From Escherichia coli (GTDB taxonomy: Bacteria; Pseudomonadota; Gammaproteobacteria; Enterobacterales; Enterobacteriaceae): a stretch of DNA of 64,000 nt. The notes beneath the pieces were generated by a model that worked only from the letters and a program-made list of their open reading frames with translations, did not search any database and was not told where the DNA came from. A program made the translations under genes and the position numbers. The stretch lies in NCBI GenBank assembly GCA_020819635.1, contig GCA_020819635.1_4533.1; one strand, 5' to 3'. Positions 1-64,000 of the stretch are shown in pieces. Numbering within the stretch: the first letter of the stretch is position 1; each line of letters opens with the position of its first letter.

Positions 1-37
1 CAGATTAACAGAAGAGCAGAAAGCAGATATCCTTAGT

Positions 38-955
38 ATGAGTGCAGAGGGTATGTCTTCTCGCAATATTGCAGCAATTGTTTTAGGTAGTCCAACAAGA
101 AAAAGCACAGTGAACGATTTCCTTGCACGATTCGGAGCAAGTAAACAAGAGCCAGTTAAAAAGAAACAACCAGTTATTAAAATTATTGATGTTGAAACTG
201 CACCAGAGATTGCATATACTTTCCGTCGATTCAAAGCCTTCATTTCTCCAGATCAAGTAATTCGTAGGGGTTATTTGTTATCTTACTCTTCTGCCGACCT
301 GTATACTGGTGAAGTGGAAGGTAAGAACTTGTCTTCTTATCCTCTTTTTGATATTGATCATACAGATGATTGGGAGCTTTGCCAAGATCTTTGGAACCTT
401 CTGAATGAGGCAGATGTAGTTGTGGCACACAACGGATATAAGTTTGACCGTGCATACATTAACCAACGATTTGCATATCACGATATGGCTCCTCCTTCTA
501 ATTATGTAGTTGTTGATACATTGAAGGCAGCTAAGAAACAATTTGCACTTCCTTCCAACTCCCTTAAAGAAATGGGAGCATATTTCGAAACAGAAAGTGA
601 AAAACTGGATAACGAGGGGTTCCCTTTATGGAAAGCATGTTGTGAAGGTGATCGTGATGCTTTTGAACGTATGCAGATTTACAATGACGGTGATGTTGTT
701 TCACTCCGTGATTTGTATATGAAAATCCTTCCGTGGATTCCACAGCATCCTAACTTATCCGCTTATTACCCAGATGAGAAAGTCCGTTGTTCTCGTTGCG
801 GCAGTGATCATGTTCACGTTGTTACTGGTAAGCAATACCACACTGCGGTAAGTTCTTTCGATATCATTCGTTGTGAATCTTGTGGAGGTTTGTCACGTAG
901 TAGAGCAAACACCAGATCCAAAGATAAACGAGCAGCAACTATTATTGGAATCTAA
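38..955 (+). CDS. 3'-5' exonuclease, DEDD/DnaQ-like, with C-terminal Cys4 zinc ribbon
   Basis: Exo I-like IIDVETAP, Exo II-like VVAHNGYKFDRAYI, Exo III-like YNDGDVVSLRDLY; C-terminal CSRCGS...CESCGG. Confidence 0.5.
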   Translation: MSAEGMSSRNIAAIVLGSPTRKSTVNDFLARFGASKQEPVKKKQPVIKIIDVETAPEIAYTFRRFKAFISPDQVIRRGYLLSYSSADLYTGEVEGKNLSSYPLFDIDHTDDWELCQDLWNLLNEADVVVAHNGYKFDRAYINQRFAYHDMAPPSNYVVVDTLKAAKKQFALPSNSLKEMGAYFETESEKLDNEGFPLWKACCEGDRDAFERMQIYNDGDVVSLRDLYMKILPWIPQHPNLSAYYPDEKVRCSRCGSDHVHVVTGKQYHTAVSSFDIIRCESCGGLSRSRANTRSKDKRAATIIGI

Positions 956-960
956 TAATC

Positions 961-984
961 AGGGAGCTTATTGCTCCCTTTTTT
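961..984 (+). terminator. intrinsic terminator
   Basis: GGGAGC-ttatt-GCTCCC hairpin followed by TTTTTT. Confidence 0.6.
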
Positions 985-985
985 A

Positions 986-1014
986 TTGACAAAAATTTTA
1001 TATTAGTGTATACT
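986..1014 (+). promoter_or_regulatory. sigma70-like promoter
   Basis: TTGACA, 17-nt spacer, TATACT. Confidence 0.6.
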
Positions 1015-1041
1015 CTGCTAACCACAATAAAAGGAGGAAAT

Positions 1042-1269
1042 ATGAGCATTACATTAACAGGTAACGAAATTTTCGAACTGTTTGAAATGTTAGGTTTAAA
1101 CTATACCATCGAGAAAGACCCAGATTTACTTGACGTTAAAATAACAATTCAAGAAGATACAGCAATCTACAATGATGATGGTGATGTTATCTATCAAGGT
1201 AGGGTAGCTTATTACACAGATTACCCAGAAGAAGGCGCAGTAGGAATTCAGGAGGAAAATTATGTCTAA
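1042..1269 (+). CDS. hypothetical protein
   Basis: ORF starting MSITLTG with AAGGAGG RBS; the ORF-table start at 1006 lies upstream of the predicted transcription start. Confidence 0.45.
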   Translation: MSITLTGNEIFELFEMLGLNYTIEKDPDLLDVKITIQEDTAIYNDDGDVIYQGRVAYYTDYPEEGAVGIQEENYV

Positions 1270-1663
1270 TGCTTTTGATAATCAGGTTGACGGTGATCAC
1301 TACACAAAAATGGCAATGCAACCTATTGAACTAGCTTATTTGGTTGGTGGCACACCTTGTTTTTGCAAATTGGCAAAATACGCAACACGTATTAAAGGTG
1401 AACGTCAGATTAACCTAGATAAAGCTATTCATTGTATCGAACTAGAAAGAACCCTTATGCAAAATAACACGTATATGGTTCGTGAAAATTATCCATCTAT
1501 GACAAATGCAGCTAAACATGATCAAGCTATGCTTCTTATTGATTTCTTCACAAAAGATCCTTTAATCCGAGTGGCACTGAAACACATGTATAACTCTTCT
1601 TATGTAGATGCAATCGAAGCTATTAAACAACTTAAGGAACGTATTAGTGGCGAGCAATACTAA
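1262..1663 (+). CDS. hypothetical protein
   Basis: 133-aa ORF, overlaps the upstream gene stop. Confidence 0.5.
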   Translation: MSNAFDNQVDGDHYTKMAMQPIELAYLVGGTPCFCKLAKYATRIKGERQINLDKAIHCIELERTLMQNNTYMVRENYPSMTNAAKHDQAMLLIDFFTKDPLIRVALKHMYNSSYVDAIEAIKQLKERISGEQY

Positions 1664-1753
1664 ACAATATGGAGCAGGAGAAGTTTATAAAATATTCAAC
1701 CGAAAAGGTGATAAACTTTTACTAACTTTGACTATTCCAGAAACAATGTGCAA

Positions 1754-1781
1754 GGCGGGGTTAGACCGCCTTTTGTTTTTT
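1754..1781 (+). terminator. intrinsic terminator
   Basis: GGCGG-ggttaga-CCGCC hairpin followed by TTTTGTTTTTT. Confidence 0.55.
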
Positions 1782-1851
1782 AAACACAATATCCCACCAG
1801 GGGAATATACAGCTAAAAAGGTGAGCAATATTGGCAGGTGAACCAAAAATA

Positions 1852-2406
1852 ATGTGGGGTGAAGGAACACCCTGGAAAACACAAGCGGAATTTTATACTT
1901 ATCTTAGGGGATGTTTTAGAAAAGCATGGATGAGACACCCTAATAAAATTAAGGTTATCAATGCAAGGCGTTTTAAAGTTGATCGCGTAGATAAAGACGG
2001 CAATGTAATACTAGATAAGAAAACTGGAAAACCAAAACAAGTTTGGAATTGTGAGTGCGAAATATGTGGACATAGAGGAGGAATGAAAGACTTCCAAGTG
2101 GATCATATTCACGCAGCAAAACAACTTCAATGTTTTGATGATATTCCTCTTTTTGTTTTCCGTTTGATCTATGTGAAAGAAGAAGATTTGCGAATGGTTT
2201 GTAAATTGTGCAACTCTATTCTTGCTTATGCAGACAAGCAAGGCATATCTTTTGAAGAAGCAAAAGCTGAAAAAGAAGCGATAGCTTTGTGTAGAGCTAA
2301 GAAAGATAAAGCATGGCTGAAGAAGCGTAAAATAGAACCTGAAAGCACAGTAGCAAAACGCCGTAAACAAATAGTCAAAATCCTATTGCAGGAAATTGAA
2401 AGTTAG
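1852..2406 (+). CDS. HNH endonuclease, endonuclease VII-like zinc-binding type
   Basis: CECEICGH ... VDHIH ... CKLCNS motif arrangement; start uncertain (ORF opens at TTG 1831, first ATG at 1852). Confidence 0.5.
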   Translation: MWGEGTPWKTQAEFYTYLRGCFRKAWMRHPNKIKVINARRFKVDRVDKDGNVILDKKTGKPKQVWNCECEICGHRGGMKDFQVDHIHAAKQLQCFDDIPLFVFRLIYVKEEDLRMVCKLCNSILAYADKQGISFEEAKAEKEAIALCRAKKDKAWLKKRKIEPESTVAKRRKQIVKILLQEIES

Positions 2407-2442
2407 TATAAGATAACTATACTAAAAGAGAGAGGAGGTTTT

Positions 2443-3051
2443 ATGCAGATAGTATGTGATTGGGATTTAGTTGTGGCTCCGTTAGATGTTGCTTGGTTAG
2501 AATGGTTGAATAAGATTAGTGGCCTTGGTGTTAAAATCGACACATTCACAAAAAATGCAGATTATGATCTTACCAACTATTTTCCTGGTTTCAGGGAAGA
2601 GTTCAACATAGATCCTTACGGATTTCTGGATAATCCTCATCTCTACGATACAATGGGTTTTGTTCCAGGTATGCCAGATTTCTTAAAGTATGTTTCAAGG
2701 AAAGGTAGCAATCTTTTGATCGCGAGTGTGACAAAAGGTGGTCACTTAAGTTCTAAACATAAGCATGTTTTAAGAACATTAGATACGATTGATTTTAGCA
2801 AAGGATCTGGCAACGGCTTTTTTGCTACGAAAGAAAAATACTTATTGCCTTGTGATATAGCAATAGATGACAGGGCTGATAACCTACTATATTTTCCAGA
2901 TGAAGTGGTTAAAATATATTTTAATACGCCTTATAAAGATAACCATCTAGAAGAACTAAAGAAAAAACCAAATGTTGTGATCACAGGTTTAGAAGATCAG
3001 TGGCTAACATGTTTGGATGTTTTTAACACTTTGAACAATTTTAAAAACTAA
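2443..3051 (+). CDS. putative 5'(3')-deoxyribonucleotidase-like HAD hydrolase
   Basis: N-terminal CDWDLVVAP (DxD-like) and C-terminal IAIDDRADN resemble NT5C/HAD motifs; weak. Confidence 0.35.
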   Translation: MQIVCDWDLVVAPLDVAWLEWLNKISGLGVKIDTFTKNADYDLTNYFPGFREEFNIDPYGFLDNPHLYDTMGFVPGMPDFLKYVSRKGSNLLIASVTKGGHLSSKHKHVLRTLDTIDFSKGSGNGFFATKEKYLLPCDIAIDDRADNLLYFPDEVVKIYFNTPYKDNHLEELKKKPNVVITGLEDQWLTCLDVFNTLNNFKN

Positions 3052-3060
3052 GGAGAAAAA

Positions 3061-4059
3061 ATGACAAAACAGATTTCGGCTAGTATTATTGCGCATTCCA
3101 TCACTGAAGACGGAAAAGAGATTGTAACTTTTGAACTAGAATATCCACGTATTATTCATTCAGAATTGATGACTCACCGCCTGTTCAGTCGTAATGCTGC
3201 TTCTAGCCGTGCTATACCTGTTAAAACACTGATTGAAATGGTGCGAAATCAACCTGCTCGTCCTTATCGTTTTGGGGCTAACCAACCTGGTATGCAGGAT
3301 AAAGGTGTTGATCATGACGCTCTTATTGATGCAGGTTATACTGCTCAAGAGTGGTGGGATCTTGCCGCGCTTAGTGCAGCACGTTTTGCAGAAGAATTTT
3401 CTTTGGCAGGGTACCACAAACAAGTTGCAAACCGTCTTCTGGAACCTTTCCAACGAATTAAAACAGTTCTGACAGCAACAGAATATGAAAATTTCTGGTG
3501 GCTACGTGATGACAAAGAAGCCGATCCTACTATCGAAGCTTTGGCTAAAGAGATGCACAAAGAGTATGAAGGATCTACACCAGAAGTGCTGAAACCAGGG
3601 CAATGGCACACACCTTATGTAGACCATTTCTATGATACTATTGGCACAGAAGGTGACGATCATTTTGTTTTTGGTGGATACTACGTTCAAAATGAATCTG
3701 GAGAAGTCGTTGTGCTTACTTTGGAAGAAGCCAAAGCTATTTCAGCTTCGTGTTGTGCACAGGTTAGCTATCGTCGTTTAAATGCAACTAAAGATAAAGC
3801 TTTAGATATCTATGGTCGCTTGCTGACTGGGCGCAAGGTTCATGCTTCTCCGTTTGAACATCAAGCCACTCCAATGCAAGAAACATGCGAACAATATGGA
3901 GAGAACTGTTTTGAAGATTTGTTTATCAATGCTCCTTGGGATTTTAACTCTTGGGAACCAGGTATTACCCATGTAGATCGTAATGGTAAGTTTTGGTCTG
4001 GCAATTTCAAAGGCTGGATTCAACATCGTCAACTTTTAACAAATCATACTAAATGGTGA
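3061..4059 (+). CDS. flavin-dependent thymidylate synthase (ThyX)-like protein, divergent
   Basis: THRLFSRNAASSRA matches the ThyX signature RHR-x7-S...R, but the first Arg is Thr. Confidence 0.5.
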   Translation: MTKQISASIIAHSITEDGKEIVTFELEYPRIIHSELMTHRLFSRNAASSRAIPVKTLIEMVRNQPARPYRFGANQPGMQDKGVDHDALIDAGYTAQEWWDLAALSAARFAEEFSLAGYHKQVANRLLEPFQRIKTVLTATEYENFWWLRDDKEADPTIEALAKEMHKEYEGSTPEVLKPGQWHTPYVDHFYDTIGTEGDDHFVFGGYYVQNESGEVVVLTLEEAKAISASCCAQVSYRRLNATKDKALDIYGRLLTGRKVHASPFEHQATPMQETCEQYGENCFEDLFINAPWDFNSWEPGITHVDRNGKFWSGNFKGWIQHRQLLTNHTKW

Positions 4060-4075
4060 TCTGTTTAAATAGTTA

Positions 4076-4103
4076 TTGACTTTAGTATTAGTTTTAGTAT
4101 AAT
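4076..4103 (+). promoter_or_regulatory. sigma70-like promoter
   Basis: TTGACT, 16-nt spacer, TATAAT. Confidence 0.55.
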
Positions 4104-4157
4104 ATAGCACAATACTGGGAGGAGGTGAGTCCTCCCATTCAAAATGAAGGAGAAAAT

Positions 4158-4568
4158 ATGTCATTAGTAAATACTACAACTTGGGCTACCGTAAGCATGT
4201 CTACTGTAATGTCTACCCCTATCTGGAAACTAGAATCAAATAAACACAATGGCAATATCCCACACGAGAAACAAAATGCTGTTATTAGAGCGTCGCTTGT
4301 AATGCTGGGTATGGCTGAAGATTCACACTATTCTGTTGAGCGTAATGTGAATATCCGAAGCAATAACGATAAGCGAGTAGTGTTTGCAAATACAACGCTT
4401 TTCACTTTCCCTGTTTCACCTAATTGTGGTTTTAAACGAATCTATCAAGAAAATGATATTTTTCATTTTGGTGATGAAGAATTTACAGGTTGGGGTGCGT
4501 CACATATTAAGATGGATGATTTCGGTAACTCTTATGATCCTGCGAAAGCAGATGATACTAATCAATGA
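4158..4568 (+). CDS. hypothetical protein
   Basis: ORF from MSLVNTT with AAGGAG RBS. Confidence 0.45.
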   Translation: MSLVNTTTWATVSMSTVMSTPIWKLESNKHNGNIPHEKQNAVIRASLVMLGMAEDSHYSVERNVNIRSNNDKRVVFANTTLFTFPVSPNCGFKRIYQENDIFHFGDEEFTGWGASHIKMDDFGNSYDPAKADDTNQ

Positions 4569-4819
4569 GAGGGACAATGACTGATAATAAATATGAAGGC
4601 TGTGAAATCGAAGTCTATTTTGATGAAACTGTTGGTTGTAATGTAACTGTAATTCTAGACACTTCAAAACGTTTATCTCCTAAAAGACAAGAAGCAGACC
4701 GTCGAGCAAAAGCAAAAGGGTTTGATGACATAACTCATTTTGAAGGTTTTCTATATGCTAATGGACTTTTTAATGAAATGAAGTTCGGTTATGATGTAGA
4801 TGTTTTGAATATGCATTAA
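4565..4819 (+). CDS. hypothetical protein
   Basis: 84-aa ORF, ATGA overlap with upstream stop. Confidence 0.45.
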   Translation: MRGTMTDNKYEGCEIEVYFDETVGCNVTVILDTSKRLSPKRQEADRRAKAKGFDDITHFEGFLYANGLFNEMKFGYDVDVLNMH

Positions 4820-4835
4820 TAATAGGGAGGAGAAG

Positions 4836-7076
4836 TTGATTCGTTTTGTAACTAAATCTAATGGTAAGACAGAGGAGTTTAATCCAGAAAAACTTCGTAA
4901 GTGGTCTGAATTTGCAGCAGGTAAACTAAACTGGTCTGAAATTGAATTAGAAGCTGTGAAGCGGTGTTATGACGGTGTGTCTACACGTGATCTGCATAAA
5001 GCAATGATTGCAGCGTGTATTGACAAGAAAACACAAGCTTACAGTGATATGGCAGGAAGACTTCTTCTGGGTATGATTTACAAACAGGCTCATGGGGGAT
5101 ACCACAGTATCCCTTCACTGAATACCTTTTATCATGATATGGTAGAACGTGGACATTGGGCTAAAATGGATTATACCGATGAAGAGATCAAAGAAATCGG
5201 TAAGATTGTAAAGCATAATAAAAATCTAACTTATGGTTATTCTGTTTTACGTCAGATGGTAGATAAATATCTTATTCGAGATGCAGTAAACGATGTGGTG
5301 CATGAGTCTCCACAGTTTCTTTTCATTGGTATCGCAATGAAGGTTATGGAGATCCAACCAAAAGAACGCCGTATAGAAGATATTAAAAAACTTTATACTT
5401 ATGTTAGCGATCTTAAGATTAATCTGCCATCGCCGTATCTGACAACTCTACGAACTCCAATCAAAGGAAGTGCGTCTTGTTGTTTATTCCGTGCAGACGA
5501 TACGGCAGAGTCTTTAGCCATTGCTAATTACTTAGCTCATGAGTATACGTTGAATAACGCAGGTATTGGTGTTAATCTTCAAACTCGTGCCACAGGTCAA
5601 GGTGTTAAGAATAATCGTATTATTCATGGTGGTCTTCTTCCGTATCTGAAATGGATGGAAGATAGTGTTGGAGCTTCAAAGCAAGCAAGTCGTGGAGGTA
5701 GTGCTACAGTTACCTTTACCATACTTGAACCAGACTTCGACGATCTGATTCGACTGAAGAATCCAACAACACCTATAGATAAACGAGTAGACAAACTGGA
5801 TTATTCTATTGTTGTTAACCGTTCGTTCTTGCGTCGAGCAGCTAAAAACGAAGACTGGATGTTAGTTAGTTGTGATGATGCTCCTGAACTTTATGAAGCT
5901 TTGTATAAAAGTGAAGAAGAGTTTGATGCAGTTTATGACAAAGTAAGCCGACGTCGCATTAAGAAAAAATTCGTCAAGGCTCGTGATCTTCTTACAGAGA
6001 TTATTGTTCAACGTGCAGAAACAGGACGTATTTACATGTTCTTTGCTGACAACGTTAACAACCATACACCTTTCTTGGATACGGTGTATCAATCAAACCT
6101 GTGTCAAGAGATCTTCTTACCAACTAAAGCTTTCCACAGTATGCCGGATCTCTTTACTGGTGAAAATACAGAAGATCAAGAATTGGCTTTATGTTTCTTA
6201 TCTTCTATTGTTGCTGGTCGTGTATTACCTGAAGAATATGAGGATGTTGCATACTACACTGTATTGACAATTGACAACGTTATTGAAACAATGGATTATC
6301 CATTTAAACATAACGAAATAACTGCTAAAGCACGTAGATCTATTGGTGTAGGCATTACAAACTTAGCACATTACTTGGCAAGTAATTTTGTAAATTATTC
6401 AGATGATTATGCTAAAAAATTAATGCATGAACTTGCAGAACGTCATTACTTTTGGTTGGCAAAAGCCTCTTTGCGTCTGGCTAAGGAAAAAGGTAATGCA
6501 GAATGGATCGATAAGACCAAATGGCCTCAAGGTTGGCTACCAATTGACACCTATGCTAAAGCAGTAGATAGTGTCGGTAACTTTGATCTTAAAATGGACT
6601 GGGAAGGTTTACGTGCTGAAATCATTGAACAAGGTGGTATCCGTAATAGTGTCTTGGCTGCTATTGCACCTAATGAGTCCAGCAGTTTGGTAAGCAATAC
6701 TACTAACTCTCTGTACCCTGTTCGTGATACTATTATGTATAAACAAAGTCAGAAAGGTAGTGTATTATTTATTGTTCCAGACTACGAAAAACTGAAAATG
6801 TTCTACCAATCCGCCTGGGATACTCCGGCTAAAGATCTTGCAGAAATGTATGGTATCTTTACCAAGTTTACGGACCAAGGAATTTCTTGTGATTCTTGGC
6901 TAGATTATTCTAAATTGGTAGGTGGACGTTTATCAGTGAAAGCCGAGATGCAGTTTATTCTGAATTTTGCTAGATTGGGTGGCAAGTCATTGTATTACCT
7001 TAATAGTAGAACAAAATCAGCAGATTCTTTAGCACAAGAAGATTCTGATGGTGGTTGTGAAGCTTGCAAGATGTGA
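4836..7076 (+). CDS. nrdA: ribonucleotide reductase class I large subunit
   Basis: N-terminal ATP-cone-like region, active-site SNLCQEIFLP, C-terminal CEACKM cysteine pair; TTG start with GGGAGGAG RBS. Confidence 0.9.
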   Translation: MIRFVTKSNGKTEEFNPEKLRKWSEFAAGKLNWSEIELEAVKRCYDGVSTRDLHKAMIAACIDKKTQAYSDMAGRLLLGMIYKQAHGGYHSIPSLNTFYHDMVERGHWAKMDYTDEEIKEIGKIVKHNKNLTYGYSVLRQMVDKYLIRDAVNDVVHESPQFLFIGIAMKVMEIQPKERRIEDIKKLYTYVSDLKINLPSPYLTTLRTPIKGSASCCLFRADDTAESLAIANYLAHEYTLNNAGIGVNLQTRATGQGVKNNRIIHGGLLPYLKWMEDSVGASKQASRGGSATVTFTILEPDFDDLIRLKNPTTPIDKRVDKLDYSIVVNRSFLRRAAKNEDWMLVSCDDAPELYEALYKSEEEFDAVYDKVSRRRIKKKFVKARDLLTEIIVQRAETGRIYMFFADNVNNHTPFLDTVYQSNLCQEIFLPTKAFHSMPDLFTGENTEDQELALCFLSSIVAGRVLPEEYEDVAYYTVLTIDNVIETMDYPFKHNEITAKARRSIGVGITNLAHYLASNFVNYSDDYAKKLMHELAERHYFWLAKASLRLAKEKGNAEWIDKTKWPQGWLPIDTYAKAVDSVGNFDLKMDWEGLRAEIIEQGGIRNSVLAAIAPNESSSLVSNTTNSLYPVRDTIMYKQSQKGSVLFIVPDYEKLKMFYQSAWDTPAKDLAEMYGIFTKFTDQGISCDSWLDYSKLVGGRLSVKAEMQFILNFARLGGKSLYYLNSRTKSADSLAQEDSDGGCEACKM

Positions 7077-7084
7077 TGAAACTA

Positions 7085-7104
7085 GGGGCTTCGGCCCCTT
7101 TTTA
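7085..7104 (+). terminator. intrinsic terminator with UUCG tetraloop
   Basis: GGGGC-TTCG-GCCCC followed by TTTTT. Confidence 0.6.
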
Positions 7105-7120
7105 TTGAGGAGAATTTTAA

Positions 7121-8209
7121 ATGGCAGCAATTAATTTACACAATGAAGTTTACAAAACAGGAAAATATCCAGTATTTTTAGGGGAACAATTAGGGATTTT
7201 TGATTCTGTTAACGTAACTTATCCAGAGATGCACAAACTCTACAAACTTCAAAAAGCACAAGATTGGGATGAGAATGAAGTCAATCTGGATCAGACACGT
7301 AAAGATTTCGTAGCTTGTTCTAAAAACAATTATGATGTTATGATTAAAAACTTATCGTTCCAATGGGAAAATGATTCTCTTGCAAAATCAATCATCACTT
7401 TGTTCTCTCCATTCTTGAGTAACAATGAAGCCTGTGCTATGATGATGAAGCAGAGTGAAATGGAAGTTCTCCATGCGTTAACGTATTCTGAAATAATCCG
7501 TCAATGTACTCCAGATCCAATCGAAGTCATCAATCAGATTATGATTAATGATAAAATTTTCAATCGTATGGGTATCATTGCTGATATCATGGGTCAGTTG
7601 GAAGAAGCTGGTCATAAGTATGCTCTAGGATTGATTGAAGCTAACGATGAACTTCGACTGCTGATTCTTAAAGGGATGGTAGCCCTGATTGGATTAGAAG
7701 GTATTCAGTTTATATCTTCCTTCTCTGCTACTTTTGCTATGGCAGAACAACAACTGTTTGTTGGGGCTTGTAAACTGATCCAGAAAATTATGCTAGATGA
7801 AATCTTGCATGTTAAGATGGATTATGCTGTAATTGATGCATTGATGCATGACCCAATTTGGCGTAAAATTTACGAAGACAATATTGAAGAGTTGACTTTG
7901 ATCCTCGACACTGTTGTTGAACAAGAGGAACAGTGGTGTGACTACCTGTTTAGTGAAGGTCGTTTTATTGTAGGTCTTAACGCCGAATTGTCTAAACAGT
8001 GGGTTTATTTCAATGCTGCTCCTATTTATCGTCGATTGAAAATGAAAGCCAAGTTTAAAGCACCTAAACATAGCCCTTTAGCTTGGATGGAAAAATGGTT
8101 GAATCCTGATTTGATTCAGTCAGCAGCCCAAGAGATTCAGTTAACTAACTACAAATTGAATTCAGCTAACAAAGATCTCTCTGATGATGAGGAGCTTGAC
8201 TTCGAATGA
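7121..8209 (+). CDS. nrdB: ribonucleotide reductase class I small subunit
   Basis: Iron-ligand ExxH motif (SEMEVLHALTYSE); acidic C-terminal tail DDEELDFE typical of R2. Confidence 0.85.
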   Translation: MAAINLHNEVYKTGKYPVFLGEQLGIFDSVNVTYPEMHKLYKLQKAQDWDENEVNLDQTRKDFVACSKNNYDVMIKNLSFQWENDSLAKSIITLFSPFLSNNEACAMMMKQSEMEVLHALTYSEIIRQCTPDPIEVINQIMINDKIFNRMGIIADIMGQLEEAGHKYALGLIEANDELRLLILKGMVALIGLEGIQFISSFSATFAMAEQQLFVGACKLIQKIMLDEILHVKMDYAVIDALMHDPIWRKIYEDNIEELTLILDTVVEQEEQWCDYLFSEGRFIVGLNAELSKQWVYFNAAPIYRRLKMKAKFKAPKHSPLAWMEKWLNPDLIQSAAQEIQLTNYKLNSANKDLSDDEELDFE

Positions 8210-8415
8210 TTTTGAAATGTGTTGGTATAATCGACACATTCAAAGACGTTTTTGATAAAGGGGCTTCTTATGAAGCCTCTGAAATGAAGAATGGTTTTTG
8301 TGATGTATTCGGTAAACGCCTGAAGAAAAACGGCGATCCTTGGCTAGGAGTTATGTCTTGTGGTCATATTATTGTAAATGGTGTTGCCAAATTTGAAATA
8401 ATTAAGGAGGAATAG
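8206..8415 (+). CDS. hypothetical small protein
   Basis: 69-aa ORF overlapping nrdB stop. Confidence 0.4.
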   Translation: MILKCVGIIDTFKDVFDKGASYEASEMKNGFCDVFGKRLKKNGDPWLGVMSCGHIIVNGVAKFEIIKEE

Positions 8416-8567
8416 TGGCTGAAAAACTTATTTTTTGTCCTGTGTGCGGTGGGACGGGACAGATGGAAGTGGAAATTATGGTAACATTTCCTTGCCTGAA
8501 TTGTCATGGTGAGGGACGAGTAGTAGTCTTTGAAAAAGAAGGGTTGGAGGTAGAAGATGGAGAGTGA
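8415..8567 (+). CDS. small zinc-ribbon peptide (50 aa)
   Basis: GTG start after AAGGAGG; CPVCGG...CLNCHG. Confidence 0.3.
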   Translation: MAEKLIFCPVCGGTGQMEVEIMVTFPCLNCHGEGRVVVFEKEGLEVEDGE

Positions 8568-8710
8568 AAAAGAGTATGTTCGCATTCCACGAGAATTAAC
8601 AGATCACATTGCAGAAGCAATAGCTTTCGAAGCTAGATGTTGTGGAGGCATTGCTTACGATATTTATGAAGCAATTATTAAAGCTGCGCAAGAAGAGGAG
8701 GAGATGAAAA

Positions 8711-9037
8711 ATGGGTATTGATATCGAATGGCGTATGTTACAGGGTGCACCTTTTAATAAGTGGGAAGAGGCTGTAGGAGAAGATCCTAGAATTGAAGAA
8801 GAATTTGACGGAGATTTTAACTGGTTCTTACAAGAAGGTCTTGACTTAAGCCGCATCTCTCCTTTCTACGATGCGGATGAGTCTTATTGCATATATGGCC
8901 TTGATTTAGAAGGCGGAGAAGGAAGCATAGCTGTAGATCTTGAGCAATTGAATGAGAATGCAAAAGAAGCCTATGCAAAGCTACTTGAAAAATATAACAT
9001 TAAAACGGAAACTATTATTTCTCAACATGTCTGGTAA
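8711..9037 (+). CDS. hypothetical protein
   Basis: 108-aa ORF. Confidence 0.45.
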   Translation: MGIDIEWRMLQGAPFNKWEEAVGEDPRIEEEFDGDFNWFLQEGLDLSRISPFYDADESYCIYGLDLEGGEGSIAVDLEQLNENAKEAYAKLLEKYNIKTETIISQHVW

Positions 9038-9046
9038 GGAGAACTG

Positions 9047-10039
9047 ATGCGCTATCTGGTAACAGGTGGTCTTGGTTTTATTGGGAGTGCCGTGGTGCGC
9101 TCTCTTTGTCAAGATCCCAATAACGAAGTTTTTGTCGTTGATAAGATGGGCTATGCAGCAGATATTGAGAATGTAGGCGATATCACTCACGTTAAACTAA
9201 GCATAACAGATTTGGCAAACGAAACCCAGGTCAAAAGTTTAGTAGTAGAGTGCAATCCCGATTTCATCATTCACTTAGCGGCAGAGAGTCATGTGGATAA
9301 TTCTATCAAGAATCCACGAGTTTTCATCGACTCCAATATTATTGGTACATACAATTTATTGGAAGCTGCAAGGCTCCTCCCAAAAAATAAACTTAAGATG
9401 TTCGTACATGTCTCCACAGACGAAGTGTACGGCGATATGGCAGACTCTGGCGTTCCCTTTACCGAAGAGACAGCTTATGCCCCTTCAAGCCCGTACAGTG
9501 CGTCTAAGGCAGCATCTGACCATCTTGTGAAAGCTTGGTACCGTACCTACGGTTTACCTGTTGTGATAACCAACTGCTCCAATAACTTTGGACCTTATCA
9601 ACATCCAGAAAAGCTGATCCCAAAAATCATCACAAGTATCTTGACGAATAAAGAGATTCCGGTGTATGGTAAAGGCGATCAGGTGCGAGACTGGCTTTTT
9701 GTTGAGGATCATGCGCGAGCTATTCTTCAAGTGGCAACAGGTGGAGAACCAGGTCAAACGTATAATGTTGGAACACGTAATCCCAAAACCAATATGGAGA
9801 TCATCTATATGGTTTGTGACTACATGGATGCTGTACATCCAGAAGCAGGAACCTACCCTTCTTCCAACTTGATAACTTTTGTTGAAGATCGTAAAGGACA
9901 TGACTTGCGTTATGAAATCAATCCTTCTAAAATAGAGTCTGAACTGGGTTGGAGTGCAAACTCTACATTTGAACAAGATCTCTACTCAACGATTGAATGG
10001 TACTTAAACAACCCTCAATGGTGGAGTAAGAAGATTTAA
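9047..10039 (+). CDS. rmlB: dTDP-glucose 4,6-dehydratase
   Basis: N-terminal Rossmann motif [10 protein letters not shown]; family-typical [24 protein letters not shown]. Confidence 0.9.
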
Positions 10040-10047
10040 GGAGGGTT

Positions 10048-10926
10048 ATGAAAGGTATTATTTTGGCGGGAGGAAGTGGAACCCGCCTTCATCCGGTAAC
10101 ACGCAGTGTGAGCAAGCAATTGCTCCCTGTGTATGACAAACCCATGATCTACTACCCCTTATCGGTATTGATGTTGGCTGACATTAAGGATATCTTAATC
10201 ATCACCACACCAGGCGATCAGGAAGACTTTGAGCATCTTCTTGGAGATGGGTCTATGTTTGGGATAAAACTCACTTACGCAATCCAATCCGAGCCACGAG
10301 GTCTTGCGGACGCTTTCATCATCGGTAAAGATTTTATCGGAGAAGACTCTGTTGCTCTTATTTTAGGTGACAACCTATTCTTCGGACAAAGCTTTGGTAA
10401 ACTACTGATTAACGCTAGTGAGATGGTAGATGTTTGGGGCGGAGCTTGTATCTTCGGGTGTTTGGTGAAAGATCCTGAACGATTCGGTGTGGTTGAATTT
10501 GGGAGTAATCGTCAAGTTATTTCTATTGAAGAGAAACCTGAAAATCCTAAATCAGATTATGCTGTCACAGGTTTGTATTTCTATGATAACTCTGTTATTC
10601 AACGTGCATTAGAAGTAACCCCTTCCGCGCGTGGAGAACTGGAGATCACCGATATCAATCGCAGCTACCTCGAAGACAGGAAGTTACAAGTAGAAGTTCT
10701 CGGACGAGGATTTACTTGGCTTGACACAGGAACACACGCCAGTCTGATGGAAGCTGGTCAATTCGTGCAGACTATTGAGAACTGTCAAGGATTGAAGATT
10801 GCGTGCCTGGAAGAAATTGCTTTCAAAAAAGGGTGGATTTCTTTAGAGACTTTGGTCTACCATGGAAACTCACTGAAGAAAACAGAGTACGGGCAATACC
10901 TACTCAAATTAGCGGAGGGAAAATGA
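10048..10926 (+). CDS. rmlA: glucose-1-phosphate thymidylyltransferase
   Basis: [18 protein letters not shown] nucleotidyltransferase signature. Confidence 0.9.
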
Positions 10927-11489
10927 AAGTAGAAAAAACAAAAATTGAAGGTGCGGTAATTATCAAACCAGACGTTTATAAAGATGACCGTGGTTTCTTT
11001 TTAGAAACATATAATGAACAAAAATACGAAGATATCATTGGTAGACAAACTTTCGTTCAAGATAACATGTCTAAATCAAACTTCGGTGTTTTGCGAGGAA
11101 TGCACTTTCAAACAAATAATCCGCAAGGTAAGCTTGTTCGTTGTGTAAGTGGGGAAGTATTGGATTTCGCTGTAGACCTACGTAAAGATAGTCCTACTTA
11201 CGGTGCTTGGGACGGTGTTGTTCTTCGTGCACGACACCATACACAGTTCTGGCTTCCACCTGGTTTGGCACATGGTTTTATAGTGTTGAGTATGGATGCT
11301 ATCTTCGAATACAAATGCACAACTCCATACGACCCTTCCAGCGAACAAAGTTTACGTTGGGATGATCCTGATATAGGGATTGATTGGGGCTTCGATATGA
11401 TTTTTGACGAAGATTTTAAACCTATCTTATCAACAAAAGATGCAATGGCTAAGTCTTTTCAACAGCTACGTAGCGAGGGTGTATGCTAA
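10923..11489 (+). CDS. rmlC: dTDP-4-dehydrorhamnose 3,5-epimerase
   Basis: ATGA overlap with rmlA; cupin-type RmlC sequence (GMHFQ...); ORF-table start at 10803 is upstream extension. Confidence 0.85.
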
Positions 11490-12325
11490 CATATCTGGTA
11501 TTGGGTGGTAATGGACAACTGGGACAAGCTTTACGTAAAGTGGCTCCTTCAAATGTGTCTTTAATTTATCCTAAAGAACGTGTAGATATTACAAATTTTG
11601 AAGCTGTGCGAAACGCTATTATTGAAGATTATGTAGATGGTGTTATTAATTGCGCTGCTTATACGGCTGTAGATAAAGCAGAACATGATTTTGCTACTGC
11701 TTTGGCTGTTAATGCCTATGGCCCTGCAAATATTGCGGCAGTGTGCAGCAAACTTAAAATTGATTTTGTGCATATTTCTACAGACTATATTTTTAATTAT
11801 TCTCATCCTATTTTTGAAGATACTACACCTAACCCGATAAACAATTATGGGTATACGAAAGAACTCGGTGAAAAAATGGTGCGAGGAGTTAACCCGAACG
11901 CATATATTATTCGAACAGCGTCTGTATATAGTGAATTTGGAAATAACTTTCTAAAAACTATGTTGTCTCGCTATAATGATGGACAACGTGATTTTACTAT
12001 CGTTGCAGATCAGTTCTCTTGTCCAACATATGCCCCAGATTTAGCAGAAGCTATTTTTGAAGTATTAAAAACAGGTTGGTCAAGATCTGTAAAGACTTAC
12101 CATTTTGCAGGAAGCCATCTTATTTCTTGGGCGGAGTTTGCGGAAAAGATCTTGACACAGATGCCAGAACCTGTTAAGATATCGGCGGTATCAGCTTCAA
12201 CCTATAATGCTCCAGCAGCACGTCCGGTGAAGTCACAACTAGTAACCAGTCACTATCTTACAAAATCAGATTTAAATAAAGGTATTGAACGGTCTTTAGC
12301 AGTATTACTTAATAAGGAGAGGTAA
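11483..12325 (+). CDS. rmlD: dTDP-4-dehydrorhamnose reductase
   Basis: N-terminal LVLGGNGQLG Rossmann motif; position after rmlC. Confidence 0.85.
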   Translation: MLTYLVLGGNGQLGQALRKVAPSNVSLIYPKERVDITNFEAVRNAIIEDYVDGVINCAAYTAVDKAEHDFATALAVNAYGPANIAAVCSKLKIDFVHISTDYIFNYSHPIFEDTTPNPINNYGYTKELGEKMVRGVNPNAYIIRTASVYSEFGNNFLKTMLSRYNDGQRDFTIVADQFSCPTYAPDLAEAIFEVLKTGWSRSVKTYHFAGSHLISWAEFAEKILTQMPEPVKISAVSASTYNAPAARPVKSQLVTSHYLTKSDLNKGIERSLAVLLNKER

Positions 12326-12585
12326 TGGAATTTGTAATTTTTGGTAAACCTAACTGTCAATTTTGCGAAATGTCAAAACAACTATTAACCATGCGCAATA
12401 AACAGTTTGAATATTTAAGTCTTGACCAAGACTACGATTTAGAATCAATGACTAAAACAGTTGTTGATCTTACCGGAGTTCCTCCACGCACATTTCCACA
12501 AATTTTGTCTGAAGTGAACGGGGAGGTAACATACGTAGGCGGTTTTACCGAACTGCGTGATCTCATGGCTCAAATTGCGGAGTAA
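12325..12585 (+). CDS. glutaredoxin/NrdH-like redoxin
   Basis: 86 aa with CQFC active site; context next to RNR genes. Confidence 0.65.
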   Translation: MEFVIFGKPNCQFCEMSKQLLTMRNKQFEYLSLDQDYDLESMTKTVVDLTGVPPRTFPQILSEVNGEVTYVGGFTELRDLMAQIAE

Positions 12586-12747
12586 CAATTATGAAAAGTA
12601 AACAGAAACGTAAGATCTTTTCTCGTGCTTTGGCAAATGAGCTGAAGTCCAACATAAAGAAAACGAAACCAAAACGTGAAACTTCTCCAGAACATCTGTT
12701 GTTTAATGAGTTGGATCACGGAGTAGGAGACGACGAATAGGAAGTAA

Positions 12748-13248
12748 ATGGCTAAAGTAGTAGATGAGTTTGATATGCTACGAGTCGATGAAGGACTGAA
12801 GCTTACTGTTTATCAAGACCATCTTGGTTATTGGACAGTCGGCATAGGACACCTTCTGACTAAAATAAAAGATAAAGCAAAGGCTATTCAAATCTTAGAT
12901 ACTCTTCTTGGTCGTAAGACTAATGGAGTTATCACAGAAAAAGAAGCCCGTCAAATCTTTGCTGACGATGTTGCAAAAGTGAAGAGAGACATAAAAAACA
13001 GTACTATCTTATCACCAATCTATGATAAGGTTAGTGATACTCGTAAATTGGGAATAATCAACATGGTTTTCCAGTTGGGGTTAAAAGGTGCTGAAGGGTT
13101 TCAAAATAGCTTGACTTTAATCAGCAATGCATATTATACTCAAGCAGGTAAAAACATGCGTAAAAGCCGATGGTATAGCCAGACGCCAAACCGTGCTGAA
13201 CGAGTAATTAAAGTTCTGACTTCTGGAACTTTAGATGCTTACAACTAA
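12748..13248 (+). CDS. T4-type lysozyme (glycoside hydrolase family 24 endolysin)
   Basis: EFDMLRVDEGLKLTVYQDHLGYWTVGIGHLL closely matches the T4 e lysozyme N-terminus. Confidence 0.85.
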   Translation: MAKVVDEFDMLRVDEGLKLTVYQDHLGYWTVGIGHLLTKIKDKAKAIQILDTLLGRKTNGVITEKEARQIFADDVAKVKRDIKNSTILSPIYDKVSDTRKLGIINMVFQLGLKGAEGFQNSLTLISNAYYTQAGKNMRKSRWYSQTPNRAERVIKVLTSGTLDAYN

Positions 13249-13252
13249 TAAA

Positions 13253-13270
13253 GGGGCTTCGGCCCCTTCT
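13253..13270 (+). terminator. intrinsic terminator with UUCG tetraloop
   Basis: GGGGC-TTCG-GCCCC then TTCT. Confidence 0.5.
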
Positions 13271-13285
13271 AAAAGGAGTGCTACT

Positions 13286-14044
13286 ATGGGAAATAAAACC
13301 GCAGCTAAAACACAACGGCAGAAACTGGCTAATTCAGCAAAGATTGAAAGCCGTTATGCAGCAAAAGCGGTAGGTAATGACGATTACCGTTTAGATGAAT
13401 TTATGCCTGAAGGGGACCAAAATAAGATTGTTCAAAGCATGATTTGGAATGATCTGACTGTTGTAAATGCTCCGGCAGGGACTGGTAAAACCTCTGTTGC
13501 TTTATGGAAAGCTTTGCAGATGCTTCGTTCAGGAGACTTCCGTAAACTACTTTTTATCAAGAACCCTACTGAAGTCGGAGATGACCAGATTGGTTTCTTG
13601 TCTGGGGATAAAACAGATAAACTAGCAGCACACTATGAATCTACAAAACGTATTTTCCAGCAATTCATGACAGCCAACAAATTGGAAAACGATATTGGAT
13701 CAGGTAAGATCGAATTGAATATTCCTAACTATTTGTTGGGGGCTACCCTGGATAATACAATCGTCATTATTGACGAAGCACAACTTATGTCAACAGAAAC
13801 ACTTAAACTTCTTATTGAACGTGCAGGTATTAATACGCATGTTATTGTATTAGGCGATGTTCGCCAGACATATGCAATTAAAAAACGTAGCAATGGTCTG
13901 CATCAAATTTTGGAACTTTTATATCCAGAAAATGAAGAAGGTGTTCGTGAGCCAATTGTAGATTTTATTGGATACGTTGAACTGACAACGGACGATAATA
14001 AACGTGGACGTTTGTCTAAACTGATTACTGAAGTGTTTATTTAA
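13286..14044 (+). CDS. phoH: PhoH-like ATPase
   Basis: Walker A NAPAGTGKTS and IIDEAQLMS; start set at ATG after AAAAGGAG. Confidence 0.85.
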   Translation: MGNKTAAKTQRQKLANSAKIESRYAAKAVGNDDYRLDEFMPEGDQNKIVQSMIWNDLTVVNAPAGTGKTSVALWKALQMLRSGDFRKLLFIKNPTEVGDDQIGFLSGDKTDKLAAHYESTKRIFQQFMTANKLENDIGSGKIELNIPNYLLGATLDNTIVIIDEAQLMSTETLKLLIERAGINTHVIVLGDVRQTYAIKKRSNGLHQILELLYPENEEGVREPIVDFIGYVELTTDDNKRGRLSKLITEVFI

Positions 14045-14076
14045 TAATGTGGCAGGGAAGCCATTTATAAGGAGGA

Positions 14077-14580
14077 TTGATGGGTGTAGCAACAATAGCT
14101 ATCGGAAGAAGCGGTATAGATGAGTGCTATCAAACGGGACTCGTAAAACCTAACGAATTTCGTCAAATTTGTGTAAACCATATTGAAAAAGAGATTGCTC
14201 TTACTTTAGAGAATATGACCCTCCGAGATAAACTGGAAATGTTTAAATGTTGGTGTCTAGGAGAAGATTGGCTTTTAAACCATTTTCAAGAACTTTCTGA
14301 TAGTAAAGAAAGCTTGTTTGATTGTATAATAGGAATAGCTGGCTCCGATCCTAGCCTTCTGCACATAACAGAAGAAGAGGCGAAGTTACTGTTCTTAAGT
14401 AATTTGTTTAATAAGAAAGCACTGCTTGTTCGTGATTGTAGTGATCTTCTTAATAACCCGCTCGCAACGTCTGATCAAATTTTTGTTGACAAAGAGACAC
14501 TACGTGCGATAGAATACATCTGCAAATATGTGAATGGCGGGAAAGCGGTTCTTAAAACATTAACAGAGGAGGAAGAATAG
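14077..14580 (+). CDS. hypothetical protein
   Basis: 167-aa ORF. Confidence 0.5.
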   Translation: MMGVATIAIGRSGIDECYQTGLVKPNEFRQICVNHIEKEIALTLENMTLRDKLEMFKCWCLGEDWLLNHFQELSDSKESLFDCIIGIAGSDPSLLHITEEEAKLLFLSNLFNKKALLVRDCSDLLNNPLATSDQIFVDKETLRAIEYICKYVNGGKAVLKTLTEEEE

Positions 14581-15272
14581 TGACGACAATTATTGCAACC
14601 AAAAATAAGATTTTGAGTGACGGTAAGGTAACTTTTGGTGGACGTGTAGATTCTATTAATTTCAAAAAGGTCCGAAAAATTGGAGATTACCTTGTAGGTG
14701 GTGCTGGTCGTCTGACCTCCGTGCTTTCTTTCTTTCAATGGTTTGAACAAAATCTACAGTGCGAAGCAGCACGTGATGCTGTCCCTGGTTTGATGATTCA
14801 CTCTGATCCAGATAAAGAAGATGAAGAGTTTATTGCACTTGTTGTTCATCCAGACGGACGTATTTTCCTGCACGAAGGTAATAACCCAACACGTGCATAT
14901 CCGATTGATGAAGAATATTATGCGGTAGGAAGCGGGTCAGACTTTGCTTTAGCTGCTCTTGATGCAGGGGCAACACCAGAACAGGCTATGGAAGTAGCTA
15001 AAAAGCGAGATGCTTTTTCTGGTGGTGAAACATTTATTGAAGAACAAGACGAGATTATTGAATTAACAGATGATGATTTAGAAAACTTCTCCAAAGAAGA
15101 ATTGATCAATCTTTTGAAATTCGGTAATCCCTACGGTGAAGAAGAACCTCGTAACGTGGCAGGTAACGAGGCGGATACTGAAGAAAAATCTGTTGCAGAA
15201 AACAACTTGACTTCTAAATCTGAAAATATTAATCTCGTAAATGTGGCGGATTTCGAAGGAACCGCTATTTAA
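14580..15272 (+). CDS. HslV-like N-terminal-nucleophile peptidase with acidic C-terminal extension
   Basis: GTG start; TTIIATKNK after Met (Thr1 nucleophile), KKVRKI (Lys33 equivalent), AVGSGSDFALAA as in HslV. Confidence 0.6.
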   Translation: MTTIIATKNKILSDGKVTFGGRVDSINFKKVRKIGDYLVGGAGRLTSVLSFFQWFEQNLQCEAARDAVPGLMIHSDPDKEDEEFIALVVHPDGRIFLHEGNNPTRAYPIDEEYYAVGSGSDFALAALDAGATPEQAMEVAKKRDAFSGGETFIEEQDEIIELTDDDLENFSKEELINLLKFGNPYGEEEPRNVAGNEADTEEKSVAENNLTSKSENINLVNVADFEGTAI

Positions 15273-15277
15273 CAAAC

Positions 15278-15299
15278 TGCCCCTTCGGGGGCATTTCTT
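15278..15299 (+). terminator. intrinsic terminator
   Basis: TGCCCC-TTCG-GGGGCA followed by TTTCTT. Confidence 0.55.
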
Positions 15300-15317
15300 A
15301 AACATAGGAGATTAATA

Positions 15318-15752
15318 ATGTTACAAGTTCCTGCTAAGTTTGTTGAAGGCGCTATCCACTCTTACCGTCAAACATGTAAGAGGGCAAGAAACTGTTTAGA
15401 TGGTCTGGTGGCAAAAACCTATACTGTTGAAAAGAAGAAACGTTGGTTTGGCAAAGATGTTTACGAAGTTAATATTTTTGGTGAACATAAACTAAACCAC
15501 GATACTCCTGAAAACATGTTAGAAATATTTCTAAGAGATGACAAAATATCTCCTATGGATTACCAACTTTTAAAATTTTATGATTCTTCTTTGGCTATTG
15601 ATAAGTTTGTTGAAGATATTCTGTCTAGAAAAACAGATAAAAACACTTATCCTCTAGAGGCTGATCAAATAGGATTATTAAACGAGATTTCATCCTTTAA
15701 AGAGTTGGATAATATTACAAAAGAGGAGATTTTAGATGGCATTAGATTATGA
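15318..15752 (+). CDS. hypothetical protein
   Basis: 144-aa ORF. Confidence 0.5.
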   Translation: MLQVPAKFVEGAIHSYRQTCKRARNCLDGLVAKTYTVEKKKRWFGKDVYEVNIFGEHKLNHDTPENMLEIFLRDDKISPMDYQLLKFYDSSLAIDKFVEDILSRKTDKNTYPLEADQIGLLNEISSFKELDNITKEEILDGIRL

Positions 15753-16245
15753 TCGCCCAACGAGCGATTATTATCCGACACCGCAAAAAGCAATCAATAG
15801 TTTGTTTAGTGTTATAGATTTCAAAAATCTAAAGGAAGAAGGTTGGGTTTTTGCAGAACCTTGCAGAGGTGAAGCTGAAGCGATTTATCGCCATTTTCCT
15901 GAAGGTTCAGAATATTGCGAACTTGAAGAAGGTAAAGATTATTTTAGTCATGAATGGGAAAATCGTCCCGACATTATAATCACAAATCCTCCATTTAAGT
16001 TAGCAATGGAGTTCTTGGAAAAGAGCTTAAAAGAGGCGGATGTTTGTATTTATCTTCTTCGGTTGGGCTTCTTGGAGTCAAAGAAACGACGAGAGTTCCA
16101 TCAAAAGAATCCACCAACAAACCTTATAGTCCTTTCAGAACGGCCTTCGTTTGTTGCAGGTGGAACAGATAAGACAGCATACGCTTGGTATGTATACGAC
16201 CCAAAGAATCGTTTGGGCCTCTCTCAACCATTTTATTTTGTTTAA
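15736..16245 (+). CDS. putative SAM-dependent methyltransferase, N6-adenine MTase-like, minimal size
   Basis: motif I-like FAEPCRGEAEA followed by motif IV IITNPPF; only 169 aa. Confidence 0.4.
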   Translation: MALDYDRPTSDYYPTPQKAINSLFSVIDFKNLKEEGWVFAEPCRGEAEAIYRHFPEGSEYCELEEGKDYFSHEWENRPDIIITNPPFKLAMEFLEKSLKEADVCIYLLRLGFLESKKRREFHQKNPPTNLIVLSERPSFVAGGTDKTAYAWYVYDPKNRLGLSQPFYFV

Positions 16246-16257
16246 GGAGTGTGAACT

Positions 16258-16494
16258 ATGGGTAAACTAATTATGACAGTGGCTATTGATTTTGATGAAG
16301 TAGATGAAAGCCTCAACCTTTCACTTTCTACTGACGTAGATGGCGAAATGGATAATATTGAAGCAGCTACTGCTCTTTTCTTCAAAAAAGCCATTGAAGT
16401 TTATGCCGAACATGCTGCAAATCAGGCAGTAGATTACGGTGGTATCGTGCGAGCTTTAGTTCACTCTACCGAGGGCAATGACTGGGAAGATTAA
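16258..16494 (+). CDS. hypothetical acidic protein
   Basis: 78-aa ORF. Confidence 0.4.
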   Translation: MGKLIMTVAIDFDEVDESLNLSLSTDVDGEMDNIEAATALFFKKAIEVYAEHAANQAVDYGGIVRALVHSTEGNDWED

Positions 16495-16697
16495 TGGCTT
16501 ACAATTATTACTGCATTTATGCACATGAAAAGAAAAAAGGTGACACTGGGACTAACGTTTATGCAGAGTCCGAATCTCATGCAAAAGAGATTGGTGCTAT
16601 CCTTTTATCACGTTGGACTGGAAATAATTACAGTGCAGAAGATATGTTTGCAGAAGTGGATTCTAGTATCCAAGAAGACAACATAACAACTACGTGA
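16494..16697 (+). CDS. hypothetical protein
   Basis: 67-aa ORF. Confidence 0.4.
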   Translation: MAYNYYCIYAHEKKKGDTGTNVYAESESHAKEIGAILLSRWTGNNYSAEDMFAEVDSSIQEDNITTT

Positions 16698-16705
16698 TAT
16701 ACTTA

Positions 16706-16733
16706 TACTCCCTTTTCGGAGGGAGTATTTTAA
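16706..16733 (+). terminator. intrinsic terminator
   Basis: ACTCCC...GGGAGT hairpin followed by ATTTT. Confidence 0.5.
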
Positions 16734-16742
16734 GGAGGGATT

Positions 16743-16937
16743 ATGCAGAGCGGAGAAGAACTTTTAGAGAAACAATTCTCAACGCGTCAACAAGCTTTAA
16801 GTTACATGGTTTTTCTAAGCAATCTTGATGTGAATGAGATACTTTTACGGCGCGAAGGTAATTTCTGGAGCGTTAAATATCATGCAACAAGGTCTGTAAT
16901 CTACCTGGAAGAGGCGGAATTCTCTTTGGTAGAATGA
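16743..16937 (+). CDS. hypothetical protein
   Basis: 64-aa ORF after GGAGGGA RBS. Confidence 0.4.
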   Translation: MQSGEELLEKQFSTRQQALSYMVFLSNLDVNEILLRREGNFWSVKYHATRSVIYLEEAEFSLVE

Positions 16938-16951
16938 TCCGAGGAGTAGTT

Positions 16952-17524
16952 ATGCGTTCAACTTTCACTGGCAAAATAAATGCTGGTTTGATTTTTACAG
17001 CAGTAAGCATTCTTAGCAAAAAGTTTAAAGTTGTTAACTTACCTGTGTGTGTCGATTTCGATCATGTTTTTGATCCTTCGAACCCCACTCGTTGCATAGT
17101 AAGGAGTAATGTTGAAAACCCAACAGAAAATCTTTTTTATGTAACAAAACCATCTCAAAGCATACTTAACCAGGTTGAGGCGAAATTGATACCTAACGGT
17201 AAATATTACTCCTTTTTACCTTGTAAGTCGGTTGAAGTAGAGAATAGCAATACTTTCGCTAATAACTTGTCTGTATTCGTTTTCTTTGTTTCACAGGAAG
17301 ACGAAACAGATGAAATGGTAGCAACAGTGAGATCACTTTATGACTCTTTAGGGGTTGTTTATAGTCAACAGGTGTGCGAAAATAATAAATCCTGTGTAGA
17401 TTTCATTATCAACGGTATTTGTGTTTGTAGAGTAGAATCTTTTTGGCTGCACGATACATATGTGACTGTAGCAGAGGTTATATCTGAACCAAGATTTAGT
17501 CATGCGGTTTCGTTAATAATTTGA
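16952..17524 (+). CDS. hypothetical protein
   Basis: ORF from MRSTFTG after GAGGAG RBS. Confidence 0.45.
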   Translation: MRSTFTGKINAGLIFTAVSILSKKFKVVNLPVCVDFDHVFDPSNPTRCIVRSNVENPTENLFYVTKPSQSILNQVEAKLIPNGKYYSFLPCKSVEVENSNTFANNLSVFVFFVSQEDETDEMVATVRSLYDSLGVVYSQQVCENNKSCVDFIINGICVCRVESFWLHDTYVTVAEVISEPRFSHAVSLII

Positions 17525-17534
17525 GGAGGAAGGA

Positions 17535-17864
17535 ATGGAAATTACTACAGAACAAGCCCTTATCGACGAGGGTCGTAAAATCTTAGAAAAGTATTTAGGG
17601 GAGATTCATAAAACCCCTGGCTATTTGGGTTGGAGAATTGTTGAAGCTGTAGATTTCCTTCCTCGTAACAGTAAAAGCGTCGAAATGCGATCTCTTTTCT
17701 TATTAGTAAAGGTGGATGGGGATACACCTTTTAAAGATGCCGCAGAACATATTGAAAAAGTTGAAGAGAAAGCTTATGCAGAATTTGCCGATCTTGTTTT
17801 AGAACAAGAGATTGAAGGAAAGGTGAATATTTTTATTTTCTTAGATTTTGAGGAGGATAAGTGA
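17535..17864 (+). CDS. hypothetical protein
   Basis: 109-aa ORF. Confidence 0.45.
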   Translation: MEITTEQALIDEGRKILEKYLGEIHKTPGYLGWRIVEAVDFLPRNSKSVEMRSLFLLVKVDGDTPFKDAAEHIEKVEEKAYAEFADLVLEQEIEGKVNIFIFLDFEEDK

Positions 17865-18604
17865 TCATACACAGAGAAATTACTGTTAAAAGCGATCAAG
17901 ATCTTTTTATAATTGGAGATCTACACGGTTGTTATAATTTGTATGAAAAAGGAAAGGCAAAGTTAGGTATCCGAGATACAGATGTGGTTGTATCTCTAGG
18001 AGATCTTACTGACCGTGGAAAGCAAAACTTTCGTTGTGTTTTAGAATTTACTCGTAAACACAATCGCTACGCTATTCGTGGCAATCATGAAGACATGATG
18101 ATTAAAGGTATGCTGGAAGGAGATCGTAGCTACTACGAGTGTTGGTATCAAAATGGAGGATATACGGTCTTTGAAGAATGTGGTGAAGAAGGAGCTACAG
18201 CCTTAGCAATGATGACAGAAGATTTACCTGTTGTTCTCATTGTTAACTACAGAGGCATGAAACTTGCGTTTATTCATGGTGGGTATCCATCTTCTTTGGA
18301 ATATCTCCCTGTAACAGATATTCCAGAATACATTTCGAAGATGACAAAAACACAGGAAAACCGTTTTGCTGAAGCACTTATGTGGGACAGAGATATGGTA
18401 GACTGTGCTAAAGAGGGAATGAAACTTCCTGTTGTGATGGGTGTGGATTATGTGTTTCATGGACACTCTTATGTAAAAACACCTATTATCAATGCGAATC
18501 GTGTTTATATGGATACTGGATCTGTGTTCAATAATAACTTAACATTTGCTTATTTCGATATGGACGGTGGTCTTCAATTTTATTCAACTCTTGAGGAGGA
18601 TTAA
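17861..18604 (+). CDS. Ser/Thr protein phosphatase (calcineurin-like metallophosphoesterase)
   Basis: GDLHG and GNHE metal-binding motifs; GTG start. Confidence 0.75.
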   Translation: MIIHREITVKSDQDLFIIGDLHGCYNLYEKGKAKLGIRDTDVVVSLGDLTDRGKQNFRCVLEFTRKHNRYAIRGNHEDMMIKGMLEGDRSYYECWYQNGGYTVFEECGEEGATALAMMTEDLPVVLIVNYRGMKLAFIHGGYPSSLEYLPVTDIPEYISKMTKTQENRFAEALMWDRDMVDCAKEGMKLPVVMGVDYVFHGHSYVKTPIINANRVYMDTGSVFNNNLTFAYFDMDGGLQFYSTLEED

Positions 18605-18912
18605 TGTATAAGATTACAATTATTCAAAGTGTAGGTAATATCCGTAAAGAAGTTATCTTAGAAACAGAAGATGTTAATCTTGTTCGTGAGATTGTTCTTA
18701 AGGAAGATAACCTGCAAGCTGTAGAATCAGATGCACCGAATCTTATGGTGGATCAAGAATATTCTGAACTTCGTCGTATTTTTGAAGAGATTCAGAAGAA
18801 AGAAACACAACCGACCATAAAACCTTTTGGTCCTTATGATCCGAGCAATCCTAGCAGTCCTTGGATCATGAGAAATACGGAACCGTATACACCTTTTGAA
18901 ATTACTTGTTGA
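18604..18912 (+). CDS. hypothetical protein
   Basis: 102-aa ORF. Confidence 0.45.
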   Translation: MYKITIIQSVGNIRKEVILETEDVNLVREIVLKEDNLQAVESDAPNLMVDQEYSELRRIFEEIQKKETQPTIKPFGPYDPSNPSSPWIMRNTEPYTPFEITC

Positions 18913-18919
18913 GGTGATT

Positions 18920-19501
18920 ATGGCAGAACTGTTCTATACGGGAGTTGGAAGTAGAGACATATCCGAAGAAGAGTGGGCTTTGATGGTAGGCATAGGGAAA
19001 TGGCTTTCAAACCTTGGGTTTAAATTAAGGTCTGGGAAGGCAGAGGGTAGTGATTCTGCTTTTGAAACAGGTGTCCAAGAGTCTGAAAATCCTACTAACA
19101 AGGAGATTTATGTTCCTTGGGAAAATTTCAAAGGTAATCAGATTCCAGGGGATGTTATTGTTCTTGCAAAACCAGATACAATGAACTATGCTATCTCTGT
19201 GCAATGGATCAAAGATGTTCACCCAGCCTATGAAAAGCTTAAGCAGGGTGCTAGAAAATTGCACCAACGTAATGTGCATCAAGTGTTAGGTAGAGATTTG
19301 GAGAATCCTGCTCCATCATGTTTCTTGTTGGCTTGTGCTAATACTGATAAACATGGAGATGCAAAAGGTGGAACAGCTACGGCTTGGAAGATAGCTAAAG
19401 CCAATAATGTTCCTTGTTTAAACATTCGTGGGAAAACAAAACAAGAGATTTACGATTTTCTACGACCTTTGGTAATGAGGGCAATAACAAGTGATTCCTA
19501 A
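18920..19501 (+). CDS. hypothetical protein
   Basis: ORF from MAELFYTG after GAGGTGA RBS. Confidence 0.45.
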   Translation: MAELFYTGVGSRDISEEEWALMVGIGKWLSNLGFKLRSGKAEGSDSAFETGVQESENPTNKEIYVPWENFKGNQIPGDVIVLAKPDTMNYAISVQWIKDVHPAYEKLKQGARKLHQRNVHQVLGRDLENPAPSCFLLACANTDKHGDAKGGTATAWKIAKANNVPCLNIRGKTKQEIYDFLRPLVMRAITSDS

Positions 19502-20003
19502 ACGTAAACGTGGTGAACAAAGAACAAACTTGGCAGAAATCTTAGATTACAACATGGTTAATGATGTGACAAAAGAAATTCTGCCTGTTGTAGAAGATAT
19601 TCTTCAAAGAGGGTTACGATTCTGCTCGGATCGGGTGCATTTCATGTGGACACATAAAAGTGACTCCGCTTTGAATTTCTATCCTTTGGATTATACTCTG
19701 AACAATACAGAGATGAAAGATATCAACAAATACTTAATGGGATATAAAGATATAACCGAAACCGTTCTTGGAGAATTGGCAGAAATCTTGGCTAACGATA
19801 TCCTTAGAAATATTAATAAGGCTCTTGACAGAAGCCCAGCAGGAGTAGTAGTATCTTTTGCTGTGCCAGATATGGTTAAATATGAGTCTACAATACCTAA
19901 TAAAGCTTATGCCTTTCTTCGGAGAGACGTTCGTGGAAATGTGTTGGAGATGGAGTCAAACTACAAGATTGAGGAGGTTTTATGGCAGAGTTCAGATCAG
20001 TAA
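19491..20003 (+). CDS. hypothetical protein
   Basis: 170-aa ORF, GTG start. Confidence 0.45.
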   Translation: MIPKRKRGEQRTNLAEILDYNMVNDVTKEILPVVEDILQRGLRFCSDRVHFMWTHKSDSALNFYPLDYTLNNTEMKDINKYLMGYKDITETVLGELAEILANDILRNINKALDRSPAGVVVSFAVPDMVKYESTIPNKAYAFLRRDVRGNVLEMESNYKIEEVLWQSSDQ

Positions 20004-20272
20004 CAAGTTTTGAAAGTAACTTCGTTACCGCTTGGGAAGCTTGGGATGAAATGGGTGTTGGGGAACTTTATTTTTACAATGTAACACTACGTCCAGAGTA
20101 TGCTTACCTGGTACCAGAAGGAACAGTTCAAATTGGCATGTATCTGTCTTCTCAAGACGGTGTTGTTCAATTTGAGTTTTATTCAAACACAACGGACAAC
20201 GAATTTACATATCGTGCATTTCATGTCAACATGTCTTTAGGAGAGGAGAAATTTTATGACGACCAAGTTTAA
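19982..20272 (+). CDS. hypothetical protein
   Basis: 96-aa ORF. Confidence 0.4.
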   Translation: MAEFRSVTSFESNFVTAWEAWDEMGVGELYFYNVTLRPEYAYLVPEGTVQIGMYLSSQDGVVQFEFYSNTTDNEFTYRAFHVNMSLGEEKFYDDQV

Positions 20273-20453
20273 AACAGTAGAAGAAGCCGTAAAAGCAGCT
20301 TATGAGGCTTTAGCGGAAGCAGAGCAGTTAGCAGATGAGACTGGTAAAGGTTTCCGTTTCTCCCCTGAATATGGGATGGGTGGCTATTATGATCCAGAAG
20401 ATGAAAATGAGAATACTGGAACAAATTGGCATCCATCTTCTTTAAGTTGTTAA
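20256..20453 (+). CDS. small acidic protein, C-terminal W-x-SS-x-SC tail (paralog group of three)
   Basis: ends ...NWHPSSLSC. Confidence 0.4.
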   Translation: MTTKFKTVEEAVKAAYEALAEAEQLADETGKGFRFSPEYGMGGYYDPEDENENTGTNWHPSSLSC

Positions 20454-20464
20454 TAGGAGGTAAA

Positions 20465-20740
20465 GTGGGAATCGAAGATATCAAAGGTTATAAGGCGCAT
20501 ACTGACGATAAGATTGGCAAGGTTAACGCTATTAAAGATGCAGAAGAGCGTTTAGGTTTAATCTTCAAAGCTTTAGAGGAAGAGTATTGTGAAGCATATC
20601 ATGGGTATTTTGACGGCACAGAAAAAGAATTAGATCTTGCATACGAACGTATTGATCAAATCCGTTGTGCTATTAAACATTTAAAAGAAGCTAGTATGTG
20701 GGCTTGTCGTTCAGTTTTCCAACCAGAGGAGAAATACTAA
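20465..20740 (+). CDS. hypothetical protein
   Basis: GTG start after TAGGAGGTAAA. Confidence 0.4.
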   Translation: MGIEDIKGYKAHTDDKIGKVNAIKDAEERLGLIFKALEEEYCEAYHGYFDGTEKELDLAYERIDQIRCAIKHLKEASMWACRSVFQPEEKY

Positions 20741-20958
20741 TGAGTGATCGTAATGTTGAAGAATTAACTGAAAAAGCCCAAGCTATTATGGCTTTAGTGG
20801 ACGAACTTACAAAAGAAGCTGAAGATGCTGGTTTTGGTCTTAGTTTAGAAAATGACGCAATCTGTTTTGAAGATTGGCAATCCTCTTCTTGTTATGGTGA
20901 AGGTGATGATGGTTTCGTCGTTAATTCTCAAGGCGTTTGGCACAGTAGTAGCTGTTAA
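20740..20958 (+). CDS. small acidic protein, C-terminal W-x-SSS-C tail (paralog group of three)
   Basis: ends ...GVWHSSSC. Confidence 0.45.
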   Translation: MSDRNVEELTEKAQAIMALVDELTKEAEDAGFGLSLENDAICFEDWQSSSCYGEGDDGFVVNSQGVWHSSSC

Positions 20959-20967
20959 GGAGAGATT

Positions 20968-21240
20968 GTGGAGTCTGAAGGCGAACTGCTGATAAAAAAG
21001 AAAGTTAAAGAGATGGAACAAGCACAAAGAAAGTTTCGTAAGGAGATTGAAGAACTTTGTGAACAGTTTCAGGAACAAGCTTGGATAGGCGACTACGGTA
21101 ACGGAGAAACTTATTACCCTACAGGAACGCCAGCCGCAGATCACTATATTGATTTCATTTGTGAAGATTATGGTGTAGAGTTGGATGAAAATGGTTTAAC
21201 CACAAGAGGTGTTTGGATCTCTTCTTCCTCAATGTGTTAG
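20968..21240 (+). CDS. small acidic protein, C-terminal W-x-SSS-x-C tail (paralog group of three)
   Basis: ends ...GVWISSSSMC. Confidence 0.45.
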   Translation: MESEGELLIKKKVKEMEQAQRKFRKEIEELCEQFQEQAWIGDYGNGETYYPTGTPAADHYIDFICEDYGVELDENGLTTRGVWISSSSMC

Positions 21241-21248
21241 TAAATAAT

Positions 21249-21271
21249 AACCCGCTTCGGCGGGTTTTTTA
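21249..21271 (+). terminator. intrinsic terminator
   Basis: AACCCGC-TTCG-GCGGGTT followed by TTTTTT. Confidence 0.6.
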
Positions 21272-21300
21272 TTGACAGGAATCTGGAAGCTTGATAAACT
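21272..21300 (+). promoter_or_regulatory. sigma70-like promoter
   Basis: TTGACA, 17-nt spacer, TAAACT. Confidence 0.5.
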
Positions 21301-21330
21301 TAACCTATCAACCAATAGAGGAGAAATATT

Positions 21331-22272
21331 ATGGTGTTAATTGGTAGCCGTGCATTGCAAATTCATGCTATGGACATGGGAAAAGACTTGTATCGCCCTT
21401 GTGTAGATTTAGATTACCTGTGTACAGAACAAGAGTGGGAAGAATTATCAAAAATGTTCTCTCAAGAGGAGTTTGTTGAACTTGTAGAACGTAAAGGAAA
21501 CAAAGGCCATGTCAAAATGATAGCTGGTGCACATTTGGAATACGATATTGCTTCTCAAGGAGATAGCACAGAAGCTTTGATTAGTTATTGTGAAGATTCT
21601 GATGATGTTCGTCGAACTTACGCTGGACATGTTGTTGCTCCTTTAGATGTGCTCTACCTTCTTAAAATGAGTCATCGTTTTAAAAAGGATAGTCCTCACT
21701 TCTTTAAAACTATGAAAGATATTCATTTCATGCGGTCACTGGGCGCAAAGATCCCAGAAAATCTTAAGAGTATTTATGAGTTGCGTGAGAAAGAAACATA
21801 CACTTACTCTCATCCGAACTTAAACGTAAAAAGTAAAGACTTTTTTAAAGGTGATGAGGTTCCGTATGTTTATGATCATGATTCTATCCATGAAGCAATC
21901 GCGGTAATGGATGCTCCGGCATATAAATCTTATATGAAAGATGGAAGTGAAGTTATGACCAGCAAAGAAAAGTTTTTTGCTCAACCAAAACATGTGCGCC
22001 TGTTAGGTGTTTATGAAGAAGCGTGTGTTTTGGCTTTGGAACGTTCACAAATTCCTTTCGGTGGAGAGATCGGAGGTCCAACCCCTAAGCAAAGTTTTAT
22101 AATGGCTTTATCTAAAGTCTGCACATCCATCACTAGTGGTTGGTTTAGGGAATATGCTTGGGAAAACTTTTATGTTGTTATTAAGCTATATGAAAACATG
22201 GGCGAAAACGACTATGTTGAACGTTTTAAAGCTAATCAACATGTAGTAAAGCCTTTTGAAGGAGGTTATTAA
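21331..22272 (+). CDS. hypothetical protein, possible nucleotidyltransferase-like N-terminus
   Basis: 313 aa; LIGSRAL...DLD loosely resembles a Pol-beta-type GS...DxD motif; weak. Confidence 0.45.
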   Translation: MVLIGSRALQIHAMDMGKDLYRPCVDLDYLCTEQEWEELSKMFSQEEFVELVERKGNKGHVKMIAGAHLEYDIASQGDSTEALISYCEDSDDVRRTYAGHVVAPLDVLYLLKMSHRFKKDSPHFFKTMKDIHFMRSLGAKIPENLKSIYELREKETYTYSHPNLNVKSKDFFKGDEVPYVYDHDSIHEAIAVMDAPAYKSYMKDGSEVMTSKEKFFAQPKHVRLLGVYEEACVLALERSQIPFGGEIGGPTPKQSFIMALSKVCTSITSGWFREYAWENFYVVIKLYENMGENDYVERFKANQHVVKPFEGGY

Positions 22273-22273
22273 T

Positions 22274-22669
22274 ATGTGTGGATATCTTTCAGAAAGTTAT
22301 TTCAAAGTGACGCACGAGGATTTAGAAAAAGCACGATTGAAACTGACAGCTATTATTGAATACTCTAATACTGTTGATCACAGATTAAAGACTACTAAAG
22401 TATCTGTTCCTTGTTGGTTAGGTTTACGGCATAAAATAATGTCTCAACATGACCATGTTGTTCGAGAGATGCATGGTTGGTGTTGGTTTCACGATGTGGC
22501 TCTGCATTTTGGTTATATTACAGAAGAAGAGCATAGATTCTGTGAACTAACGTATCGTATTCCAACCCTTCACGATTTAGATTTGTGGAAGAAAGCAAAC
22601 GAGATTTTTCTTACAGAAAGTGATTGGCGTAAAGTTATGGCTTGTCTTGAATGGAGGGGTAATGAGTAA
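22274..22669 (+). CDS. hypothetical protein
   Basis: ORF from MCGYLSE after GAAGGAGG RBS. Confidence 0.45.
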   Translation: MCGYLSESYFKVTHEDLEKARLKLTAIIEYSNTVDHRLKTTKVSVPCWLGLRHKIMSQHDHVVREMHGWCWFHDVALHFGYITEEEHRFCELTYRIPTLHDLDLWKKANEIFLTESDWRKVMACLEWRGNE

Positions 22670-23345
22670 AACAGTTTTGTCTATGTTTGACGGATCTGGG
22701 ATCATGGTGTTACGTTATGCCGAAGCAGGTCACAAGTGTTTTTGTGTAAACGCTGATGAAGGGGATCACGGTAAATACGAGGTTAGGATGGAGCACCCAA
22801 ACATAACCTATGTTAATGCCTGGATAGATTCTACATTCAACCCTGAAGATCATGGGATACCTAAACCCGATATTATTTTTGGATTTCCACCTTGCACTAT
22901 GTTAGCAGGTAGTGGTAGCAAACACGAACGCAGCACAGAGGAATTGGATGAAGCTTTAGCTAATATTCGTGTAGTGGAAGCTTTGGGTAACAAATATAAT
23001 GTTCCTTGGATGATTGAGAACCCAGTAGGTAAACTTTCAACCTTATGGCGTAAACCCGATTTTTACTTTGATCCTTATGAGTATGGTGGGTATTTGTTTG
23101 AAGAGGAAGGAAGCTTTCATCCTAAAATGCCTACCCGTGATGGGTATACAAAGAAAACTTGTATTTGGCACGGCAATGGTTTTGTTCAACCAGTGAAGAA
23201 ACCAGTAGATCATATAGGCTGCTTCTGGGGTTGGAAAAGCTTAGGTGGAGCTAGTGCAAAAACAAAACAACTTAGATCACTAACCGCACGTGGTTTTGCT
23301 CGTGCAGTGTTTTTGTCTAACAATATTCTAGATAAGGAGAAATAA
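22662..23345 (+). CDS. C5-cytosine methyltransferase-like protein, minimal (catalytic core only)
   Basis: motif I-like LSMFDGSG, catalytic PC motif GFPPCT, ENV-like WMIENPVG; only about 228 aa, no recognisable target-recognition domain or motifs IX/X. Confidence 0.5.
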   Translation: MSKTVLSMFDGSGIMVLRYAEAGHKCFCVNADEGDHGKYEVRMEHPNITYVNAWIDSTFNPEDHGIPKPDIIFGFPPCTMLAGSGSKHERSTEELDEALANIRVVEALGNKYNVPWMIENPVGKLSTLWRKPDFYFDPYEYGGYLFEEEGSFHPKMPTRDGYTKKTCIWHGNGFVQPVKKPVDHIGCFWGWKSLGGASAKTKQLRSLTARGFARAVFLSNNILDKEK

Positions 23346-23998
23346 TGTTAAATTCAAAACCAGTGGTTGCTTATCAAGTAGATCGTAATGATGGTGAAGG
23401 AAGTGTTGTTATTTTCAGTACACACGGTCTTGAGGCTCGTCGAAAAGGTGCATATCGTTTAGAATGTGAGTTTGAAGACTGCACAAGCCACCGTGTCAAA
23501 CAATTCGATCAATATGCTGATAAAGGCTTCGTCCCTATCAAAGCGTTACTGGAAGATGGTTGGTGGGTATATTCTGCTTTTGATTACTCAAAACTGGAGG
23601 AGTCAGCTTCGTGCGCCTCCGAGATCGAATATGATGATTACTATGACACTCTATACCTTCCAGAATGGCTTGTCTTTTCTCCTGATGAGAGAAGTGTCTG
23701 GAAAACGTGGGAAGAAATGGAGAGACATGCGTATAGCATCAATGAAGCTTTAGATCGTAAAGCTTGGTTTATTGAGGCAGTAAAGGCGGCATACCCCCAA
23801 TTCTCATTCTGTGATTTCACTGGCGGCCCAGGATACATTACACATACAGCCTCTTTTGAGTTTCCTGGTTCACGTTATAAGGGTAATGTTTATTGGGACT
23901 GGGATGAAAATAAACAACCTTCGGCTCAAGACTTCCGTTGCTATGTTTGTCAAGGCGATCAAGAAGCCCTTGACAAATACCTACAAAGTCTGGTATAG
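23345..23998 (+). CDS. hypothetical protein
   Basis: 217-aa ORF, ATGA-coupled to upstream MTase-like gene. Confidence 0.5.
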   Translation: MLNSKPVVAYQVDRNDGEGSVVIFSTHGLEARRKGAYRLECEFEDCTSHRVKQFDQYADKGFVPIKALLEDGWWVYSAFDYSKLEESASCASEIEYDDYYDTLYLPEWLVFSPDERSVWKTWEEMERHAYSINEALDRKAWFIEAVKAAYPQFSFCDFTGGPGYITHTASFEFPGSRYKGNVYWDWDENKQPSAQDFRCYVCQGDQEALDKYLQSLV

Positions 23999-24015
23999 TG
24001 CCAGCATCTGAACAA

Positions 24016-24046
24016 AGCCTCCTGTTTCAGGGGGCTTTTCTTTTAT
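24016..24046 (+). terminator. intrinsic terminator
   Basis: AGCCTCCTG...CAGGGGGCT imperfect hairpin followed by TTTTCTTTT. Confidence 0.5.
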
Positions 24047-24056
24047 AGGAGGGAAT

Positions 24057-24542
24057 ATGTTTCAAGTAAATGTCAATGTGCATAATAGTTACTCTGATTG
24101 TGAAACGTGTGGCTATAATTCATCTAATGTTATTCGTATTAGTGGCGATTTAGGAGAAGCTTCTTTTGGAGAAGAAGCAAGTTGCTTTAGTGGTATGGAT
24201 GCAGAATGGAATGATATTGCACATTGGTTAGTGAGCAAACTAAAAGAAAAAGAGAAACCATTTCCTACTCTGCTTGATCGTTCTCTTGTGGAAGATGCAG
24301 GTAAAGCATATGCAGACTATGCGTATGCAGACGGGAAATATTTGGAAGATGATAAGGCTAACCATTTGCTTTATGTTTACTATGAAGCTGAATCTGCCTA
24401 CGATAATTATTACAGCATGTCTAACATCCTACGTCTGTTTGCAGAGTTTGATATTTATTTCGAAGTAGAATTTTCAGAAGATGATACTTACGAGTACAAT
24501 TCTTATGATCCATTTGAGGAGGAAGAATGCCAAGACGAGTGA
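24057..24542 (+). CDS. hypothetical acidic protein
   Basis: 161-aa ORF, D/E/Y-rich. Confidence 0.45.
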   Translation: MFQVNVNVHNSYSDCETCGYNSSNVIRISGDLGEASFGEEASCFSGMDAEWNDIAHWLVSKLKEKEKPFPTLLDRSLVEDAGKAYADYAYADGKYLEDDKANHLLYVYYEAESAYDNYYSMSNILRLFAEFDIYFEVEFSEDDTYEYNSYDPFEEEECQDE

Positions 24543-25342
24543 TTTTTGTAAGCGGTGCAGGTTTAAGTGCAGACAGTGGGATTCGAACATTTAGAACAGA
24601 CACAGATAGTGGTCGTGCTTTATGGGAAGAATATGATTTAGAAGAGGTCTGCGATATTGGAGCTTTCCAAGCAGGTTATCGTGTTAGAACATCTCCAGAT
24701 CTTCCAGTGGTCGGTGGTGTAGACGAGAACGGTATGGATTTGTATGCCAAAACACACGAATTTTATAACAAAAGACGTGTTGAGCTTAAAGATGTACAAC
24801 CTAATGCTGCACATATTCAAATAGCAAAGTGGTTTAAGGAATATCCTAACCAAATAGTAAACTTGACAACAAACGTTGATGATCTACTAGAGCGAGCAGG
24901 TGTAGACAGAGATTCTGTTATTCACGTACACGGATATCTTCCTGAAGTAGTTTACCGTATGCATCCTGGAGATTACAAAACACTGGTAGATATTGGTTAC
25001 AATAGTATAAACATAGATGATTATAACTGGGTGAAGCCTAATGTTGTATTTTTTGGTGAGGCTGCACCTTTGTATGCAGATATGGCTCACTTGTTCGATA
25101 CTTTGACCATGCAAGATTTGGTTGTAGTAGTAGGATGTTCAAACCAAGTTATCAATTTTAATTGGGAATTATTTCCTGCACTTAGTATGGGTACAAAAAT
25201 GGTTGTAGTTAACCCTGGAGTTAATTACGAAGAAACACTTCTCTATGAAGATCGTGGAGTTTTTGTTTACCGAGAAAAAGCTGCAACAGCCTTCAGCAAT
25301 GAAGGTTTCATTAAAATGGTCGAAGACCACTTAAACAAATAA
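24527..25342 (+). CDS. Sir2-family (sirtuin-like) NAD-dependent protein, lacking zinc ribbon
   Basis: GAGLSADSGIRTFR, TTNVDDLLERAG, HVHG, VVFFGE motifs match the Sir2/CobB catalytic core; no CxxC...CxxC zinc module. Confidence 0.75.
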   Translation: MPRRVIFVSGAGLSADSGIRTFRTDTDSGRALWEEYDLEEVCDIGAFQAGYRVRTSPDLPVVGGVDENGMDLYAKTHEFYNKRRVELKDVQPNAAHIQIAKWFKEYPNQIVNLTTNVDDLLERAGVDRDSVIHVHGYLPEVVYRMHPGDYKTLVDIGYNSINIDDYNWVKPNVVFFGEAAPLYADMAHLFDTLTMQDLVVVVGCSNQVINFNWELFPALSMGTKMVVVNPGVNYEETLLYEDRGVFVYREKAATAFSNEGFIKMVEDHLNK

Positions 25343-25351
25343 ACCACTCAA

Positions 25352-25373
25352 GGGGCTTCGGCCCCTTTCTTAT
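25352..25373 (+). terminator. intrinsic terminator with UUCG tetraloop
   Basis: GGGGC-TTCG-GCCCC followed by TTTCTTATT. Confidence 0.6.
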
Positions 25374-25385
25374 TAGGAGAATAAA

Positions 25386-25658
25386 ATGACTGAAGAAATC
25401 CGTGATTACTACCTTGCACATTACGTTTACTACTTTGCCAATGCTACACAAAAAGGGGAAGGTAATCTTTACTTGGCAACAGGACATGGAACAGGCGTTA
25501 GGAAATCAAATATTGATAATGCCTTGGCTCAAGTGGCTGCGGGGCTAGAAGATAAACTTCAAACACCTGTAGTTGTAGTGATGCAAAATATAAGTTACCT
25601 AGCAAGTTGTACTGAAACCGAATTTAACGCGTCTGAGACGCAATCTAACGAAGAATAA
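25386..25658 (+). CDS. hypothetical protein
   Basis: 90-aa ORF, last plus-strand gene of block. Confidence 0.45.
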   Translation: MTEEIRDYYLAHYVYYFANATQKGEGNLYLATGHGTGVRKSNIDNALAQVAAGLEDKLQTPVVVVMQNISYLASCTETEFNASETQSNEE

Positions 25659-25662
25659 AACA

Positions 25663-25695
25663 AAGGCACCCACTTGGGTGCCTTTTCTATTTTAG
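25663..25695. terminator. bidirectional intrinsic terminator at convergent block boundary
   Basis: GGCACCCA-cttg-GGTGCC flanked by A-run upstream and T-run downstream. Confidence 0.6.
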
Positions 25696-25727
25696 AGCGT
25701 CTCTGTTCGATTTAGGTGGGTTCTAGC

Positions 25728-25958
25728 TTACTTGTGTAGTGCTCTCTCGTATAACTCAATGATCAATTCATCCTCTACTGTAATACGCGCCATTTGATCC
25801 GTCTTAAGTATTGTTGGTTGGTAGTGGTGCATTTCACTATTGATACTACAATCCCATTCGTCATAACCTAAATACTCTCCTACATGGACCTTAACCATAA
25901 AGGGAAACGGGTTATCTACCAAAAATGCCATACAACCTTCTTCGATTTTATTTAACAC
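25728..25958 (-). CDS. hypothetical protein
   Basis: 76-aa ORF. Confidence 0.4.
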   Translation of the reverse strand: MLNKIEEGCMAFLVDNPFPFMVKVHVGEYLGYDEWDCSINSEMHHYQPTILKTDQMARITVEDELIIELYERALHK

Positions 25959-25987
25959 ATGACCTCCTATTACTACAGATATGAAAA

Positions 25988-26007
25988 AACCCGCCGAAGC
26001 GGGTTCT
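25988..26007 (-). terminator. intrinsic terminator
   Basis: minus strand AACCCGC-TTCG-GCGGGTT followed by TTTTTT. Confidence 0.55.
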
Positions 26008-26049
26008 ATTGCTACGATAGGATCACTATCCTATAGTATTGTTTCTGTG

Positions 26050-26331
26050 TCAAGCCTTAGCGTAGAAAAACTTCTCATATTCAGATTTTGTTACGATTGT
26101 GGGGCAACCTTTTGTTCCATCCTCGATAACAGGGGCTTCTACCATTCTGGTGTTGAATAAGCAATAAGTTCCACGCATGTAAATACCCAGTTTTGTTTCT
26201 ACGATGTGCTCTTTACTTACGCTTGAAAACTTAATCTCACCATCAGAGTCTCTTATAGCAATAAGTGCATGTTCGGGCCAATCTTTTCCTTTTGCTCCTA
26301 AAGCATTATACAATTCTTGAACGAGTTCCAT
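26050..26331 (-). CDS. hypothetical protein
   Basis: 93-aa ORF. Confidence 0.45.
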   Translation of the reverse strand: MELVQELYNALGAKGKDWPEHALIAIRDSDGEIKFSSVSKEHIVETKLGIYMRGTYCLFNTRMVEAPVIEDGTKGCPTIVTKSEYEKFFYAKA

Positions 26332-26343
26332 ATGACCTCCTTA

Positions 26344-26517
26344 TTAAATAACAAATTTTTCTTCTTCTGGCTTATCGTAATCTGGAGAATAAACATGTGC
26401 GGGATTAAAACCTTTAAAATTTCCGCGACCTTTACGTGGACAGTTGAATGTGCGAGCTTGATGATCCCCAAAAGATTTCCCACAATGCATACATTTAAAA
26501 TCAGTGCGTTTAGTCAT
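26344..26517 (-). CDS. small zinc-finger protein
   Basis: MTKRTDFKCMHCGK...FNCPRKG; AAGGAG RBS. Confidence 0.45.
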   Translation of the reverse strand: MTKRTDFKCMHCGKSFGDHQARTFNCPRKGRGNFKGFNPAHVYSPDYDKPEEEKFVI

Positions 26518-26570
26518 GCCATATCTCCTTTTAAAAGGCTGCACCTATTGAAGATGCAGCTTTGATAGAT

Positions 26571-26672
26571 TATTTAGATGAGTCTAAAATGTCTTTTACT
26601 TTTGCCGTGATAACGTCTTGATATTTGTTAATAAGATAGCCTACAACTACACCTACGATAAATGAAACCATT
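26571..26672 (-). CDS. small hydrophobic peptide (33 aa)
   Basis: MVSFIVGVVVGYLINK after GGAGAAATA RBS; below ORF-table size cutoff. Confidence 0.3.
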
Positions 26673-26680
26673 ATTTCTCC

Positions 26681-27289
26681 TTATTTAAGTGGTGAGAGAA
26701 CAATCTCTCGGTTTTTTAAGAACCAAAGCATGTCATCTTGATCATAGTCTGATCCCTCTGTAGTAGAATTTTTGATAGAATCAAAAAACCAACGAGGTAT
26801 ACCAAAACAACTTCCAGATGACTGCATGTCTTTCTGCGACATTTTAAATGTGATTGGAAAATCACAATTATCAATCTCTCGGATATCTGCTGAAGATAAG
26901 ATTGTAACTTCAACCAGTTCGTCGTTAGATGTAGTATCGTTGTCTTCCTGAATAATGTCAAATGCTTTTTGCACATCTTTTGCATCTAATGTTAAACCTG
27001 TGGCTTTCTGAAAAGCCGAAACAAAAATTAGAGCTTCTTCAGAGCAAGGGGCTTCCAGCAAATGAGCCATAATAGGTGACAAGCAAATGTTAAGATCTTT
27101 GTCATACCAACGAACAATCCACACAGGCGTTGCTCCGTTTTGTTTGTCACGAGCCAAAATTGTAACGTGCTGGCCTTCTTCTGGTATATGATACAAACCA
27201 GAAAAACCAGGACCTGTAGTAGATTTTTTGACACGTGCTACGTGTCCAACTTCTAAAGGATCTTTACCATCCCAAATCTTCTCTTCCAT
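26681..27289 (-). CDS. hypothetical protein
   Basis: 202-aa ORF. Confidence 0.5.
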   Translation of the reverse strand: MEEKIWDGKDPLEVGHVARVKKSTTGPGFSGLYHIPEEGQHVTILARDKQNGATPVWIVRWYDKDLNICLSPIMAHLLEAPCSEEALIFVSAFQKATGLTLDAKDVQKAFDIIQEDNDTTSNDELVEVTILSSADIREIDNCDFPITFKMSQKDMQSSGSCFGIPRWFFDSIKNSTTEGSDYDQDDMLWFLKNREIVLSPLK

Positions 27290-27297
27290 ATAACCTC

Positions 27298-27561
27298 CTA
27301 AATAACATCTTTGAAATAGTGAATCACTTCAATATTATGGTACAAAGTGCTTCGCTCTTTTGTGTACTCTGTTTTAGTAACAAACACTTTTGCAATACCG
27401 TACTTATGTGCTGGTAGGTTTGGATTGGTTTGCATAATTTCTTTCACTACACTTATAGTTTCGTGCTCGGATTCCCAATAAGTGAAGTAACCCTCACTAT
27501 CAACGATTAAAGACTCGTTTTCAAGATCTACAAAACAGAAAAATATTGACGGATGGCTCAT
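27298..27561 (-). CDS. hypothetical protein
   Basis: 87-aa ORF. Confidence 0.45.
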   Translation of the reverse strand: MSHPSIFFCFVDLENESLIVDSEGYFTYWESEHETISVVKEIMQTNPNLPAHKYGIAKVFVTKTEYTKERSTLYHNIEVIHYFKDVI

Positions 27562-27721
27562 TCTTTTTCTTCAACCTTCCTCAAAGCTTTTTGATCGAAT
27601 ATAGCGTGTTGCAACTCCCCGTTTTCATCAAACCAAGTTACTTTACAAGATTCACCATAACTTTCTATTACTGTCATTTGTTTGTTTGCACCTTTAAGAC
27701 AAACCACATCACCTACTTGCA

Positions 27722-28171
27722 TCATGATTGAGTTCCTTTTTGTTTTTCAATAGCTGCACGAATTTCTGCTAAAGGCTCTGCTACCAGATCTTCAACTTCT
27801 TGGATTTGTTCATTCATTACGTCACGAACCATTTGAATCCGCTCTTCAAGGGAAACAGCAAGTTCATCTGCATAAGCCATATTAAGAACGTGGTAGAAAT
27901 TTTCTTGTGCACTTAAAGCACCAGATAACAAATAATCCTGATCTTCCTCTGGTAAAAGCATGTGTTGCTCATATTCAGCAAAAGTGTTTTTGTTAATCTC
28001 AAGCAAAGCACCCATCATAACATCATACTGATAATCTTTATGACCAGGATTGTTTAAAATAACATCTTCAAAGATATTAAGAAGAATCTTAGTAACAAAA
28101 GCATTGTTTTCGGCACCTTCCATCTGACGGATTACCGTGATTACTTCTTTTTCTTTAGCGTTTTGGCTCAT
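27722..28171 (-). CDS. hypothetical protein
   Basis: 149-aa ORF. Confidence 0.5.
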   Translation of the reverse strand: MSQNAKEKEVITVIRQMEGAENNAFVTKILLNIFEDVILNNPGHKDYQYDVMMGALLEINKNTFAEYEQHMLLPEEDQDYLLSGALSAQENFYHVLNMAYADELAVSLEERIQMVRDVMNEQIQEVEDLVAEPLAEIRAAIEKQKGTQS

Positions 28172-28361
28172 AGTGTTTCTCCTCTGATTCTATTTGGATA
28201 TAACCTGTGGTTTTGCACGGGTTACACTCGTAAATTTGACCTACATCCGCCATAACATATCCTGCACCACCACAATAGGGGCAAGGCATAGGAGGACAAG
28301 GTATGGACGTAGTGATTGTTACGACATTATCAATTTTCAACATTTTCGCCATTATTACCAT
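28155..28361 (-). CDS. small zinc-ribbon protein
   Basis: CPPMPCPYCGG...CNPCKTTG. Confidence 0.4.
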   Translation of the reverse strand: MVIMAKMLKIDNVVTITTSIPCPPMPCPYCGGAGYVMADVGQIYECNPCKTTGYIQIESEEKHYEPKR

Positions 28362-28603
28362 TCCGCTATTAACGTCAAACCAAGTGCATCGTTAAAACGC
28401 TCAACATTTGAGTATAGGTATGGAGGGGTTATTTGCTCTAAAATTTGTGCTGCTTCCACTTGGTGCTCTATGTTTTGAGAAGTTCGGGCATAAACTAAGA
28501 CACCCATTTTATTCAAAATAAAAACAGAATCAGACCCATCTAGCTTATCAACGGCTGCATACATTTTAGTCATATCTTCTCCTGGATTACCATTCAGCAA
28601 CAA
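28355..28603 (-). CDS. hypothetical protein
   Basis: 82-aa ORF. Confidence 0.4.
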   Translation of the reverse strand: MLLNGNPGEDMTKMYAAVDKLDGSDSVFILNKMGVLVYARTSQNIEHQVEAAQILEQITPPYLYSNVERFNDALGLTLIAEW

Positions 28604-28802
28604 GACTAGGATTCATAGCAAAAGCTTTGAAAGTTGTTATGTCATGACTAACATTAAAACTAACACCTTTTACTTTCTCTAGTATTTGAACTTTCGTCTC
28701 TCCGTCCCACGGTAGGATGATAACACCATCTTCTGTGATCAACCACCAGTGGTTCTCTCCATCTCGTGAATCTTTTGCTTTGTATAGAAAATTGGAACTC
28801 AT
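28587..28802 (-). CDS. hypothetical protein
   Basis: 71-aa ORF. Confidence 0.4.
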   Translation of the reverse strand: MSSNFLYKAKDSRDGENHWWLITEDGVIILPWDGETKVQILEKVKGVSFNVSHDITTFKAFAMNPSLVAEW

Positions 28803-29162
28803 TCTTCCTCCTGTTTGGTATTATTCACTTGTGAGACACAATGTAACATAAGCTTTGTGAGTTTGTCAAGGATCTAATTACATTCTACAGAAGAAGAGGG
28901 TTAATAACTATAGGAATAGTCTTACTATAGGTGCAATACTAGTTAAGAGTTAGATTGATAGGTAAGACTTATCTTAAACAGATAATTGATAGGTGAATCA
29001 GCATTGACTTTTTCAAAAAAATATGGTACCCTAAACATATGTTTACGAGCGATAGCGAGTAGTAGATTTCTATATAATAATGTTTCATGTTACTCACGAT
29101 AGTGAGGTATGAAACGTAAGTGAAGGTAGATAAACTATGATCATCTATCTACCATCTATTAA

Positions 29163-29372
29163 TCAATATAGATCTAATGTTAGACTAACAGTTATCCAAC
29201 AAACAATAGCAGTCCATATAACAAGTAATGATCTACAAACTACATCCCATTCAAATACATTGTATGTTAACCATTCTCCCATCACAACAGAAGAACCCAA
29301 CCAACATCCAACAACAACTATAATCCAATAAAAGAATCCTACAGTAGAGTATACAGCAAAAGCTTTTAACAT
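29163..29372 (-). CDS. small membrane protein
   Basis: 69 aa, two hydrophobic segments; GGAGGAAAG RBS. Confidence 0.45.
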   Translation of the reverse strand: MLKAFAVYSTVGFFYWIIVVVGCWLGSSVVMGEWLTYNVFEWDVVCRSLLVIWTAIVCWITVSLTLDLY

Positions 29373-29785
29373 CTTTCCTCCAGAAGTTGTTCAACAGTTT
29401 GACGAGTATGATTGTCCCAGTAAACCTTAGTGAAGTCAAGAGTTCCTTGTTTGTTTCTCTTAGTTTCGAAGAAGTATCCGCCTTCTCTTTCTACTCTGTC
29501 TCTAATGTGCTCTATGAGGTGCTTTTTACAAGATGCTGATAAACAATAGTCATACTCCCCACGAAGCAATGCTATAGCTGCAAGTCTGTTATCACCAACT
29601 TGGGATATTGTCCAAGAAAGCATACTACCTTCTATACCTAAAGGTGTTTGTCGAATGGAATATCCACCATGCCGACTGATAGAAATTATGGCAAGTGGTT
29701 CTCCTGTTAGAGATCTTCCTAATGCACCTTCTGTTGGACTTCCTTCAATAATACGTTTGAAAAAAGCTTTGATCTTACCTAACAT
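29366..29785 (-). CDS. hypothetical protein
   Basis: 139-aa ORF. Confidence 0.5.
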   Translation of the reverse strand: MLGKIKAFFKRIIEGSPTEGALGRSLTGEPLAIISISRHGGYSIRQTPLGIEGSMLSWTISQVGDNRLAAIALLRGEYDYCLSASCKKHLIEHIRDRVEREGGYFFETKRNKQGTLDFTKVYWDNHTRQTVEQLLEERC

Positions 29786-29929
29786 AAGTCCCCCTTAAAA
29801 ATTTACTTGTTTAAAGTATCTCTTACTTGTTCTGCTTGACGTTTAGTAATAAAAGTCCCAACCGAAACGTTAAACTCATTGACTACAGAGAACGATCCAT
29901 CACGATTCTCACGAATATTAAACAATTTC

Positions 29930-30133
29930 TTACTCATTTCTACCTCCTCCGATGCTTTGTGCAGTACCATCCCAAGCCATTAGAATATTTGCCAATAGTT
30001 CACGAGGCTCTTTAAACCAAACTTCCATTTCATCAAGAATCTCGTCCGTGTCGTAAGTATAACCTGGAACACCAAGTTCCCATTTCTTAATATAACTTTC
30101 TAACCAATGGTGATAATTCTTAACCCCATTCAT
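29930..30133 (-). CDS. hypothetical protein
   Basis: 67-aa ORF. Confidence 0.4.
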   Translation of the reverse strand: MNGVKNYHHWLESYIKKWELGVPGYTYDTDEILDEMEVWFKEPRELLANILMAWDGTAQSIGGGRNE

Positions 30134-30458
30134 ACTGTGCTACCTTTTCTTTTACCCAATCTACGCGATCTTTGTCATAATGTTGAGTGCCAAGAAAAAG
30201 ACCGTTGTGGAAGCTTTCAGCACCGAAAGGATAAATTGGATCTAAACCATCTTCTTCAAATAACATTTTTAATCTGTTTGATGTAGATTTCTTAGTTTCT
30301 GAATCGTAGCTTGTGGTTATAAGCCAATCTTCCAAACAACGACATAACCCTTGACGAGAATCCCAAGGAAAAACACAATCTCCAACAGGAGCTTTTTCCG
30401 CCCATTCTAACCAGCCTTTAAAAAAGTTATACAGTATGTAGTCTTCAGTGTAATACAT
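30120..30458 (-). CDS. paralog-family protein, member 7 (unknown function)
   Basis: shares GLC...PF...R(V/I)xWVK(D/E)(R/K)(I/V) motifs with six other ORFs; AAGGAGG RBS. Confidence 0.55.
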   Translation of the reverse strand: MYYTEDYILYNFFKGWLEWAEKAPVGDCVFPWDSRQGLCRCLEDWLITTSYDSETKKSTSNRLKMLFEEDGLDPIYPFGAESFHNGLFLGTQHYDKDRVDWVKEKVAQYEWG

Positions 30459-30510
30459 TAGCGCCTCCTTTACATATACAATAACACCCCCGCAGAACGG
30501 GGTGCAACTG

Positions 30511-31122
30511 TTATTTAATCTGTTTGAAAATTTCGTTTGGAACGGTACCGTTTAAAATACCTTCTACGATCTCTTGTGCAGATGTGTAAGAGAGTCCAAA
30601 AGAAGCTACGCCTAAAATTGCCTCCTTCAAAGGATCTGGTAAGGGTTCAAAATTACCTGCAACAAATCCTCCCGCACAAGCAGCACCTTCATCATCCCAG
30701 AAAACAACTGCTACTTCATTACCATGTGAAGTTGTGCGATGTGCAAGAACTTCAACTTCAGTACCTTCTTTAGGAATAGAATAAGAGGTGTCCCAGGAGT
30801 ATCTTTCCAAATCGGGGACAAAAATAACCTTCTCACCTACTGGCGGCAGTTCACAACGATAATACCAAGAATTTTTTTCGTTCATTGTTTTATTTTCCTC
30901 CACGTCTTCAAAAGTAACGATCCAATCATAACCGTAAGAAAACGGATATTTTAGATCTAAAGAATAAGTTTGACCTAGATCGTCCTCAACAAGAACCATC
31001 CTGTCAAAGTTTGCGATGTTAGGATTATGTTTAATGACAGGGTATGTTTCCCCTACAGTAAATTGTCCCAAATGGTAAAGTTCGTCTCTCCAAGTGATTT
31101 TGATACGAGTGCATTGAATCAT
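30511..31122 (-). CDS. hypothetical protein
   Basis: 203-aa ORF. Confidence 0.5.
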   Translation of the reverse strand: MIQCTRIKITWRDELYHLGQFTVGETYPVIKHNPNIANFDRMVLVEDDLGQTYSLDLKYPFSYGYDWIVTFEDVEENKTMNEKNSWYYRCELPPVGEKVIFVPDLERYSWDTSYSIPKEGTEVEVLAHRTTSHGNEVAVVFWDDEGAACAGGFVAGNFEPLPDPLKEAILGVASFGLSYTSAQEIVEGILNGTVPNEIFKQIK

Positions 31123-31126
31123 AAAA

Positions 31127-31399
31127 TTACCCCCAAGAAATAGCTATGTATCTTACAATGTTTGCACTGTCTAAAGCCATGTTTGCACCACACCCACGCT
31201 CGCGCCAGTAACTAACAATACCTTCACAAATACTCTCTTGCATCTTCTTATCATTTGGCATTTCTAGTATAAGACTTGGGTTGTGGATGTTTATGTTATA
31301 ATATCCTTCCTCTGCGGCTTGAGCTACCAATTTACTCACTTTTTCAAAGTACGGGGAATTAGTGGCATCTGCCATTGTTTTTAAGGTTTGTCTATCCAT
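31127..31399 (-). CDS. hypothetical protein
   Basis: 90-aa ORF. Confidence 0.45.
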   Translation of the reverse strand: MDRQTLKTMADATNSPYFEKVSKLVAQAAEEGYYNINIHNPSLILEMPNDKKMQESICEGIVSYWRERGCGANMALDSANIVRYIAISWG

Positions 31400-31764
31400 T
31401 ATTCTGCCTCATCATAAAAGAAATCCAACTCTTGTTCCAGTTGTTTAACTCGATCTTTAACCCACTGTATACGTTTTTCATTAAACATGCAACGTTTTTC
31501 CTTACACTCTTGCTCAAAAGATTTTGCTGTGTTAAACGGGAAAGTTGTATCTAAACCAGCGTTTTCAAAACTGGCTAATTGCATACCATAAACAGAATAT
31601 GCTAAAGAATGCTCGGCCCGAAATTCATCGCTTATATACATACGTAGACCTCGGCATAAGCCAACATCAGCGTAACCACTTTCTCTTGGAAAGAGACGGA
31701 GGTGTTCTAACCAATTATTATAGAAATCTAAAAGAATCCTCTTACACTTCAAATCGATTGTCAT
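31399..31764 (-). CDS. paralog-family protein, member 6 (unknown function)
   Basis: LLDFYNNWLEH...GLCRGL...TFPFN...KRIQWVKDRV; start set at MTIDLK after GAAGGAGAAA RBS. Confidence 0.55.
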   Translation of the reverse strand: MTIDLKCKRILLDFYNNWLEHLRLFPRESGYADVGLCRGLRMYISDEFRAEHSLAYSVYGMQLASFENAGLDTTFPFNTAKSFEQECKEKRCMFNEKRIQWVKDRVKQLEQELDFFYDEAE

Positions 31765-32164
31765 AAAAAGTTTCTCCTTCATCGAACAAGTTGGCAAGAT
31801 TGTTCACGGCAATCTGGGTGGAAAGAAGACAACTGTTTGCAGACACATAAGCACGAGCTATTTTGTAAACATAGGCTTTCGTATTACAATTGTCTAGGAT
31901 CGGAAGACTTTCGTCGATAGCATCTATAACACTAAACATCACATCTAAAACTTTAATGGTGAGTGTTGTATTTGTATCTTCGTAACCTTTTTCAATCCGA
32001 CCTGAATAGAAAGCATAGTCCTCAACAGTTCGTCGTTTAAACTGGCGCATAAAATCGGAACCATCTGTAGCAGAATTGAACAAATTTTCAAAAAATACGT
32101 CCCATCCGGCAAAAAGGGCTGACAGCATGATTAAGTGATCTACAGATTCATTTTCTTGTTTCAT
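31742..32164 (-). CDS. hypothetical protein
   Basis: 140-aa ORF. Confidence 0.5.
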   Translation of the reverse strand: MKQENESVDHLIMLSALFAGWDVFFENLFNSATDGSDFMRQFKRRTVEDYAFYSGRIEKGYEDTNTTLTIKVLDVMFSVIDAIDESLPILDNCNTKAYVYKIARAYVSANSCLLSTQIAVNNLANLFDEGETFYDNRFEV

Positions 32165-32172
32165 ATCCTCTC

Positions 32173-32844
32173 CTATTTAATGTTCAGTCTGGCACACAAA
32201 CGAGAAACAGTTTTAGCATCCCATTTACCACCACGTGCTGTTGCTATTTTCTTACTATTGAATTTTTCAGCAATAGTTTTGTAAGGTGTATTTAAATCTC
32301 TAAGGATCTCCAAGCGTTCACGGAATGTCTCTGCAAAAGCGTCTGCTTTAACAGAATTGTATTCCATTTTTCCTTTTCTACGTGCAGCGGCAGTTTTAGG
32401 ATTAGCACTGCCTAATAAAACACCTTTGCTTTTTGCTACAGCAAGACCCTTTTTAATACGATCAGCAATACCTCTAACTTCTTGTTCAGCCAGAACAGAC
32501 AGAAGCTGTATAACCATTTTATCTGCGTCTGGCATGATGGCTATCTTAACATCGATCATTTCTAGAAGAGTTGCTACAGAGGCGTTGTTACGACCCAAGC
32601 GGTCAACTTTAGCTACCAATAAAGTTGCTCCGGTAGCTTTACACATTTCAACCGCTTTAACCAGTTCCTTACGTTGCTTCCAATCGCCCTTGCCCGAATA
32701 GTATTCAGAAAATTGACCAATAACTTCCGCATCAGGCACAGAGTCTAAGAAGTAACGGATATCATTCTCTTGGCTCTCCATACCATATTGTGCCTCACCT
32801 TTTTTCTGTTTAGAAAGACGACTGTAAACAACAAACTTTTTCAT
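32173..32844 (-). CDS. small serine recombinase (resolvase/invertase family)
   Basis: catalytic VYSRLSKQ (Ser nucleophile), VDRLGRN, C-terminal HTH ATARGGKWDAKTVSRL; own TTGACA-17-TAAAGT promoter upstream. Confidence 0.75.
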   Translation of the reverse strand: MKKFVVYSRLSKQKKGEAQYGMESQENDIRYFLDSVPDAEVIGQFSEYYSGKGDWKQRKELVKAVEMCKATGATLLVAKVDRLGRNNASVATLLEMIDVKIAIMPDADKMVIQLLSVLAEQEVRGIADRIKKGLAVAKSKGVLLGSANPKTAAARRKGKMEYNSVKADAFAETFRERLEILRDLNTPYKTIAEKFNSKKIATARGGKWDAKTVSRLCARLNIK

Positions 32845-32914
32845 AACCACTCCTAAACCATTGCTGTATTCTCACTTTACAAAACGAATAAACACTTGTC
32901 AAGGTATTTATTAT

Positions 32915-33127
32915 TTACAGCCATTCTACTCTTAAGCAGTATTCCTCGACATGTTGTTTACGCTTGTTTTTGTCTATGTAAGTGTATTCAACAAATGTCC
33001 CAAGATAGTCCTTGTCTACATTGTGTGGGCTATTGATTGGACATTTAGTACGACAAACCCGTTGCCACTGACGAAGAATTACGGTTTTGTTTTTAGGATC
33101 AAAGGGATGAGGGTAATGTACCTTCAT
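32915..33127 (-). CDS. hypothetical protein
   Basis: 70-aa ORF. Confidence 0.4.
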   Translation of the reverse strand: MKVHYPHPFDPKNKTVILRQWQRVCRTKCPINSPHNVDKDYLGTFVEYTYIDKNKRKQHVEEYCLRVEWL

Positions 33128-33451
33128 TCACGCCCCCTGTTTTAGTCGAAAAATATTTTGAATAACTAGAGATGTATAGTTATCACCTAGTCCCATAAGT
33201 TGTACTTCCAAGTTTCGAATATCTTCCACCGTAGGAGGATATGTTGGTAAAAATGCTTGAGCATTGCCAGATCCAACCTCATTGCTGTAAGCAGTTGTAA
33301 AATTGTAAGATACAAAACATGAAACACCTTTTTGTCGGTACCCGATTAATCGACGAATACACCAGATAAGAGCCAAACCTATGAGAACACCTCCTAAACC
33401 AGCTAACAAAAAGGATAAGTTCATAATAGCTTCGTTAACAACTGCTTGCAT
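33128..33451 (-). CDS. membrane protein
   Basis: 107 aa with a hydrophobic helix LSFLLAGLGGVLIGLALIWCI. Confidence 0.45.
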   Translation of the reverse strand: MQAVVNEAIMNLSFLLAGLGGVLIGLALIWCIRRLIGYRQKGVSCFVSYNFTTAYSNEVGSGNAQAFLPTYPPTVEDIRNLEVQLMGLGDNYTSLVIQNIFRLKQGA

Positions 33452-33461
33452 TCTTTTCTCC

Positions 33462-33761
33462 TTAGTTATGTAAACCCAAATGTGCTACAACTTCTCTACG
33501 ATAAGATAACTGCATAGCGATTTTATAGCCAGGATGAAAACCATTTACATCAATGTCATCAAACCAAACCTCAAACGAACCGTGCTTAAGAGTCATTAAG
33601 TTGATATACCATTCGATAATATAATGATCGTCAGCAATACCTTCGATGTAAAATTCTCGGCAACAGTGAGATAGGTCTTCACTTGTTTCACGTTTCCAGT
33701 CCTTGATAGCACCTTTCTCTTTAGCTTCATTCAAAATTTTGATCAGGTCTTCAACTTGCAT
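33462..33761 (-). CDS. hypothetical protein
   Basis: 99-aa ORF. Confidence 0.45.
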   Translation of the reverse strand: MQVEDLIKILNEAKEKGAIKDWKRETSEDLSHCCREFYIEGIADDHYIIEWYINLMTLKHGSFEVWFDDIDVNGFHPGYKIAMQLSYRREVVAHLGLHN

Positions 33762-33814
33762 ATCTATCTCCTTTGTGGTTAATCTTTATATTTTAAATAT
33801 TGTACCGTCTTCGC

Positions 33815-34228
33815 TCAAATAGCCTCTTTCTCTAAAACAACTCTTTGGATCACAACATCTTCAATGTTTGCCAAACAATGACCCAAAGTCAATCCCGCCT
33901 TGAAAGGTGCTTGTAGTTTGGATTCAGCTTCTACGCGAATAGAATGTTCCGCTCCGCACATGGTGTAATCTACACGGTAAACGTTTAAACCTAAGAACAT
34001 AGATTCTTCTTCCTCACAACAAGGATTGAGTTCAGCCCATTCCCAAGCATCTCCTTCTAAAGCAAACGGAGTGTTGTAATTGAAGAAAGTGCAGCGCGGA
34101 TATTCCCCGTTGAAAGAATCTTTCAGCAAAATATACTTCTTACCGTTTGCGTGGAATAGTTCTCCTTTGATAACCTTACCTACAAGGATATCACTGTTAG
34201 TGGAACGGGTGCAAATAAACTTTTTCAT
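33815..34228 (-). CDS. hypothetical protein
   Basis: 137-aa ORF. Confidence 0.5.
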   Translation of the reverse strand: MKKFICTRSTNSDILVGKVIKGELFHANGKKYILLKDSFNGEYPRCTFFNYNTPFALEGDAWEWAELNPCCEEEESMFLGLNVYRVDYTMCGAEHSIRVEAESKLQAPFKAGLTLGHCLANIEDVVIQRVVLEKEAI

Positions 34229-34282
34229 GATTTTCTCCTCTTTGTTTCGATGAGATGATTATGACAAAGACAGATCCTTCTG

Positions 34283-34603
34283 TCAACTATTTATTTCTTC
34301 TGCTACACGTTCTTTTACCCAGTTCACACGATCCACATTCAAGTGACAGCGGCTTTTTTCCGCTTCTAAGGTGTACTTTCCAAAATTACTGTTGAAAGGC
34401 AACACCATAACCAAATCTTTGCGGTAGAACTGCTCATGCATTTCATCCAGTACTGGTTCGTATCGTTCGCTTTCACCCATATCATAAAAATCATAGAGGT
34501 TCGAGCACAAACCTGTGCAACGGGTGAACGGTTCACCTTCAGGAGCACCAGCTTCCAACCATGCCAAATACGTGCGGTAAAATGTTAATAGTTCTTCGCT
34601 CAT
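34283..34603 (-). CDS. paralog-family protein, member 5 (unknown function)
   Basis: FYRTYLAWLEAGAP...GLCSNL...LPFN...CHLNVDRVNWVKERV. Confidence 0.55.
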   Translation of the reverse strand: MSEELLTFYRTYLAWLEAGAPEGEPFTRCTGLCSNLYDFYDMGESERYEPVLDEMHEQFYRKDLVMVLPFNSNFGKYTLEAEKSRCHLNVDRVNWVKERVAEEINS

Positions 34604-34812
34604 TTCCCCTCTCCTTCGTGATAGTAAACCTCAAAAGAATAGTAAGTGAACATGCTCATCGTGACACCTGCCATTTCTGGATCAACGGAAGTGTTGTTAT
34701 ACATGTCAACTACTGCCTGACCCGCTGCTTTGGCATGTGCTGCCGAATCACAGGCACAAACATCTTTCTCCCACGGAAACTTGCCATCATACTTAAGACG
34801 GACAATCCACAT
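34600..34812 (-). CDS. hypothetical protein
   Basis: 70-aa ORF. Confidence 0.4.
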   Translation of the reverse strand: MWIVRLKYDGKFPWEKDVCACDSAAHAKAAGQAVVDMYNNTSVDPEMAGVTMSMFTYYSFEVYYHEGEGK

Positions 34813-34814
34813 GT

Positions 34815-35042
34815 TTATTCCTCCATCTTAAACCATTCAGGGAACACTTTGTGGAAGACACGAGTTGTTTCCAAAAGGAATTCCAATTCTTTTTCCTGAT
34901 CTGTGTCCCAACCATTTATTTTAACACGGTTTGCTAATGCACTTGCACGATGACTCAACTCTTGACAAATCGGATCACGCAAGAATATTGCATCATAAAA
35001 CTGACAAACAGCTTCAAGTTCATACCAATTATAAGCAGCCAC
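34815..35042 (-). CDS. hypothetical protein
   Basis: 75-aa ORF. Confidence 0.4.
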   Translation of the reverse strand: MAAYNWYELEAVCQFYDAIFLRDPICQELSHRASALANRVKINGWDTDQEKELEFLLETTRVFHKVFPEWFKMEE

Positions 35043-35368
35043 TATTCATTCTCCTCTGCAATACGATCTTTCACCCAATTAATCCTGTCCACGTTCAGGT
35101 GACAGGCATCTGCGTCTGACTCTAAAACATATGCATCATAGTTCTCATTGAAAGGGAGTTCTTGACTCAACCCTTTATAGTGGAACTGCGCGTGCATTTC
35201 ATCTGATAAGGTCGTTATAATGGGGTTGTAATTGTCTCTGTGCACATAATCGAACAAGTTGGCACACAAACCGCAATCCCGCCGAAAAGGTTTACCATCA
35301 GGAGCACCAACATCAATCCATGCTAGATAAATTTTATAAAACTCCATCAACCTTGCGCTTGTTTTCAT
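35042..35368 (-). CDS. paralog-family protein, member 4 (unknown function)
   Basis: FYKIYLAWIDVGAP...GLCANL...LPFN...CHLNVDRINWVKDRI. Confidence 0.55.
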   Translation of the reverse strand: MKTSARLMEFYKIYLAWIDVGAPDGKPFRRDCGLCANLFDYVHRDNYNPIITTLSDEMHAQFHYKGLSQELPFNENYDAYVLESDADACHLNVDRINWVKDRIAEENE

Positions 35369-35606
35369 TTAGCCACCTCGTTAGTTTTTCTTGCTCTTTG
35401 TTTGCGCGTTCTAAGTTTCTAAACTTTAAACAAAGGGAACGAGAATCCCTACCCATGCACAAGCTTTCATCTAAGCTGTGCTCCCCAACCAACCAAAGAG
35501 AATATGTTTGAACATCTAACCCATAGTTTCTGTCTTTCCATAATCTCACCCCAAGAACATCAAAAGGCGCTTCCGCGACTAAAGAAAGAAACCGATCTTT
35601 ATTCAT
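35334..35606 (-). CDS. hypothetical protein
   Basis: 90-aa ORF. Confidence 0.4.
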   Translation of the reverse strand: MNKDRFLSLVAEAPFDVLGVRLWKDRNYGLDVQTYSLWLVGEHSLDESLCMGRDSRSLCLKFRNLERANKEQEKLTRWLNENKRKVDGVL

Positions 35607-35668
35607 ATTACACCACCTTGCTCACGTTGATAATGTATGTATACCATACATAAAATAAATGTCAAGGC

Positions 35669-35869
35669 TTATCGACACAGATAGTTGTAACGATCTGCTT
35701 TATCCTCTGCTTCAGCAAAGTCAGCAATCAAGGAAGTTTTGAGTTCTTCCAACTCTTTCACCCAAGAGTCGTAATCGTCCTGTGTTTCTCCAATAGTTTG
35801 GAGAAAACAATCGTCGTAGCCAATAGACATGGCTAACTCGATAATACGTTCCAGTTTTTCTTCCATCAC
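35669..35869 (-). CDS. hypothetical acidic protein
   Basis: 66-aa ORF. Confidence 0.4.
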   Translation of the reverse strand: MMEEKLERIIELAMSIGYDDCFLQTIGETQDDYDSWVKELEELKTSLIADFAEAEDKADRYNYLCR

Positions 35870-36228
35870 TTCTCTCCTTCTACAGACTTCTGTTTAACAT
35901 AAAAGTAAGCACCGCGAGCAAGATACAAATCATGTTCAATATCGCTCACAGGAAAACCATCTGGATTTTTAAAACCATCTTCTACAGCCAAAATGAGAGA
36001 TCGTAAACTAATAGCTAACAACTCCATTTGATCTTGTAGTTTTCTATTTTCTGCATAAAGGTTTTTGCATTTTTGTTCTGCATTTTTCCATTGTTCTAAT
36101 GCATGATCATAGCGGTGCATAAGAATAGCTTTTTCTTGTTCACGCTTAAAAGTTTCTTCACAAATGAAACCCGTGCCTAAACCAGTTTCTTCATCTTTGA
36201 CAAATACTTCAACAAAATCTTTAGACAT
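35866..36228 (-). CDS. hypothetical protein
   Basis: start set at MSKDFVEV after AGGAGA RBS; longer ORF-table version overlaps upstream gene. Confidence 0.45.
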   Translation of the reverse strand: MSKDFVEVFVKDEETGLGTGFICEETFKREQEKAILMHRYDHALEQWKNAEQKCKNLYAENRKLQDQMELLAISLRSLILAVEDGFKNPDGFPVSDIEHDLYLARGAYFYVKQKSVEGEK

Positions 36229-36229
36229 A

Positions 36230-36493
36230 TTATCTCCTATTTGCTTTTGGATACTCCCAACCCTCTGGGAGATCTTCTTTACACATCCACTCAAAAGGCC
36301 AGCGACAATAACTATGCCACTTCCCATCAAGATACAAGCAATCTTCATCTACTGGTCCACAAGGGTTGATAACTACAACACACCCTTTCGCTCGCCAATA
36401 TTGAACTATTTCAGGGTAAAAACAAGAAACGTCGGTCCACTCCCAAATACGCTCATCATTCAAACGATATGCTGCTGGCAATGTTTCTTCCAT
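36230..36493 (-). CDS. hypothetical protein
   Basis: 87-aa ORF. Confidence 0.45.
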   Translation of the reverse strand: MEETLPAAYRLNDERIWEWTDVSCFYPEIVQYWRAKGCVVVINPCGPVDEDCLYLDGKWHSYCRWPFEWMCKEDLPEGWEYPKANRR

Positions 36494-36497
36494 ATTA

Positions 36498-36956
36498 TTA
36501 AACCTCTGTCAAAGAGAAACGCCAATTACGGCTGTCTCCTTCTCCTAAATACCAACAATCTGCAACATTGATTACTTCATAAGGAATACGCCAAGCATGA
36601 ACGAAATCTGGAATCTCTGGCTTATGACTGTAACCATAACGATCACCACTTGAATCTGTTGTAATATAATTAACAAATTCAGGAACATCTAGAGTTTCAC
36701 CTTGATATTGCACACGCTTAAACCCTTCTTCTACCTCCTTTGGCAAACCTTCTACTAGACAAGCAAGAAGTTGAATGTGAGGGCAAGTGAAGTCTTGTCC
36801 TGGATAACGTGAACGAATATCGTCTAACAATGCGATCACAGCATCTAATAATTCTTTATAATCCTCGTATCTTACAAATGTCCCTTCTGTAGGGTCATCT
36901 TTACATAGAGGCCAAGCATCACTCCAATTTACACCATAATGTTTAACTTTAGACAT
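36498..36956 (-). CDS. hypothetical protein
   Basis: 152-aa ORF. Confidence 0.5.
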   Translation of the reverse strand: MSKVKHYGVNWSDAWPLCKDDPTEGTFVRYEDYKELLDAVIALLDDIRSRYPGQDFTCPHIQLLACLVEGLPKEVEEGFKRVQYQGETLDVPEFVNYITTDSSGDRYGYSHKPEIPDFVHAWRIPYEVINVADCWYLGEGDSRNWRFSLTEV

Positions 36957-37043
36957 TTAAACTCCTATTCATAAACTAAGCTACCTAAAAGAAATATACA
37001 CACAGTGAAAAATATGATTTCGAACATCTTACGGTGAACTCTC

Positions 37044-37442
37044 TTAGTGTTGAGTACAATCAGCTTCTAGAGTAAGAACATTTGTTATTGTTTTATCATT
37101 TTTAAGAAATGCAAACCAAGCTAAAGTGTCCCGATATTCTGTGCGTAGCATAACCACTTCAGTGGTGCCAATAAACTGTTGTGAACCGTACATAGCACTA
37201 CCATCTTTACTCTTTTCTCCTGTGTGTTGCAGAACACCACTCATCAAAGCACCACCTGAATTTTTAAGGATAAAGGAGTTATCTTTATTAATGACAACAG
37301 AAGCCATTTTCTTAGGACCAGAAATCACTTCACCTTTCAGATTTTTAACAACCACATCTGACACACACTCATAAACTTGAGACGCATTTGCTGTTCCAAG
37401 TGATGCGATGAGTAACAAGAAACCTACGATGATCTTTTTCAT
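37044..37442 (-). CDS. secreted protein with signal peptide
   Basis: MKKIIVGFLLLIASLGTANA signal-peptide-like N-terminus. Confidence 0.5.
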   Translation of the reverse strand: MKKIIVGFLLLIASLGTANASQVYECVSDVVVKNLKGEVISGPKKMASVVINKDNSFILKNSGGALMSGVLQHTGEKSKDGSAMYGSQQFIGTTEVVMLRTEYRDTLAWFAFLKNDKTITNVLTLEADCTQH

Positions 37443-37537
37443 ATAAACTCTCCTCTTTATTTACCCGACGCGCCCCTGTTGGGCGGAAAGGGTTGTACGC
37501 AAAATTTTTAGCTCCAATCGTCGGGTGTCCCGACTCC

Positions 37538-37744
37538 TTACGCTTTTAATGTTTTAACAGAATGACAAGCTTTGCAAACAATAACCGGAACAAGTTCATC
37601 TCCATTATCTGCATAAATCACTGTTTTCTTCATTCTGCCACCACATGAACAATACTCTGTATGATCTGCTGGAATATTAAATATTCCGTAATCACTTTCA
37701 TACTGTTTCTTACATACGGACACTGCTTTTGTAAAACAAGACAT
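37538..37744 (-). CDS. small Cys-rich protein
   Basis: CKKQ...CSCGG...CKACH. Confidence 0.4.
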   Translation of the reverse strand: MSCFTKAVSVCKKQYESDYGIFNIPADHTEYCSCGGRMKKTVIYADNGDELVPVIVCKACHSVKTLKA

Positions 37745-37746
37745 AC

Positions 37747-37968
37747 CTACTCCGCAAGAACATTCACTTCGTCAGAGAAAAATACGTAATCACAACCTTC
37801 CCAAACATCTTCTTCAAACCACTCCCATCCCTCAACTTTGGACATTTCTTCTATCGTAACAAAGAATGTTGTCATATCATCACTAACAAGATGTGCTTCA
37901 ACAATAAAAGGAATCTGAACATTCTCAAAACCAACATAACCCAATACATCACAAACTCTAATTTTCAT
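37747..37968 (-). CDS. hypothetical protein
   Basis: 73-aa ORF. Confidence 0.4.
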   Translation of the reverse strand: MKIRVCDVLGYVGFENVQIPFIVEAHLVSDDMTTFFVTIEEMSKVEGWEWFEEDVWEGCDYVFFSDEVNVLAE

Positions 37969-37969
37969 A

Positions 37970-38170
37970 TTATGCTCCTTTGTAGATTATGTTGGTGCGT
38001 TCACACTCTGCCACCAGCAAGCGATTCGCAATGTTATCCATAGGAACATCAATCTCTACGCTCCAGGCATTGATATACACTTCTTCAATTTTTGCTCCAA
38101 ACGTTTGTGCGATCAAGGCAACAGCCCCGGCATATTCAAGTTTAATCTCAATTACCATTTTGCACCTCAA
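37970..38170 (-). CDS. hypothetical protein
   Basis: 66-aa ORF. Confidence 0.4.
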   Translation of the reverse strand: MRCKMVIEIKLEYAGAVALIAQTFGAKIEEVYINAWSVEIDVPMDNIANRLLVAECERTNIIYKGA

Positions 38171-38172
38171 GG

Positions 38173-38409
38173 TTATTTATCTTGCTTGTATCTTACAAGG
38201 CGATCACACTCCAGGTCAAGAAATTTCTCCGCATTTCGTTCATGTTTGAGCACAATACATTGTTCTTTCCAGTCTGTAGCTCTTTGCTGCGCTGCTCCTG
38301 GGTCAAAATCCCAAAGCCATGCTGCGAAAAGAACAACTATAACAATTACCAAGAAACTAAACACTATTGGCATTGCACATCCTCCTGTGTAGCATGATCT
38401 TTTACCCAT
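38173..38409 (-). CDS. small membrane protein
   Basis: hydrophobic IVFSFLVIVIVVLFAAWLW segment. Confidence 0.4.
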   Translation of the reverse strand: MGKRSCYTGGCAMPIVFSFLVIVIVVLFAAWLWDFDPGAAQQRATDWKEQCIVLKHERNAEKFLDLECDRLVRYKQDK

Positions 38410-38678
38410 TTTATACGGGCAGCATTCAAATGCAATAGCCCGTTTCTTTGTGCAAAATCATATTTAAACCAATCTCCGTCATCAAACGGGTATTCTTCAG
38501 ACAATCCTGCCTCACGGAATTGCATTTGCATTTCATAATTTAGATCATCGTAACCACCAGTCCAAAGGTAGAGGCAACTACATAATCCTTTATCATGCCA
38601 GAAAGGATTATTATCTGGAGCACCAGCTAATAGCCAGTTATGATATGCCTGATAAAATTCTTTAAGTTCCTCTGACAT
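38364..38678 (-). CDS. paralog-family protein, member 3 (unknown function)
   Basis: FYQAYHNWLLAGAP...GLCSCL...YPFD...ARIKWVKDH. Confidence 0.55.
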   Translation of the reverse strand: MSEELKEFYQAYHNWLLAGAPDNNPFWHDKGLCSCLYLWTGGYDDLNYEMQMQFREAGLSEEYPFDDGDWFKYDFAQRNGLLHLNAARIKWVKDHATQEDVQCQ

Positions 38679-38870
38679 TTAACCTCCTGTATACAGTGTT
38701 GAAAGATACGCAGCAAAAGCATTCTCGGCTGTTTTCACCTCCTCTTCAAGATCTTCACGCTCTGCTGGCGTTAATGCATTCCGCACAGCAGCGTCTGCTT
38801 CTCGGATTTTTCTTACTAAACGTGAAACATCTTTCAATTGTTGAAAAGTAGCCATAATCTTTCTCCTGTT

Positions 38871-39155
38871 TTAGTGAGTATCACGCCATTCGGCAATCTC
38901 TTCGGCTAAACGATCACAAGAATCGAAAGCCACTTTACCTTTAGTCTGATTTTCATATCGTACTTCCTTCAATGCGAGTAATGCATTCACCAGATTATCA
39001 ACACCTTGATCATCCAGTGCAATAACATCAAAGTTAAACCCTGTATCAGTTGGGACTTTACGTTTTATGGTGTAATAGTCTCCTTCATGACGTTCAACAT
39101 CCGCGTATGGGTAACTGCTGTTTGGATCATGTTTTACGCGAATAGATGTTTTCAT
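38871..39155 (-). CDS. hypothetical protein
   Basis: 94-aa ORF. Confidence 0.45.
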   Translation of the reverse strand: MKTSIRVKHDPNSSYPYADVERHEGDYYTIKRKVPTDTGFNFDVIALDDQGVDNLVNALLALKEVRYENQTKGKVAFDSCDRLAEEIAEWRDTH

Positions 39156-39170
39156 GTTTTGTTCTCCTCT

Positions 39171-39404
39171 TTAATCAAACCAGTTGTATTCGGAAGGGTA
39201 ACGAGCGTAGTTTGGCTTATACCCCAGCCTTTTCATCTTAACAGACATACGAGTGAAGCCAAAGGTTGTTTTGCCCTTAGACATAAACTTCTTCCCACTC
39301 TTCATTGGCTTCTTAGGGTCTTTGATCGTCTGGTGTAACGCTCGCGCAAGCCACAAAGTGTATGCACTCGGCACTTGATTAACTTTCATCTTATTACCTT
39401 TCAT
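39171..39404 (-). CDS. small basic protein
   Basis: start set at MKGNKMKV after AAGGAGG RBS; K/R-rich. Confidence 0.45.
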   Translation of the reverse strand: MKGNKMKVNQVPSAYTLWLARALHQTIKDPKKPMKSGKKFMSKGKTTFGFTRMSVKMKRLGYKPNYARYPSEYNWFD

Positions 39405-39414
39405 CGAAACCTCC

Positions 39415-39642
39415 TTAGTGAACTTCGTGCCAAGTGCCAAACTCTTCTGCTGATACTTTAGGAACGGCATGAGTTTCTCGATATTTGTTTAAAGCTTTCT
39501 CAATGGCTGTAGCAAAAACATCTTGTGATTTATAAGGCATATAATAAGAGCGTCCCATGTATGCCACTGCATCACGTAATTCTTCTGCTTGCTCTTGTGT
39601 AACTGTCAATGTGATAGTAACCATTATTTCACCTCCGACCAA
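39415..39642 (-). CDS. hypothetical protein
   Basis: 75-aa ORF. Confidence 0.4.
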   Translation of the reverse strand: MVGGEIMVTITLTVTQEQAEELRDAVAYMGRSYYMPYKSQDVFATAIEKALNKYRETHAVPKVSAEEFGTWHEVH

Positions 39643-39923
39643 TCAATAGTGATCCACTCGTATGCCCCGTTCAGATCCATTTCTTTATAAACAATAAGCC
39701 CACGCTCACGAAGAATTGCTACTGCTTCATCCATCCACTTCACCTGATTGTAGATCTCCCCTGGGTGGGTAGGGGAATTATCCAGACCAAAATCAGATGG
39801 CGTGAAATTTCTTGAAGAGTTTCCCGCTCGTGCTTCAGCAAAACATGTCTCGATCACTTCTTCAACAGGGAAGTTGAAGGAAGCTTCTTTTGCAATACGG
39901 CGTAACTGTTCGGTCAGATTCAT
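39624..39923 (-). CDS. hypothetical protein
   Basis: 99-aa ORF. Confidence 0.45.
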   Translation of the reverse strand: MNLTEQLRRIAKEASFNFPVEEVIETCFAEARAGNSSRNFTPSDFGLDNSPTHPGEIYNQVKWMDEAVAILRERGLIVYKEMDLNGAYEWITIDWSEVK

Positions 39924-39950
39924 CTTATTCTCCTTTCGTTGTGCGAAACA

Positions 39951-40388
39951 TTATAACAGATCTAATGCTTTCAACTCTTCTTTTAATGATTCAGGCAGGT
40001 CACATTCAATGTCAATCAGAGATAACAAGTGACCAACAATGCCTTCCAGATGTTGATACTCACTATAACTTATAAATTCAGAATTGTAAACAGAAACATC
40101 CTTAGTTTCTTTCACAACTTCCCCCGCAGACACGCACATAAAAAAGTTACGCTCTCCGCGAGCTAACAATATCTCCCAACTCCTGAACGGATACTGTCCA
40201 GCTTCAATAATATCCCCGCTGTCCAATAAAGTCAATGAGCAAACAGACCCTGATTCACTAACATCTTCGACGCGGAAACAAGACCCTTCAATCAAAGCTG
40301 CCATTTTGAAATTTTCATCAGAGATCATAGAGAAAGCTTCACAGGCAGCTTTACTTTTGAAACAGTAAACAGCATTAACTTTAAACAT
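39951..40388 (-). CDS. hypothetical protein
   Basis: 145-aa ORF. Confidence 0.5.
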   Translation of the reverse strand: MFKVNAVYCFKSKAACEAFSMISDENFKMAALIEGSCFRVEDVSESGSVCSLTLLDSGDIIEAGQYPFRSWEILLARGERNFFMCVSAGEVVKETKDVSVYNSEFISYSEYQHLEGIVGHLLSLIDIECDLPESLKEELKALDLL

Positions 40389-40400
40389 AACATTCCCCTT

Positions 40401-40859
40401 TTAAACAAAAGATACACCGATGGTAGCAACAACCATACGTTTATAAACTTCAACCTCTTCTGTAGGATTAGCCATTTTATGCTCTGCTGCTTCTTTCAAA
40501 GCTTCTTCATAACTTTGAGATCCAGAGATACAGGTGTCACCAGTCATTACAACATACCACTCTTCTTTTGTTGTATCAATAGGTTCTTCTTGGGGTTTTC
40601 CACGACCACCACGAACACCACCGTCAACAAAATAATCTATATGAGCAGAATTGATTACGTAACGATCCCCATCACCAGCAGTGATAATACCGTCTCTCAT
40701 ACCTATTACAACCATTGACAAGATATTACCATTTGCATCAGTGCTCAACACCTCGAAAAAATTCTCTCCAATGATAGCAGCAATACTGTTATCAAAGGTA
40801 GAATATAGTCGCATATAATCTTCATCCTGGAAACGGTAGACATGACCTTCTTTAAACAT
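40401..40859 (-). CDS. hypothetical protein
   Basis: start set at MFKEGHV after AAGGAG RBS. Confidence 0.5.
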   Translation of the reverse strand: MFKEGHVYRFQDEDYMRLYSTFDNSIAAIIGENFFEVLSTDANGNILSMVVIGMRDGIITAGDGDRYVINSAHIDYFVDGGVRGGRGKPQEEPIDTTKEEWYVVMTGDTCISGSQSYEEALKEAAEHKMANPTEEVEVYKRMVVATIGVSFV

Positions 40860-41046
40860 GATGTGCTCCTTCTTGTTCAAGAGTAAAAGGAATGATTTCA
40901 CCGTAGCTGTATCGCATAGCATCAACTTCTGCTTCTGCACGTTGTGCTAATTCCAGTGTTGCACAGATTTTATATGGAGTTGTTGTGCACTGACTCCAAC
41001 CTGGGGTGTTCTTAGTCACTAAATATACAGTAGTTCCTTTATTCAT
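40852..41046 (-). CDS. hypothetical protein
   Basis: 64-aa ORF. Confidence 0.4.
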   Translation of the reverse strand: MNKGTTVYLVTKNTPGWSQCTTTPYKICATLELAQRAEAEVDAMRYSYGEIIPFTLEQEGAHHV

Positions 41047-41500
41047 AACTTTCTCCTCCTAGTTCATCATACCATTTCAAAGCGTCTTTTGGAAGCATAC
41101 CAAAATCTTCTTTTAGTTCTTTTTCAATCTCTTCTTTCAGTTCATTCAACACTTGTAGTTGGCGTATTTTCTTCCGTAACAAAGCTTCCTGCTCACTGTT
41201 GTTTGGCGTTACTTCGTTTGCTGTTACCATTACATATCCTGTCGGAGAGCAAGGAAGATAATCATCAATATTTTCTAAAGCATAACGATAATTGGAGTCC
41301 AGGAAGTTTACATGCACTCGATCACATCCAAACAACGTGGCACGAAATACTTCATAACGAGTTTCAGATAAGATATGTTGCACACAGACAATACCTACAT
41401 CGTTTTGCACTGCACAGGTTACATTCAACAAACTTGAGTGTTCTTTGACATAATCTACAACACATTGCACATGCGCTTCTAGTATAGATAGTTGTCTCAT
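41039..41500 (-). CDS. hypothetical protein
   Basis: 153-aa ORF. Confidence 0.5.
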   Translation of the reverse strand: MRQLSILEAHVQCVVDYVKEHSSLLNVTCAVQNDVGIVCVQHILSETRYEVFRATLFGCDRVHVNFLDSNYRYALENIDDYLPCSPTGYVMVTANEVTPNNSEQEALLRKKIRQLQVLNELKEEIEKELKEDFGMLPKDALKWYDELGGESYE

Positions 41501-41736
41501 TTTCTACCTCCCCATAATGCTAACATTTTATTGAAAATGGAAACGCGTCGTGCGCGAGATGCTAATGTTATATTATCTTCCTCGGCACGTTGCAAGTAGC
41601 GATCACACTTAATCAAAGCTTGCGTCTTCTCTTTTAAAGTTTGCGTGTTCATCCACTCTGTCTCAGAGTAGTGATTGTAGAAGTATTCTGTATCCAGAAC
41701 ATTCATAGCTATCTCATTATCTACTGGAAGGATCAT
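41497..41736 (-). CDS. hypothetical protein
   Basis: 79-aa ORF. Confidence 0.4.
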   Translation of the reverse strand: MILPVDNEIAMNVLDTEYFYNHYSETEWMNTQTLKEKTQALIKCDRYLQRAEEDNITLASRARRVSIFNKMLALWGGRK

Positions 41737-41954
41737 TGTACCTGCTCCGCATCCTTCAAGTTTTTAATGAAGTAACGACCAACCGGATTCCCTCGGAAGT
41801 ATTCGTTAATGAAATCGATAACACACGTTTCACTGCCTGTCACAACGGACGGCTTAAAGTTTTGGAATTCTACAGCTACACGGCTGGCTTTAGCCAGTGC
41901 TTGCACACGTGTAGGATTAGTCAAGAACATTGTGACAGTTTTCAAATTCTTCAT
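41733..41954 (-). CDS. hypothetical protein
   Basis: 73-aa ORF. Confidence 0.4.
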   Translation of the reverse strand: MKNLKTVTMFLTNPTRVQALAKASRVAVEFQNFKPSVVTGSETCVIDFINEYFRGNPVGRYFIKNLKDAEQVQ

Positions 41955-42003
41955 TTCATCTCCTCATTGGCTATCTGTTATGTCATCCATTATACAAACA
42001 TCT

Positions 42004-42372
42004 TTATTCAATGCAAGCATTATTTGCATCTTCAATGCGATCTTTCACCCACTGAATACGTAACTCGTTGGTATGACACGCCAAGTTTATACACTCTGAA
42101 AGGTAATCCATGCAATCTGCATTGAACGGAAGATTGTAGTCCAGCCCTGCACATGTAAATTGTTTCCTCATTTCATATTTCAAACGGTCTAACAAATGAT
42201 CACGCCATCTTCTATCTTCTTCTCTAGTTGTCTCACCAACAAAATCATCTATATAGTCTACCAGACAACCACATAAGCCACTCGTTGTGCGATTCATTGC
42301 AGGATAGTTGGCAATCCATGCTTTATAGAAGCGAAGCAATGTTGCACTGCTCAACGGAATACTATTTGTCAT
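42004..42372 (-). CDS. paralog-family protein, member 2 (unknown function)
   Basis: FYKAWIANYP...GLCGCL...LPFN...CHTNELRIQWVKDRI. Confidence 0.55.
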   Translation of the reverse strand: MTNSIPLSSATLLRFYKAWIANYPAMNRTTSGLCGCLVDYIDDFVGETTREEDRRWRDHLLDRLKYEMRKQFTCAGLDYNLPFNADCMDYLSECINLACHTNELRIQWVKDRIEDANNACIE

Positions 42373-42706
42373 TTTTCTCTCCTTCGTAATCTTGAATTCT
42401 ATCTAGCACCCATTGTATACGATGTTTATTTTTATGGCAAATATGTTTTTTATGTTCGAAGGTGTATTCCTCATAACCACCTTCATTAAACGGGAAATTG
42501 TAATCCAATCCTGCACTAATAAACTGTGATTTCATCTCCTGTTGTAGACGAGGTAACAGTTCATCAGGATATGTTCCCTCTACATACTTAATCAAACATA
42601 TGCACAAACCACTCGTTGTGTGACCTTCTACCTCACCAGCAAGCCAAGCTTTGTAAAACTTCATTAGACGTAAACTACTCAACGGAACATTTTTACTCTT
42701 TTGCAT
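42362..42706 (-). CDS. paralog-family protein, member 1 (unknown function)
   Basis: FYKAWLAGEV...GLCICL...FPFN...CHKNKHRIQWVLDRI. Confidence 0.55.
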   Translation of the reverse strand: MQKSKNVPLSSLRLMKFYKAWLAGEVEGHTTSGLCICLIKYVEGTYPDELLPRLQQEMKSQFISAGLDYNFPFNEGGYEEYTFEHKKHICHKNKHRIQWVLDRIQDYEGEKNDK

Positions 42707-44250
42707 GACAATCTCCTCTCATCGTTAGCCATCTTTCATGGCAATCATCAATCACCAACATCATACGATCAATCTTAGGGAATTACAATCGAATTATCAT
42801 AGGGGATTCCTATCAATTATCCCATATATACCGATTATTTTTGACACCCCACTCTTGTATAAAAAGTAACCCAAAATATCTACGGGGAGAGATTATTTCG
42901 ACACACCCTGTTTCATGGCAATCGTGGCAAGAATATCTAATAGAATCAATATCATATGGCAATAATCATGGCGTATACGTAAGAAGTGCTTAACGCGAAT
43001 TTTCGGGCCGTCAGGTCCACGCAGCGACAATTCCCAAATATCATGAGAATGAGAATAATTATCATTCGTATTCAATGACTTATGCAAGGCTCATGCCAAC
43101 ATAGCGACAAGGTGGGCCACTTGATTATAAATCACACAAACACTTATTTATCAATGGTTTGGCAACTTCATCATATGACGGAACAATGTCAACCGATCCT
43201 GCTCATGACAAGCAGACTATTATTTATATGAGAATGATTATTATTTAAACGTTTATTAACATAAAAGCCAAAATAAATCAAGAATTTTCTGATTTTATTT
43301 ACGTTTAAGAGAACGTGCTCAACATATCGCTACGCGATAGTATTCGCCCCCAAAAGATTAGCCTTTATTTTCTTATATGTTTATACACTATGTGCACACT
43401 ATGCAACCTGTCGCTATTCGCTCATGTTGCTACGTGCAATTATTCATCTTGCTAATGATTTCATCTTGTAATTACCACAATGATTATTGTTATTGCGCTA
43501 ATGTTATGATCTTGGTAATTACATATAATGCTAATAATAAGCCAGCGCAATAAGTGTAAGCGTCATTACGCTTGCAATTATTGCAAGCTACGCAGTAACA
43601 AGAAATAACCGTCACCGATGGTTATGATTGTTGGGGTGTAGTTGGCTTATTATTAGCTCGCTATGTGTCCGGCATAGCGTGCTAATGATGACTCTATGAA
43701 TGATTCGTTTTGTAATGATTTCATTCAGGCACTATTATGGCAATAGTTATTATTTTAATGGTTTCGTTTGTTATTGTTCGTTAGTTGGTTGTTTTGTCGT
43801 GTTATCGTTATCCTGCTTAGTATTCATCATGGTTTGATTGTTTGTCGTTATCAATCATCTTGCTACTATTCCTTTGATTATGATTAGTTTGCTTATTGTT
43901 TTACGTTGTTTGTTGGTTAGTTGTTGCGAACTATTATCAACATTATAGTTATGCGCTTATATTGCATAGATAATCATGGATAGATGATAATGGTTATCAT
44001 TGCACTAGAAAGGAGGTAAAAGGGTGTTTTTGATGGTTTGTTGTTGGTTGTTGATCGATTTTAACCGCTCTAAATAGCTCTCTAACAGTTTGTTACCCTG
44101 GGAGGTATGGTTATTCGTTTAATGGTTGATTAGCTCGATACCGCGATTTATTCAGTTTTGTTCTGTGTCGGTTTTTCATAGGCGAAAGCTATCAACATTA
44201 TTCGGGCAAAAAGAAAGGGCGCTTGATGCGCCCCCTTATTTTGTTGTCGA
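42707..44250. other. non-coding AT-rich island with short palindromes and strand-skewed GT-rich tract
   Basis: no ORF of 60 aa or more over about 1.2 kb; palindromes TTGCAATTATTGCAA, CGCTATG...CATAGCG; three copies of the AGAAT(C/G)A..TCAT motif also found at 55.7 kb. Confidence 0.5.
44214..44245 (-). terminator. intrinsic terminator
   Basis: minus strand GGGCGC-atcaa-GCGCCC followed by TTTCTTTTT. Confidence 0.55.
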
Positions 44251-44670
44251 TTATAACGCTTCATAGATTGAGTAGATCCGGTTTGCCAGGTCATTACGAA
44301 AGCGGAATTTTTCATCACGTTTGATCATCAGATCCTTAAAACCGCATTCTTTCAAGGCTTCATTAACTTTATGGCGGCAAACGTTCATATTATCCTGCGC
44401 GTCACCAATAAACTTATTGCTGTGATGCATTGCTTTGATCTCTTCCTCTAATACCAGGGCAACTACACGGACCGGATCAAGCTGATATGCGGTAACATCC
44501 ATGCGGCATTGTAAACGGCTTTTAACATCGTTTACCGGATATACTGCAACCTCTTCCCCGTCAACGTTCACGATAACCAATTTACCATCGATTTCGAAGC
44601 CTTTGGCGGCGCTACCGTGACAAAAAGCGTTATCGAAGGAGTAAGCTGGATTATTTGATTTAATGTTCAT
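44251..44670 (-). CDS. hypothetical protein
   Basis: 139-aa ORF. Confidence 0.5.
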   Translation of the reverse strand: MNIKSNNPAYSFDNAFCHGSAAKGFEIDGKLVIVNVDGEEVAVYPVNDVKSRLQCRMDVTAYQLDPVRVVALVLEEEIKAMHHSNKFIGDAQDNMNVCRHKVNEALKECGFKDLMIKRDEKFRFRNDLANRIYSIYEAL

Positions 44671-44781
44671 GGTGTTGTCCTTTGTTTCGTTTCGTTGTTT
44701 GCTGCCAGTGAGTTAAATATAATATAACGCCGATCCCCTGTCAATAGGGGATAGCGCATTATTTACATTTCTTTACGTTAA

Positions 44782-44810
44782 AGGGCGCTTAGTGCGCCCC
44801 CTTGTATAAT
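44782..44810 (-). terminator. intrinsic terminator
   Basis: GGGCGC-actaa-GCGCCC hairpin with flanking T-run. Confidence 0.5.
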
Positions 44811-44811
44811 C

Positions 44812-45180
44812 TTACTTTGTGCGGTTGTGAACGTTATCGCGTTCAACCATCAGGGCAAGGCGGATCAGTTGATCAGTTGTATCGCGTAAATTGTCGGGCC
44901 ATGTTTTACTGTTCCAGCTATCCAGGTTTGATTGTATATAGGTTTCAATGGCTTGATCCATATTATCAAACAAGTTTTCCTCCAGGCTCTCGGCTGTTTC
45001 ACACTGGAAAGCATTAGCGACACTATTAATCAATAAGCAAGCCAGTAAATCAGCATTGCGCCAATTTTTACGGATAGTTTCATCTGTCAGATAACCGATC
45101 AGATTAACCTTTGCGCCAGTGGTAGACGTTGCGATCACTTCTTGCGCTTTTTCAACTGCTTTAATTGCTGATTTGCTCAT
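44812..45180 (-). CDS. hypothetical protein
   Basis: start set at MSKSAIK after AAGAGGAAAA RBS; ORF-table N-terminus translates the promoter cassette. Confidence 0.5.
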   Translation of the reverse strand: MSKSAIKAVEKAQEVIATSTTGAKVNLIGYLTDETIRKNWRNADLLACLLINSVANAFQCETAESLEENLFDNMDQAIETYIQSNLDSWNSKTWPDNLRDTTDQLIRLALMVERDNVHNRTK

Positions 45181-45197
45181 CTTCTTTTCCTCTTTGT

Positions 45198-45258
45198 GGG
45201 CTTGCTGTATTGCTCGCCCTACGTGATAAATAATAATGTAAGCGTGATCCGGTGTCAA
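45198..45258 (-). promoter_or_regulatory. promoter plus stem-loop cassette (PeSL-like), degenerate copy
   Basis: minus strand TTGACA, 17-nt spacer, TATTAT, then GGGCGAGC...GCAAGCCC. Confidence 0.5.
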
Positions 45259-45564
45259 TAGGTAGAATTGTAAAGATTTGATAGTTTGTTCCTTTGATGT
45301 TTTGTTGTTTGATAGGCGTTAGTTATCAATATATAGCGGGGTCGTCCGGTGATTATCTTCCCCTGTTTCCAGGTGCCGCCCGTTCAATAAGTATAACAAA
45401 AAACAGGACAAAAACAAGCCCTGTTTATTTATCTTAAAACCAGTTGCCAACCGTTTCCAATAGGTCACTGACTACCAGGACAACATTGATCAGCACATGT
45501 TCAACCATGAAGGGGATAAGCGCCAGCGTTGCTACTACGATCCCCATTGTGATGATTACCTTTC

Positions 45565-45855
45565 TCATTGTTGGCGGTTTACGTAAGCTTTACCGTTTAC
45601 GGTCATCGGCATGGCCTCAAGGTCTGGATCTTCCTTAAGGTCGCGTGAAAGCTCACCGCAGCGGATACCCTCGAATCCGTAGTACTCTGTTGTGCCGTCC
45701 TGGAAAGTTTTAGCGGCAAGGCATAGGCGATAATTAACACCGATCCGGTTTACCGCGTTGATATCGGTTAACGTGATGGATTCAGGCAACTCCTTAGCTA
45801 TTACAGGCGCGTTAATACCAACAACCAGGGCAACTACTGCGATCATCTTTTTCAT
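45565..45855 (-). CDS. secreted protein with signal peptide
   Basis: MKKMIAVVALVVGINAPVIA. Confidence 0.5.
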   Translation of the reverse strand: MKKMIAVVALVVGINAPVIAKELPESITLTDINAVNRIGVNYRLCLAAKTFQDGTTEYYGFEGIRCGELSRDLKEDPDLEAMPMTVNGKAYVNRQQ

Positions 45856-45885
45856 GCTTTCTAGCCTCTTCCTATTGCGTTTAAT

Positions 45886-45903
45886 GGGGCGTTACCGCCC
45901 CGC
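45886..45903 (-). promoter_or_regulatory. 5'-UTR stem-loop (hairpin-only copy)
   Basis: GGGGCG-ttac-CGCCCC between genes, no clear -35. Confidence 0.4.
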
Positions 45904-45910
45904 TTATGGT

Positions 45911-46147
45911 TTATTGATTGATGTTATAATGAAAGTTATTTTCTTCAATTGCTTTTAAAATAAAAGCTGTGATCGCTTTCGTGTCTACTTGTTCGAACGT
46001 ATCAGAATAGCACCAATAATGATCATCCCCTACTTTCGGCGGGTAAACCTGGACAAGGAGATCGCCACCTGGTTGATCTATAATCTCAACATGTAAGCCG
46101 GATGATTCAGCGGTTTTAACGGCGGTTAATACTGTTGCAACACTCAT
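45911..46147 (-). CDS. hypothetical protein
   Basis: 78-aa ORF. Confidence 0.45.
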   Translation of the reverse strand: MSVATVLTAVKTAESSGLHVEIIDQPGGDLLVQVYPPKVGDDHYWCYSDTFEQVDTKAITAFILKAIEENNFHYNINQ

Positions 46148-46166
46148 AATCTTTTCCTTTCTGATG

Positions 46167-46184
46167 TGGGGGCGTTGCCGCCCC
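46167..46184 (-). promoter_or_regulatory. 5'-UTR stem-loop (hairpin-only copy)
   Basis: GGGGCG-ttg-CCGCCCC. Confidence 0.4.
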
Positions 46185-46192
46185 TTTGTTGA

Positions 46193-46492
46193 TTAGATCG
46201 CTGTTTCCAGTAGTTCGGCTAACGTCTTACCGCCTGATAGTTGGTCTAACGTTTGCTGTTCCGGCAAGAAATTAGCTGATATTAATCCGACTTGATTCCC
46301 TTTGTGCCAATTAGCTTGACGGATGATTCCATCCTTTAAGGATTTTACCGCCATTGTGCAACCGTCGCCAAATGATTCATTTTTATGATCCATCACTTCA
46401 TAAGCGCCCAGCTTGCTGCTGTTAGGTACCATTAACGCGAATACATCACCAACAACCAGTTTTTCTACGGTAACAATAGCGATAGTTTCCAT
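46193..46492 (-). CDS. hypothetical protein
   Basis: 99-aa ORF. Confidence 0.5.
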   Translation of the reverse strand: METIAIVTVEKLVVGDVFALMVPNSSKLGAYEVMDHKNESFGDGCTMAVKSLKDGIIRQANWHKGNQVGLISANFLPEQQTLDQLSGGKTLAELLETAI

Positions 46493-46510
46493 TTTATTTT
46501 CCTCATTATC

Positions 46511-46567
46511 GGCGGCACCATTGCCGCCCTACGTGGTAAATATTATCACACTGGCGATCCGTGTCAA
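46511..46567 (-). promoter_or_regulatory. promoter plus stem-loop cassette (PeSL-like)
   Basis: minus strand TTGACA, 16-nt spacer, TAATAT, then GGCGGCA-ATGG-TGCCGCC. Confidence 0.6.
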
Positions 46568-46573
46568 TACTTT

Positions 46574-46960
46574 TTATTCAATATAAATCAAATTATCTTC
46601 ACCAATGTAAGCCGACACGTTCGGCATAAACTTAGCTGCATTGGTTAAGCGGTTGGCTGTGTTAGTGGTGTATATTTCAGGGCGATCCCAAAATCCTACG
46701 CCGTGACCGTTACGGGTAAAATGTAAATCATTCCCGATTTGGTTGGCTGTAGCGCCGTCGCTCATTGCCTCAGAGATAGCGGCAAGATTAGCATTAATAA
46801 AGGCTGTTACATCCTGGGCGATCCGTTGATGGGCTTGATCTGAAAAATCATAATCAGTCATGTCATCTATAAAATTACCTTTGTGATCCCTGGCTGATTC
46901 AGCAAAAATAAAGGCTTCTTTGTAGCCGTTGATGATTTCAATAATGATTTCTGTTTTCAT
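46574..46960 (-). CDS. hypothetical protein
   Basis: 128-aa ORF. Confidence 0.5.
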   Translation of the reverse strand: MKTEIIIEIINGYKEAFIFAESARDHKGNFIDDMTDYDFSDQAHQRIAQDVTAFINANLAAISEAMSDGATANQIGNDLHFTRNGHGVGFWDRPEIYTTNTANRLTNAAKFMPNVSAYIGEDNLIYIE

Positions 46961-47181
46961 GCTGTACGCTCGACAATAATAATAGTTTGCGGGATCTCGT
47001 TTTCTACTACTAACAAGGCTTTTTTCTGCGTAATAGATATTTTAACACGTTGTAACGTGGCGGTAAAGTCTTTCATCTCATTATGCGCGGATTTAGTGCA
47101 ATGCCATATTTCAGGTTTACCAATTTGCAAGCCGCGTAAAAATTCTGTTTTACCTGTCTTATTCGTGATCATTTGATTCAC
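46957..47181 (-). CDS. hypothetical protein
   Basis: 74-aa ORF. Confidence 0.4.
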   Translation of the reverse strand: MNQMITNKTGKTEFLRGLQIGKPEIWHCTKSAHNEMKDFTATLQRVKISITQKKALLVVENEIPQTIIIVERTA

Positions 47182-47307
47182 CTTAACCGATACCGTGGGA
47201 AGATAGGATCATGTTAGCCATAGTTGCAACCACTCCAACCGATAACGCCAGGCCCACTATTACAACCGTGAAAATTTTCTCTAACATGATTCTACCCTCA
47301 TTAATGG

Positions 47308-47350
47308 GCGTTGCCTTATTGCCCCGCCCTATTGACGGCGGGGAATACTC
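47308..47350 (-). promoter_or_regulatory. tandem GC-rich stem-loops (hairpin-only copy)
   Basis: GGGCG...CCGCCC and GGCGGGG...CCCCGCC; coordinates approximate. Confidence 0.35.
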
Positions 47351-47365
47351 CCCCCGCCTCATTAA

Positions 47366-47572
47366 TTATTCTTCATCGTCGCCGTTATAGTATTCAATGC
47401 CGTTTTCATCGGTTACAGTGATGTTAACGCCACCGATAGCAACACGATCACGGGCAAACGTCATAGCTTCATTTAAATCTTCAGACCAAAAAATATTGTG
47501 ACCTTTGCGCGATACATAAAACATAGTCGGGATCATGATTTGTTTCTCTTCTGTTGTGAGCGGCTGGACCAT
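47366..47572 (-). CDS. hypothetical protein
   Basis: 68-aa ORF; start uncertain (ATG lies inside the cassette hairpin). Confidence 0.4.
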   Translation of the reverse strand: MVQPLTTEEKQIMIPTMFYVSRKGHNIFWSEDLNEAMTFARDRVAIGGVNITVTDENGIEYYNGDDEE

Positions 47573-47622
47573 TCCGCCGCTCTATGTAATAAACTTTACT
47601 ACGTTGTTTGCCTACTGTCAAA
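47559..47622 (-). promoter_or_regulatory. promoter plus stem-loop cassette (PeSL-like)
   Basis: TTGACA, 17-nt spacer, TAAAGT, then GAGCGGC...GCCGCTC. Confidence 0.5.
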
Positions 47623-47907
47623 TTATTTTTTAATGTTTTGCCCTACAAAATTGATCACTTCCTTAAGCTGTCTCTCTGTCATGATCGTACCTGGTAATTC
47701 TTCTTTTATTTCTTCCGGTAAATAGATATTACCGCGCCAGGTTAACAAACAACCGTTTTGATCTTCGCAGATAGAATAAGAAAACATCCATTCGCAATCA
47801 TTTTCAAGCTCCCAAAAACACAAAAAGTCTTCTTTCCCTAAGTTTTCAACGGTTAAACATAATCCGCGACGTGCTGCATAATTAGTTAGGCTTTTTGTGA
47901 TTTTCAT
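47623..47907 (-). CDS. hypothetical protein
   Basis: start set at MKITKSL; ORF-table extension translates the hairpin. Confidence 0.45.
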   Translation of the reverse strand: MKITKSLTNYAARRGLCLTVENLGKEDFLCFWELENDCEWMFSYSICEDQNGCLLTWRGNIYLPEEIKEELPGTIMTERQLKEVINFVGQNIKK

Positions 47908-47928
47908 GATTTTTCTCTCTTCTTGTGA

Positions 47929-47985
47929 GCGGCACCATTGCCGCCCTACAAGATACATATTACCAGACTACGCGGACTTGTCAAA
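47929..47985 (-). promoter_or_regulatory. promoter plus stem-loop cassette (PeSL-like)
   Basis: TTGACA, 16-nt spacer, TAATAT, then GCGGCA-ATGG-TGCCGC. Confidence 0.6.
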
Positions 47986-48105
47986 CTATTTTTTCTTTTT
48001 CTTTGCTTCCAACCGTCTAAGGTTACGGCTTGACTTATTGCGCAAGGCGCTTAGATCATCATACCCTTTCCAGGCTTGCATGTCTTTCGGATTCATGTTA
48101 TCCCC

Positions 48106-48384
48106 TTAACGGTTGTAAATATTGTGGATAGTGATAAAGGCGCTACGGTCATAAGCTGCCAAATCAGGATTGATCCAAGTGTTATCTAACAGTGTTTCAA
48201 GGATAATCGAATCATCATGAATAGCATCATAAAAATCGGGGCTAACAATAGTGTCAATATCATTTTCCGTTAATTCTGCATTCAGCTTGCAAACCGCTTG
48301 CAAATCTGCTTCACGCTTCCAATCTTGCAGATTAGTAGTCAGCACTTGTTCGATTTCTTCGGTGGATAATTTGGTGATGGTCAT
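48106..48384 (-). CDS. hypothetical protein
   Basis: 92-aa ORF. Confidence 0.5.
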   Translation of the reverse strand: MTITKLSTEEIEQVLTTNLQDWKREADLQAVCKLNAELTENDIDTIVSPDFYDAIHDDSIILETLLDNTWINPDLAAYDRSAFITIHNIYNR

Positions 48385-48403
48385 GATTCTATCTCTCTGT
48401 TAG

Positions 48404-48460
48404 GCGGGGCGCTTGTCGCCCCTATGTGATACATCTTATCAGGTTGATTCAGCTTGTCAA
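48404..48460 (-). promoter_or_regulatory. promoter plus stem-loop cassette (PeSL-like)
   Basis: TTGACA, 16-nt spacer, TAAGAT, then GGGGCG-acaag-CGCCCC. Confidence 0.6.
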
Positions 48461-48461
48461 G

Positions 48462-48662
48462 TTATTTGTTAGCCGGATTATATGCCAGGATCGCGCCACT
48501 TGCTTTCACGCTTTCCGTTTCATAGCTGCGCAAGTTGTCTTCTGTAAGATTGAGCGCGATCACTTCCTCGATCTCAACGTCAGCGGCAAGGGCGATCTCT
48601 TTGATAATGTCTGTTGTTTTCATAGTATGTACCTTATAAGATGATTGATAAGATAGTGACAA
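48462..48662 (-). CDS. hypothetical protein
   Basis: 66-aa ORF. Confidence 0.45.
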   Translation of the reverse strand: MSLSYQSSYKVHTMKTTDIIKEIALAADVEIEEVIALNLTEDNLRSYETESVKASGAILAYNPANK

Positions 48663-48777
48663 CGAAAGCGATTATACTGATGGCAAATGTCATCTTTTTA
48701 CCTTCGGATACTGCCGGATTTTCTACCGTGTATTCTACTGTGTACTTGCTCATCGTGTAATCCTCTCGTTTGCTTTG

Positions 48778-48833
48778 GGAACTATTCCCGCCGCCTTATG
48801 AATTAAATATACACTATCTCAAAATTATTGCAA
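48778..48833 (-). promoter_or_regulatory. promoter plus stem-loop cassette (PeSL-like)
   Basis: TTGCAA, 16-nt spacer, TATATT, then GGGAA-tag-TTCCC. Confidence 0.5.
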
Positions 48834-48848
48834 GCCTTTTCTAAATTT

Positions 48849-49133
48849 TTATGCAGTAAACAAACCATCATTTACAACGGCGGCGATGATCTCCCGTGCC
48901 ATTGATTCAGGGAAAGGGGCGCTATAGTCCTGGCTTGTCTCGTCGGTATCAGTGATCCAATGATAAGCTAACGAGTAAAAGCCTTTACTAACTGTTTTCA
49001 GTGAGATGATGATCACTCGGTCAAGCTTATTGGTGAATGTTGCCGTTAATGTGTTACCCTCCTGCGTCATGTTGGACAAGTAAGCGGGATCATTAATCAG
49101 GGAAAACATTAGCACGGTGTTAGCTTTACTCAT
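48849..49133 (-). CDS. hypothetical protein
   Basis: start set at MSKANTV. Confidence 0.45.
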   Translation of the reverse strand: MSKANTVLMFSLINDPAYLSNMTQEGNTLTATFTNKLDRVIIISLKTVSKGFYSLAYHWITDTDETSQDYSAPFPESMAREIIAAVVNDGLFTA

Positions 49134-49149
49134 GATTGCATCCTCAAAT

Positions 49150-49168
49150 GGGCGCGGCACCATTGCCG
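49150..49168 (-). promoter_or_regulatory. 5'-UTR stem-loop with weak upstream promoter
   Basis: GGCGGCA-ATGG-TGCCGCGCC; -35 not canonical. Confidence 0.4.
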
Positions 49169-49204
49169 CCCTACACGATAACTATAACACAATGTAAAAC
49201 AGGA

Positions 49205-49411
49205 TCAACCTTTATTTTTCCACGGTGTCAGTTTGTTAATCATTGGTGATAAATAACGTTTACCAACGTAAAACAGCACGCCAACTGATGCAACGGCGGC
49301 GATCTCATGCATAGCCGACGGGAAACGGGTATCATAATAAGATCCAATAATAGCAATAGCGGCAACGGCTGCAACGTCGATAATGATTTTTTCTTGTTTT
49401 GCGGTGATCAT
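49205..49411 (-). CDS. small membrane protein
   Basis: 68 aa, hydrophobic AAVAAIAIIGSY segment. Confidence 0.45.
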   Translation of the reverse strand: MITAKQEKIIIDVAAVAAIAIIGSYYDTRFPSAMHEIAAVASVGVLFYVGKRYLSPMINKLTPWKNKG

Positions 49412-49433
49412 AATATTTACCTTTTTGTATGGT

Positions 49434-49490
49434 GGGGAACTATTCCCCGCCTGATGTAATACAGTTTAACAGGTCCGGTTATGGTGTCAA
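49434..49490 (-). promoter_or_regulatory. promoter plus stem-loop cassette (PeSL-like)
   Basis: TTGACA, 16-nt spacer, TAAACT, then GGGGAA-tag-TTCCCC. Confidence 0.6.
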
Positions 49491-49496
49491 CCACTT

Positions 49497-49682
49497 TTAA
49501 AGATATTTTATACTGATAACGTTTTCCGGTTTAACCTTGTTGTGATGTGCATCAACATAGATCAAACCATCGTCAGAAAAGCCCAGGATCACGCCCTGCG
49601 CAATAAAACCGTATTCGTCACGGTAACGCACGGCTATTTTTAATGTTGCGTTGTAGGCTGTTTTAAGCTCGTTTAAAGTCAT
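49497..49682 (-). CDS. hypothetical protein
   Basis: 61-aa ORF. Confidence 0.4.
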   Translation of the reverse strand: MTLNELKTAYNATLKIAVRYRDEYGFIAQGVILGFSDDGLIYVDAHHNKVKPENVISIKYL

Positions 49683-49702
49683 TTTTGTTTATCCTCTACA
49701 TG

Positions 49703-49735
49703 TAAAAAGAAAGGGCGCTAGATGCGCCCTTGTTA
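49703..49735 (-). terminator. intrinsic terminator
   Basis: GGGCGC-atcta-GCGCCC hairpin with flanking T-run. Confidence 0.5.
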
Positions 49736-49902
49736 TGTTAATCCTCTAAATCCATCCAATTATATTTGTCACTCTTCCCGCGCTTTGTTTTATTGCGCTT
49801 GTCGCCTTTGCGGATCACTTCCTCATTCCAGGCCTTGCGGATCTTGGAAGATTGAATTTTTTCTGCGCGATTAGATGTATTCATTTTGTTTCCTCTTTAT
49901 AT

Positions 49903-49957
49903 GAGCGGCACCATTGCCGCTATATTATTAATTTAAACTGTTTTGTAAAATTGTCAA
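49903..49957 (-). promoter_or_regulatory. promoter plus stem-loop cassette (PeSL-like), compressed
   Basis: TTGACA, 16-nt spacer, TAAATT, hairpin GCGGCA-ATGG-TGCCGC. Confidence 0.5.
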
Positions 49958-49963
49958 GGTTTA

Positions 49964-50317
49964 TCATTCATAAGAGCAAGCAAGGATCACGCCTGCAATA
50001 TAAAGCCAATAATTTTCCCTTTCTCGTTGGATTTTATCATCGCTGCTATTCTCTTTAATGTATCCCCAGGATGTTAACAAGCGATCCACTTCCCAATATT
50101 CGAAAGCGATATTAATGTCTGATGGCAAACCTTGTAACCATGATGCAAGTGCTTTAACAATACTATAATTAAAACGTGATTGGTTATCAGGGTACCAGTA
50201 TTCGGAATTAAAACGGCGCATCAATTCCGCGATCTTCTCTTTTTCGGTTGTAATACCATAATCATTAAAATCGATAGCGGCAAGGATGTACTCTTTAATT
50301 GCATTTTGTGCTTTCAT
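49964..50317 (-). CDS. hypothetical protein
   Basis: 117-aa ORF. Confidence 0.5.
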   Translation of the reverse strand: MKAQNAIKEYILAAIDFNDYGITTEKEKIAELMRRFNSEYWYPDNQSRFNYSIVKALASWLQGLPSDINIAFEYWEVDRLLTSWGYIKENSSDDKIQRERENYWLYIAGVILACSYE

Positions 50318-50336
50318 GGTCTTTCTCTCTTTTTTA

Positions 50337-50393
50337 GCGGGAACTCTTCCCGCCCTATGTGTAACAGTTTACTGAAAATTAAATCTGTGTCAA
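50337..50393 (-). promoter_or_regulatory. promoter plus stem-loop cassette (PeSL-like)
   Basis: TTGACA, 16-nt spacer, TAAACT, then GCGGGAA-gag-TTCCCGC. Confidence 0.6.
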
Positions 50394-50396
50394 GTT

Positions 50397-50618
50397 TTAT
50401 TTTGTTACTACCATTTGGTACCCTGTTTCAATGTTGCTAAACACTGTTATCCCGTCCTGGCGTTCACTCATTAGCATACAAGGCGCTAACATCCTTTCTA
50501 CTGCCTTGCACTCGTTGTAAACGGCGGTTATATCTCCTGCTGCCTTGTCTTCTGTAGTAAATGTCTCATTTACGTAAACTTGACCAGCGACAACGGCGAC
50601 AATAGCAAAAGTGATCAT
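50397..50618 (-). CDS. hypothetical protein
   Basis: 73-aa ORF. Confidence 0.45.
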   Translation of the reverse strand: MITFAIVAVVAGQVYVNETFTTEDKAAGDITAVYNECKAVERMLAPCMLMSERQDGITVFSNIETGYQMVVTK

Positions 50619-50691
50619 GATGTTTTTCTCTTTATGTGTTTCGATTAGTTGATATTACAGCAATTCACAGATTAGTTTTTAGCAATTCGTG

Positions 50692-50910
50692 CTATTTACT
50701 CATAACAGTATCGAAAACAAATTTTTCTTTGTTGTCAAAGCTCACGTATCCGATTCGACCACGCAAGCCGCGAGTAGTGCCGTATTCGTAACCGTCAAGA
50801 CCTTTAACCTTCCAATCCACGCCCATTAAAACCGCATTATATTTCTGACCAACTACAAACGCGCCACCAGTTGATTCAATGCAAACAACTTTAATTTTAC
50901 GGATTGCCAT
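50692..50910 (-). CDS. hypothetical protein
   Basis: 72-aa ORF. Confidence 0.45.
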   Translation of the reverse strand: MAIRKIKVVCIESTGGAFVVGQKYNAVLMGVDWKVKGLDGYEYGTTRGLRGRIGYVSFDNKEKFVFDTVMSK

Positions 50911-50950
50911 TTTCTTTCTCTCTTTCTGGTGATTGGTTTCTCTTCTCTAT

Positions 50951-50985
50951 AGCGCCCATTATAAGGCGCTATAACGAAAAGTCAA
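50951..50985 (-). promoter_or_regulatory. sigma70-like promoter with -10 inside a palindrome
   Basis: TTGACT, 16-nt spacer, TATAAT; the -10 sits in the loop of TATAGCGCC...GGCGCTATA. Confidence 0.55.
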
Positions 50986-51178
50986 CGATTATTTTTAAGG
51001 CTTAAAGTACCTAACTTGTCAGCATGACGCAGACCAGGGAAGATCCATTTTCCTGATTCATCTTTTACAGGGGCTTTAAGCGTAGCGCCTAGGTTGGCGG
51101 CGTTAACTTTACGTGCAACGTTGCGAGCGGCTTCACGGGTAGCGAAAGTGATCATGGTGTTTTCCTCTTCTCTTTGTT

Positions 51179-51241
51179 AGGCGGTGGACCATTCCGCCGC
51201 CTTGATGTAATACAGTTTACTTTATTTTTGCAGTATTGCAA
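51179..51241 (-). promoter_or_regulatory. promoter plus stem-loop cassette (PeSL-like)
   Basis: TTGCAA, 16-nt spacer, TAAACT, then GGCGGCGG...CCACCGCC. Confidence 0.55.
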
Positions 51242-51247
51242 GCGGTT

Positions 51248-51460
51248 TTATGAAATAATCGTCAAAGTAAAATTGTAATCACCTGATTGATATAATACTT
51301 TATCACCGAACGTTCCAACACGTTTAACATTGCAATATATACCCATAACACTTTTTACATCTTTGATATTCTTCACGCCTGTAATGTCTTTATTGAAATA
51401 CTCGTCATCTGAAAATAAAACTTGACTTGCATTTTTTAACAGTGTGCGGATATTAGCCAT
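51248..51460 (-). CDS. hypothetical protein
   Basis: 70-aa ORF. Confidence 0.45.
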   Translation of the reverse strand: MANIRTLLKNASQVLFSDDEYFNKDITGVKNIKDVKSVMGIYCNVKRVGTFGDKVLYQSGDYNFTLTIIS

Positions 51461-51483
51461 CGTAATAATCTCTCTTCTGTTGT

Positions 51484-51541
51484 GAGCGGCACCATTGCCG
51501 CCCTATGTAATACAGTTTACTCTTTTTCTTTCCGGTGTCAA
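51484..51541 (-). promoter_or_regulatory. promoter plus stem-loop cassette (PeSL-like)
   Basis: TTGACA, 16-nt spacer, TAAACT, then GCGGCA-ATGG-TGCCGC. Confidence 0.6.
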
Positions 51542-51550
51542 CAATCTTTT

Positions 51551-51778
51551 TCAGATCAATTCATCCAGGCATAACAGGCGATCAACGTTGAGATCGGTTA
51601 GGCTGATGGTTGGCACCTGGTAGGATTCGATGTACTCGACGCTTGCATATTCCCCAAAATTAGCAATAGCCCACTTATTCAAGATCTCACATACATCATT
51701 AATCTTTTTGTTTGTTACAACTGCAATAACCTGGGAAGTGCCAACGGTGCCGGATACGCGAACAATATTGATAGCCAT
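51551..51778 (-). CDS. hypothetical protein
   Basis: 75-aa ORF. Confidence 0.45.
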   Translation of the reverse strand: MAINIVRVSGTVGTSQVIAVVTNKKINDVCEILNKWAIANFGEYASVEYIESYQVPTISLTDLNVDRLLCLDELI

Positions 51779-51799
51779 AATCTTTAATCTCTCTGTTGT

Positions 51800-51859
51800 T
51801 GGCGGGAAACCACTTCCCGCCCTATGTGATACATCTTACACTAATTTTAAACGTTGTCA
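51800..51859 (-). promoter_or_regulatory. promoter plus stem-loop cassette (PeSL-like)
   Basis: TTGACA, 16-nt spacer, TAAGAT, then GCGGGAA-gtggt-TTCCCGC; near-identical to the copy at 54746. Confidence 0.6.
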
Positions 51860-51869
51860 ACTGTTTTTA

Positions 51870-52109
51870 TTACATTCCAACCATTGCAGCACGGATCGCC
51901 GTAGTGCTATACTTGAATCCGTCCGGCGTTGTAGTAGTACCGTTGGCTTTTAATCTGCGGTACATACATTCCGCAGCAATATCTTTAGTTCTACTTTGTG
52001 CGATGCAACTTTGAGCAAGCCGATACAATGACTCACCGTTATTAATCCATAAGGAAACATTCCAATGAGTTTTGTTTTTGTGACCTAAGAACATTTTAGA
52101 TTTAGCCAT
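51870..52109 (-). CDS. hypothetical protein
   Basis: 79-aa ORF. Confidence 0.45.
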   Translation of the reverse strand: MAKSKMFLGHKNKTHWNVSLWINNGESLYRLAQSCIAQSRTKDIAAECMYRRLKANGTTTTPDGFKYSTTAIRAAMVGM

Positions 52110-52132
52110 GATTTTTCTCTCTTTTTCAGTGA

Positions 52133-52192
52133 GGCGGGAAGTGTTCCCGCTCTCTATGTAATACAGTTTACTCTTTTTATTGGTGCTGTCAA
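52133..52192 (-). promoter_or_regulatory. promoter plus stem-loop cassette (PeSL-like)
   Basis: TTGACA, 16-nt spacer, TAAACT, then GCGGGAA-cac-TTCCCGC. Confidence 0.6.
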
Positions 52193-52198
52193 TGCTTT

Positions 52199-52564
52199 TT
52201 ATAAATCTTTTTTACGTTTAACATCGCTCGCATGACTGTATACAGTGATCCCATTGTCACGGCAAAAACGGGAAAGATACGCGCCGCGTGAAAACTCTTT
52301 ACCTTCCATATTAATAACCTTGCTAAACTCTTCCAGGGCGACGGTATCAAAATGATCACCATAGCCATATTGAAACGGAACGTTAACCACCTCGATCAGT
52401 TTACCGCCGATCTCAACGTCAACCATTAAAGAAAAATATGTGTTACCGTAGGACTGTTGAAACCAGCGACGGGCGCTAATATGCACCGCCTCAATGCTGG
52501 ATAATTCAATTTTAGCCGTGTTAGCCAGGGTAGCATAAGCGGAAACATTGATATTAATAGCCAT
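52199..52564 (-). CDS. hypothetical protein
   Basis: 121-aa ORF. Confidence 0.5.
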   Translation of the reverse strand: MAININVSAYATLANTAKIELSSIEAVHISARRWFQQSYGNTYFSLMVDVEIGGKLIEVVNVPFQYGYGDHFDTVALEEFSKVINMEGKEFSRGAYLSRFCRDNGITVYSHASDVKRKKDL

Positions 52565-52590
52565 GGTGTCACTCTCTCTTTTTGGTTAGT

Positions 52591-52642
52591 GGGAAGTATT
52601 CCCGATAAAAGTTATTATGCTTATACTATCACTCATTGTCAA
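52591..52642 (-). promoter_or_regulatory. promoter plus stem-loop cassette (PeSL-like)
   Basis: TTGACA then CATAAT/TAATAA -10 region, hairpin GGGAA-tac-TTCCC. Confidence 0.5.
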
Positions 52643-52870
52643 TAGTATAAGACTAAAACTTTTAACGATAATCGTTATAGGCTTTATTGACCTGGCGAAT
52701 GTAACATTCGAAAGCAAGATCAATGTATTCGTATTCACGCACATAATCACCATAGGTCACTACATACATTTTTAAAGTTTCCTCATAAGCCAGGAGGATC
52801 GAATCTAAACCTATAATCTCAGTTTTTGCAATGATAGCCATGATGTTAACCTTTTATTGTTGGCGGCACC

Positions 52871-52927
52871 ATTGCCGCCCTACGTGATAAACTATACCAG
52901 AAGTTTAAACAGTGTCAACCGTTTTTA
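52871..52927 (-). promoter_or_regulatory. promoter plus stem-loop cassette (PeSL-like)
   Basis: TTGACA, 16-nt spacer, TATAGT, then GGCGGCA-ATGG-TGCCGCC. Confidence 0.6.
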
Positions 52928-53287
52928 TTCGTAAATTTTACCGCTTTCGGCCCATACCATAACGCGGCGCATACTATCCCAAGTGTTTTGATCCAGGTTT
53001 AAGCCGTGCAACTCTTCGGTACTTCCCAGACCAGGTACCGCCTTGTTATAAGTTGCATATAAGCGCCCTTGATACTCATACGCTAGGGTGAGATCCGTTT
53101 GAATCATCTTTTTAAGCATAGCATTAAGCATCGTGTTAGCGGCATATTGATCACGTTTTAGCGGTAACATGTCAATAAGGGCGCGATAAGCTGAAACATG
53201 AATATCAACCGTTTCACGTGGTAAATTTTTCATATCGTCGCGGAAAGATACCAGATTAAACATGATAGTATTGATTTGCTTGCTCAT
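52925..53287 (-). CDS. hypothetical protein
   Basis: 120-aa ORF. Confidence 0.5.
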   Translation of the reverse strand: MSKQINTIMFNLVSFRDDMKNLPRETVDIHVSAYRALIDMLPLKRDQYAANTMLNAMLKKMIQTDLTLAYEYQGRLYATYNKAVPGLGSTEELHGLNLDQNTWDSMRRVMVWAESGKIYE

Positions 53288-53308
53288 TGTGTTACCCTTT
53301 TTTGTTTT

Positions 53309-53369
53309 GGCGGGGAAGTATTCCGCCGCCCTATGTGATACATCTTATCAGATTAAAAAACGTTGTCAA
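53309..53369 (-). promoter_or_regulatory. promoter plus stem-loop cassette (PeSL-like)
   Basis: TTGACA, 16-nt spacer, TAAGAT, then GGCGGCGGAA-tac-TTCCCCGCC. Confidence 0.6.
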
Positions 53370-53501
53370 GAATATTTTTTAGAAAATAATAGCCGCTACT
53401 ACAACCCAAAATGGAACGGCGAAAATGATAGCGTTAATCGTTCCAACCGTCAAGCTATTTTCTTTATTAATCATTGTAAACCTCTTGCATAATTTCACTA
53501 T

Positions 53502-53560
53502 GAGCGGCACCATTGCCGCCCTACGTGGTAAATATTATGCCAGTGGCGGCGATATGTCAA
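53502..53560 (-). promoter_or_regulatory. promoter plus stem-loop cassette (PeSL-like)
   Basis: TTGACA, 17-nt spacer, TAATAT, then GGCGGCA-ATGG-TGCCGC. Confidence 0.6.
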
Positions 53561-54123
53561 AGACTATTTTCAAAGTTTTCTAGTGCGATCCTTTTTTCTT
53601 CCTCTGTCGGCTGATAATCAGGAAAAGCATCAACACACAACAACGGCGGGATCTCTTCGTACTCTTCCTCTTCCGTTGTCTCCTCGTCTTCCTCCTGGGC
53701 TATGGCTGCAATTTTGGCTAATTTTCTTTCAGCTTGAATCAATTTACCATCAAGTACGTTTTTTGCCATGTTGTAAGCGGTCCAGGTGATGCGCTTACTT
53801 TCCAATGCTTCATCAAGCGCCGCTATCTTGCTGGGGTATTCATCCAGGACACGAAAAGCCGGATCAATTTTGTACAAAGGATTATCTTTCGCGCCGTCGC
53901 TCGCATCTTCCGCACTGGATAAATCAGCGTTACCATTTGCCAGCCAACCAGGGCGCACATAACGCGCTTTTACGTTGCCGTTACTACGTGCTAATCTGTT
54001 ACCTATTTGCTCACCGCTATATCCCGTGGATTCATCGATAAGATGATCGGGAATGATGCGCGGATCATCTGCTTCATGTTTTACCCAAGACTGGATCACA
54101 TATTCGCGGCCCATATTAACCAC
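53557..54123 (-). CDS. hypothetical protein with acidic C-terminal region
   Basis: 188-aa ORF; start uncertain. Confidence 0.5.
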   Translation of the reverse strand: MVNMGREYVIQSWVKHEADDPRIIPDHLIDESTGYSGEQIGNRLARSNGNVKARYVRPGWLANGNADLSSAEDASDGAKDNPLYKIDPAFRVLDEYPSKIAALDEALESKRITWTAYNMAKNVLDGKLIQAERKLAKIAAIAQEEDEETTEEEEYEEIPPLLCVDAFPDYQPTEEEKRIALENFENSL

Positions 54124-54373
54124 CTTTTTTCAACAATTGGCATACTTTAAAAAGACTTGCTGAATCCTTGCAAGGGTAGAAAGATGTACGATAATCACGT
54201 ACGCCAACCTTGCGGATCTCGATGTTTTCGCATGTTGTTTGATCAAAGATATTTATTTCATCACGCCCCCTTATATAAACATAGTGGGGATGTATTAACG
54301 CATATTTTGCTAATCTGTAAAAAGCGTTATCTTTGAACGCGATCACGTGACCTTTTAATTTGATGTAAAACAT
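54116..54373 (-). CDS. hypothetical protein
   Basis: 85-aa ORF. Confidence 0.45.
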   Translation of the reverse strand: MFYIKLKGHVIAFKDNAFYRLAKYALIHPHYVYIRGRDEINIFDQTTCENIEIRKVGVRDYRTSFYPCKDSASLFKVCQLLKKGG

Positions 54374-54390
54374 TCTACCACCTTACAAAT

Positions 54391-54446
54391 AGCGGGAACT
54401 ATTCCCGCTTTATGTAACATATTAACAAATTATTCGTTAATGTCAA
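54391..54446 (-). promoter_or_regulatory. promoter plus stem-loop cassette (PeSL-like)
   Basis: TTGACA, 16-nt spacer, TAATAT, then GCGGGAA-tag-TTCCCGC. Confidence 0.6.
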
Positions 54447-54449
54447 GCC

Positions 54450-54722
54450 TTAAAGCAAAAACGCTACATCTTGCGCTTTTAGTGTAGTATCAACCATTTT
54501 TGGGCTTTTATAATCAACAAAGCGCGCGGTTTTTTCAATAGCGAAACCGAGATAATCTTGTTTATTGAATTTACATTCTTTCTTAAATGTTTCCCGCGCC
54601 ACGGTGATCGCTGCGTCCAGGGATAAACGCCCGTCAATGTTGATGTTAGCGAAAGATCCGCCACCGCTCATAGGTTTACCAGTTGTGCCAGCTACGATCA
54701 TTGTTGCGCTATATGATGCCAT
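54450..54722 (-). CDS. hypothetical protein
   Basis: 90-aa ORF. Confidence 0.45.
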   Translation of the reverse strand: MASYSATMIVAGTTGKPMSGGGSFANINIDGRLSLDAAITVARETFKKECKFNKQDYLGFAIEKTARFVDYKSPKMVDTTLKAQDVAFLL

Positions 54723-54745
54723 GATGATAATCTCTCTTCTGTTAC

Positions 54746-54806
54746 GAGCGGGAAACCACTTCCCGCCCTATGTGATACATCTTATCAGGTTGTTGTTTGT
54801 TGTCAA
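54746..54806 (-). promoter_or_regulatory. promoter plus stem-loop cassette (PeSL-like)
   Basis: TTGACA, 16-nt spacer, TAAGAT, then GCGGGAA-gtggt-TTCCCGC. Confidence 0.6.
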
Positions 54807-54812
54807 TAGTTT

Positions 54813-55012
54813 TTATTCTATTCCTGCGATTTGATTAACGCGCTTGCATTTTGTAGCGTGCTGGTCTTCTGTAATGACTCCCATTTCTAACAGGGAATCA
54901 ATGAAAGATAAAACCGTTTCATGATCATCCTGGGGGTGACTGAACTCAGTAAAACCGTTTACCACTACGTTGATTTGTCCAGCTTTCGCCACAATGTGCA
55001 ATGTTGCCATGA
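54813..55012 (-). CDS. hypothetical protein
   Basis: start set at MATLHIVAK; ORF-table extension (LVGRQWCRS) translates the hairpin. Confidence 0.45.
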
Positions 55013-55028
55013 TCTTAACTCCAAATAG

Positions 55029-55088
55029 TGAGCGGCACCATTGCCGCCCTACAAGATGAATACTACGCCGCCGCCTGGTTAACGTCAA
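55029..55088 (-). promoter_or_regulatory. promoter plus stem-loop cassette (PeSL-like), first of array
   Basis: TTGACG, 17-nt spacer, TAGTAT, then GGCGGCA-ATGG-TGCCGC. Confidence 0.55.
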
Positions 55089-55196
55089 CCATTTTTCAAT
55101 CTTTTTTATTTTCTTTTTGCTTGCTATATATAAAGAAAAGGGCTATTATCTTTCTACCGCGCCAACCAGGGCGCACAACAAAGAAAGGGCGATATC

Positions 55197-55463
55197 ATGA
55201 CAAATACTACATTACACCTTATGCACTCATTGGGCTGGCAAGGCGGCACGGTGCACCAGGTAGCAAGCGCAACGGGCTTAAAGGTTGAAACCGTTCTCAA
55301 CCTGGGCGATCATAAGGTGGAAGAGATAGATCATTTTGATACGTTCGCAAATGGTTATCTATGGGCTTGCAGTGGCGGCGGGGAAAGCAAGATACCACCA
55401 GGGGCGCGGGGCGATATGTATTTTTGGTTAGGTGTCCTATCCTGGCAAGAAAACAAAAAATAA
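55197..55463 (+). CDS. hypothetical protein (isolated plus-strand ORF)
   Basis: 88-aa ORF with AAGGG RBS; GC-richer than surroundings; reality uncertain. Confidence 0.3.
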   Translation: MTNTTLHLMHSLGWQGGTVHQVASATGLKVETVLNLGDHKVEEIDHFDTFANGYLWACSGGGESKIPPGARGDMYFWLGVLSWQENKK

Positions 55464-55465
55464 TC

Positions 55466-55494
55466 TTGACAAGCCCAGGGATCGGGCTTATACT
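55466..55494 (+). promoter_or_regulatory. strong sigma70-like promoter
   Basis: TTGACA, 17-nt spacer (itself an AGCCC...GGGCT inverted repeat), TATACT. Confidence 0.5.
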
Positions 55495-55499
55495 GTTTT

Positions 55500-55700
55500 A
55501 CATACAGAAGAGGAAGCGCCACCCCACGGCGTAAAGGCGGGGCTAACATACCAGGGGGCACTGGTTGGAAGGTTGATCGCCGGTAGGCTGGGTGCTATAT
55601 ATTTGTAAAGAAATGTAAAGATAAAATAATCGCTTGCTTTCCTGGCTGGATCTGTTATTCTTATTACATGGCGAGGGGACACGGGAGCGCGAGACAAACA
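55500..55700 (+). ncRNA. candidate small non-coding RNA, GC-rich and structured
   Basis: directly downstream of a consensus promoter; no plausible ORF; locally GC-rich in an AT-rich genome; only Pro/Arg-rich antisense ORFs. Confidence 0.2.
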
Positions 55701-55722
55701 CCGCCCCTGCGCGTCATTCTCT

Positions 55723-55838
55723 AAATGAGAATGATTGTCATTTACCTTATTAAATAAGAATCAATCTCATTTATAAACTTAAATGCGAATCATTATCATT
55801 TGCATTTCCATATGAGAACTCTTCTCATTTTCACCTGC
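55723..55838. repeat. four tandem 29-bp repeats with palindromic core (operator or iteron-like)
   Basis: copies start at 55723, 55752, 55781 and 55810 (exact 29-bp period); core aAATGaGAATnaTtnTCATTT with inverted-repeat symmetry. Confidence 0.6.
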
Positions 55839-55851
55839 ATAAAAATTTTTG

Positions 55852-55910
55852 TAAACTTTAAATTTTGCTTTTGTACTTTCATTTTTGTAAAAGCAAAAAA
55901 ACTTTAAATA
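55852..55910. repeat. AT-rich direct repeat, copy A (about 58 bp)
   Basis: TAAACTTTAAATTTTGCTTTTGTACTTTCATTTTTGTAAA...ACTTTAAATA; about 85% identical to copy B. Confidence 0.5.
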
Positions 55911-55989
55911 CTGTGGGCGCGCAAAATTTTTAAAATTTTCCTTGACTTTTGAGTTTTGTTTTGTATCTAACATTTTAAGATAATTTTCC

Positions 55990-56047
55990 TAAACTTTAAA
56001 TTTTGGTTTTCAACTTTCACTTTTGTAAATTCTTAAAAAGTTTAAAT
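55990..56047. repeat. AT-rich direct repeat, copy B
   Basis: TAAACTTTAAATTTTGGTTTTCAACTTTCACTTTTGTAAA...GTTTAAATA, 138 bp downstream of copy A. Confidence 0.5.
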
Positions 56048-56177
56048 AATTTGAGGGATTTTTGAGATAAAAGATAGTGGGAATTTGATATAACCTTTAA
56101 TCTTATTGGTAAACCTTCAGGAACCCACTCAGATCGAATCCTAGTGATGCAAACTGAAAAAGACAAGGGTTTGTATA

Positions 56178-56216
56178 GGACAAAATAACAGGCTCTCTAC
56201 GGTGCTGTAGGAGCCT
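56178..56216 (-). terminator. intrinsic terminator of the minus-strand operon
   Basis: minus strand AGGCTCCTACAGCACCGTAGAGAGCCT hairpin followed by GTTATTTTGT. Confidence 0.5.
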
Positions 56217-56271
56217 TATTTCTGTGCTACAAAGTGACACCTTTGTTCTAAAAATGAAAAAAGTTAAAATA

Positions 56272-56814
56272 TCACAAATATCGTCTTTGCGGTATTTTGT
56301 CTGGGAAAAGTATTTCGATCAGTTTATTATGATATTTGCCTAAAAGATTCTGCCCTTTCCAGGTAGCAGGGTTTAGCACCCCTGGTTCATACATTCCCAT
56401 TCCAATACCGTAAACCTTATCGTAAGGACTTGCTTCAACAAACGTTTTGTATTGGTAAAGGTGTAAATCTGCATACAAATCTGGATTCTGTACATATTTC
56501 AAGCATAAGCCTCGCATAACAATACGCTCACGGTTCTCTTCCCACATATCATTATTAAAACCAGATACCGCTCGACCCATACGTTTGTAGTATGCTTGTT
56601 TCCTCTCGTTGTCACGTATAGTTGAGTGATCAAGGATAGCTGCTGCAATCGCATGATCCTTGAACAGCAAAGCCTTACGCCACATCATATATTGCTCAAC
56701 ACAACAGAAAGTCTCATTGTAACCTGGTTCAGTTTCTGTAAAGGGTGCAATATACCAATTACTAAACACATCTTTATGTGAAAAGAAGAATACATATTCA
56801 TCAGTTATTCTCAT
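56272..56814 (-). CDS. NADAR-domain protein (YbiA-like)
   Basis: VFFFSHKDVFSNWY and VEQYMMWRKA match NADAR family hallmarks. Confidence 0.75.
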   Translation of the reverse strand: MRITDEYVFFFSHKDVFSNWYIAPFTETEPGYNETFCCVEQYMMWRKALLFKDHAIAAAILDHSTIRDNERKQAYYKRMGRAVSGFNNDMWEENRERIVMRGLCLKYVQNPDLYADLHLYQYKTFVEASPYDKVYGIGMGMYEPGVLNPATWKGQNLLGKYHNKLIEILFPDKIPQRRYL

Positions 56815-57026
56815 TTTTTCATGCCTTCTAAAACTTTAGCTTGCCCGTCTTGAAAAGCTTTCATCAGAACTATCTTAAGATTGACTTCCAAACGTTCTTC
56901 ATCCTCTCTATAACAATCCAACACTGCTTTAAGTTCATCATAGTGGTTCAGAATAGGTTTAAAGATTTCATGATCTGCTAAACGTGCCATAGTTTCTCCT
57001 TTGTTAGTCCATCCACCAGTAGCCAT
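56811..57026 (-). CDS. hypothetical protein
   Basis: 71-aa ORF. Confidence 0.4.
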   Translation of the reverse strand: MATGGWTNKGETMARLADHEIFKPILNHYDELKAVLDCYREDEERLEVNLKIVLMKAFQDGQAKVLEGMKK

Positions 57027-57369
57027 AAACTGCGTCTGCGTCGATGAGTTTGTGTTTGTTGTTCCGCATGTAGTCTAAGATAAGTAGACGTTTATTGTAT
57101 CTGGAGAGATTATGACCCTCTTTTCCGCCATAGTCAAAATATTTTGCAAGATCTTTACACTCAAACAAAATCAGTTCGGGAGTTTCTTCACACTGGTCTG
57201 TCTGGTACACTTGACGAATGATCATGTATACATCGTCGTCTTCCGCTAAATGCTCTACTGGTCCACATCCAGCAGGAACAAATTCATAGTCCCATCTGAT
57301 CAGATGTTTCTCTACTGCTTCAAAGAAGTCCATTCTTTCGTTGCGCATAATTTGAACGTCAACTAACAT
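57004..57369 (-). CDS. hypothetical protein
   Basis: 121-aa ORF. Confidence 0.45.
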   Translation of the reverse strand: MLVDVQIMRNERMDFFEAVEKHLIRWDYEFVPAGCGPVEHLAEDDDVYMIIRQVYQTDQCEETPELILFECKDLAKYFDYGGKEGHNLSRYNKRLLILDYMRNNKHKLIDADAVYGYWWMD

Positions 57370-58823
57370 GTTTCCTCCTCTCTCATTATTCCACCTGCTT
57401 GGTTGATAGCACTTAAGACGATAGCCAAATCCTCGCGCAGGAAGGTTTCACTATGACCATCTTTCATGTGCAAGCGTTCTACACAGCCAATAGACGGTAG
57501 AATCTGATCAGTCTTAGACTTTAGCTTACTCTCTAACGCCCTGCAAGCTTGGTAGGACGGCAGATCGAACAATGCTATACGGCGCATAGAGTAATTGTTG
57601 TTTGCATTCTGCCCTTTGATCCTGATATCACTGTCCTTTGCAATCCCCAACTTGTAAGCTCCCGTGTCTTCTCCGTACTCATCAAGAATAATATTGATGT
57701 AAAATTCTTGCATATTTCTGTTCTTACAGCCTGGACAACCTTTCCCATTGAGATAATCGGTAGGTGTGATCGTTTGCTCTCCATGCTCCCTACATAGATA
57801 TTTAAACTTGCTGTTATTGCTTACCTTATCAATGAATCCTATAAATTGATCCCCTCGTTCCTGGCAAGCTTTGGTCATACGGTAGGCCCATTGTTCAGGA
57901 GTGTAATGATAATATTTAGAACAACGGCAAGGAAGGCCACCCCTTTTCAAATGACTCATCTTCATCTCAAATTTATTATCGCATAAGCCTTCTTTACAAT
58001 AATCATCCTCTGCACATATAGGACATTCTACAATCCAGTAAACCTGACGACCTAATCTATCTACTCTATCGCTACGATAATATTTACGCTCTACATTATC
58101 AGGACAAGCTTTTATAAAATCTTCAACATGTTGTTTATCCTCCATTGTATTCCTTTGTTTCGTCATTTCTCTTTGACAACTGTAGCATCCAGTCCCTTGT
58201 TTAGCACTGTTTACAGTGGTAGTGCACCATTGACCATGAACCTTACACTCACAAATCAACTTAGTGCGGGAACCGTTCCACGGTTCCACATAGCCTCTAA
58301 CAATCCAGGGTTTTTCTTTATAAGCTTCTTCTACTTCTTCTTTATGTTTCTCCCATGCAATCGATGTTCTTTCTCTGTTTGCTTCTCCCATACACTTCCT
58401 GCATCCACTCCCGTTTTTCGCAGAAGATATAGAAGTAGACCTCCACTCCCCATGTAAAGCACAACAACAAACCAGTTTAGTATTCCATCCTTTCCATTCT
58501 CCGTGCCATCCTGTAACAGTCCAAAACTTACCTGCCTGATTGTAAGTGGTTTGCACTTCTTCTTTATATTGCTCCCAGGTTTTTGATTTGTTTATAGATA
58601 CTGCTTTACTTATAATCTCCCTACCGCATTCTGGACAACCCCTCCCTAGTTTAGCGGTATTTATGCTTGTTGTTTTCCATTCTCCATGCAGAGCACAGAT
58701 GCATCTAAGTTTAGTTTTATTGCCGTTCCACGGCTCAATATAATCTACAACAGTCCAAGACTTACCTTGATAAGCTTGTTTTATATCTGTTTTATATTGT
58801 TCCCAAGTGACTATTTTTGGCAC
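57363..58823 (-). CDS. Cys-rich protein with three tandem zinc-ribbon-like repeats and a possible GIY-YIG/T5orf172-like C-terminal region
   Basis: three ~60-aa repeats W..Y...W...W.G..TKL.C.C..HG.W..T......K.G.GC..C; C-terminal YKLGIAKDSDIRIKGQN; putative homing-endonuclease-like. Confidence 0.4.
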   Translation of the reverse strand: MPKIVTWEQYKTDIKQAYQGKSWTVVDYIEPWNGNKTKLRCICALHGEWKTTSINTAKLGRGCPECGREIISKAVSINKSKTWEQYKEEVQTTYNQAGKFWTVTGWHGEWKGWNTKLVCCCALHGEWRSTSISSAKNGSGCRKCMGEANRERTSIAWEKHKEEVEEAYKEKPWIVRGYVEPWNGSRTKLICECKVHGQWCTTTVNSAKQGTGCYSCQREMTKQRNTMEDKQHVEDFIKACPDNVERKYYRSDRVDRLGRQVYWIVECPICAEDDYCKEGLCDNKFEMKMSHLKRGGLPCRCSKYYHYTPEQWAYRMTKACQERGDQFIGFIDKVSNNSKFKYLCREHGEQTITPTDYLNGKGCPGCKNRNMQEFYINIILDEYGEDTGAYKLGIAKDSDIRIKGQNANNNYSMRRIALFDLPSYQACRALESKLKSKTDQILPSIGCVERLHMKDGHSETFLREDLAIVLSAINQAGGIMREEETC

Positions 58824-58911
58824 ACCTCCCCCTTTAGCTATTAGTGCGAGCCTACAACAAAAGAATAACTAAAATCCCTCCATAACAAATGCCCCTTGCG
58901 GGGCATCTTTA

Positions 58912-60051
58912 TTAGAACACGCTACCAAGTGTAGTGGAACGTTGTGTTACAGGCTCCAGCACCACTCGCAAAGTGTTTCCTGGTGTAGTGCTCATAACCA
59001 GAATCTTACCACCTTCAATCAGATCACAAGTTAGACCATCAGCCGTTGCACATAGATCAATATGTGGATCACCATCTTCATCCAGGATAACATAACTGTT
59101 GGTTTCCATTGCTTCCACTTCATCATCTTTCAAACTTTGTAGATAGATGTTCAGGGAACAAGCGCCCGACAAAAACTTAGTAGGGGTGAAGTCGTGCCAG
59201 TTATTGATCCAATTCACCTTCAAGGTTTTGCCATTAGCTACGATAGAAGCCACATTCCATTTAGCATCGTTCCCTAAAGAAATACCCATCATTTCAAGAC
59301 ATTCTTTAAAAGTCATTTTTGGATAGAAATTCAATTCTTCTACAATGCCTTGAATAACATCGAAAGACAACTCTGTGCTAACATCCCATAAACGTTGGAA
59401 GTTATCTACGTGCTTTTTATTTACCAAGTTCTTATCCAAGTAATCTAACATAGTTTCACTAGACAGTTTATCGTAATTGAAACTGTAGTAGATACGACTA
59501 GGACGGTTTACAAAATATTCCGAGATATAACCACTATTTTTAGTGAGGATGTAAAGTTTATTCCCACTTCCTGTTCCATCCAACAAGGTCAACAGTGCTT
59601 CCTGATCTTCTTTCTTAGCGTACACTTTATCAAATTCGTCAAATAAAACAACAGCACGATCTGTAATTTTACTCATAAATTCTAAGAAGCCAGCATCTGT
59701 GTAAGGCTGTGTAACCAAAATGGTTGGAATACCTAAACCTTCTGTGGACATTAGAGACATGCTAATTAGTTTAGCTAACATCGTCTTACCACTGCCTTTT
59801 GTCCCTGTCAGTAACACCCCAGTATTTTTACCTTCTTTACTACGACGAGCAAATGTTTTAATAACATGTGCGGCGCGATCTTTAGTTTCCCCATAAAGAG
59901 TGTTCGGAAGAGAGAAACTTTCACCACGCACTAAAGAGTAGTTACCGTGCGGATCGCAGTTGACAACCCAAACTCCAGCAGGAAGTTTATTAGCTTCAAC
60001 GCCATATTCCTTATTTACAACAGCTACATCTCCAAAAATAGTGTATTTCAT
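58912..60051 (-). CDS. AAA+/P-loop ATPase
   Basis: Walker A GTKGSGKT and Walker B VVLFDEFD. Confidence 0.6.
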   Translation of the reverse strand: MKYTIFGDVAVVNKEYGVEANKLPAGVWVVNCDPHGNYSLVRGESFSLPNTLYGETKDRAAHVIKTFARRSKEGKNTGVLLTGTKGSGKTMLAKLISMSLMSTEGLGIPTILVTQPYTDAGFLEFMSKITDRAVVLFDEFDKVYAKKEDQEALLTLLDGTGSGNKLYILTKNSGYISEYFVNRPSRIYYSFNYDKLSSETMLDYLDKNLVNKKHVDNFQRLWDVSTELSFDVIQGIVEELNFYPKMTFKECLEMMGISLGNDAKWNVASIVANGKTLKVNWINNWHDFTPTKFLSGACSLNIYLQSLKDDEVEAMETNSYVILDEDGDPHIDLCATADGLTCDLIEGGKILVMSTTPGNTLRVVLEPVTQRSTTLGSVF

Positions 60052-60407
60052 TAGAACGTTTCTCCTTTTAAAATAATTACTGTAAACTTTGCAGTTTTTT
60101 CACTCTTAATATTCTTGACTAATAAGTATTCTCCTCCAGGGGCATCTTTGTATTGTTTAATAGCTACTATTTCATTTTTGCAAGTAGCTATAATCGAATA
60201 AAAAGGACGTTCCGTGTTATCTTCTTTTCCCGTATATGCCTCAACATCTTTACACTCTTCTAGAACACCATTCCCAAGTGTATAGTAAAACTTGTTGCCT
60301 GTGATCACAACATCTTTACCAATATCTGTTTTAACTGCTACAAATTTTTGAGCGTAAGTGGTGAAGCTTACGGTAGCCAGCAATGTGGCTAAGATTAGTT
60401 TTTTCAT
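60051..60407 (-). CDS. secreted protein with signal peptide
   Basis: start set at MKKLILATLLATVSFTTYA after AGGAGGGAAG RBS. Confidence 0.5.
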   Translation of the reverse strand: MKKLILATLLATVSFTTYAQKFVAVKTDIGKDVVITGNKFYYTLGNGVLEECKDVEAYTGKEDNTERPFYSIIATCKNEIVAIKQYKDAPGGEYLLVKNIKSEKTAKFTVIILKGETF

Positions 60408-60418
60408 AAACTTCCCTC

Positions 60419-60583
60419 CTATTCCCACAACATACAAATCGCAGCGACAAACATATTAGCAATAGCCGCACCAAGAACTATAAACATCGCCAGTTCAGAA
60501 CAATATTCACCAACCAAAGGGGATACTATTGCACAGAGTAACCCCAATGTCAAACACAAGTTGATGATGAAGTTTAAAATCAT
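60419..60583 (-). CDS. small membrane protein (54 aa)
   Basis: MILNFIINLCLTLGLL... after GGAGAGAAT RBS; below ORF-table cutoff. Confidence 0.3.
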   Translation of the reverse strand: MILNFIINLCLTLGLLCAIVSPLVGEYCSELAMFIVLGAAIANMFVAAICMLWE

Positions 60584-60592
60584 ATTCTCTCC

Positions 60593-60784
60593 TTACAACC
60601 AACCTTTTGCCTGATAGCCTTTAGAAAATCCATCTTCCCATTCTTCGAATTCCTTTTTGTGTGTCATTGGACAATATGGATTTACTTTATTAAACATACC
60701 AAACTTGAACCCTGCGGTATACCCCTTCTTAAAAGCTATTGATTCTAAAGAGATCATATTCTTTCTCCTCTTAGAACTCGACAA
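60593..60784 (-). CDS. hypothetical protein
   Basis: 63-aa ORF. Confidence 0.4.
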   Translation of the reverse strand: MSSSKRRKNMISLESIAFKKGYTAGFKFGMFNKVNPYCPMTHKKEFEEWEDGFSKGYQAKGWL

Positions 60785-61022
60785 TGATTTTGTCTAAGTG
60801 TTCTGCTTCAACTTGGGATAATGTTAACACCTGCACCAAACCTCTGTCAATACCAATTTTAATGACTTGCAAATAATCACCAAAAAGATCTGATAAAGAA
60901 ATAGCATGTTCCGTAACTACAATAACTTCATTACCTTTAGTGTATTCTTTCCACACCCGACCACATTTATAAATGTAATCTTTTTGATCTTCAGTAATCA
61001 TTTTAGGTTTGATACTTAACAT
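60771..61022 (-). CDS. hypothetical protein
   Basis: 83-aa ORF. Confidence 0.45.
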   Translation of the reverse strand: MLSIKPKMITEDQKDYIYKCGRVWKEYTKGNEVIVVTEHAISLSDLFGDYLQVIKIGIDRGLVQVLTLSQVEAEHLDKIIVEF

Positions 61023-61387
61023 TACATACTCCCGTATTCTGGTTCAATATTATGTTTACGACAAATGGTATCCCAACGTTCATTACCAAAACTTCTTCCA
61101 TGTAGAGCGTTAAATGCGAAATGCTCTGCCAACCACAATACTACATCATCAGGATCTGTGTCAAGAGGAATTCTAAACTCTCGATCATAACGCATACGCA
61201 GAATAAAATCCTTATCATCTTCAAGGAGATACATGTGACTTTTAGCCCGTGATGCCAAATCAAAGAAAGGAGGCTCATCTTTCCAAACGTGACGCTCAAC
61301 TTCAACACCATGATCTACTACCAGAGTAGCGATCACCTCTCTCATTTCTTTACTAAACATATTACCTCCATTAACCAATGAGTTCAA
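61022..61387 (-). CDS. hypothetical protein
   Basis: 121-aa ORF. Confidence 0.5.
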   Translation of the reverse strand: MNSLVNGGNMFSKEMREVIATLVVDHGVEVERHVWKDEPPFFDLASRAKSHMYLLEDDKDFILRMRYDREFRIPLDTDPDDVVLWLAEHFAFNALHGRSFGNERWDTICRKHNIEPEYGSM

Positions 61388-61559
61388 CTGCTTTGCAGAT
61401 GTAGATCCAAACCGGAGTGAGCATAAGAGCTATACCGAATGCACAATTCCACTTAATTCCCATTTCCTCTATTAGAGACATGATTAAGCCAACAGCACTA
61501 ATAATCAGATAGATCCCTAAGAAAGCCATTGTGAAGAATTCAGACATATTTAGCTCCAA
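61371..61559 (-). CDS. small membrane protein
   Basis: 62 aa, hydrophobic. Confidence 0.4.
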   Translation of the reverse strand: MELNMSEFFTMAFLGIYLIISAVGLIMSLIEEMGIKWNCAFGIALMLTPVWIYICKAVELIG

Positions 61560-61906
61560 AGATTATCAAAATAACTAGCGAATAAAAGACGGCCCTCTAA
61601 CCGTGCCTTCCTTTGATCTTCAGCATACACGATTTCTGGATTACCACTATCAATAAAAGCATTCTCCATCTTTTCTAAAATATTTAACCACTCTCTTCTA
61701 CCTGTCTCCTCTTCTTCATCTGTATACGGCGCACTTCTATTTGGATACAAAACACGCATCAGTTTAGTGGGGATCATGACAAACGTGCTATTGTTTGCCT
61801 TCTCACGGAAGGCTTTAATTCCTGCATAGATTACCTTCCCCAAAGCTGCATCCAAATCCATCAGGTCACTTTCTTCTATTTGAATTTCATCGTGTACAAT
61901 TTTCAT
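61550..61906 (-). CDS. hypothetical protein
   Basis: 118-aa ORF. Confidence 0.5.
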   Translation of the reverse strand: MKIVHDEIQIEESDLMDLDAALGKVIYAGIKAFREKANNSTFVMIPTKLMRVLYPNRSAPYTDEEEETGRREWLNILEKMENAFIDSGNPEIVYAEDQRKARLEGRLLFASYFDNLWS

Positions 61907-62190
61907 CGTGCCTTCTCCCGATCTGCGTCCAATTTCAACAAGAAGGTTGCATACTCTTCTGAGCCTTGATGCAAGAACATACGATAAGAACTTACCAGTT
62001 TCTTGGTCGTTGTATAACGTTCCATTTCCCCAACAACACCTCCACCCAGGGTGTAGAGCACAACACCCTCAAACCCAACATGAGTTACTACTTCAACCAA
62101 GTCTGTGTTATCCCAATGGTAGTTAGGTGACACAATAAGATCGCCAACTGCCAGTTTAATGTTTGCTACTTCATTTTGTGAATAATACAT
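61903..62190 (-). CDS. hypothetical protein
   Basis: 95-aa ORF. Confidence 0.45.
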   Translation of the reverse strand: MYYSQNEVANIKLAVGDLIVSPNYHWDNTDLVEVVTHVGFEGVVLYTLGGGVVGEMERYTTTKKLVSSYRMFLHQGSEEYATFLLKLDADREKAR

Positions 62191-62202
62191 TTGGTTCTCC
62201 TC

Positions 62203-62496
62203 TCACATTAAGACACGTTTTGTATCGATGGGTGCATTATCAAACATGTTAAGAACATTGTCAAGCAGTTTTACTAATTCATTTGTAATTTGTTCTTTTG
62301 AACGGGAGGAAGTGAGCACTTTGCTTTCACCAACGATATGCATAACTTTTATAGGAGCATCTAAAATAATGTTGTGCTGACGATCCTCTTCAAAAGAAGC
62401 CAACCATTTCTCGTTGTTACCGTGTAAGGCTACAATGACACCAAAACCGTTAATTGTCTCAGAAATATTCTTAGTTGCTAAAGTAATGTTCATCAT
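62203..62496 (-). CDS. hypothetical protein
   Basis: 97-aa ORF, first gene of minus-strand block. Confidence 0.45.
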   Translation of the reverse strand: MMNITLATKNISETINGFGVIVALHGNNEKWLASFEEDRQHNIILDAPIKVMHIVGESKVLTSSRSKEQITNELVKLLDNVLNMFDNAPIDTKRVLM

Positions 62497-62552
62497 CTAC
62501 CTCTCTTGTTAATGTTCATATATGATACCTGAAAATAATTTCAGATCAAGTA

Positions 62553-62580
62553 TTGACATGCTTTTTAGTCCTGTTAAGAT
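62553..62580 (+). promoter_or_regulatory. sigma70-like promoter in divergent region
   Basis: TTGACA, 16-nt spacer, TAAGAT. Confidence 0.5.
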
Positions 62581-62610
62581 CAACTCATACAAAACAAGAG
62601 GAGAAAACAA

Positions 62611-63045
62611 ATGCAAAACATCAAACTGACTTGGACCGAAGCTAAAGAAGCAATGAAGGAAGGTAGACGTGTTGAGCACAGTTATTTTTGCGGTGGTGAA
62701 TGGTTTGAGATGCGAGATGGTGTTATTCTCGACGAACAAGGTTATAACATGGAAACTTGGTTCAGAGGGGAAGCTTGGCAGGAAGAGGGTTGGTCTGTAA
62801 TTGAAAAAGAAGACAGTAAGGAAGAAGGCGTGTTGTCTAATGTAGAACGCAAGATGAGGGAAACAAAGATACCTGCTTTGGATTTTGTATACCTGGAAGA
62901 ACTTGTGGCAGCATCTTTTGTAGCAGGAAATCTTTGGAATACACCTGTTAGCCGACTGGAGAACCAAAATAACCCATCTGCTCGTAATCACAAGCTTTAT
63001 AAGGGTAAAGGTCACAACAAATTAAAGAAAGGAAAGAAGAAATGA
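62611..63045 (+). CDS. hypothetical protein with basic C-terminal tail
   Basis: 144-aa ORF after GAGGAGAAAA RBS. Confidence 0.5.
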   Translation: MQNIKLTWTEAKEAMKEGRRVEHSYFCGGEWFEMRDGVILDEQGYNMETWFRGEAWQEEGWSVIEKEDSKEEGVLSNVERKMRETKIPALDFVYLEELVAASFVAGNLWNTPVSRLENQNNPSARNHKLYKGKGHNKLKKGKKK

Positions 63046-63188
63046 TCTACAAAAACAAGTTCACTGGTTGTCTCCGTAAATTTATCGATAAGAAAGGGTA
63101 TGTTTCTCTTGACAACGGGGTTACATGGACAGAGAATGGCACTTCAGAACAGCTGATCAAAGCTTTGCCTTACTACGAGGAGGTTTAA
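63042..63188 (+). CDS. small hypothetical protein (48 aa)
   Basis: ATGA-coupled ORF MIYKNKFTG...; below ORF-table cutoff. Confidence 0.3.
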   Translation: MIYKNKFTGCLRKFIDKKGYVSLDNGVTWTENGTSEQLIKALPYYEEV

Positions 63189-63512
63189 ATGTCAAACAGT
63201 TTGTTTAGCGTGTCAATTGCACCACGTGTCAACATCCGTTGTCAGTTTGTTACTTTACCTGGTGTAACGCATATCACATTAGAATACGATCCTCGCTCAC
63301 GAGACAACCCAATCACAGGGAAAATTGATTGTGCTTATGGAGACTTTGTTATGGATCACCAAACCCTCTTATGCTGTGTGCAACGCTTACAGGCAGGATC
63401 TTTATACATCTTTAAGAAAACAGTGTTCCAAGAGATTGCTCAAGCAGTTGAAAGCGGTATGGAGACTCTTAACGTTATGATTGAAGCAGCCAACCAGAAG
63501 GAGGTTTTATGA
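63189..63512 (+). CDS. hypothetical protein
   Basis: 107-aa ORF. Confidence 0.45.
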   Translation: MSNSLFSVSIAPRVNIRCQFVTLPGVTHITLEYDPRSRDNPITGKIDCAYGDFVMDHQTLLCCVQRLQAGSLYIFKKTVFQEIAQAVESGMETLNVMIEAANQKEVL

Positions 63513-63766
63513 CACTTTATCACGTAACCACTGAAGGCGATACCGAAGGTCGTACTACGAAAGATTTAGGGTATGTTGAAGCAGATTCCCCTGAACACGC
63601 AATTAAGTATTTGCATTCCATCGGTAAATATGCGACTTATGAATATACTATCTACAAGGTTGAAGTTAGCCCTATACAAGTGGCAACTCCTATGGTAGAG
63701 TTGAAACATCTTAAGGCAAAAGTAAGACCTGGTATAGTGTCCGATTACAAAGGGGAAGTAAAGTGA
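63509..63766 (+). CDS. hypothetical protein
   Basis: 85-aa ORF. Confidence 0.45.
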   Translation: MTLYHVTTEGDTEGRTTKDLGYVEADSPEHAIKYLHSIGKYATYEYTIYKVEVSPIQVATPMVELKHLKAKVRPGIVSDYKGEVK

Positions 63767-63975
63767 GTGGATGGATTAAAGTATCTGGTACCGAGGATGT
63801 TCCTATCGGAGAGTGGCTTGTAATCATGGCAAACGGCAAGAAGGGATTCTGTGAAGTTAACAAAACACGCAATGGCACGATAGCTGTTATCAATGGTCAT
63901 TTTTATTTTGACTTGGCACCTGTGATCGCATACCATGCACTACCAACATATGAAGAGGAGATTAACAATGGCTAA
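63763..63975 (+). CDS. hypothetical protein
   Basis: 70-aa ORF. Confidence 0.4.
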   Translation: MSGWIKVSGTEDVPIGEWLVIMANGKKGFCEVNKTRNGTIAVINGHFYFDLAPVIAYHALPTYEEEINNG

Positions 63976-64000
63976 CAAAGAACCACATGTATACACTGCA

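Follow-up and report, generated by a model that had tools for sequence, protein, structure and literature searches.

A tandem array of four predicted host Fur operators in a non-coding island of a virulent Escherichia coli phage, with related boxes in T5-like and other phages

Fur boxes are textbook bacterial operators: the metal-loaded Fur dimer binds 9-1-9 (7-1-7) inverted repeats, and in the usual geometry of Fur repression the box overlaps a sigma-70 promoter. A phage-borne case is the stx1 promoter of Shiga-toxin prophages, which is Fur-repressed. Tandem palindromes are also a feature of lambda-type origins, in which four palindromic O-protein iterons are followed by an AT-rich region, and as a rule an iteron and its initiator evolve together. 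The DNA covered in Fur footprints ranges from 30 to 103 bases, and the FURTA assay exploits the fact that Fur is titrated in vivo by boxes present in many copies (Chen et al., 2007, PMC2189734). In Xanthomonas campestris the Fur-box consensus is AATGAgAATcATTctCATT (Blanvillain et al., 2007, PMC1790865). For phage T5, the repeats of the injection stop signal (iss) region are of unknown function according to Davison, who does not mention Fur and who describes the host DNA as being degraded early (bioRxiv 10.1101/866236), and E. coli is protected from T5 when Fur-Fe occupancy is raised (PMC7553319). Our literature searches gave no description of Fur boxes for T5 or for any virulent phage.

The window that we analysed, a stretch of 64,000 nucleotides, belongs to a Phapecoctavirus, that is, a phAPEC8-like member of the Stephanstirmvirinae and a virulent E. 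coli myovirus with a genome of ~150 kb. Positions 55400-56300 gave BLAST identities of 100% with phage vB_EcoM_3A1_SA_NWU and of 98-100% with ~60 other records. The repeats studied here lie in a non-coding island of 808 bp (55464-56271), surrounded by minus-strand genes, and the G+C content of the array region is 28%. One flank of this island is occupied by a NADAR-domain gene (56272-56814, minus strand; Pfam E = 3e-35) and the opposite flank by a solitary 88-aa open reading frame (ORF) on the plus strand (55197-55463). Past the 88-aa ORF there is a run of small minus-strand genes from 55088 down to 44251, arranged as cassette units, every one of which has a sigma-70 promoter to itself as well as a conserved 5' hairpin; this cassette array stops at a second non-coding island (island 1; ~42707-44250). 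ARAGORN reported no tRNA within the window.

Each of the four repeat units consists of a 21-bp core and an 8-bp spacer: AAATGAGAATGATTGTCATTT and ACCTTATT in unit 1 (start 55723), AAATAAGAATCAATCTCATTT and ATAAACTT in unit 2 (start 55752), AAATGCGAATCATTATCATTT and GCATTTCC in unit 3 (start 55781), and ATATGAGAACTCTTCTCATTT and TCACCTGC in unit 4 (start 55810). When scored with an E. coli Fur matrix, the cores were returned as predicted Fur boxes 1 (55723..55743, centre 55733; 22.9 bits), 2 (55752..55772, centre 55762; 21.5 bits), 3 (55781..55801, centre 55791; 24.1 bits) and 4 (55810..55830, centre 55820; 19.2 bits, the weakest of the four), and a secondary site of 12.3 bits was seen in box 3 at an offset of 6 bp (55797). 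The first-pass annotation of this DNA had reported four copies with an exact period of 29 bp and a palindromic core in each. The copies and their period were confirmed by the sequence itself, by a repeat search (spacing 29, 29) and by the matrix centres, and the palindromy was borne out by self-complementarity at 16-18 of the 21 positions of every core. Comparison of the four units with one another revealed identity at 15-18 of 21 positions between cores and at only 1-4 of 8 positions between spacers; conserved cores separated by unrelated spacers imply selection on the core rather than on the unit, and no recent duplication. At an overall likeness of only ~60-70%, the units went undetected by Tandem Repeats Finder.

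The number of such sites was far above expectation. With up to three mismatches allowed, the 17-mer consensus ATGAGAATNATTCTCAT matched the window 7 times against 0.83 expected, a count that none of 100 shuffles reached, and all 7 matches were confined to the non-coding islands. The Fur matrix likewise gave 7 sites that reached 19 bits, whereas dinucleotide-preserving shuffles gave 0.105 when the whole window was shuffled and 0.014 when only the islands were, so that the motif does not occur at the chance frequency of AT-rich DNA, the result that the first-pass annotation had named as grounds for discarding its observation. A weight-matrix search of the whole genome, which it had proposed, placed every strong site in one or other island: in the 86 kb of the identical phage genome that lie beyond the window, no score exceeded 13.9 bits.

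We then compared the boxes with host Fur sites in both directions. A host-only Fur matrix, to which no phage sequence contributed, was built by palindromic expectation-maximisation from 11 intergenic regions of K-12 that are Fur-regulated, and converged on AATGATAATCATTATCATT; at the position where the phage boxes have G, G is the second commonest base of this matrix (27%). The top seven sites that it returned in the window were exactly the seven boxes (19.2-27.3 bits), and the next independent site scored 13.9 bits. For comparison, the K-12 training sites scored 15.6-26.3 bits, values that are slightly inflated as the same sites trained the matrix, and only a single site of at least 19 bits was seen outside the training promoters in 350 kb of K-12. 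Conversely, a phage-only matrix was made from six window sites (the four repeats, 43057 and 43236; consensus AAATGAGAATCATTCTCATTT) and run over seven 50-kb pieces of K-12, 350 kb altogether. Its top 10 sites included those of ryhB, fecI, fhuA, fepB-entC, fecA, cirA and exbB (7/10), and 12 of its top 17 were in known Fur-repressed promoters. The four cores and three island-1 sites all match the 19-bp 9-1-9 (7-1-7) inverted repeat AATGATAATNATTATCATT, and the phage consensus AATGAGAATNATTCTCATT agrees in every letter with that published for the Xanthomonas Fur box (PMC1790865). As had been noticed in the first reading, AATCATTATC of copy 3 does match part of the Fur box, being a sub-string of the 19-bp Fur consensus GATAATGATAATCATTATC. 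This classical 19-mer was a poor test when used as a query: it gave one window site with up to three mismatches, as it is 3 bp out of register with the phage palindrome. A BLAST comparison of the array with 5,426 E. coli genomes, a method that is blind to short degenerate sites, yielded insignificant matches only. The operators of ArgR and Zur and other AT-rich palindrome operators were dismissed on their half-site spacing; the K-12 scan gave Fur promoters instead. Judged by sequence, then, the phage boxes are equivalent to the best host Fur operators, and the earlier suggestion of host Fur sites is supported by the agreement of the reciprocal matrices and the published consensus.

The three boxes of island 1 include the best site of the window, at 43047..43067 (centre 43057; 27.3 bits), which has a secondary site of 15.0 bits 6 bp away (43063). 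The others are at 43226..43246 (centre 43236; 24.3 bits) and at 43982..44002 (centre 43992; 23.6 bits); the last had been missed before. Among the related island-1 motifs that had been listed earlier, those at 43043 (centre 43057) and 43226 (centre 43236) held up, and the one at ~42939 was weak (9.2 bits). The wider claim that both non-coding islands share binding-site-like elements agrees with the location of the predicted sites, as all seven strong ones fall there. The first two island-1 boxes lie in a probable direct terminal repeat of 329 bp (42991..43319) that would form the ends of the virion DNA. The record of Phapecoctavirus Schickermooser begins and ends with the same 329 bp (100% identity), which correspond to 42991-43319 of the window, and the breakpoints of several further records are at 42991/42992 or 43320. 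A terminal repeat of 342 bp was derived with PhageTerm for the relative BME3, and it has two boxes at homologous positions, one of which is the homologue of box 43057. Box 43992 is outside the terminal repeat. Since boxes 43057 and 43236 are inside it, each virion genome would carry ~9 strong boxes (7 + 2). The four-box array is 12.7 kb from this terminus, or 8.5% of the genome, with the early-type cassette array in between.

Around the array we observed a conserved module, which was traced in an alignment of eight phages that included phAPEC8, muut, phiWec179, PHB05 and Klebsiella FKP3 (Stephanstirmvirinae) as well as Cronobacter PBES02 and Salmonella SSE121 (Vequintavirinae). The order on the plus strand is a promoter (P1), a GC-rich block, the motif TTTGTAAAGAAATGTAAAGA, a putative second promoter (P2), a hairpin and box 1, and box 1 is followed by further boxes, three longer AT-rich repeats and a terminator. 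P1 (TTGACA-17-TATACT; 55466..55494, plus strand) has 11/12 consensus matches, is kept in relatives and overlaps the terminator hairpin of the 88-aa ORF. Downstream of it, the GC-rich non-coding block of ~90 nt (55501..55590, plus strand) is near-invariant within two subfamilies and contains one covarying pair, which makes it a candidate small RNA; Rfam returned nothing at gathering thresholds for the whole window, this block included. The interval 55634..55712 (plus strand) holds the putative P2 (TTGCTT-16-TATTCT) together with the conserved hairpin GGCGAGGGG...CCGCCCCTGCGC, which ends 10 bp before box 1. P2 falls below a consensus promoter scan, and its assignment as a promoter is putative, drawn from positions and sequence that are kept in 8 phages. 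Beyond the boxes is an AT-rich region (55842..56053; 21% G+C) with three iterated repeats that have AAACTTTAAAT cores. In muut, PBES02 and SSE121 the boxes are likewise followed by three repeats of ~45-70 bp that differ in sequence, and in FKP3, too, AT-rich repeats come after the boxes. A bidirectional terminator hairpin (56187..56213), placed after the minus-strand NADAR-domain gene and annotated as a terminator in phAPEC8, closes the island.

Within this module phAPEC8, AV125, muut, phiWec179, PHB05, FKP3, PBES02 and SSE121 have 1-5 boxes in the same place, and box 1 is the sole box at a fixed position across all eight aligned relatives. Among the IMG/VR contigs carrying the GC-rich block, box 1 was at the same offset in 14 of 15, and in the exception a gene is inserted at the place of box 1. 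The number and spacing of the boxes vary: 29 bp is the commonest spacing in the IMG/VR module contigs, the relatives have 1 to 5 boxes that are 17-40 bp apart (23-29 bp in muut), and the exact 29-bp period is thus not essential. The exact palindrome AATGAGAATNATTCTCATT was present in at least 120 viral contigs, 14 of which have arrays of three or more boxes. Several relatives have a plus-strand sigma-70 promoter 20-30 bp beyond the last box, as does an unrelated contig whose three perfect boxes recur every 30 bp; an equivalent promoter after the last box in the window was not convincing. A minus-strand candidate (TTTACA-17-GAAAAT), whose -10 element lies over box 4, was set aside as it is not conserved in relatives.

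BLAST of the array also matched the left terminal repeats of T5-like siphoviruses. In T5_ev212 and Spc35 there are five or more boxes of 16-28 bits, some of them perfect AAATGAGAATGATTCTCATTT palindromes, adjoining known DnaA boxes, and in the T5 reference genome boxes were seen at 9561 (22.4 bits), 9665 (28.0 bits) and 9700 (23.2 bits), inside the annotated iss. From their position by the DnaA boxes we infer that they are the elements called DRE1/DRE2 by Davison. Predicted Fur-box arrays thus occur in at least three groups of phages, namely Stephanstirmvirinae, Vequintavirinae and T5-like Demerecviridae.

This distribution bears on whether the binder is a host or a phage protein. Phage-encoded Fur was rejected, as tblastn of E. 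coli Fur (a query sequence with a 99.3% match to a Salmonella fragment) found no homologue in these phage groups. The 88-aa ORF has no Pfam family and corresponds to phrog_19316, a conserved family with no assigned function. Its homologues are restricted to the phAPEC8/phi92 group and a few others and are absent from the T5-like phages that carry boxes, which makes it an unlikely binder. Homologues of 15 proteins of the T5 left terminal repeat, including A1 and the DNA-binding protein A2, were sought in this phage by tblastn and none was found. In addition, the consensus of the boxes has not drifted between phage lineages in the three groups. Boxes that are common to T5-like phages, in which the 88-aa ORF is missing and of which none of the 15 proteins tested has a counterpart here, the lack of a phage-encoded Fur and the absence of drift are most simply explained by a host protein, and host Fur is the best candidate. 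The alternative in the first-pass annotation, operators or iterons for a phage-encoded regulator, is weakened by the same three observations.

We therefore consider that the four repeats are probably a close-packed array of four high-affinity operators for host Fur, and we hold with good confidence that Fur would bind the phage boxes. What binding would do is a more tentative matter; iron-dependent gating of transcription in cis is the likeliest main role, to which we give somewhat less than an even chance. The centre-to-centre spacing of 29 bp approximates one Fur footprint, so that in an iron-replete cell the array would be coated over ~116 bp. This coat would be positioned between P2 and its hairpin on one side and the AT-rich repeats on the other, where Fur-Fe2+ might act in cis as an iron-dependent gate on plus-strand transcription through or into the repeats, either by blocking read-through from P2, by hindering the promoter that is seen after the boxes in relatives, or both. 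A regulatory RNA and an origin activated by transcription are both candidates for the gated function, and gating would couple this early non-coding phage function to the iron status of the host. As a side effect, ~9 boxes per genome, multiplied by replication, would be likely to sequester Fur. Several features do not fit a conventional operator. P2 is ~64 bp upstream of box 1 and no strong sigma-70 promoter clearly overlaps the boxes, against the usual geometry of repression; no protein-coding gene lies downstream of the boxes on the plus strand, which counts against explaining them as Fur operators; and in the whole-genome scan no box was found upstream of iron-related phage genes such as that of class III ribonucleotide reductase, which argues against a conventional iron regulon.

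Other explanations share part of this evidence. If replicating phage DNA served as a decoy in trans, it would soak up Fur and derepress host iron uptake for the benefit of phage metabolism. The ~9 boxes of 19-27 bits per virion genome, the derepression of the Fur regulon by multicopy boxes on which FURTA depends, the lack of an obvious promoter beneath the boxes and the iron-sulfur-dependent class III ribonucleotide reductase encoded by the phage would all suit such a sponge. Against this, a pure sponge has no need of the strictly conserved position of box 1 next to the hairpin, some relatives (e.g., SSE121) retain a single box, and the placement of boxes at the terminal repeat and in one internal island suggests a role in cis. 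Moreover, T5-like phages carry arrays yet destroy host DNA early, so titrating Fur off host promoters cannot be the general purpose of the arrays, and we regard the decoy as rather unlikely. Slightly more doubtful still is the idea that the repeats are operators or iterons for a phage-encoded binder, such as the product of the 88-aa ORF, in a lambda-type origin with an AT-rich unwinding region. Four palindromes do adjoin a region of 21% G+C with three iterated repeats, promoters are directed into that region, and the 88-aa ORF is conserved and includes a stretch that we read as helix-turn-helix-like, without Pfam support. However, T5-like phages carry the motif with no homologue of this ORF and with none of the 15 T5 proteins tested being shared, the motif cannot be distinguished from the host Fur matrix in either direction, and its consensus shows no lineage-specific drift across the three phage groups. 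The 29-bp period corresponds to 2.76 helical turns, leaving neighbours out of phase, and the islands have no DnaA boxes. The locus resembles an iteron-type origin in layout but lacks its defining features, as the sites are not in helical phase and match the Fur matrix rather than a cognate, co-encoded initiator.

We also considered Fur as a pre-formed architectural factor on incoming or replicating phage DNA rather than as a gene regulator, a reading for which we see a small chance at best. The arrays at the terminal repeat and at 8.5% of the genome would then bracket the sigma-70-driven cassettes of small early genes, and could mark a T5-like pause or boundary in DNA entry, or an origin. A T5-type injection stop signal marks the inner limit of the first-entering segment, ~8% from the leading end, a geometry that the position of the array recalls; in its defining features, however, this phage differs, with no DnaA boxes in the islands, no long terminal repeat and no A1/A2 homologues. 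Were the architectural reading true, it would be Fur boxes that supply the T5 injection stop signal with its long-sought cis element, and DNA entry or early development would depend on the iron status of the host. It is highly improbable that the palindromes act as structure, that is, as plus-strand RNA hairpins (terminators or processing sites) or DNA cruciforms. Each core is near-palindromic, a terminator scan flags a hairpin of ATTCTC with box 1 (55713-55735), and Rfam gave a weak hairpin-type match across boxes 1-2 (E = 0.25); but what is conserved is one specific sequence and not pairing, the half-sites diverge independently (16-18 of 21 positions self-complementary), the stems are AU-rich and weak, and the sequence is identical to a bacterial consensus for binding of the Fur protein. 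The Rfam matches are also far below gathering scores, and the island searched at E up to 10 gave hairpin/snoRNA noise only. The chance that the array is a functionless product of recent tandem duplication or of AT-rich composition is negligible: the region is indeed AT-rich (28% G+C), but 7 strong sites stand against 0.014 in island shuffles, conservation is limited to the cores, with spacers that are unrelated, and the array is kept across subfamilies. Statistics and conservation together refute this explanation.

Returning to operators for host Fur, what appears to be new here is the setting, namely predicted host Fur boxes that form conserved arrays in virulent phages, at the genome termini and in non-coding DNA, and these phages probably read or exploit the iron sensor of their host. 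If Fur binds, an abundant host metal sensor would be wired into an early cis-acting phage function, and the availability of iron in gut or blood could alter the outcome of infection. This would be of relevance to phage therapy, in which pathogenic E. coli and Salmonella are treated with phages of the phAPEC8-like and T5-like kinds. The role of the T5 injection-stop region, a question of 50 years' standing, would also become open to simple experiments. We speculate that the protection from T5 by Fur-Fe (PMC7553319) might be read via Fur boxes on the phage as well.

Among known systems, the E. coli iron-uptake promoters (ryhB, fecI, fhuA, fepB-entC and cirA, among others; Chen et al., 2007) come close to the phage boxes in sequence, with the same 19-bp inverted repeat and the same range of scores. 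E. coli Fur clusters are multi-site, with occasional secondary sites at a 6-bp offset, as at 43063 and 55797 here, and with footprints of ~100 bp, and the phage array would give a similar one. They differ in that sites in E. coli clusters overlap at 3 or 6 bp, whereas the phage array has four full sites at a regular 29 bp; and in contrast to E. coli Fur promoters, the phage boxes are in non-coding islands and a terminal repeat of a virulent phage, with no clear overlap with -35/-10 elements and no iron-related gene downstream. The Fur box of Xanthomonas campestris has a consensus identical to that of the phage boxes and was defined upstream of bacterial TonB-dependent receptor genes, not on a phage. 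The iss region of T5 resembles our locus in several respects: the 21-mer of box 3, AAATGCGAATCATTATCATTT, recurs unchanged in the T5-like phage Spc35; the T5 spacings of 29 and 35 bp are like the 29 bp seen here; other direct repeats come in series after the boxes, as in this phage; and the distance from the genome end is 7.9% of the genome in T5 (the first-step-transfer segment) and 8.5% here. In T5, however, the boxes are combined with paired DnaA boxes inside a 10-kb terminal repeat and the phage uses proteins A1 and A2, whereas the terminal repeat of this phage is only 329 bp, A1/A2 homologues are missing and its islands are free of DnaA boxes. The likeness to a lambda-type origin lies in four tandem palindromes of ~20 bp beside AT-rich repeats with transcription entering them; unlike the sites of a lambda origin, those studied here match a host regulator, are not in phase on the helix and are not within a gene. 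Finally, the stx1 promoter offers a precedent for a host Fur box on a phage genome, but the phage there is temperate and its one operator covers the promoter of a particular cargo gene, whereas the boxes described here form arrays and belong to virulent phages, where they occupy terminal and non-coding regions.

Predicted boxes for Fur, the host iron-sensing repressor, were also found in other phages and viral contigs. In T5 (L158, NC_005859.1), near-perfect predicted boxes occur at 9561, 9665, and 9700, and in two T5-like phages they lie at 2063-2578 (L003) and 2122-2607 (L004). The near-perfect predicted boxes of T5-like phages are within the annotated injection stop signal, adjoin DnaA boxes, and lie approximately 50 bp ahead of the major nick at 9748. 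The 21-mer AAATGCGAATCATTATCATTT is identical in Spc35 and the window. Many predicted boxes occur in further viral contigs: within 11 kb, an IMG/VR contig (L129; 2127-10699) carries 10 that score 21 bits or more, and another contig (L083; 1810-1888) has three perfect 30-bp predicted Fur-box units, immediately followed by a promoter (TTGACA-17-TATAAT) and a short hairpin RNA. In Escherichia coli K-12, the weight matrix derived from the phage sites gave high scores (15.6-19.8 bits) for three sites, none of them in classical Fur promoters: the map-rpsB intergenic region (L007 49590), upstream of dps (L012 49076), and yeiS-preT (L009 13870). These may be true minor Fur sites or false positives.

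Within the window, a GC-rich non-coding block (ACATACAGAAGAGGAAGCGCCACCCCACGGCGTAAAGGCGGGGCTAAC...GATCGCCGGTAG; 55501-55590, plus strand) lies 3' of the promoter at 55466-55494 and is nearly unchanged throughout Stephanstirmvirinae and Vequintavirinae. RNAalifold predicted 16 pairs in this block, one of which covaries (AU in six sequences, GC in six), and its CCCC/GGGG complementarity is pseudoknot-like. A comparison with Rfam returned no match for the block, which is a candidate phage small RNA. In an IMG/VR contig of a relative (L153), a gene with a ribosome-binding site, which by eye looks like a homing endonuclease, is inserted directly 3' of the conserved RNA-like block, displacing the hairpin and the predicted Fur box.

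The window's promoter at 55466-55494 (P1) is overlapped by the terminator hairpin of a lone 88-aa ORF (55197-55463, plus strand; phrog_19316), which is opposed in direction to the minus-strand genes around it and whose homologues, a few others apart, are restricted to the phAPEC8/phi92 group. Its stretch GGTVHQVASATGLKVETVLNL appears helix-turn-helix-like. About 35 small genes are arrayed along 44251-55088 on the minus strand. The units of this array, at least those examined in the phAPEC8 record, each carry a sigma-70 promoter of their own (e.g., TTGACG-17-TAGTAT at 55088-55060) together with the conserved 5' hairpin TAGGGCGGCAATGGTGCCGCTCA. Although the phAPEC8 record labels this hairpin 'PHIRE promoter', its appearance is that of a 5'-UTR stem-loop and not of a promoter.

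The Schickermooser record begins and ends with identical copies of the stretch matching window 42991-43319, and several further records are cut at the borders of this stretch. It is probably the direct terminal repeat, 329 bp long, that the virion DNA carries at its ends, in which case the junction of the genome ends would fall inside the window.

Finally, three AT-rich iterated repeats (55842-56053; 21% G+C) have the cores AAACTTTAAAT / AAAAAGTTTAAATA; in relatives, this position is taken by three repeats with other sequences. The repeats may serve as iterons, as an unwinding element, or as phage-specific promoters, the last option being raised because TTTAAATA in the repeats resembles the T4 late promoter TATAAATA.

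Follow-up and report, generated by a model that had tools for sequence, protein, structure and literature searches.

The two AT-rich direct repeats near 56 kb of the window (the whole 64-kb stretch of DNA that was analysed) are the outer units (1 and 3) of a three-unit array of ~70-bp direct repeats, and as judged from sequence comparison this array sits in a ~1.1-kb gene-free control region conserved across two subfamilies of large phages of E. coli type, the Stephanstirmvirinae and the Vequintavirinae. The traits conserved in these comparisons are the number of sites, their spacing and a short palindromic core, but not AT-richness. A three-site geometry of 138-143 bp conserved in this way points to a protein-binding platform rather than a simple unwinding element, and we put the probability that the array is a DNA-level protein-binding array at roughly 0.6. 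Its binder is probably a phage-encoded, sequence-specific and co-evolving DNA-binding protein. Among the possible roles of the array we rank replication initiation, through an origin-type complex, first, although only tentatively. Members of both subfamilies are widely used as therapeutic and model coliphages, and the literature searched defines no replication origin, DNA-entry signal or early control region for either of them. With its three motifs and fixed 141-bp span, the array offers a precise mutable target in these phages.

The window is part of a Phapecoctavirus genome (a phAPEC8-like myovirus of the Stephanstirmvirinae, ~150 kb). The region around the array is 100% identical to several Phapecoctavirus genomes and matched 147 phage records in all. 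Neither the 5,426 E. coli genomes nor the 72,556 plasmids searched by blastn with 55466-56270 contained a match. A sequence-only reading of this DNA had reported two roughly 58-bp AT-rich direct repeats of about 85% identity, and both statements hold: 55852-55909 and 55990-56047 match at 49 of 58 positions (84.5%) with an offset of 138 bp, and the best 58-mer pair of an ungapped scan starts exactly at 55852 with the same offset. Dinucleotide shuffles of the sequence reach a mean of 32.1 matches (sd 1.4, maximum 38), which places the identity of the pair 11-12 sd above shuffles. A repeat search extended the pair to 72 nt (55844-55915 and 55982-56053, 82% identical, 138 bp from start to start), that is 59/72 matches against a shuffle maximum of 41, or of 46 when only the AT-rich sub-region was shuffled. 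A short word, AACTTTAAAT, was recovered as exact matches at 55854, 55900 and 55992 and with one mismatch at 56038; the three exact matches are the only ones in the 64 kb and every one lies inside the array. The array region is 79% AT and the array is single-copy per genome. Between the two copies the same search identified a third, decayed unit (family D2, 55934-55962) with 69-79% identity to units 1 and 3, so that the pair first noticed is the outer part of the following array:

55844-55915, plus strand: repeat unit 1, with 5' half-site AACTTTAAATTTTGCTTTT and 3' half TTTTGTAAAAGCAAAAAAACTTTAAATAC; the reference copy of family D1.
55915-55922, unstranded: GC clamp GGGCGCGC between units 1 and 2, kept in phiWec190 as GTGCGCGCG.
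55923-55983, plus strand: repeat unit 2, decayed; AAAATTTTTAAAATTTT and TTGACTTTTGAGTTTTG are kept and the 3' motif is now TTTTAAGATAA.
55982-56053, plus strand: repeat unit 3, with 3' motif AAAAAGTTTAAATAA; the second D1 copy, 82% identical.
56050-56093, plus strand: three TTTGAGATAA-like motifs (tttgagggat at 56050, tttgagataa at 56061 and tttgatataa at 56084).

The repeats are present in related genomes; the earlier reading had named their absence there among the things that would refute it. Against phiWec190, a 70% identical relative, unit 1 is 82% identical overall with 95-100% identity in its 3' half, unit 3 is 78% identical with a 90% peak at 56027-56060, and unit 2 is 64% identical. 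The 3' halves of units 1 and 3 (90-100%) thus stand out against the array-to-terminator spacer, which is 50% identical.

To compare spacing between lineages we used as anchor the motif that closes each unit, an A-rich run followed by sTTTAAATAA. The window and phiWec190 have two such anchors 138-139 bp apart; in phi92-type, Klebsiella-type and metagenomic Stephanstirmvirinae there are three, with 75 bp from the first to the second and 66-68 bp from the second to the third. Vequintavirinae hold three units at the same position (Certrevirus CR9 and phiTE, Seunavirus PVP-SE1, Mydovirus KPP-1 and Vequintavirus naswa). Across lineages the anchor spacings are either 75 + 66-68 or 63-67 + 74-78 bp, and the span from the first to the last anchor is 138-143 bp in the 18 lineages of the two subfamilies that were compared. 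Base composition does not follow this pattern: the AT content of the homologous arrays ranges from 49 to 83% over the 18 lineages, and Certrevirus arrays, at 49-55% AT, retain the 141-bp geometry. The 3' motif is identical among the units of one genome and differs between subfamilies, being sTTTAAATAA in Stephanstirmvirinae and TCGATCGAG in Vequintavirinae, in which units end in TCGATCGAG(A/T)AC. Common to the units of both subfamilies are AAAAATTTTT-type tracts, AATACG and GAAAAyGAAAA. The phages can be sorted into two motif classes, TTTAAA-type and TCGATCGA-type. A motif scan of a genome collection with AAAAACTTTAAATAA returned only 120 unrelated single matches, the pattern being too low in complexity.

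The array was placed by the earlier reading between a 29-bp repeat block and the terminator of the minus-strand operon, and this is where it lies, to the right of a palindrome block at 55720-55835 and to the left of a terminator at 56190-56226. No gene-poor gap in the neighbourhood is larger, in annotated relatives, than the counterpart of window 55089-56271. On either side of it is a series of small minus-strand genes that has a sigma-70 promoter and a terminator of its own. Genes nearby encode a NADAR-domain protein, a CapR-domain endonuclease and an AAA ATPase. Besides the array, the gap contains:

55197-55463, plus strand: 88-aa ORF, the sole gene in the gap (phrog_19316; homolog Certrevirus phiTE_079).
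55466-55494, plus strand: strong sigma-70-type promoter TTGACA-17-TATACT (11/12 matches), pointing toward the array and kept in all lineages.
55497-55595, plus strand: GC-rich segment, candidate small RNA, CGCCACCCCACGGCG.AAAGGCGGGGCTAAC...GGAAGGT..ATCGCCGG.
55634-55661, plus strand: second promoter-like site TTGCTT-16-TATTCT, weak here and TTGCAA-17-TATATT in Vequintavirinae.
55668-55712, plus strand: GC-rich hairpin with conserved loop GAGACAAACAC; the stems vary by lineage and the pairs are kept.
55720-55835, unstranded: four Fur-box-like palindromes AAATGAGAATsATTnTCATTT (inverted repeats I1 and I2), the 29-bp repeat block of the earlier reading.
56190-56226, unstranded: hairpin terminator AGGCTCTCTACGGTGCTGTAGGAGCCT with T-rich runs on both strands, closing the minus-strand operon and any plus-strand read-through.

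The plus-strand order is constant in every lineage: promoter, GC-rich segment, the word TTTGTAAAGAAAyGTAAAGA (which lies between the candidate RNA and the second promoter-like site), second promoter-like site, hairpin, palindromes and array. The candidate small RNA is a near-invariant segment of ~100 nt whose predicted helices include one compensatory pair (GC:5/AU:4), and it has no Rfam match. The terminator is annotated in ASO2A and conserved in phiWec190. Palindromes of the AAATGAGAATGATTCTCATTT type number one to eight per lineage; compared with the Fur consensus GATAATGATAATCATTATC, those of the module agree at 13-15 of 19 positions and those of the terminal repeat at up to 16/19, and the window holds 54 matches of at least 13/19 where 25 are expected. 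From this resemblance we infer that Fur binds the palindromes. Rfam searches at permissive thresholds returned nothing but chance microRNA matches on them, and in the literature searched there was no paper linking Fur boxes to T5. In phage records from Danish wastewater, the palindromes alone are annotated, as "repeat_region". The start of the ETEC-TG record inside this region was considered as a meaningful position and rejected, the record being circular and its start arbitrary.

Several identities for the array itself were tried and discarded. It is not protein-coding, as it carries 1-nt indels relative to phiWec190, lacks Shine-Dalgarno sequences and encodes no conserved peptides. Nor is it a structured RNA (z +1.68 for the plus strand and +0.37 for the minus strand, with no Rfam match to the array). 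Its motif is not a general promoter word, since the 64 kb contain 9 copies of TTTAAATA (8.75 expected) and 26 of TTTAAAT (38 expected). A cluster of sigma-70 promoters finds no support, as the hexamer pairs reach just 8-9 of 12 matches and are unconserved in the phiWec190, phi92 and Klebsiella lineages, and intrinsic curvature was rejected because there is no A-tract periodicity of 10-10.5 bp, the sole signal being at 12.5-13 bp. Consensus sites for DnaA, IHF, Fis and CRP were absent from 55090-56272 and from four other lineages; the lone DnaA-type word of that scan falls outside the array, in locus L018 of Mydovirus type.

In the mechanism that we propose, each of the three palindromic-core motifs that close the units would serve as the site for a protein, plausibly a dimer, and the spacing of these motifs (63-78 bp apart, 138-143 bp in total) would allow ~140 bp of DNA to be organised in one nucleoprotein complex. 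The array forms the innermost part of a conserved non-coding module that begins with two sigma-70 promoters and a candidate small structured RNA, continues with a GC hairpin and the Fur-box-like palindromes, and ends with the array and the terminator. Host RNA polymerase would transcribe toward the array, and host-factor palindromes and phage-specific sites would together assemble the complex. In the window phage the array is also the easiest DNA to melt. The 88-aa ORF next to the array was checked as a possible binder; its model is all-alpha and confident (pLDDT 94) and has no fold match, DNA-binding folds included, and most of the Vequintavirinae loci examined are without a homolog at that position. 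An ORF inserted in one other locus (L028) matches no Pfam family.

Were this complex to act in replication, the module would resemble known phage origins. In lambda ori, the T7 primary origin and T4 oriF, promoters read toward repeats that are followed by easily melted DNA, and classical iterons are 17-22 bp long. The module shares with lambda ori, the T7 primary origin and T4 oriF/oriG the succession of strong promoters, repeated palindromes and most easily melted DNA: the array follows the palindromic repeats directly, strong promoters upstream point into it, and no other 200-bp duplex in the 64 kb is less stable (99.97th percentile; -223.9 kcal/mol against a mean of -257.8, sd 8.9). A cluster of direct repeats, as an iteron-type origin would be expected to have, is conserved in the 18 lineages in the form of the three-unit array. 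The array units, however, at 67-75 bp, are three to four times as long as classical iterons, and in contrast to the lambda, T7 and T4 origins the array lacks conserved AT-richness, an initiator gene, host initiator boxes and a signal in skew or gene orientation. The loss of AT-richness in Certrevirus arrays counts against an origin, as does the scan for host initiator and architectural sites (DnaA, IHF and Fis), in which none was found. There is no recognisable initiator gene next door, and the sole candidate is the AAA ATPase, 2.9 kb away, with weak clamp-loader/DnaC-like similarity. The neighbouring palindromes, moreover, are common to unrelated T5-like phages and so are not phage-specific initiator sites. 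Cumulative GC skew, offered by the sequence-only reading as a check for an origin, showed no inflection at 56 kb: the curve is still falling there, and its minimum lies near 62 kb together with a divergent gene orientation. The assignment in that reading to the origin, regulatory or packaging type therefore fares unevenly, in that a conserved non-coding element of cis type beside iteron-like palindromes is what we find, packaging is unlikely with the direct terminal repeat 12.5 kb away, and the origin is unconfirmed.

The map of phage rV5 marks an ORF-free "non-coding" box, and the skew analysis of that genome revealed no origin (Kropinski et al., 2013, PMC3606486), its authors taking skew to track transcription only (PMC3606486). 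This box is probably the same module in Vequintavirus, a genus in which naswa carries the module with a three-unit array; the rV5 paper itself gives neither anatomy nor function for the box (PMC3606486). No origin is defined for rV5/PVP-SE1-type phages in the literature searched, and the search found no transcriptomes of these subfamilies. If the array is an origin, replicon engineering would be enabled in these phages.

The position and neighbours of the array recall the injection-stop region of T5. "Repeat Region 3" of T5 is untranslated and contains the injection stop signal (iss), where first-step transfer halts, at 7.9% of the genome (Davison, bioRxiv 10.1101/866236); the injection-stop repeat region of Tequintavirus is also treated in a paper on BF23, its role being putative (PMC10644984). 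The main rival reading, though a rather unlikely one, treats the whole module as the counterpart of Repeat Region 3, with a T5-like boundary or 'injection stop' function. The array, in the place of the DRD repeats, would then be the piece of a nucleoprotein or structural block that pauses or anchors the genome on its way in, once its first 9-13 kb of early genes are inside. The palindrome block is 81-87% identical to DNA of T5-like phages over 55-59 nt (E 1e-9), with one identical stretch of 31 nt, and the element so shared comprises the GC hairpin and ATTCTC..GAGAAT; the matching DNA lies at 9.4-9.7 kb of the T5-like genomes (LTR positions 9477-9666), inside the left terminal repeat. The shared palindromes and hairpin correspond to palC/palD and DRE/DRC-type boxes. 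In both groups the early genes that enter first are bordered on the inside by a large untranslated stretch, ~8% from the end, which carries a GC hairpin, AAATGAGAATGATTCTCATTT-type palindromes and phage-specific direct repeats in the same order and polarity toward the genome interior.

Distances from physical ends could be established in three lineages. Korf et al. reported a terminal repeat of 328 bp in Schickermooser; the ends of that record are identical over 329 bp and map to window positions 43319 and 42991, so that the array lies 12.5 kb from the direct terminal repeat (window 42991-43319) and, in Schickermooser-type Phapecoctavirus, 12.9-13.1 kb or 8.5-8.7% of the genome from the physical end. 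For BME3 (Justusliebigvirus) a 342-bp terminal repeat was determined by PhageTerm, which we confirmed as identical record ends, and its module at 11.6-12.3 kb puts the array ~12.0-12.2 kb (8.2%) from the end. KPP-1 (Mydovirus) has its terminal repeat at 116,316-116,829 and its array at ~125.3-125.45 kb, ~9 kb or 6.3% from the end. The array is thus 6-9% from the physical end in all three, a striking parallel to the 7.9% of the T5 iss. In each of them the stretch from end to module contains only small genes transcribed toward the end, as would befit early-type genes, and several early genes carry a cassette of promoter and 5'-UTR hairpin with 92-100% identity to T5 Repeat Region 1 over 22-27 nt. 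The terminal repeats themselves also carry the same palindromes as the module, a further point in favour of the likeness.

On the other side, T5 depends on A1 and A2, its DnaA boxes are paired, its DRD repeats number nine and are 14 bp long, and its terminal repeat extends over 10 kb, whereas the window phage has three ~70-bp units spanning ~141 bp, a 328-bp repeat, no DnaA boxes and, in the window, no homologs of A1, A2 or dmp. A tblastn search of the window, which includes the whole end-proximal region, with dmp, A1, A2 and 12 other LTR proteins gave nothing credible. The word TTWTNCACA, sought as the paired DnaA boxes of IRD'/IRC' that form the core of Davison's model, does not occur in the module. 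Nothing in the T5 sequence corresponds to the AT-rich units, the injection-stop role of the T5 repeats is itself putative, and two-step transfer is not reported for these myoviruses in the literature searched. The fuller proposition, that rV5-like and phi92/phAPEC8-like myoviruses carry a T5-type 'first-step' boundary of whose stop signal the array is the lineage-specific part, seems to us more doubtful still. Through its neighbours the array does tie the largest gene-free region of these phages to the T5 injection-stop region; a T5-like boundary would change the view of genome delivery by contractile-tailed phages, and T5-like siphoviruses would no longer stand alone in delivering their DNA in two steps.

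The array might instead act as RNA, its three unstructured A/U-rich repeats serving, in a promoter read-through transcript, as a protein sponge or in target-pairing. We consider this improbable. Two conserved promoters do point into the region, the orientation of the array to them is constant in all lineages, and the terminator closes the unit; of 200 shuffles, 192 fold into more structure than the plus-strand RNA, as expected of a single-stranded platform. Seunavirus and Mydovirus loci even have a good TTGACA/TTGACT promoter immediately before the array, but this extra promoter is not conserved in Certrevirus, Vequintavirus or the window. Between the promoters and the array lie a hairpin with a U-rich tail (55713-55745) and the four palindromes, which weakens the case for read-through, and no known RNA family matches. 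The conserved base-pair spacing of short palindromic cores is more typical of double-stranded DNA sites.

Transcription control is likewise improbable as the function of the array, which would then be a region of weak promoters, UP-element-like tracts or H-NS/Fis-type sites tuning or insulating convergent early units. The 54.5-57 kb interval contains 14 promoter-like hexamer pairs where 6.4 are expected, several of them in the units and on both strands, and the array has a terminator on one side and the beginning of the next early operon on the other. Its units also start with AAAAATTTTT-type tracts that we take to resemble UP-element subsites. No -35/-10 pair, however, is conserved between the window, phiWec190, phi92 and Klebsiella lineages, the A-tracts show no helical phasing (10-10.5 bp), Fis, IHF and CRP consensus sites are absent, and a generic AT-dependent role would leave the 141-bp geometry of the GC-rich Certrevirus arrays unexplained.

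It is very unlikely that the array has no function of its own and represents a local-duplication relic, low-complexity AT-rich DNA or a set of small peptide genes. Such readings could appeal to the AT content of 79% and to the short ORFs (20-22 codons, TTG start) that both the window phage and phiWec190 have in units 1 and 3, but the identity of the repeats far exceeds that of shuffles, their geometry is kept across two subfamilies and their conservation is far above that of the adjacent spacer, while the ORFs have no ribosome-binding site, their peptides show 7 differences in 20 residues from one close relative to another, and in phi92 the reading frame is not kept. Least likely of all is a packaging site of pac/cos type recognised by terminase, for which three phased repeats in non-coding DNA recall the three R sites of lambda cosB that bind the small terminase subunit: cosB adjoins its cut site, whereas the array is 12.5 kb from the terminal repeat in the window phage, which disfavours any cos/pac-type role, and in BME3 and KPP-1 the physical ends are 9-12 kb from the arrays.

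A search for related loci with the NADAR protein yielded 5 loci that added little diversity. Downstream of the array, AAATATCA repeats occur near the next gene and TTTGAGATAA motifs are found in some lineages; the Mydovirus-type loci L018 and L161, like the window, have three copies of the TTTGAGATAA-like motif beyond the array.

The conserved control region that includes the three-unit array and its closing terminator (hereafter the module) contains a candidate small RNA whose core, CGCCACCCCACGGCG.AAAGGCGGGGCTAAC...GGAAGGT..ATCGCCGG, is invariant throughout the Stephanstirmvirinae and Vequintavirinae. Its structure as predicted by RNAalifold comprises a hairpin and a long-range helix with one compensatory pair; neither the candidate nor the GC hairpin downstream matched a family in Rfam. 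These elements and others in the window that share sequence with the module or flank it are as follows:

42991-43319, direct terminal repeat (328 bp), mapped onto the window from Schickermooser-type phages
43040-43075, 43226-43250, 43970-44005 and 55720-55835, Fur-box-like palindromes (matches to GATAATGATAATCATTATC)
45209-45235, 46519-46545, 52870-52891 and 53511-53537, minus strand, early-gene promoter cassettes
55040-55088, similar promoter cassette
55197-55463, plus strand, 88-aa ORF (phrog_19316)
55497-55595, plus strand, candidate small RNA, unannotated, immediately 3' of a near-consensus sigma-70 promoter
55668-55712, plus strand, second GC hairpin with a conserved loop (GAGACAAACAC) and variable stems
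56255-56290, AAATATCA repeats (2-3 copies) at the module's distal end, with equivalents in all lineages
56272-56814, minus strand, NADAR-domain protein gene (Pfam E 3e-35), to the right of the terminator

The 88-aa ORF is invariably linked to the module in the Stephanstirmvirinae, and its predicted fold is all-alpha and very confident (pLDDT 94); structural and Pfam searches returned no relative. On the other side, the window's AAATATCA repeats overlap the NADAR gene at its 3' end. In the Vequintavirinae, a conserved block of GAAAACCATTTCGAA type comes before these repeats. Several GenBank records name the NADAR-domain gene 'GTP cyclohydrolase II'. In locus L028 (IMGVR_UViG_2974574029_000001), at module coordinates ~150-900, a 197-aa ORF that matched nothing in Pfam interrupts the conserved RNA-like segment. 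Beyond this ORF come another promoter and a partial, diverged copy of the segment, an arrangement that looks like a mobile-gene insertion with target duplication.

The Fur-box-like palindromes score up to 16/19 against GATAATGATAATCATTATC and are clustered in the module and within or beside the terminal repeat. Near-identical boxes are also present in T5-like left terminal repeats and in Certrevirus, and we infer that the palindromes may be host-factor (Fur) sites that unrelated phage families have in common. Inside the terminal repeat, 43214-43314 is the window's least stable stretch of 100 bp; after the repeat come ~900 bp without genes (43320-44200) that are rich in ATGATTAT-type words. Sequence is further shared with T5-like Repeat Region 1, which contains the TTTGTAAAGAAACGTAAAGA word of the module and a sequence 92-100% identical to the early-gene cassettes across 22-27 nt; the layout of these cassettes is TTGACA-17-TATTAT followed by a 5'-UTR hairpin, GGCGGCAATGGTGCCGCC.

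Four database records from a phage collection (MG065639, MG065645, MG065656 and MG065689) are named 'Campylobacter phage' with C. jejuni as host. Over the module they are 97.6% identical to the coliphage phi92, a member of the Stephanstirmvirinae, which suggests that these records are contaminated or mislabelled.

Follow-up and report, generated by a model that had tools for sequence, protein, structure and literature searches.

The gene at 56272..56814 of a phage genome segment probably encodes an orphan, antitoxin-like NADAR ADP-ribosylglycohydrolase, the counterpart of AdfN^Bas60, that would protect the phage against DarTG1; we place the probability of this reading, made from sequence and predicted structure, at about 0.8. 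The gene lies in a 64-kb stretch of DNA (hereafter, the window) from a phAPEC8-like Phapecoctavirus, an E. coli phage of the subfamily Stephanstirmvirinae. The observations that carry the assignment are the fold and active-site residues of the protein, the homology and gene order it shares with a validated protein, its orphan status, and purifying selection on the gene. A first-pass annotation had put the gene forward as a counter-defence candidate, a proposal supported by the role demonstrated for the syntenic AdfN^Bas60 of a sister genus (PMC11825919). The counter-defence idea is thus correct but already known, AdfN having been published in 2024-2025 and its role established for the same phage subfamily. 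Given that a 57%-identical gene in the same position in the sister genus was shown to counter DarTG1 in 2025, the finding itself is not new, and the experiments suggested in the first-pass annotation have already been done on AdfN^Bas60. The present analysis extends AdfN counter-defence to Phapecoctavirus, a genus of large phAPEC8-like phages isolated on APEC, STEC, and ESBL-producing E. coli, and predicts that these phages resist hosts carrying DarTG1.

The open reading frame was recovered at exactly the coordinates first claimed for it. It runs from an ATG start to a TGA stop, encodes 180 aa, and lies on the minus strand, the first-pass annotation having given none. The features considered here, in order of position, are:

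24527..25342, plus strand: SIR2-family ORF (Pfam PF02146, E = 1.9e-22)
55197-55463, plus strand: convergent ORF downstream of the NADAR gene, 88 aa (phrog_19316, E = 2e-59)
56178..56215, minus strand: intrinsic-terminator-like hairpin, GGCUCCUAC...GUAGAGAGCC then UGUUAUUUUG, about 60 nt past the NADAR stop codon
56272..56814, minus strand: NADAR gene, probable adfN-like orphan antitoxin, 180 aa (from PF08719, AF2, and homology)
56811..57026, minus strand: orf71, a small ORF of 71 aa (59 aa from the Met annotated in other records)
57004..57369, minus strand: orf121 (phrog_24465)
57363..58823, minus strand: CapR-homology zinc-ribbon repeat protein, 486 aa (Pfam PF21817, five repeats, E = 1.4e-28)
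58889..58906, minus strand: hairpin, AUGCCCCGCAAGGGGCAU then UUGUUAU, separating the stop codon of the ATPase from the CapR-repeat gene
58912..60051, minus strand: P-loop/AAA-type ATPase, 379 aa (Pfam PF00004, E = 8.7e-07; phrog_2376 'ATPase', E = 3.9e-111)

Membership of the 180-aa protein in the NADAR family is unambiguous and far beyond chance. The family had been proposed from two motifs, both of which the sequence contains (FFFSHKDVFSNWY, residues 9-21; EQYMMWRKA, residues 40-48), and was borne out by Pfam PF08719 (NADAR/DUF1768; E = 3.4e-35, 122 bits where the gathering score is 35.1, the alignment spanning positions 3-154 of the 163-position profile); TIGR02464 also scored above its cutoff (114.9 versus 73.7 bits). 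Over the 5.5 kb surrounding the gene, identity is 100% with Escherichia phage vB_EcoM_3A1_SA_NWU and at least 99% with many Phapecoctavirus genomes, and NADAR copies with at least 80% identity occur in 71 phage records (tblastn). The closest cellular homologues are stand-alone bacterial NADARs from Burkholderia, Kofleriaceae, and others (40-47% identity). Database records label the gene variously as 'GTP cyclohydrolase II', 'YbiA-like N-glycosidase', 'riboflavin N-glycosidase', and 'DNA methyltransferase'; assignment to NADAR corrects the first, third, and fourth of these, which are misleading.

The AF2 model of the protein (pLDDT 95.3, pTM 0.89) has the YbiA-like fold, an alpha-helical core with small flanking beta-sheets. 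Foldseek against the PDB matched the P. nicotianae NADAR in complex with ADP-ribose (PnNADAR, 8BAU; TM 0.79) and E. coli YbiA (2B3W; TM 0.67) and, at E <= 0.001, no structure other than these two NADARs; DarG1 structures were not retrieved. A profile search of the PDB likewise returned PnNADAR (6e-35) and YbiA (3e-16), with DarG1 chains absent at E up to 1, and phmmer against the PDB at E up to 0.01 found PnNADAR and not E. coli YbiA. Alignment to 8BAU revealed conservation of seven of the eight residues that contact ADP-ribose or take part in catalysis (PMC11543638): E40, K47, R81, W91, R95, E127, and D132 correspond to PnNADAR E43, K50, R79, W89, R93, E125, and D130, placing E127 at the position of the catalytic Glu. 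The eighth, contact residue W133 of PnNADAR, is replaced by Y135; this position is Trp in 42 and Tyr in 15 of 57 homologues, and the same Tyr is found in AdfN^Bas60. S18, E40, K47, W91, E127, and D132 are invariant across all 57. Matched by motif spacing, E40 and K47 correspond to E36 and K43 of T4 AdfN within a shared, conserved E-x6-K motif; mutation of these T4 residues abolishes counter-defence. The C-terminal helix is intact in the model (H157-169); among T4-type AdfN proteins, that of RB69 lacks both an equivalent helix and function.

AdfN^Bas60 provides the closest point of comparison. Phages Bas60-62 of the BASEL collection are phi92-like and now classified as Justusliebigvirus (Stephanstirmvirinae), the sister genus of Phapecoctavirus. 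From GenBank MZ501100.1, we identified the AdfN^Bas60 gene of Escherichia phage PaulScherrer/Bas60 as bas60_0111 (QXV83846.1), the product of which is 57% identical to the window protein over 172 aa (E = 9e-68), a level that does not guarantee the same in vivo specificity. In uninfected cells, AdfN^Bas60 neutralises DarT1; it also lets RB69, T5, and Bas25 form plaques again on hosts with DarTG1, with no help on DarTG2 hosts (Johannesman, Carlson & LeRoux, Nat Commun 2025; PMC11825919). In the part of that article drawn on here, the evidence comes from ectopic expression only and no deletion in the native phage is reported; hydrolysis of guanine-ADP-ribose by AdfN^Bas60 is deduced from in vivo neutralisation of DarT1. 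The two phages belong to the same subfamily and share the gene order ATPase, CapR-repeat, NADAR. In both, the NADAR gene is an orphan that ends a transcription unit and faces a convergent 88-aa gene downstream, and the two proteins match exactly in the motifs EQYMMWRKA and FVEASPYD. Differences comprise 43% of residues, a seven-residue insertion in the Bas60 protein after residue 27, and two additional small ORFs (121 and 71 aa) between the CapR-repeat and NADAR genes of the window.

The biochemistry on which the counter-defence proposal drew, reversal of DNA-base ADP-ribosylation by NADARs, is right: NADARs remove the guanine adducts made by DarT1 (PMC11543638), and every subfamily tested hydrolyses guanine-ADP-ribose in vitro (PMC11125620; PMC12945103). 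The proposed target, DarT-like toxins, holds for DarTG1, which modifies guanine, and not for DarT-like toxins in general, as thymidine ADP-ribosylation by DarT2 is not reversed by NADARs. In a DarTG1-carrying E. coli, DarT1 would ADP-ribosylate the guanine N2 of replicating, single-stranded phage DNA and thereby block phage replication. The phage NADAR would bind the ADP-ribose via K47, R81, W91, R95, and D132, with E40 positioning the distal ribose, and E127 would hydrolyse the N-glycosidic bond between ribose and guanine, restoring unmodified phage DNA so that replication could go on. We infer that the window protein is enzymatically active, is expressed early, and acts during infection.

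Activity in vitro and protection in vivo can come apart within the family: T4 AdfN and E. coli YbiA both hydrolyse guanine-ADP-ribose in vitro and do not neutralise DarT1 in uninfected cells (YbiA: PMC11125620). Like the window protein, AdfN^T4 (T4 gp30.3) is a phage-encoded orphan NADAR, and the two share the conserved Glu and Lys motif; AdfN^T4 removes guanine-ADP-ribose, and T-even phages both require it and need nothing further to resist DarTG1. It belongs, however, to another NADAR clade, carries His at the catalytic acidic position where the window protein has Glu (E127), has no more than the minimal core domain, does not remove cytidine-ADP-ribose (PMC12945103), and fails to neutralise DarT1 outside T-even infection, whereas the closest tested relative of the window protein acts without other phage factors. 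The window protein lacks the catalytic His of T4-type NADARs, and its relative AdfN^Bas60 is placed outside the T4-superfamily cluster in the literature. DarG1 (BC4488-type, as in E. coli C7 and G. lovleyi) shares the fold and, by analogy, may share with the window protein the hydrolysis of DarT1-made guanine N2-ADP-ribose. In contrast to the window gene, which has no adjacent toxin gene and a catalytic Glu, DarG1 adjoins DarT1 and uses a catalytic Asp (D171 in E. coli C7). At its N-terminus, DarG1 also bears a beta1-beta2-alpha1 extension, which makes up a basic groove for binding DNA (PMC11543638); the NADAR core of the window protein begins at about residue 7, so this extension is absent. 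Asp, N-terminal extension, and adjacent darT1, the features of the DarG1/BC4488 type, are thus all missing. PnNADAR, the closest solved structure, has the same catalytic Glu, as do the stand-alone bacterial NADARs, but contains extra N-terminal and internal insertions (PMC11543638), and it and the stand-alone bacterial NADARs are cellular proteins rather than phage counter-defence genes.

The TIGR02464 match raises another reading of the gene, as a metabolic N-glycosidase of the YbiA type, breaking down reactive intermediates of the riboflavin pathway. The model is named 'riboflavin biosynthesis intermediates N-glycosidase', the catalytic Glu is the YbiA-subfamily signature in the de Souza-Aravind scheme, and several GenBank records give the gene a riboflavin-type label ('GTP cyclohydrolase II', 'YbiA-like N-glycosidase'). 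YbiA itself resembles the window protein in fold, catalytic Glu, and TIGR02464 match. However, TIGR02464 gives the validated anti-DarT1 protein AdfN^Bas60 an equally high score (109.4 bits) and hence does not discriminate; we rejected it as evidence of a riboflavin role. The window NADAR stands alone, with no fusion to RibA or RibD, and no riboflavin genes occur among the 46 window ORFs scanned. YbiA is far more distant in sequence, being missed by the phmmer search that found PnNADAR, and AdfN^Bas60 groups with bacterial NADARs distinct from both the YbiA-like and the DarG1-like ones, outside the T4-superfamily cluster (PMC11825919). YbiA is also the product of a housekeeping gene whose operon LexA controls, and it confers no protection from DarT1 in vivo (PMC11125620). 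We consider the metabolic role very unlikely.

A wider substrate range has more in its favor. The window NADAR could be a broader nucleic-acid de-ADP-ribosylase whose substrates would include, besides guanine-ADP-ribose on DNA, cytidine-ADP-ribose and ADP-ribose linked to RNA bases; its main benefit would then lie in defence against host ADP-ribosyltransferases other than DarT1 (pierisin/ScARP-like, YarT-like, or RNA-targeting). This explanation overlaps with the anti-DarTG1 role and does not exclude it. A catalytic Glu such as E127 is found in the 'NADAR' and 'YbiA' families, which in vitro clear DNA and RNA of guanine-ADP-ribose and cytidine-ADP-ribose alike, whereas DarG1 (Asp) and T4 AdfN (His) remove guanine-ADP-ribose only (PMC12945103); this residue makes a broader range possible for the window protein. 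NADARs reverse ADP-ribosylation of RNA guanosine too (PMC11833690), and the PDB profile search, with PnNADAR far ahead of YbiA and DarG1 missing, points in the same direction. On the other hand, the E167D variant of SCO5665 lost all activity instead of switching specificity (PMC12945103), so the catalytic Glu does not necessarily set specificity. The cited NADAR/AdfN literature describes no cytidine-specific or ScARP-like anti-phage systems in E. coli, and the sole in vivo phenotype known for the closest tested relative, AdfN^Bas60, concerns DarTG1 (PMC11825919). We hold the broader range to be possible but unlikely.

Signatures of selection bear on both the DarTG1 role and the range of substrates. 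The NADAR gene is under purifying selection, with a dN/dS of ~0.13 (0.04-0.15 among Phapecoctavirus versions). Within residues 34-90, dS is saturated and nucleotide divergence reaches 32%, versus 3% in the flanks, which identifies this segment as a recombination tract exchanged between Phapecoctavirus lineages. Positive selection in the central segment was rejected, as dN is not detectably above dS. Since residues 34-90 have been swapped between lineages, NADAR alleles could differ in specificity. A still bolder proposal, that Stephanstirmvirinae NADARs, given their catalytic Glu, serve as broad-spectrum erasers of base-linked ADP-ribose (guanine, cytidine, and RNA-linked) against undescribed E. 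coli defences that ADP-ribosylate DNA or RNA, strikes us as improbable; if it were true, swapping of the central helices (residues 34-90) would be a mark of selection acting on the range of substrates or targets. Beyond the 2023-2026 NADAR/AdfN literature, allele mosaicism and the Glu-based prediction of cytidine-ADP-ribose removal are the only possible novelties here.

The window NADAR gene is an orphan, without a toxin partner in the 64-kb window. Among the 46 ORFs scanned, which included its five neighbours and 40 further ORFs of at least 130 aa, there were no members of the ART/DarT, macrodomain, or Nudix families. Partners of the SLOG, Macro, and Nudix types were similarly not found in the window, which counts against degradation of small soluble immune signals or toxins derived from ADP-ribose, such as the cADPR variants of TIR/Thoeris. 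Such a function is a general proposal for phage NADARs from a survey by the Aravind laboratory. Direct experiments since that survey have NADARs acting on base-linked ADP-ribose in nucleic acids (PMC11125620, PMC12945103, PMC11825919, PMC11833690), and no activity on soluble ADP-ribose-derived signals is reported in the cited NADAR/AdfN literature; there is accordingly little chance that soluble signals are the target. The window does encode a SIR2-family protein, and sirtuin-plus-hydrolase pairs are known from phages, so the NADAR might instead undo a modification that an NAD-consuming enzyme of the phage itself introduces, as the partner of that enzyme in self-immunity or regulation. The two genes, however, are not paired, being on opposite strands with 31 kb between them, and known sirtuin partners are macrodomains. 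Sirtuin products (O-acyl-ADP-ribose and protein-ADP-ribose) also differ from the N-glycosidic base adducts that NADARs cleave, and AdfN^Bas60 works alone under ectopic expression (PMC11825919). A partnership with the sirtuin appears exceedingly improbable.

Turning to the neighborhood of the anti-DarTG1 candidate, the first-pass annotation had placed the NADAR gene in one operon with a co-oriented Cys-rich repeat protein and an AAA+ ATPase. The orientation is as described: the Cys-rich protein (CapR) and the ATPase are both on the minus strand, the ATPase lying upstream. The operon stands in part. From the CapR-repeat gene through orf121 and orf71 to the NADAR gene, each gene overlaps or adjoins the next, the stop codon of orf71 overlapping the NADAR start codon (ATGA); the four form a unit that begins with the CapR-repeat gene and is closed by the hairpin at 56178..56215, a strong terminator (-23.3 kcal/mol, z = -5.2; none of 200 shuffles folds as well). 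The ATPase gene, by contrast, is set apart by the stable hairpin with a U-rich tail at 58889..58906 (-16.6 kcal/mol, z = -3.0), which is a terminator in the Schickermooser annotation and possibly a partial one. Sigma-70-like hits (20) were not in excess of the shuffled expectation (17.4 ± 4.8), so no promoter was assigned.

The ATPase and CapR-repeat proteins are 64% and 35% identical to bas60_0109 and bas60_0110, respectively. A functional ATPase-CapR-NADAR module was nonetheless rejected. The order is confined to Phapecoctavirus and Justusliebigvirus. Mydovirus Ro1 has a NADAR gene (43% identical), and within the 8.5 kb that surround it tblastn found no homologue of the ATPase, CapR-repeat protein, orf121, or orf71, and neither AAA nor CapR Pfam families were present among the genes called beside the NADARs of metagenomic contigs L008 and L009. 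PADLOC assigned no credible defence or anti-defence family to the ATPase, CapR-repeat protein, orf121, or orf71. With these neighbours conserved within Stephanstirmvirinae only, nothing points to the ATPase or CapR-repeat protein working with the NADAR. A conserved orf121-orf71-NADAR cassette was also considered: contig L008 has a 53%-identical NADAR whose gene is likewise preceded by two ORFs of exactly 121 and 71 aa. BLASTP found them not homologous to orf121 and orf71 of the window, making the length match a coincidence, and the cassette was rejected.

orf71 belongs to phrog_22330 (E = 5e-45), a PHROG of unknown function, corresponds to Schickermooser gp171, and has no counterpart in Bas60. 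orf121, which has neither a Pfam nor a PADLOC match, is nearly confined to Phapecoctavirus and 99-100% conserved within the genus; tblastn retrieved 81 phage records, most at 99% identity or more, along with a few Klebsiella phages at ~30%. In the ~700-bp gap 3' of the NADAR gene, a structured RNA or tRNA was rejected, with no Rfam match at gathering thresholds in the whole window and zero tRNAs by ARAGORN. The minus-strand 'frameshifted' ORFs of the Schickermooser annotation at ~55352-55695 were also rejected, having no PHROG support, unlike the plus-strand 88-aa ORF. The CapR-repeat protein falls in phrog_681, labeled 'endonuclease' in PHROGs; its C-terminal domain gives a sub-threshold match only to T5orf172 (E = 0.077), and its length varies among relatives (329, 332, 394, 402, and 467 aa).

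The reading frame that the first-pass annotation had assigned to the NADAR family was recovered at exactly the same coordinates, and both hallmark motifs named there are present, FFFSHKDVFSNWY at residues 9–21 and EQYMMWRKA at residues 40–48.

56272..56814, minus strand: NADAR gene, an ATG-to-TGA ORF of 180 aa

The protein matches Pfam NADAR (PF08719) over almost the full profile (E 3.4e-35; 122 bits, gathering score 35.1), exceeds the cutoff of NCBIfam TIGR02464, and also matches phrog_1017, a family without known function. Its phage origin, also claimed in the first pass, is borne out by the surrounding 5.5 kb, which shares 100% identity with Escherichia phage vB_EcoM_3A1_SA_NWU and 99% or more with many phAPEC8-like phages (Phapecoctavirus, Stephanstirmvirinae). 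GenBank labels for the gene conflict and often mislead (records OR352953, OM386667, and PQ529420 among others): they include "GTP cyclohydrolase II," "N-glycosidase," "DNA methyltransferase" (phage Eryne), "hypothetical protein" and, in just a few records, "NADAR family protein." Labels such as "GTP cyclohydrolase II" or "YbiA-like N-glycosidase" would make the protein a riboflavin N-glycosidase. They derive from TIGR02464, but that model does not discriminate: the validated counter-defence protein AdfN^Bas60 scores just as well (109 bits). Moreover, no riboflavin gene was found among the 46 window ORFs scanned, and the window NADAR resembles E. coli YbiA only weakly: phmmer missed YbiA, and a profile search gave it 3e-16 versus 6e-35 for PnNADAR.

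T4 gp30.3, named AdfN, is an antitoxin-like NADAR encoded as an orphan, and it strips DarT1-made ADP-ribose off phage DNA (Johannesman, Carlson and LeRoux, bioRxiv 2024; Nat Commun 2025; PMC11257639, PMC11825919). Two unrelated phage NADARs, AdfN^Bas32 and AdfN^Bas60, neutralised DarT1 in uninfected cells and allowed RB69, T5, and Bas25 to form plaques again when the host carried DarTG1, with no rescue on DarTG2 hosts (PMC11257639, PMC11825919). Phages Bas60–62 are placed in "Vequintavirinae" in the AdfN paper and called phi92-like in the BASEL paper (PMC8594841); GenBank currently classifies PaulScherrer (Bas60) in Justusliebigvirus, Stephanstirmvirinae, the sister genus to that of the window phage. 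AdfN^Bas60, taken from MZ501100.1 (82014-82565, bas60_0111), aligns to the window protein with 57% identity across 172 aa (E 9e-68). The two proteins have the motifs EQYMMWRKA and FVEASPYD in common, both carry Tyr at position 135, and the upstream ATPase (64% identical) and CapR-repeat protein (35% identical) share order and orientation. This identity and conserved gene order place the window gene in the position of a validated anti-DarTG1 factor, and it is most likely the AdfN^Bas60 orthologue. We put the probability that it would act by an anti-DarTG1 mechanism at roughly 80%. Counter-defence, as first proposed, thus gains support from a validated syntenic relative, with the target narrowed from DarT-like toxins generally to DarTG1 specifically. 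NADAR biochemistry (2023), phage AdfN (2024–2025), and the sister-genus protein at this position are already published; we found no mention of a Phapecoctavirus NADAR in the literature searched. A role for NADARs in acting on soluble ADP-ribose-derived immune signals (PMC9503650) had no supporting experiment in the literature consulted. NADARs also occur in candidate bacterial defence systems besides phage counter-defence, as indicated by the PADLOC candidate-defence model PDC-M42C, matched by both the window NADAR and AdfN^Bas60 at ~1e-35, and by NCBIfam "DS32_2 NADAR family anti-phage protein," which both match weakly, far under its cutoff.

An AlphaFold2 model of the window protein, built from an alignment of 57 homologues, was very confident (pLDDT 95.3, pTM 0.89). 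Foldseek returned only two significant PDB matches to it: 8BAU, the P. nicotianae (Pn) NADAR–ADP-ribose complex (TM 0.79, E 1.9e-9), and 2B3W, E. coli YbiA (TM 0.67). Residues were mapped by HMMER alignment to 8BAU, with roles from Schuller et al. 2023 (PMC11543638). Pn E43, K50, R79, W89, R93, E125, and D130 correspond to E40, K47, R81, W91, R95, E127, and D132, and the eighth ADP-ribose contact, Pn W133, to Y135. Across the 57 sequences, S18, E40, K47, W91, E127, and D132 are invariant, while position 135 is W in 42 and Y in 15. Matched by motif spacing, E40 and K47 are the counterparts of E36 and K43 in T4 AdfN, each pair forming an E-x6-K motif; mutation of the T4 residues abolishes counter-defence (Johannesman et al., PMC11257639, PMC11825919). 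Glu at position 127 is informative, being replaced by Asp in DarT1-associated antitoxins and by His in T4-type phage NADARs. The most credible extension of the anti-DarTG1 reading is a substrate range broader than guanine-ADP-ribose: in vitro, members of the Glu-type NADAR and YbiA families remove guanine- and cytidine-ADP-ribose, on DNA and RNA, whereas the antitoxin DarG1 and T4 AdfN remove the guanine adduct only (PMC12945103; PMC11833690).

The gene had also been assigned to one operon with a Cys-rich protein and an AAA+ ATPase. The features bearing on this assignment are as follows.

57363-58823, minus strand: CapR-repeat gene, an ORF with five CapR-homology zinc-ribbon repeats
57004-57369: orf121
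56811-57026: orf71
55197-55463, plus strand: convergent 88-aa ORF (phrog_19316, E 2e-59), beyond the NADAR terminator hairpin
55471-55489: terminator-like hairpin after the convergent 88-aa gene

The CapR-repeat gene, orf121, orf71, and the NADAR gene each overlap or abut the next, with the NADAR start codon overlapping the orf71 stop codon as ATGA, which makes it plausible that the CapR-repeat protein shares an operon with the NADAR. Some 60 nt past the NADAR stop, a GC-rich hairpin precedes a U-run (-23.3 kcal/mol, z = -5.2). For the ATPase, membership is uncertain because a stable hairpin (weaker U-tail, z = -3.0), annotated as a terminator in another record, separates its stop codon from the CapR-repeat gene. 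GC content is raised and GC skew is positive around the 88-aa ORF, where some GenBank records carry "frameshifted" minus-strand ORFs without PHROG support. Between the NADAR terminator and this convergent gene, 55700-56170 is gene-free and AT-rich (24% GC). Its repeats comprise a direct pair of 72 nt each, at 55844-55915 and 55982-56053 with 82% identity, and an inverted pair of 23 nt at 55722-55744 and 55751-55773. The corresponding position in the phage tuntematon record is annotated as a repeat_region, and Rfam gave no match to the stretch, which could possibly represent tandem promoters or an origin-like element.

The ATPase and CapR-repeat neighbours are probably irrelevant to the NADAR. 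Ectopically expressed AdfN^Bas60 is active alone (PMC11825919), and the ATPase–CapR–NADAR arrangement is limited to Stephanstirmvirinae. In Mydovirus Ro1 (NADAR 43% identical), tblastn of the 8.5 kb around the NADAR found no homologues of the ATPase, CapR-repeat protein, orf121, or orf71. The called NADAR-adjacent genes of two metagenomic contigs (NADAR 49–53% identical) included no AAA or CapR Pfam family. An apparent orf121–orf71–NADAR cassette in metagenomic contig L008, with ORFs of 121 and 71 aa upstream, was rejected as a coincidence of length lacking homology to the window ORFs. CapR-repeat proteins of close relatives span 329 to 486 aa, so repeat number probably varies between closely related phages. 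For the C-terminus the only match, to T5orf172 (GIY-YIG-like), falls below threshold (E 0.077); PHROGs labels the protein "endonuclease," and no PDB relative was found. Given the length variation and weak T5orf172 match, a nuclease-like, possibly selfish gene is a better fit than a NADAR cofactor.

Pfam scans took in 46 ORFs, namely the NADAR ORF, its five neighbours, and 40 others of at least 130 aa. Among these 46 there was no ART/DarT, macrodomain, or Nudix family, and no toxin partner for the NADAR was found in the window. Values of dN/dS between 0.04 and 0.15 among four Phapecoctavirus versions show that the NADAR gene evolves under purifying selection. Compared with tuntematon, codons 1–33 and 91–180 differ at 3% of nucleotides with no amino-acid changes, and codons 34–90 (56545-56715) at 32%, where dS is saturated and 16 amino acids are changed; the ATPase protein is identical and orf121 99% identical. 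By this pattern, codons 34–90 are a recombination tract, an allele swap in the predicted helices around residues 54–90, rather than a site of demonstrable positive selection. Catalytic residues are kept in both alleles. Phage nepoznato gives the same picture, with 32% nucleotide divergence, 16 amino-acid differences, and dS saturation in these codons against 3% and none elsewhere in the gene.

Three further loci in the window were annotated.

24527-25342, plus strand: SIR2-family protein (PF02146, E 1.9e-22)
9047-12325, plus strand: complete dTDP-rhamnose-type sugar pathway (RmlB-like dehydratase, RmlA nucleotidyltransferase, RmlC epimerase, RmlD reductase)
32173-32850, minus strand: serine recombinase/resolvase N-terminal domain protein (PF00239, E 5e-18)

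The SIR2-family protein is a second NAD-utilising enzyme in this phage genome; a partnership with the NADAR is unlikely because the genes lie 31 kb apart and sirtuin products differ from the adducts that NADARs cleave. A 161-aa ORF upstream of and overlapping the SIR2 gene (24057-24542) had no family match. The Rml genes lie within a few kb of ribonucleotide reductase, ThyX-like, and NT5C-like genes, and the BASEL paper mentions putative dTDP glycosylation machinery in phi92-like relatives (PMC8594841). The serine recombinase stands in a myovirus genome that is otherwise of virulent type.
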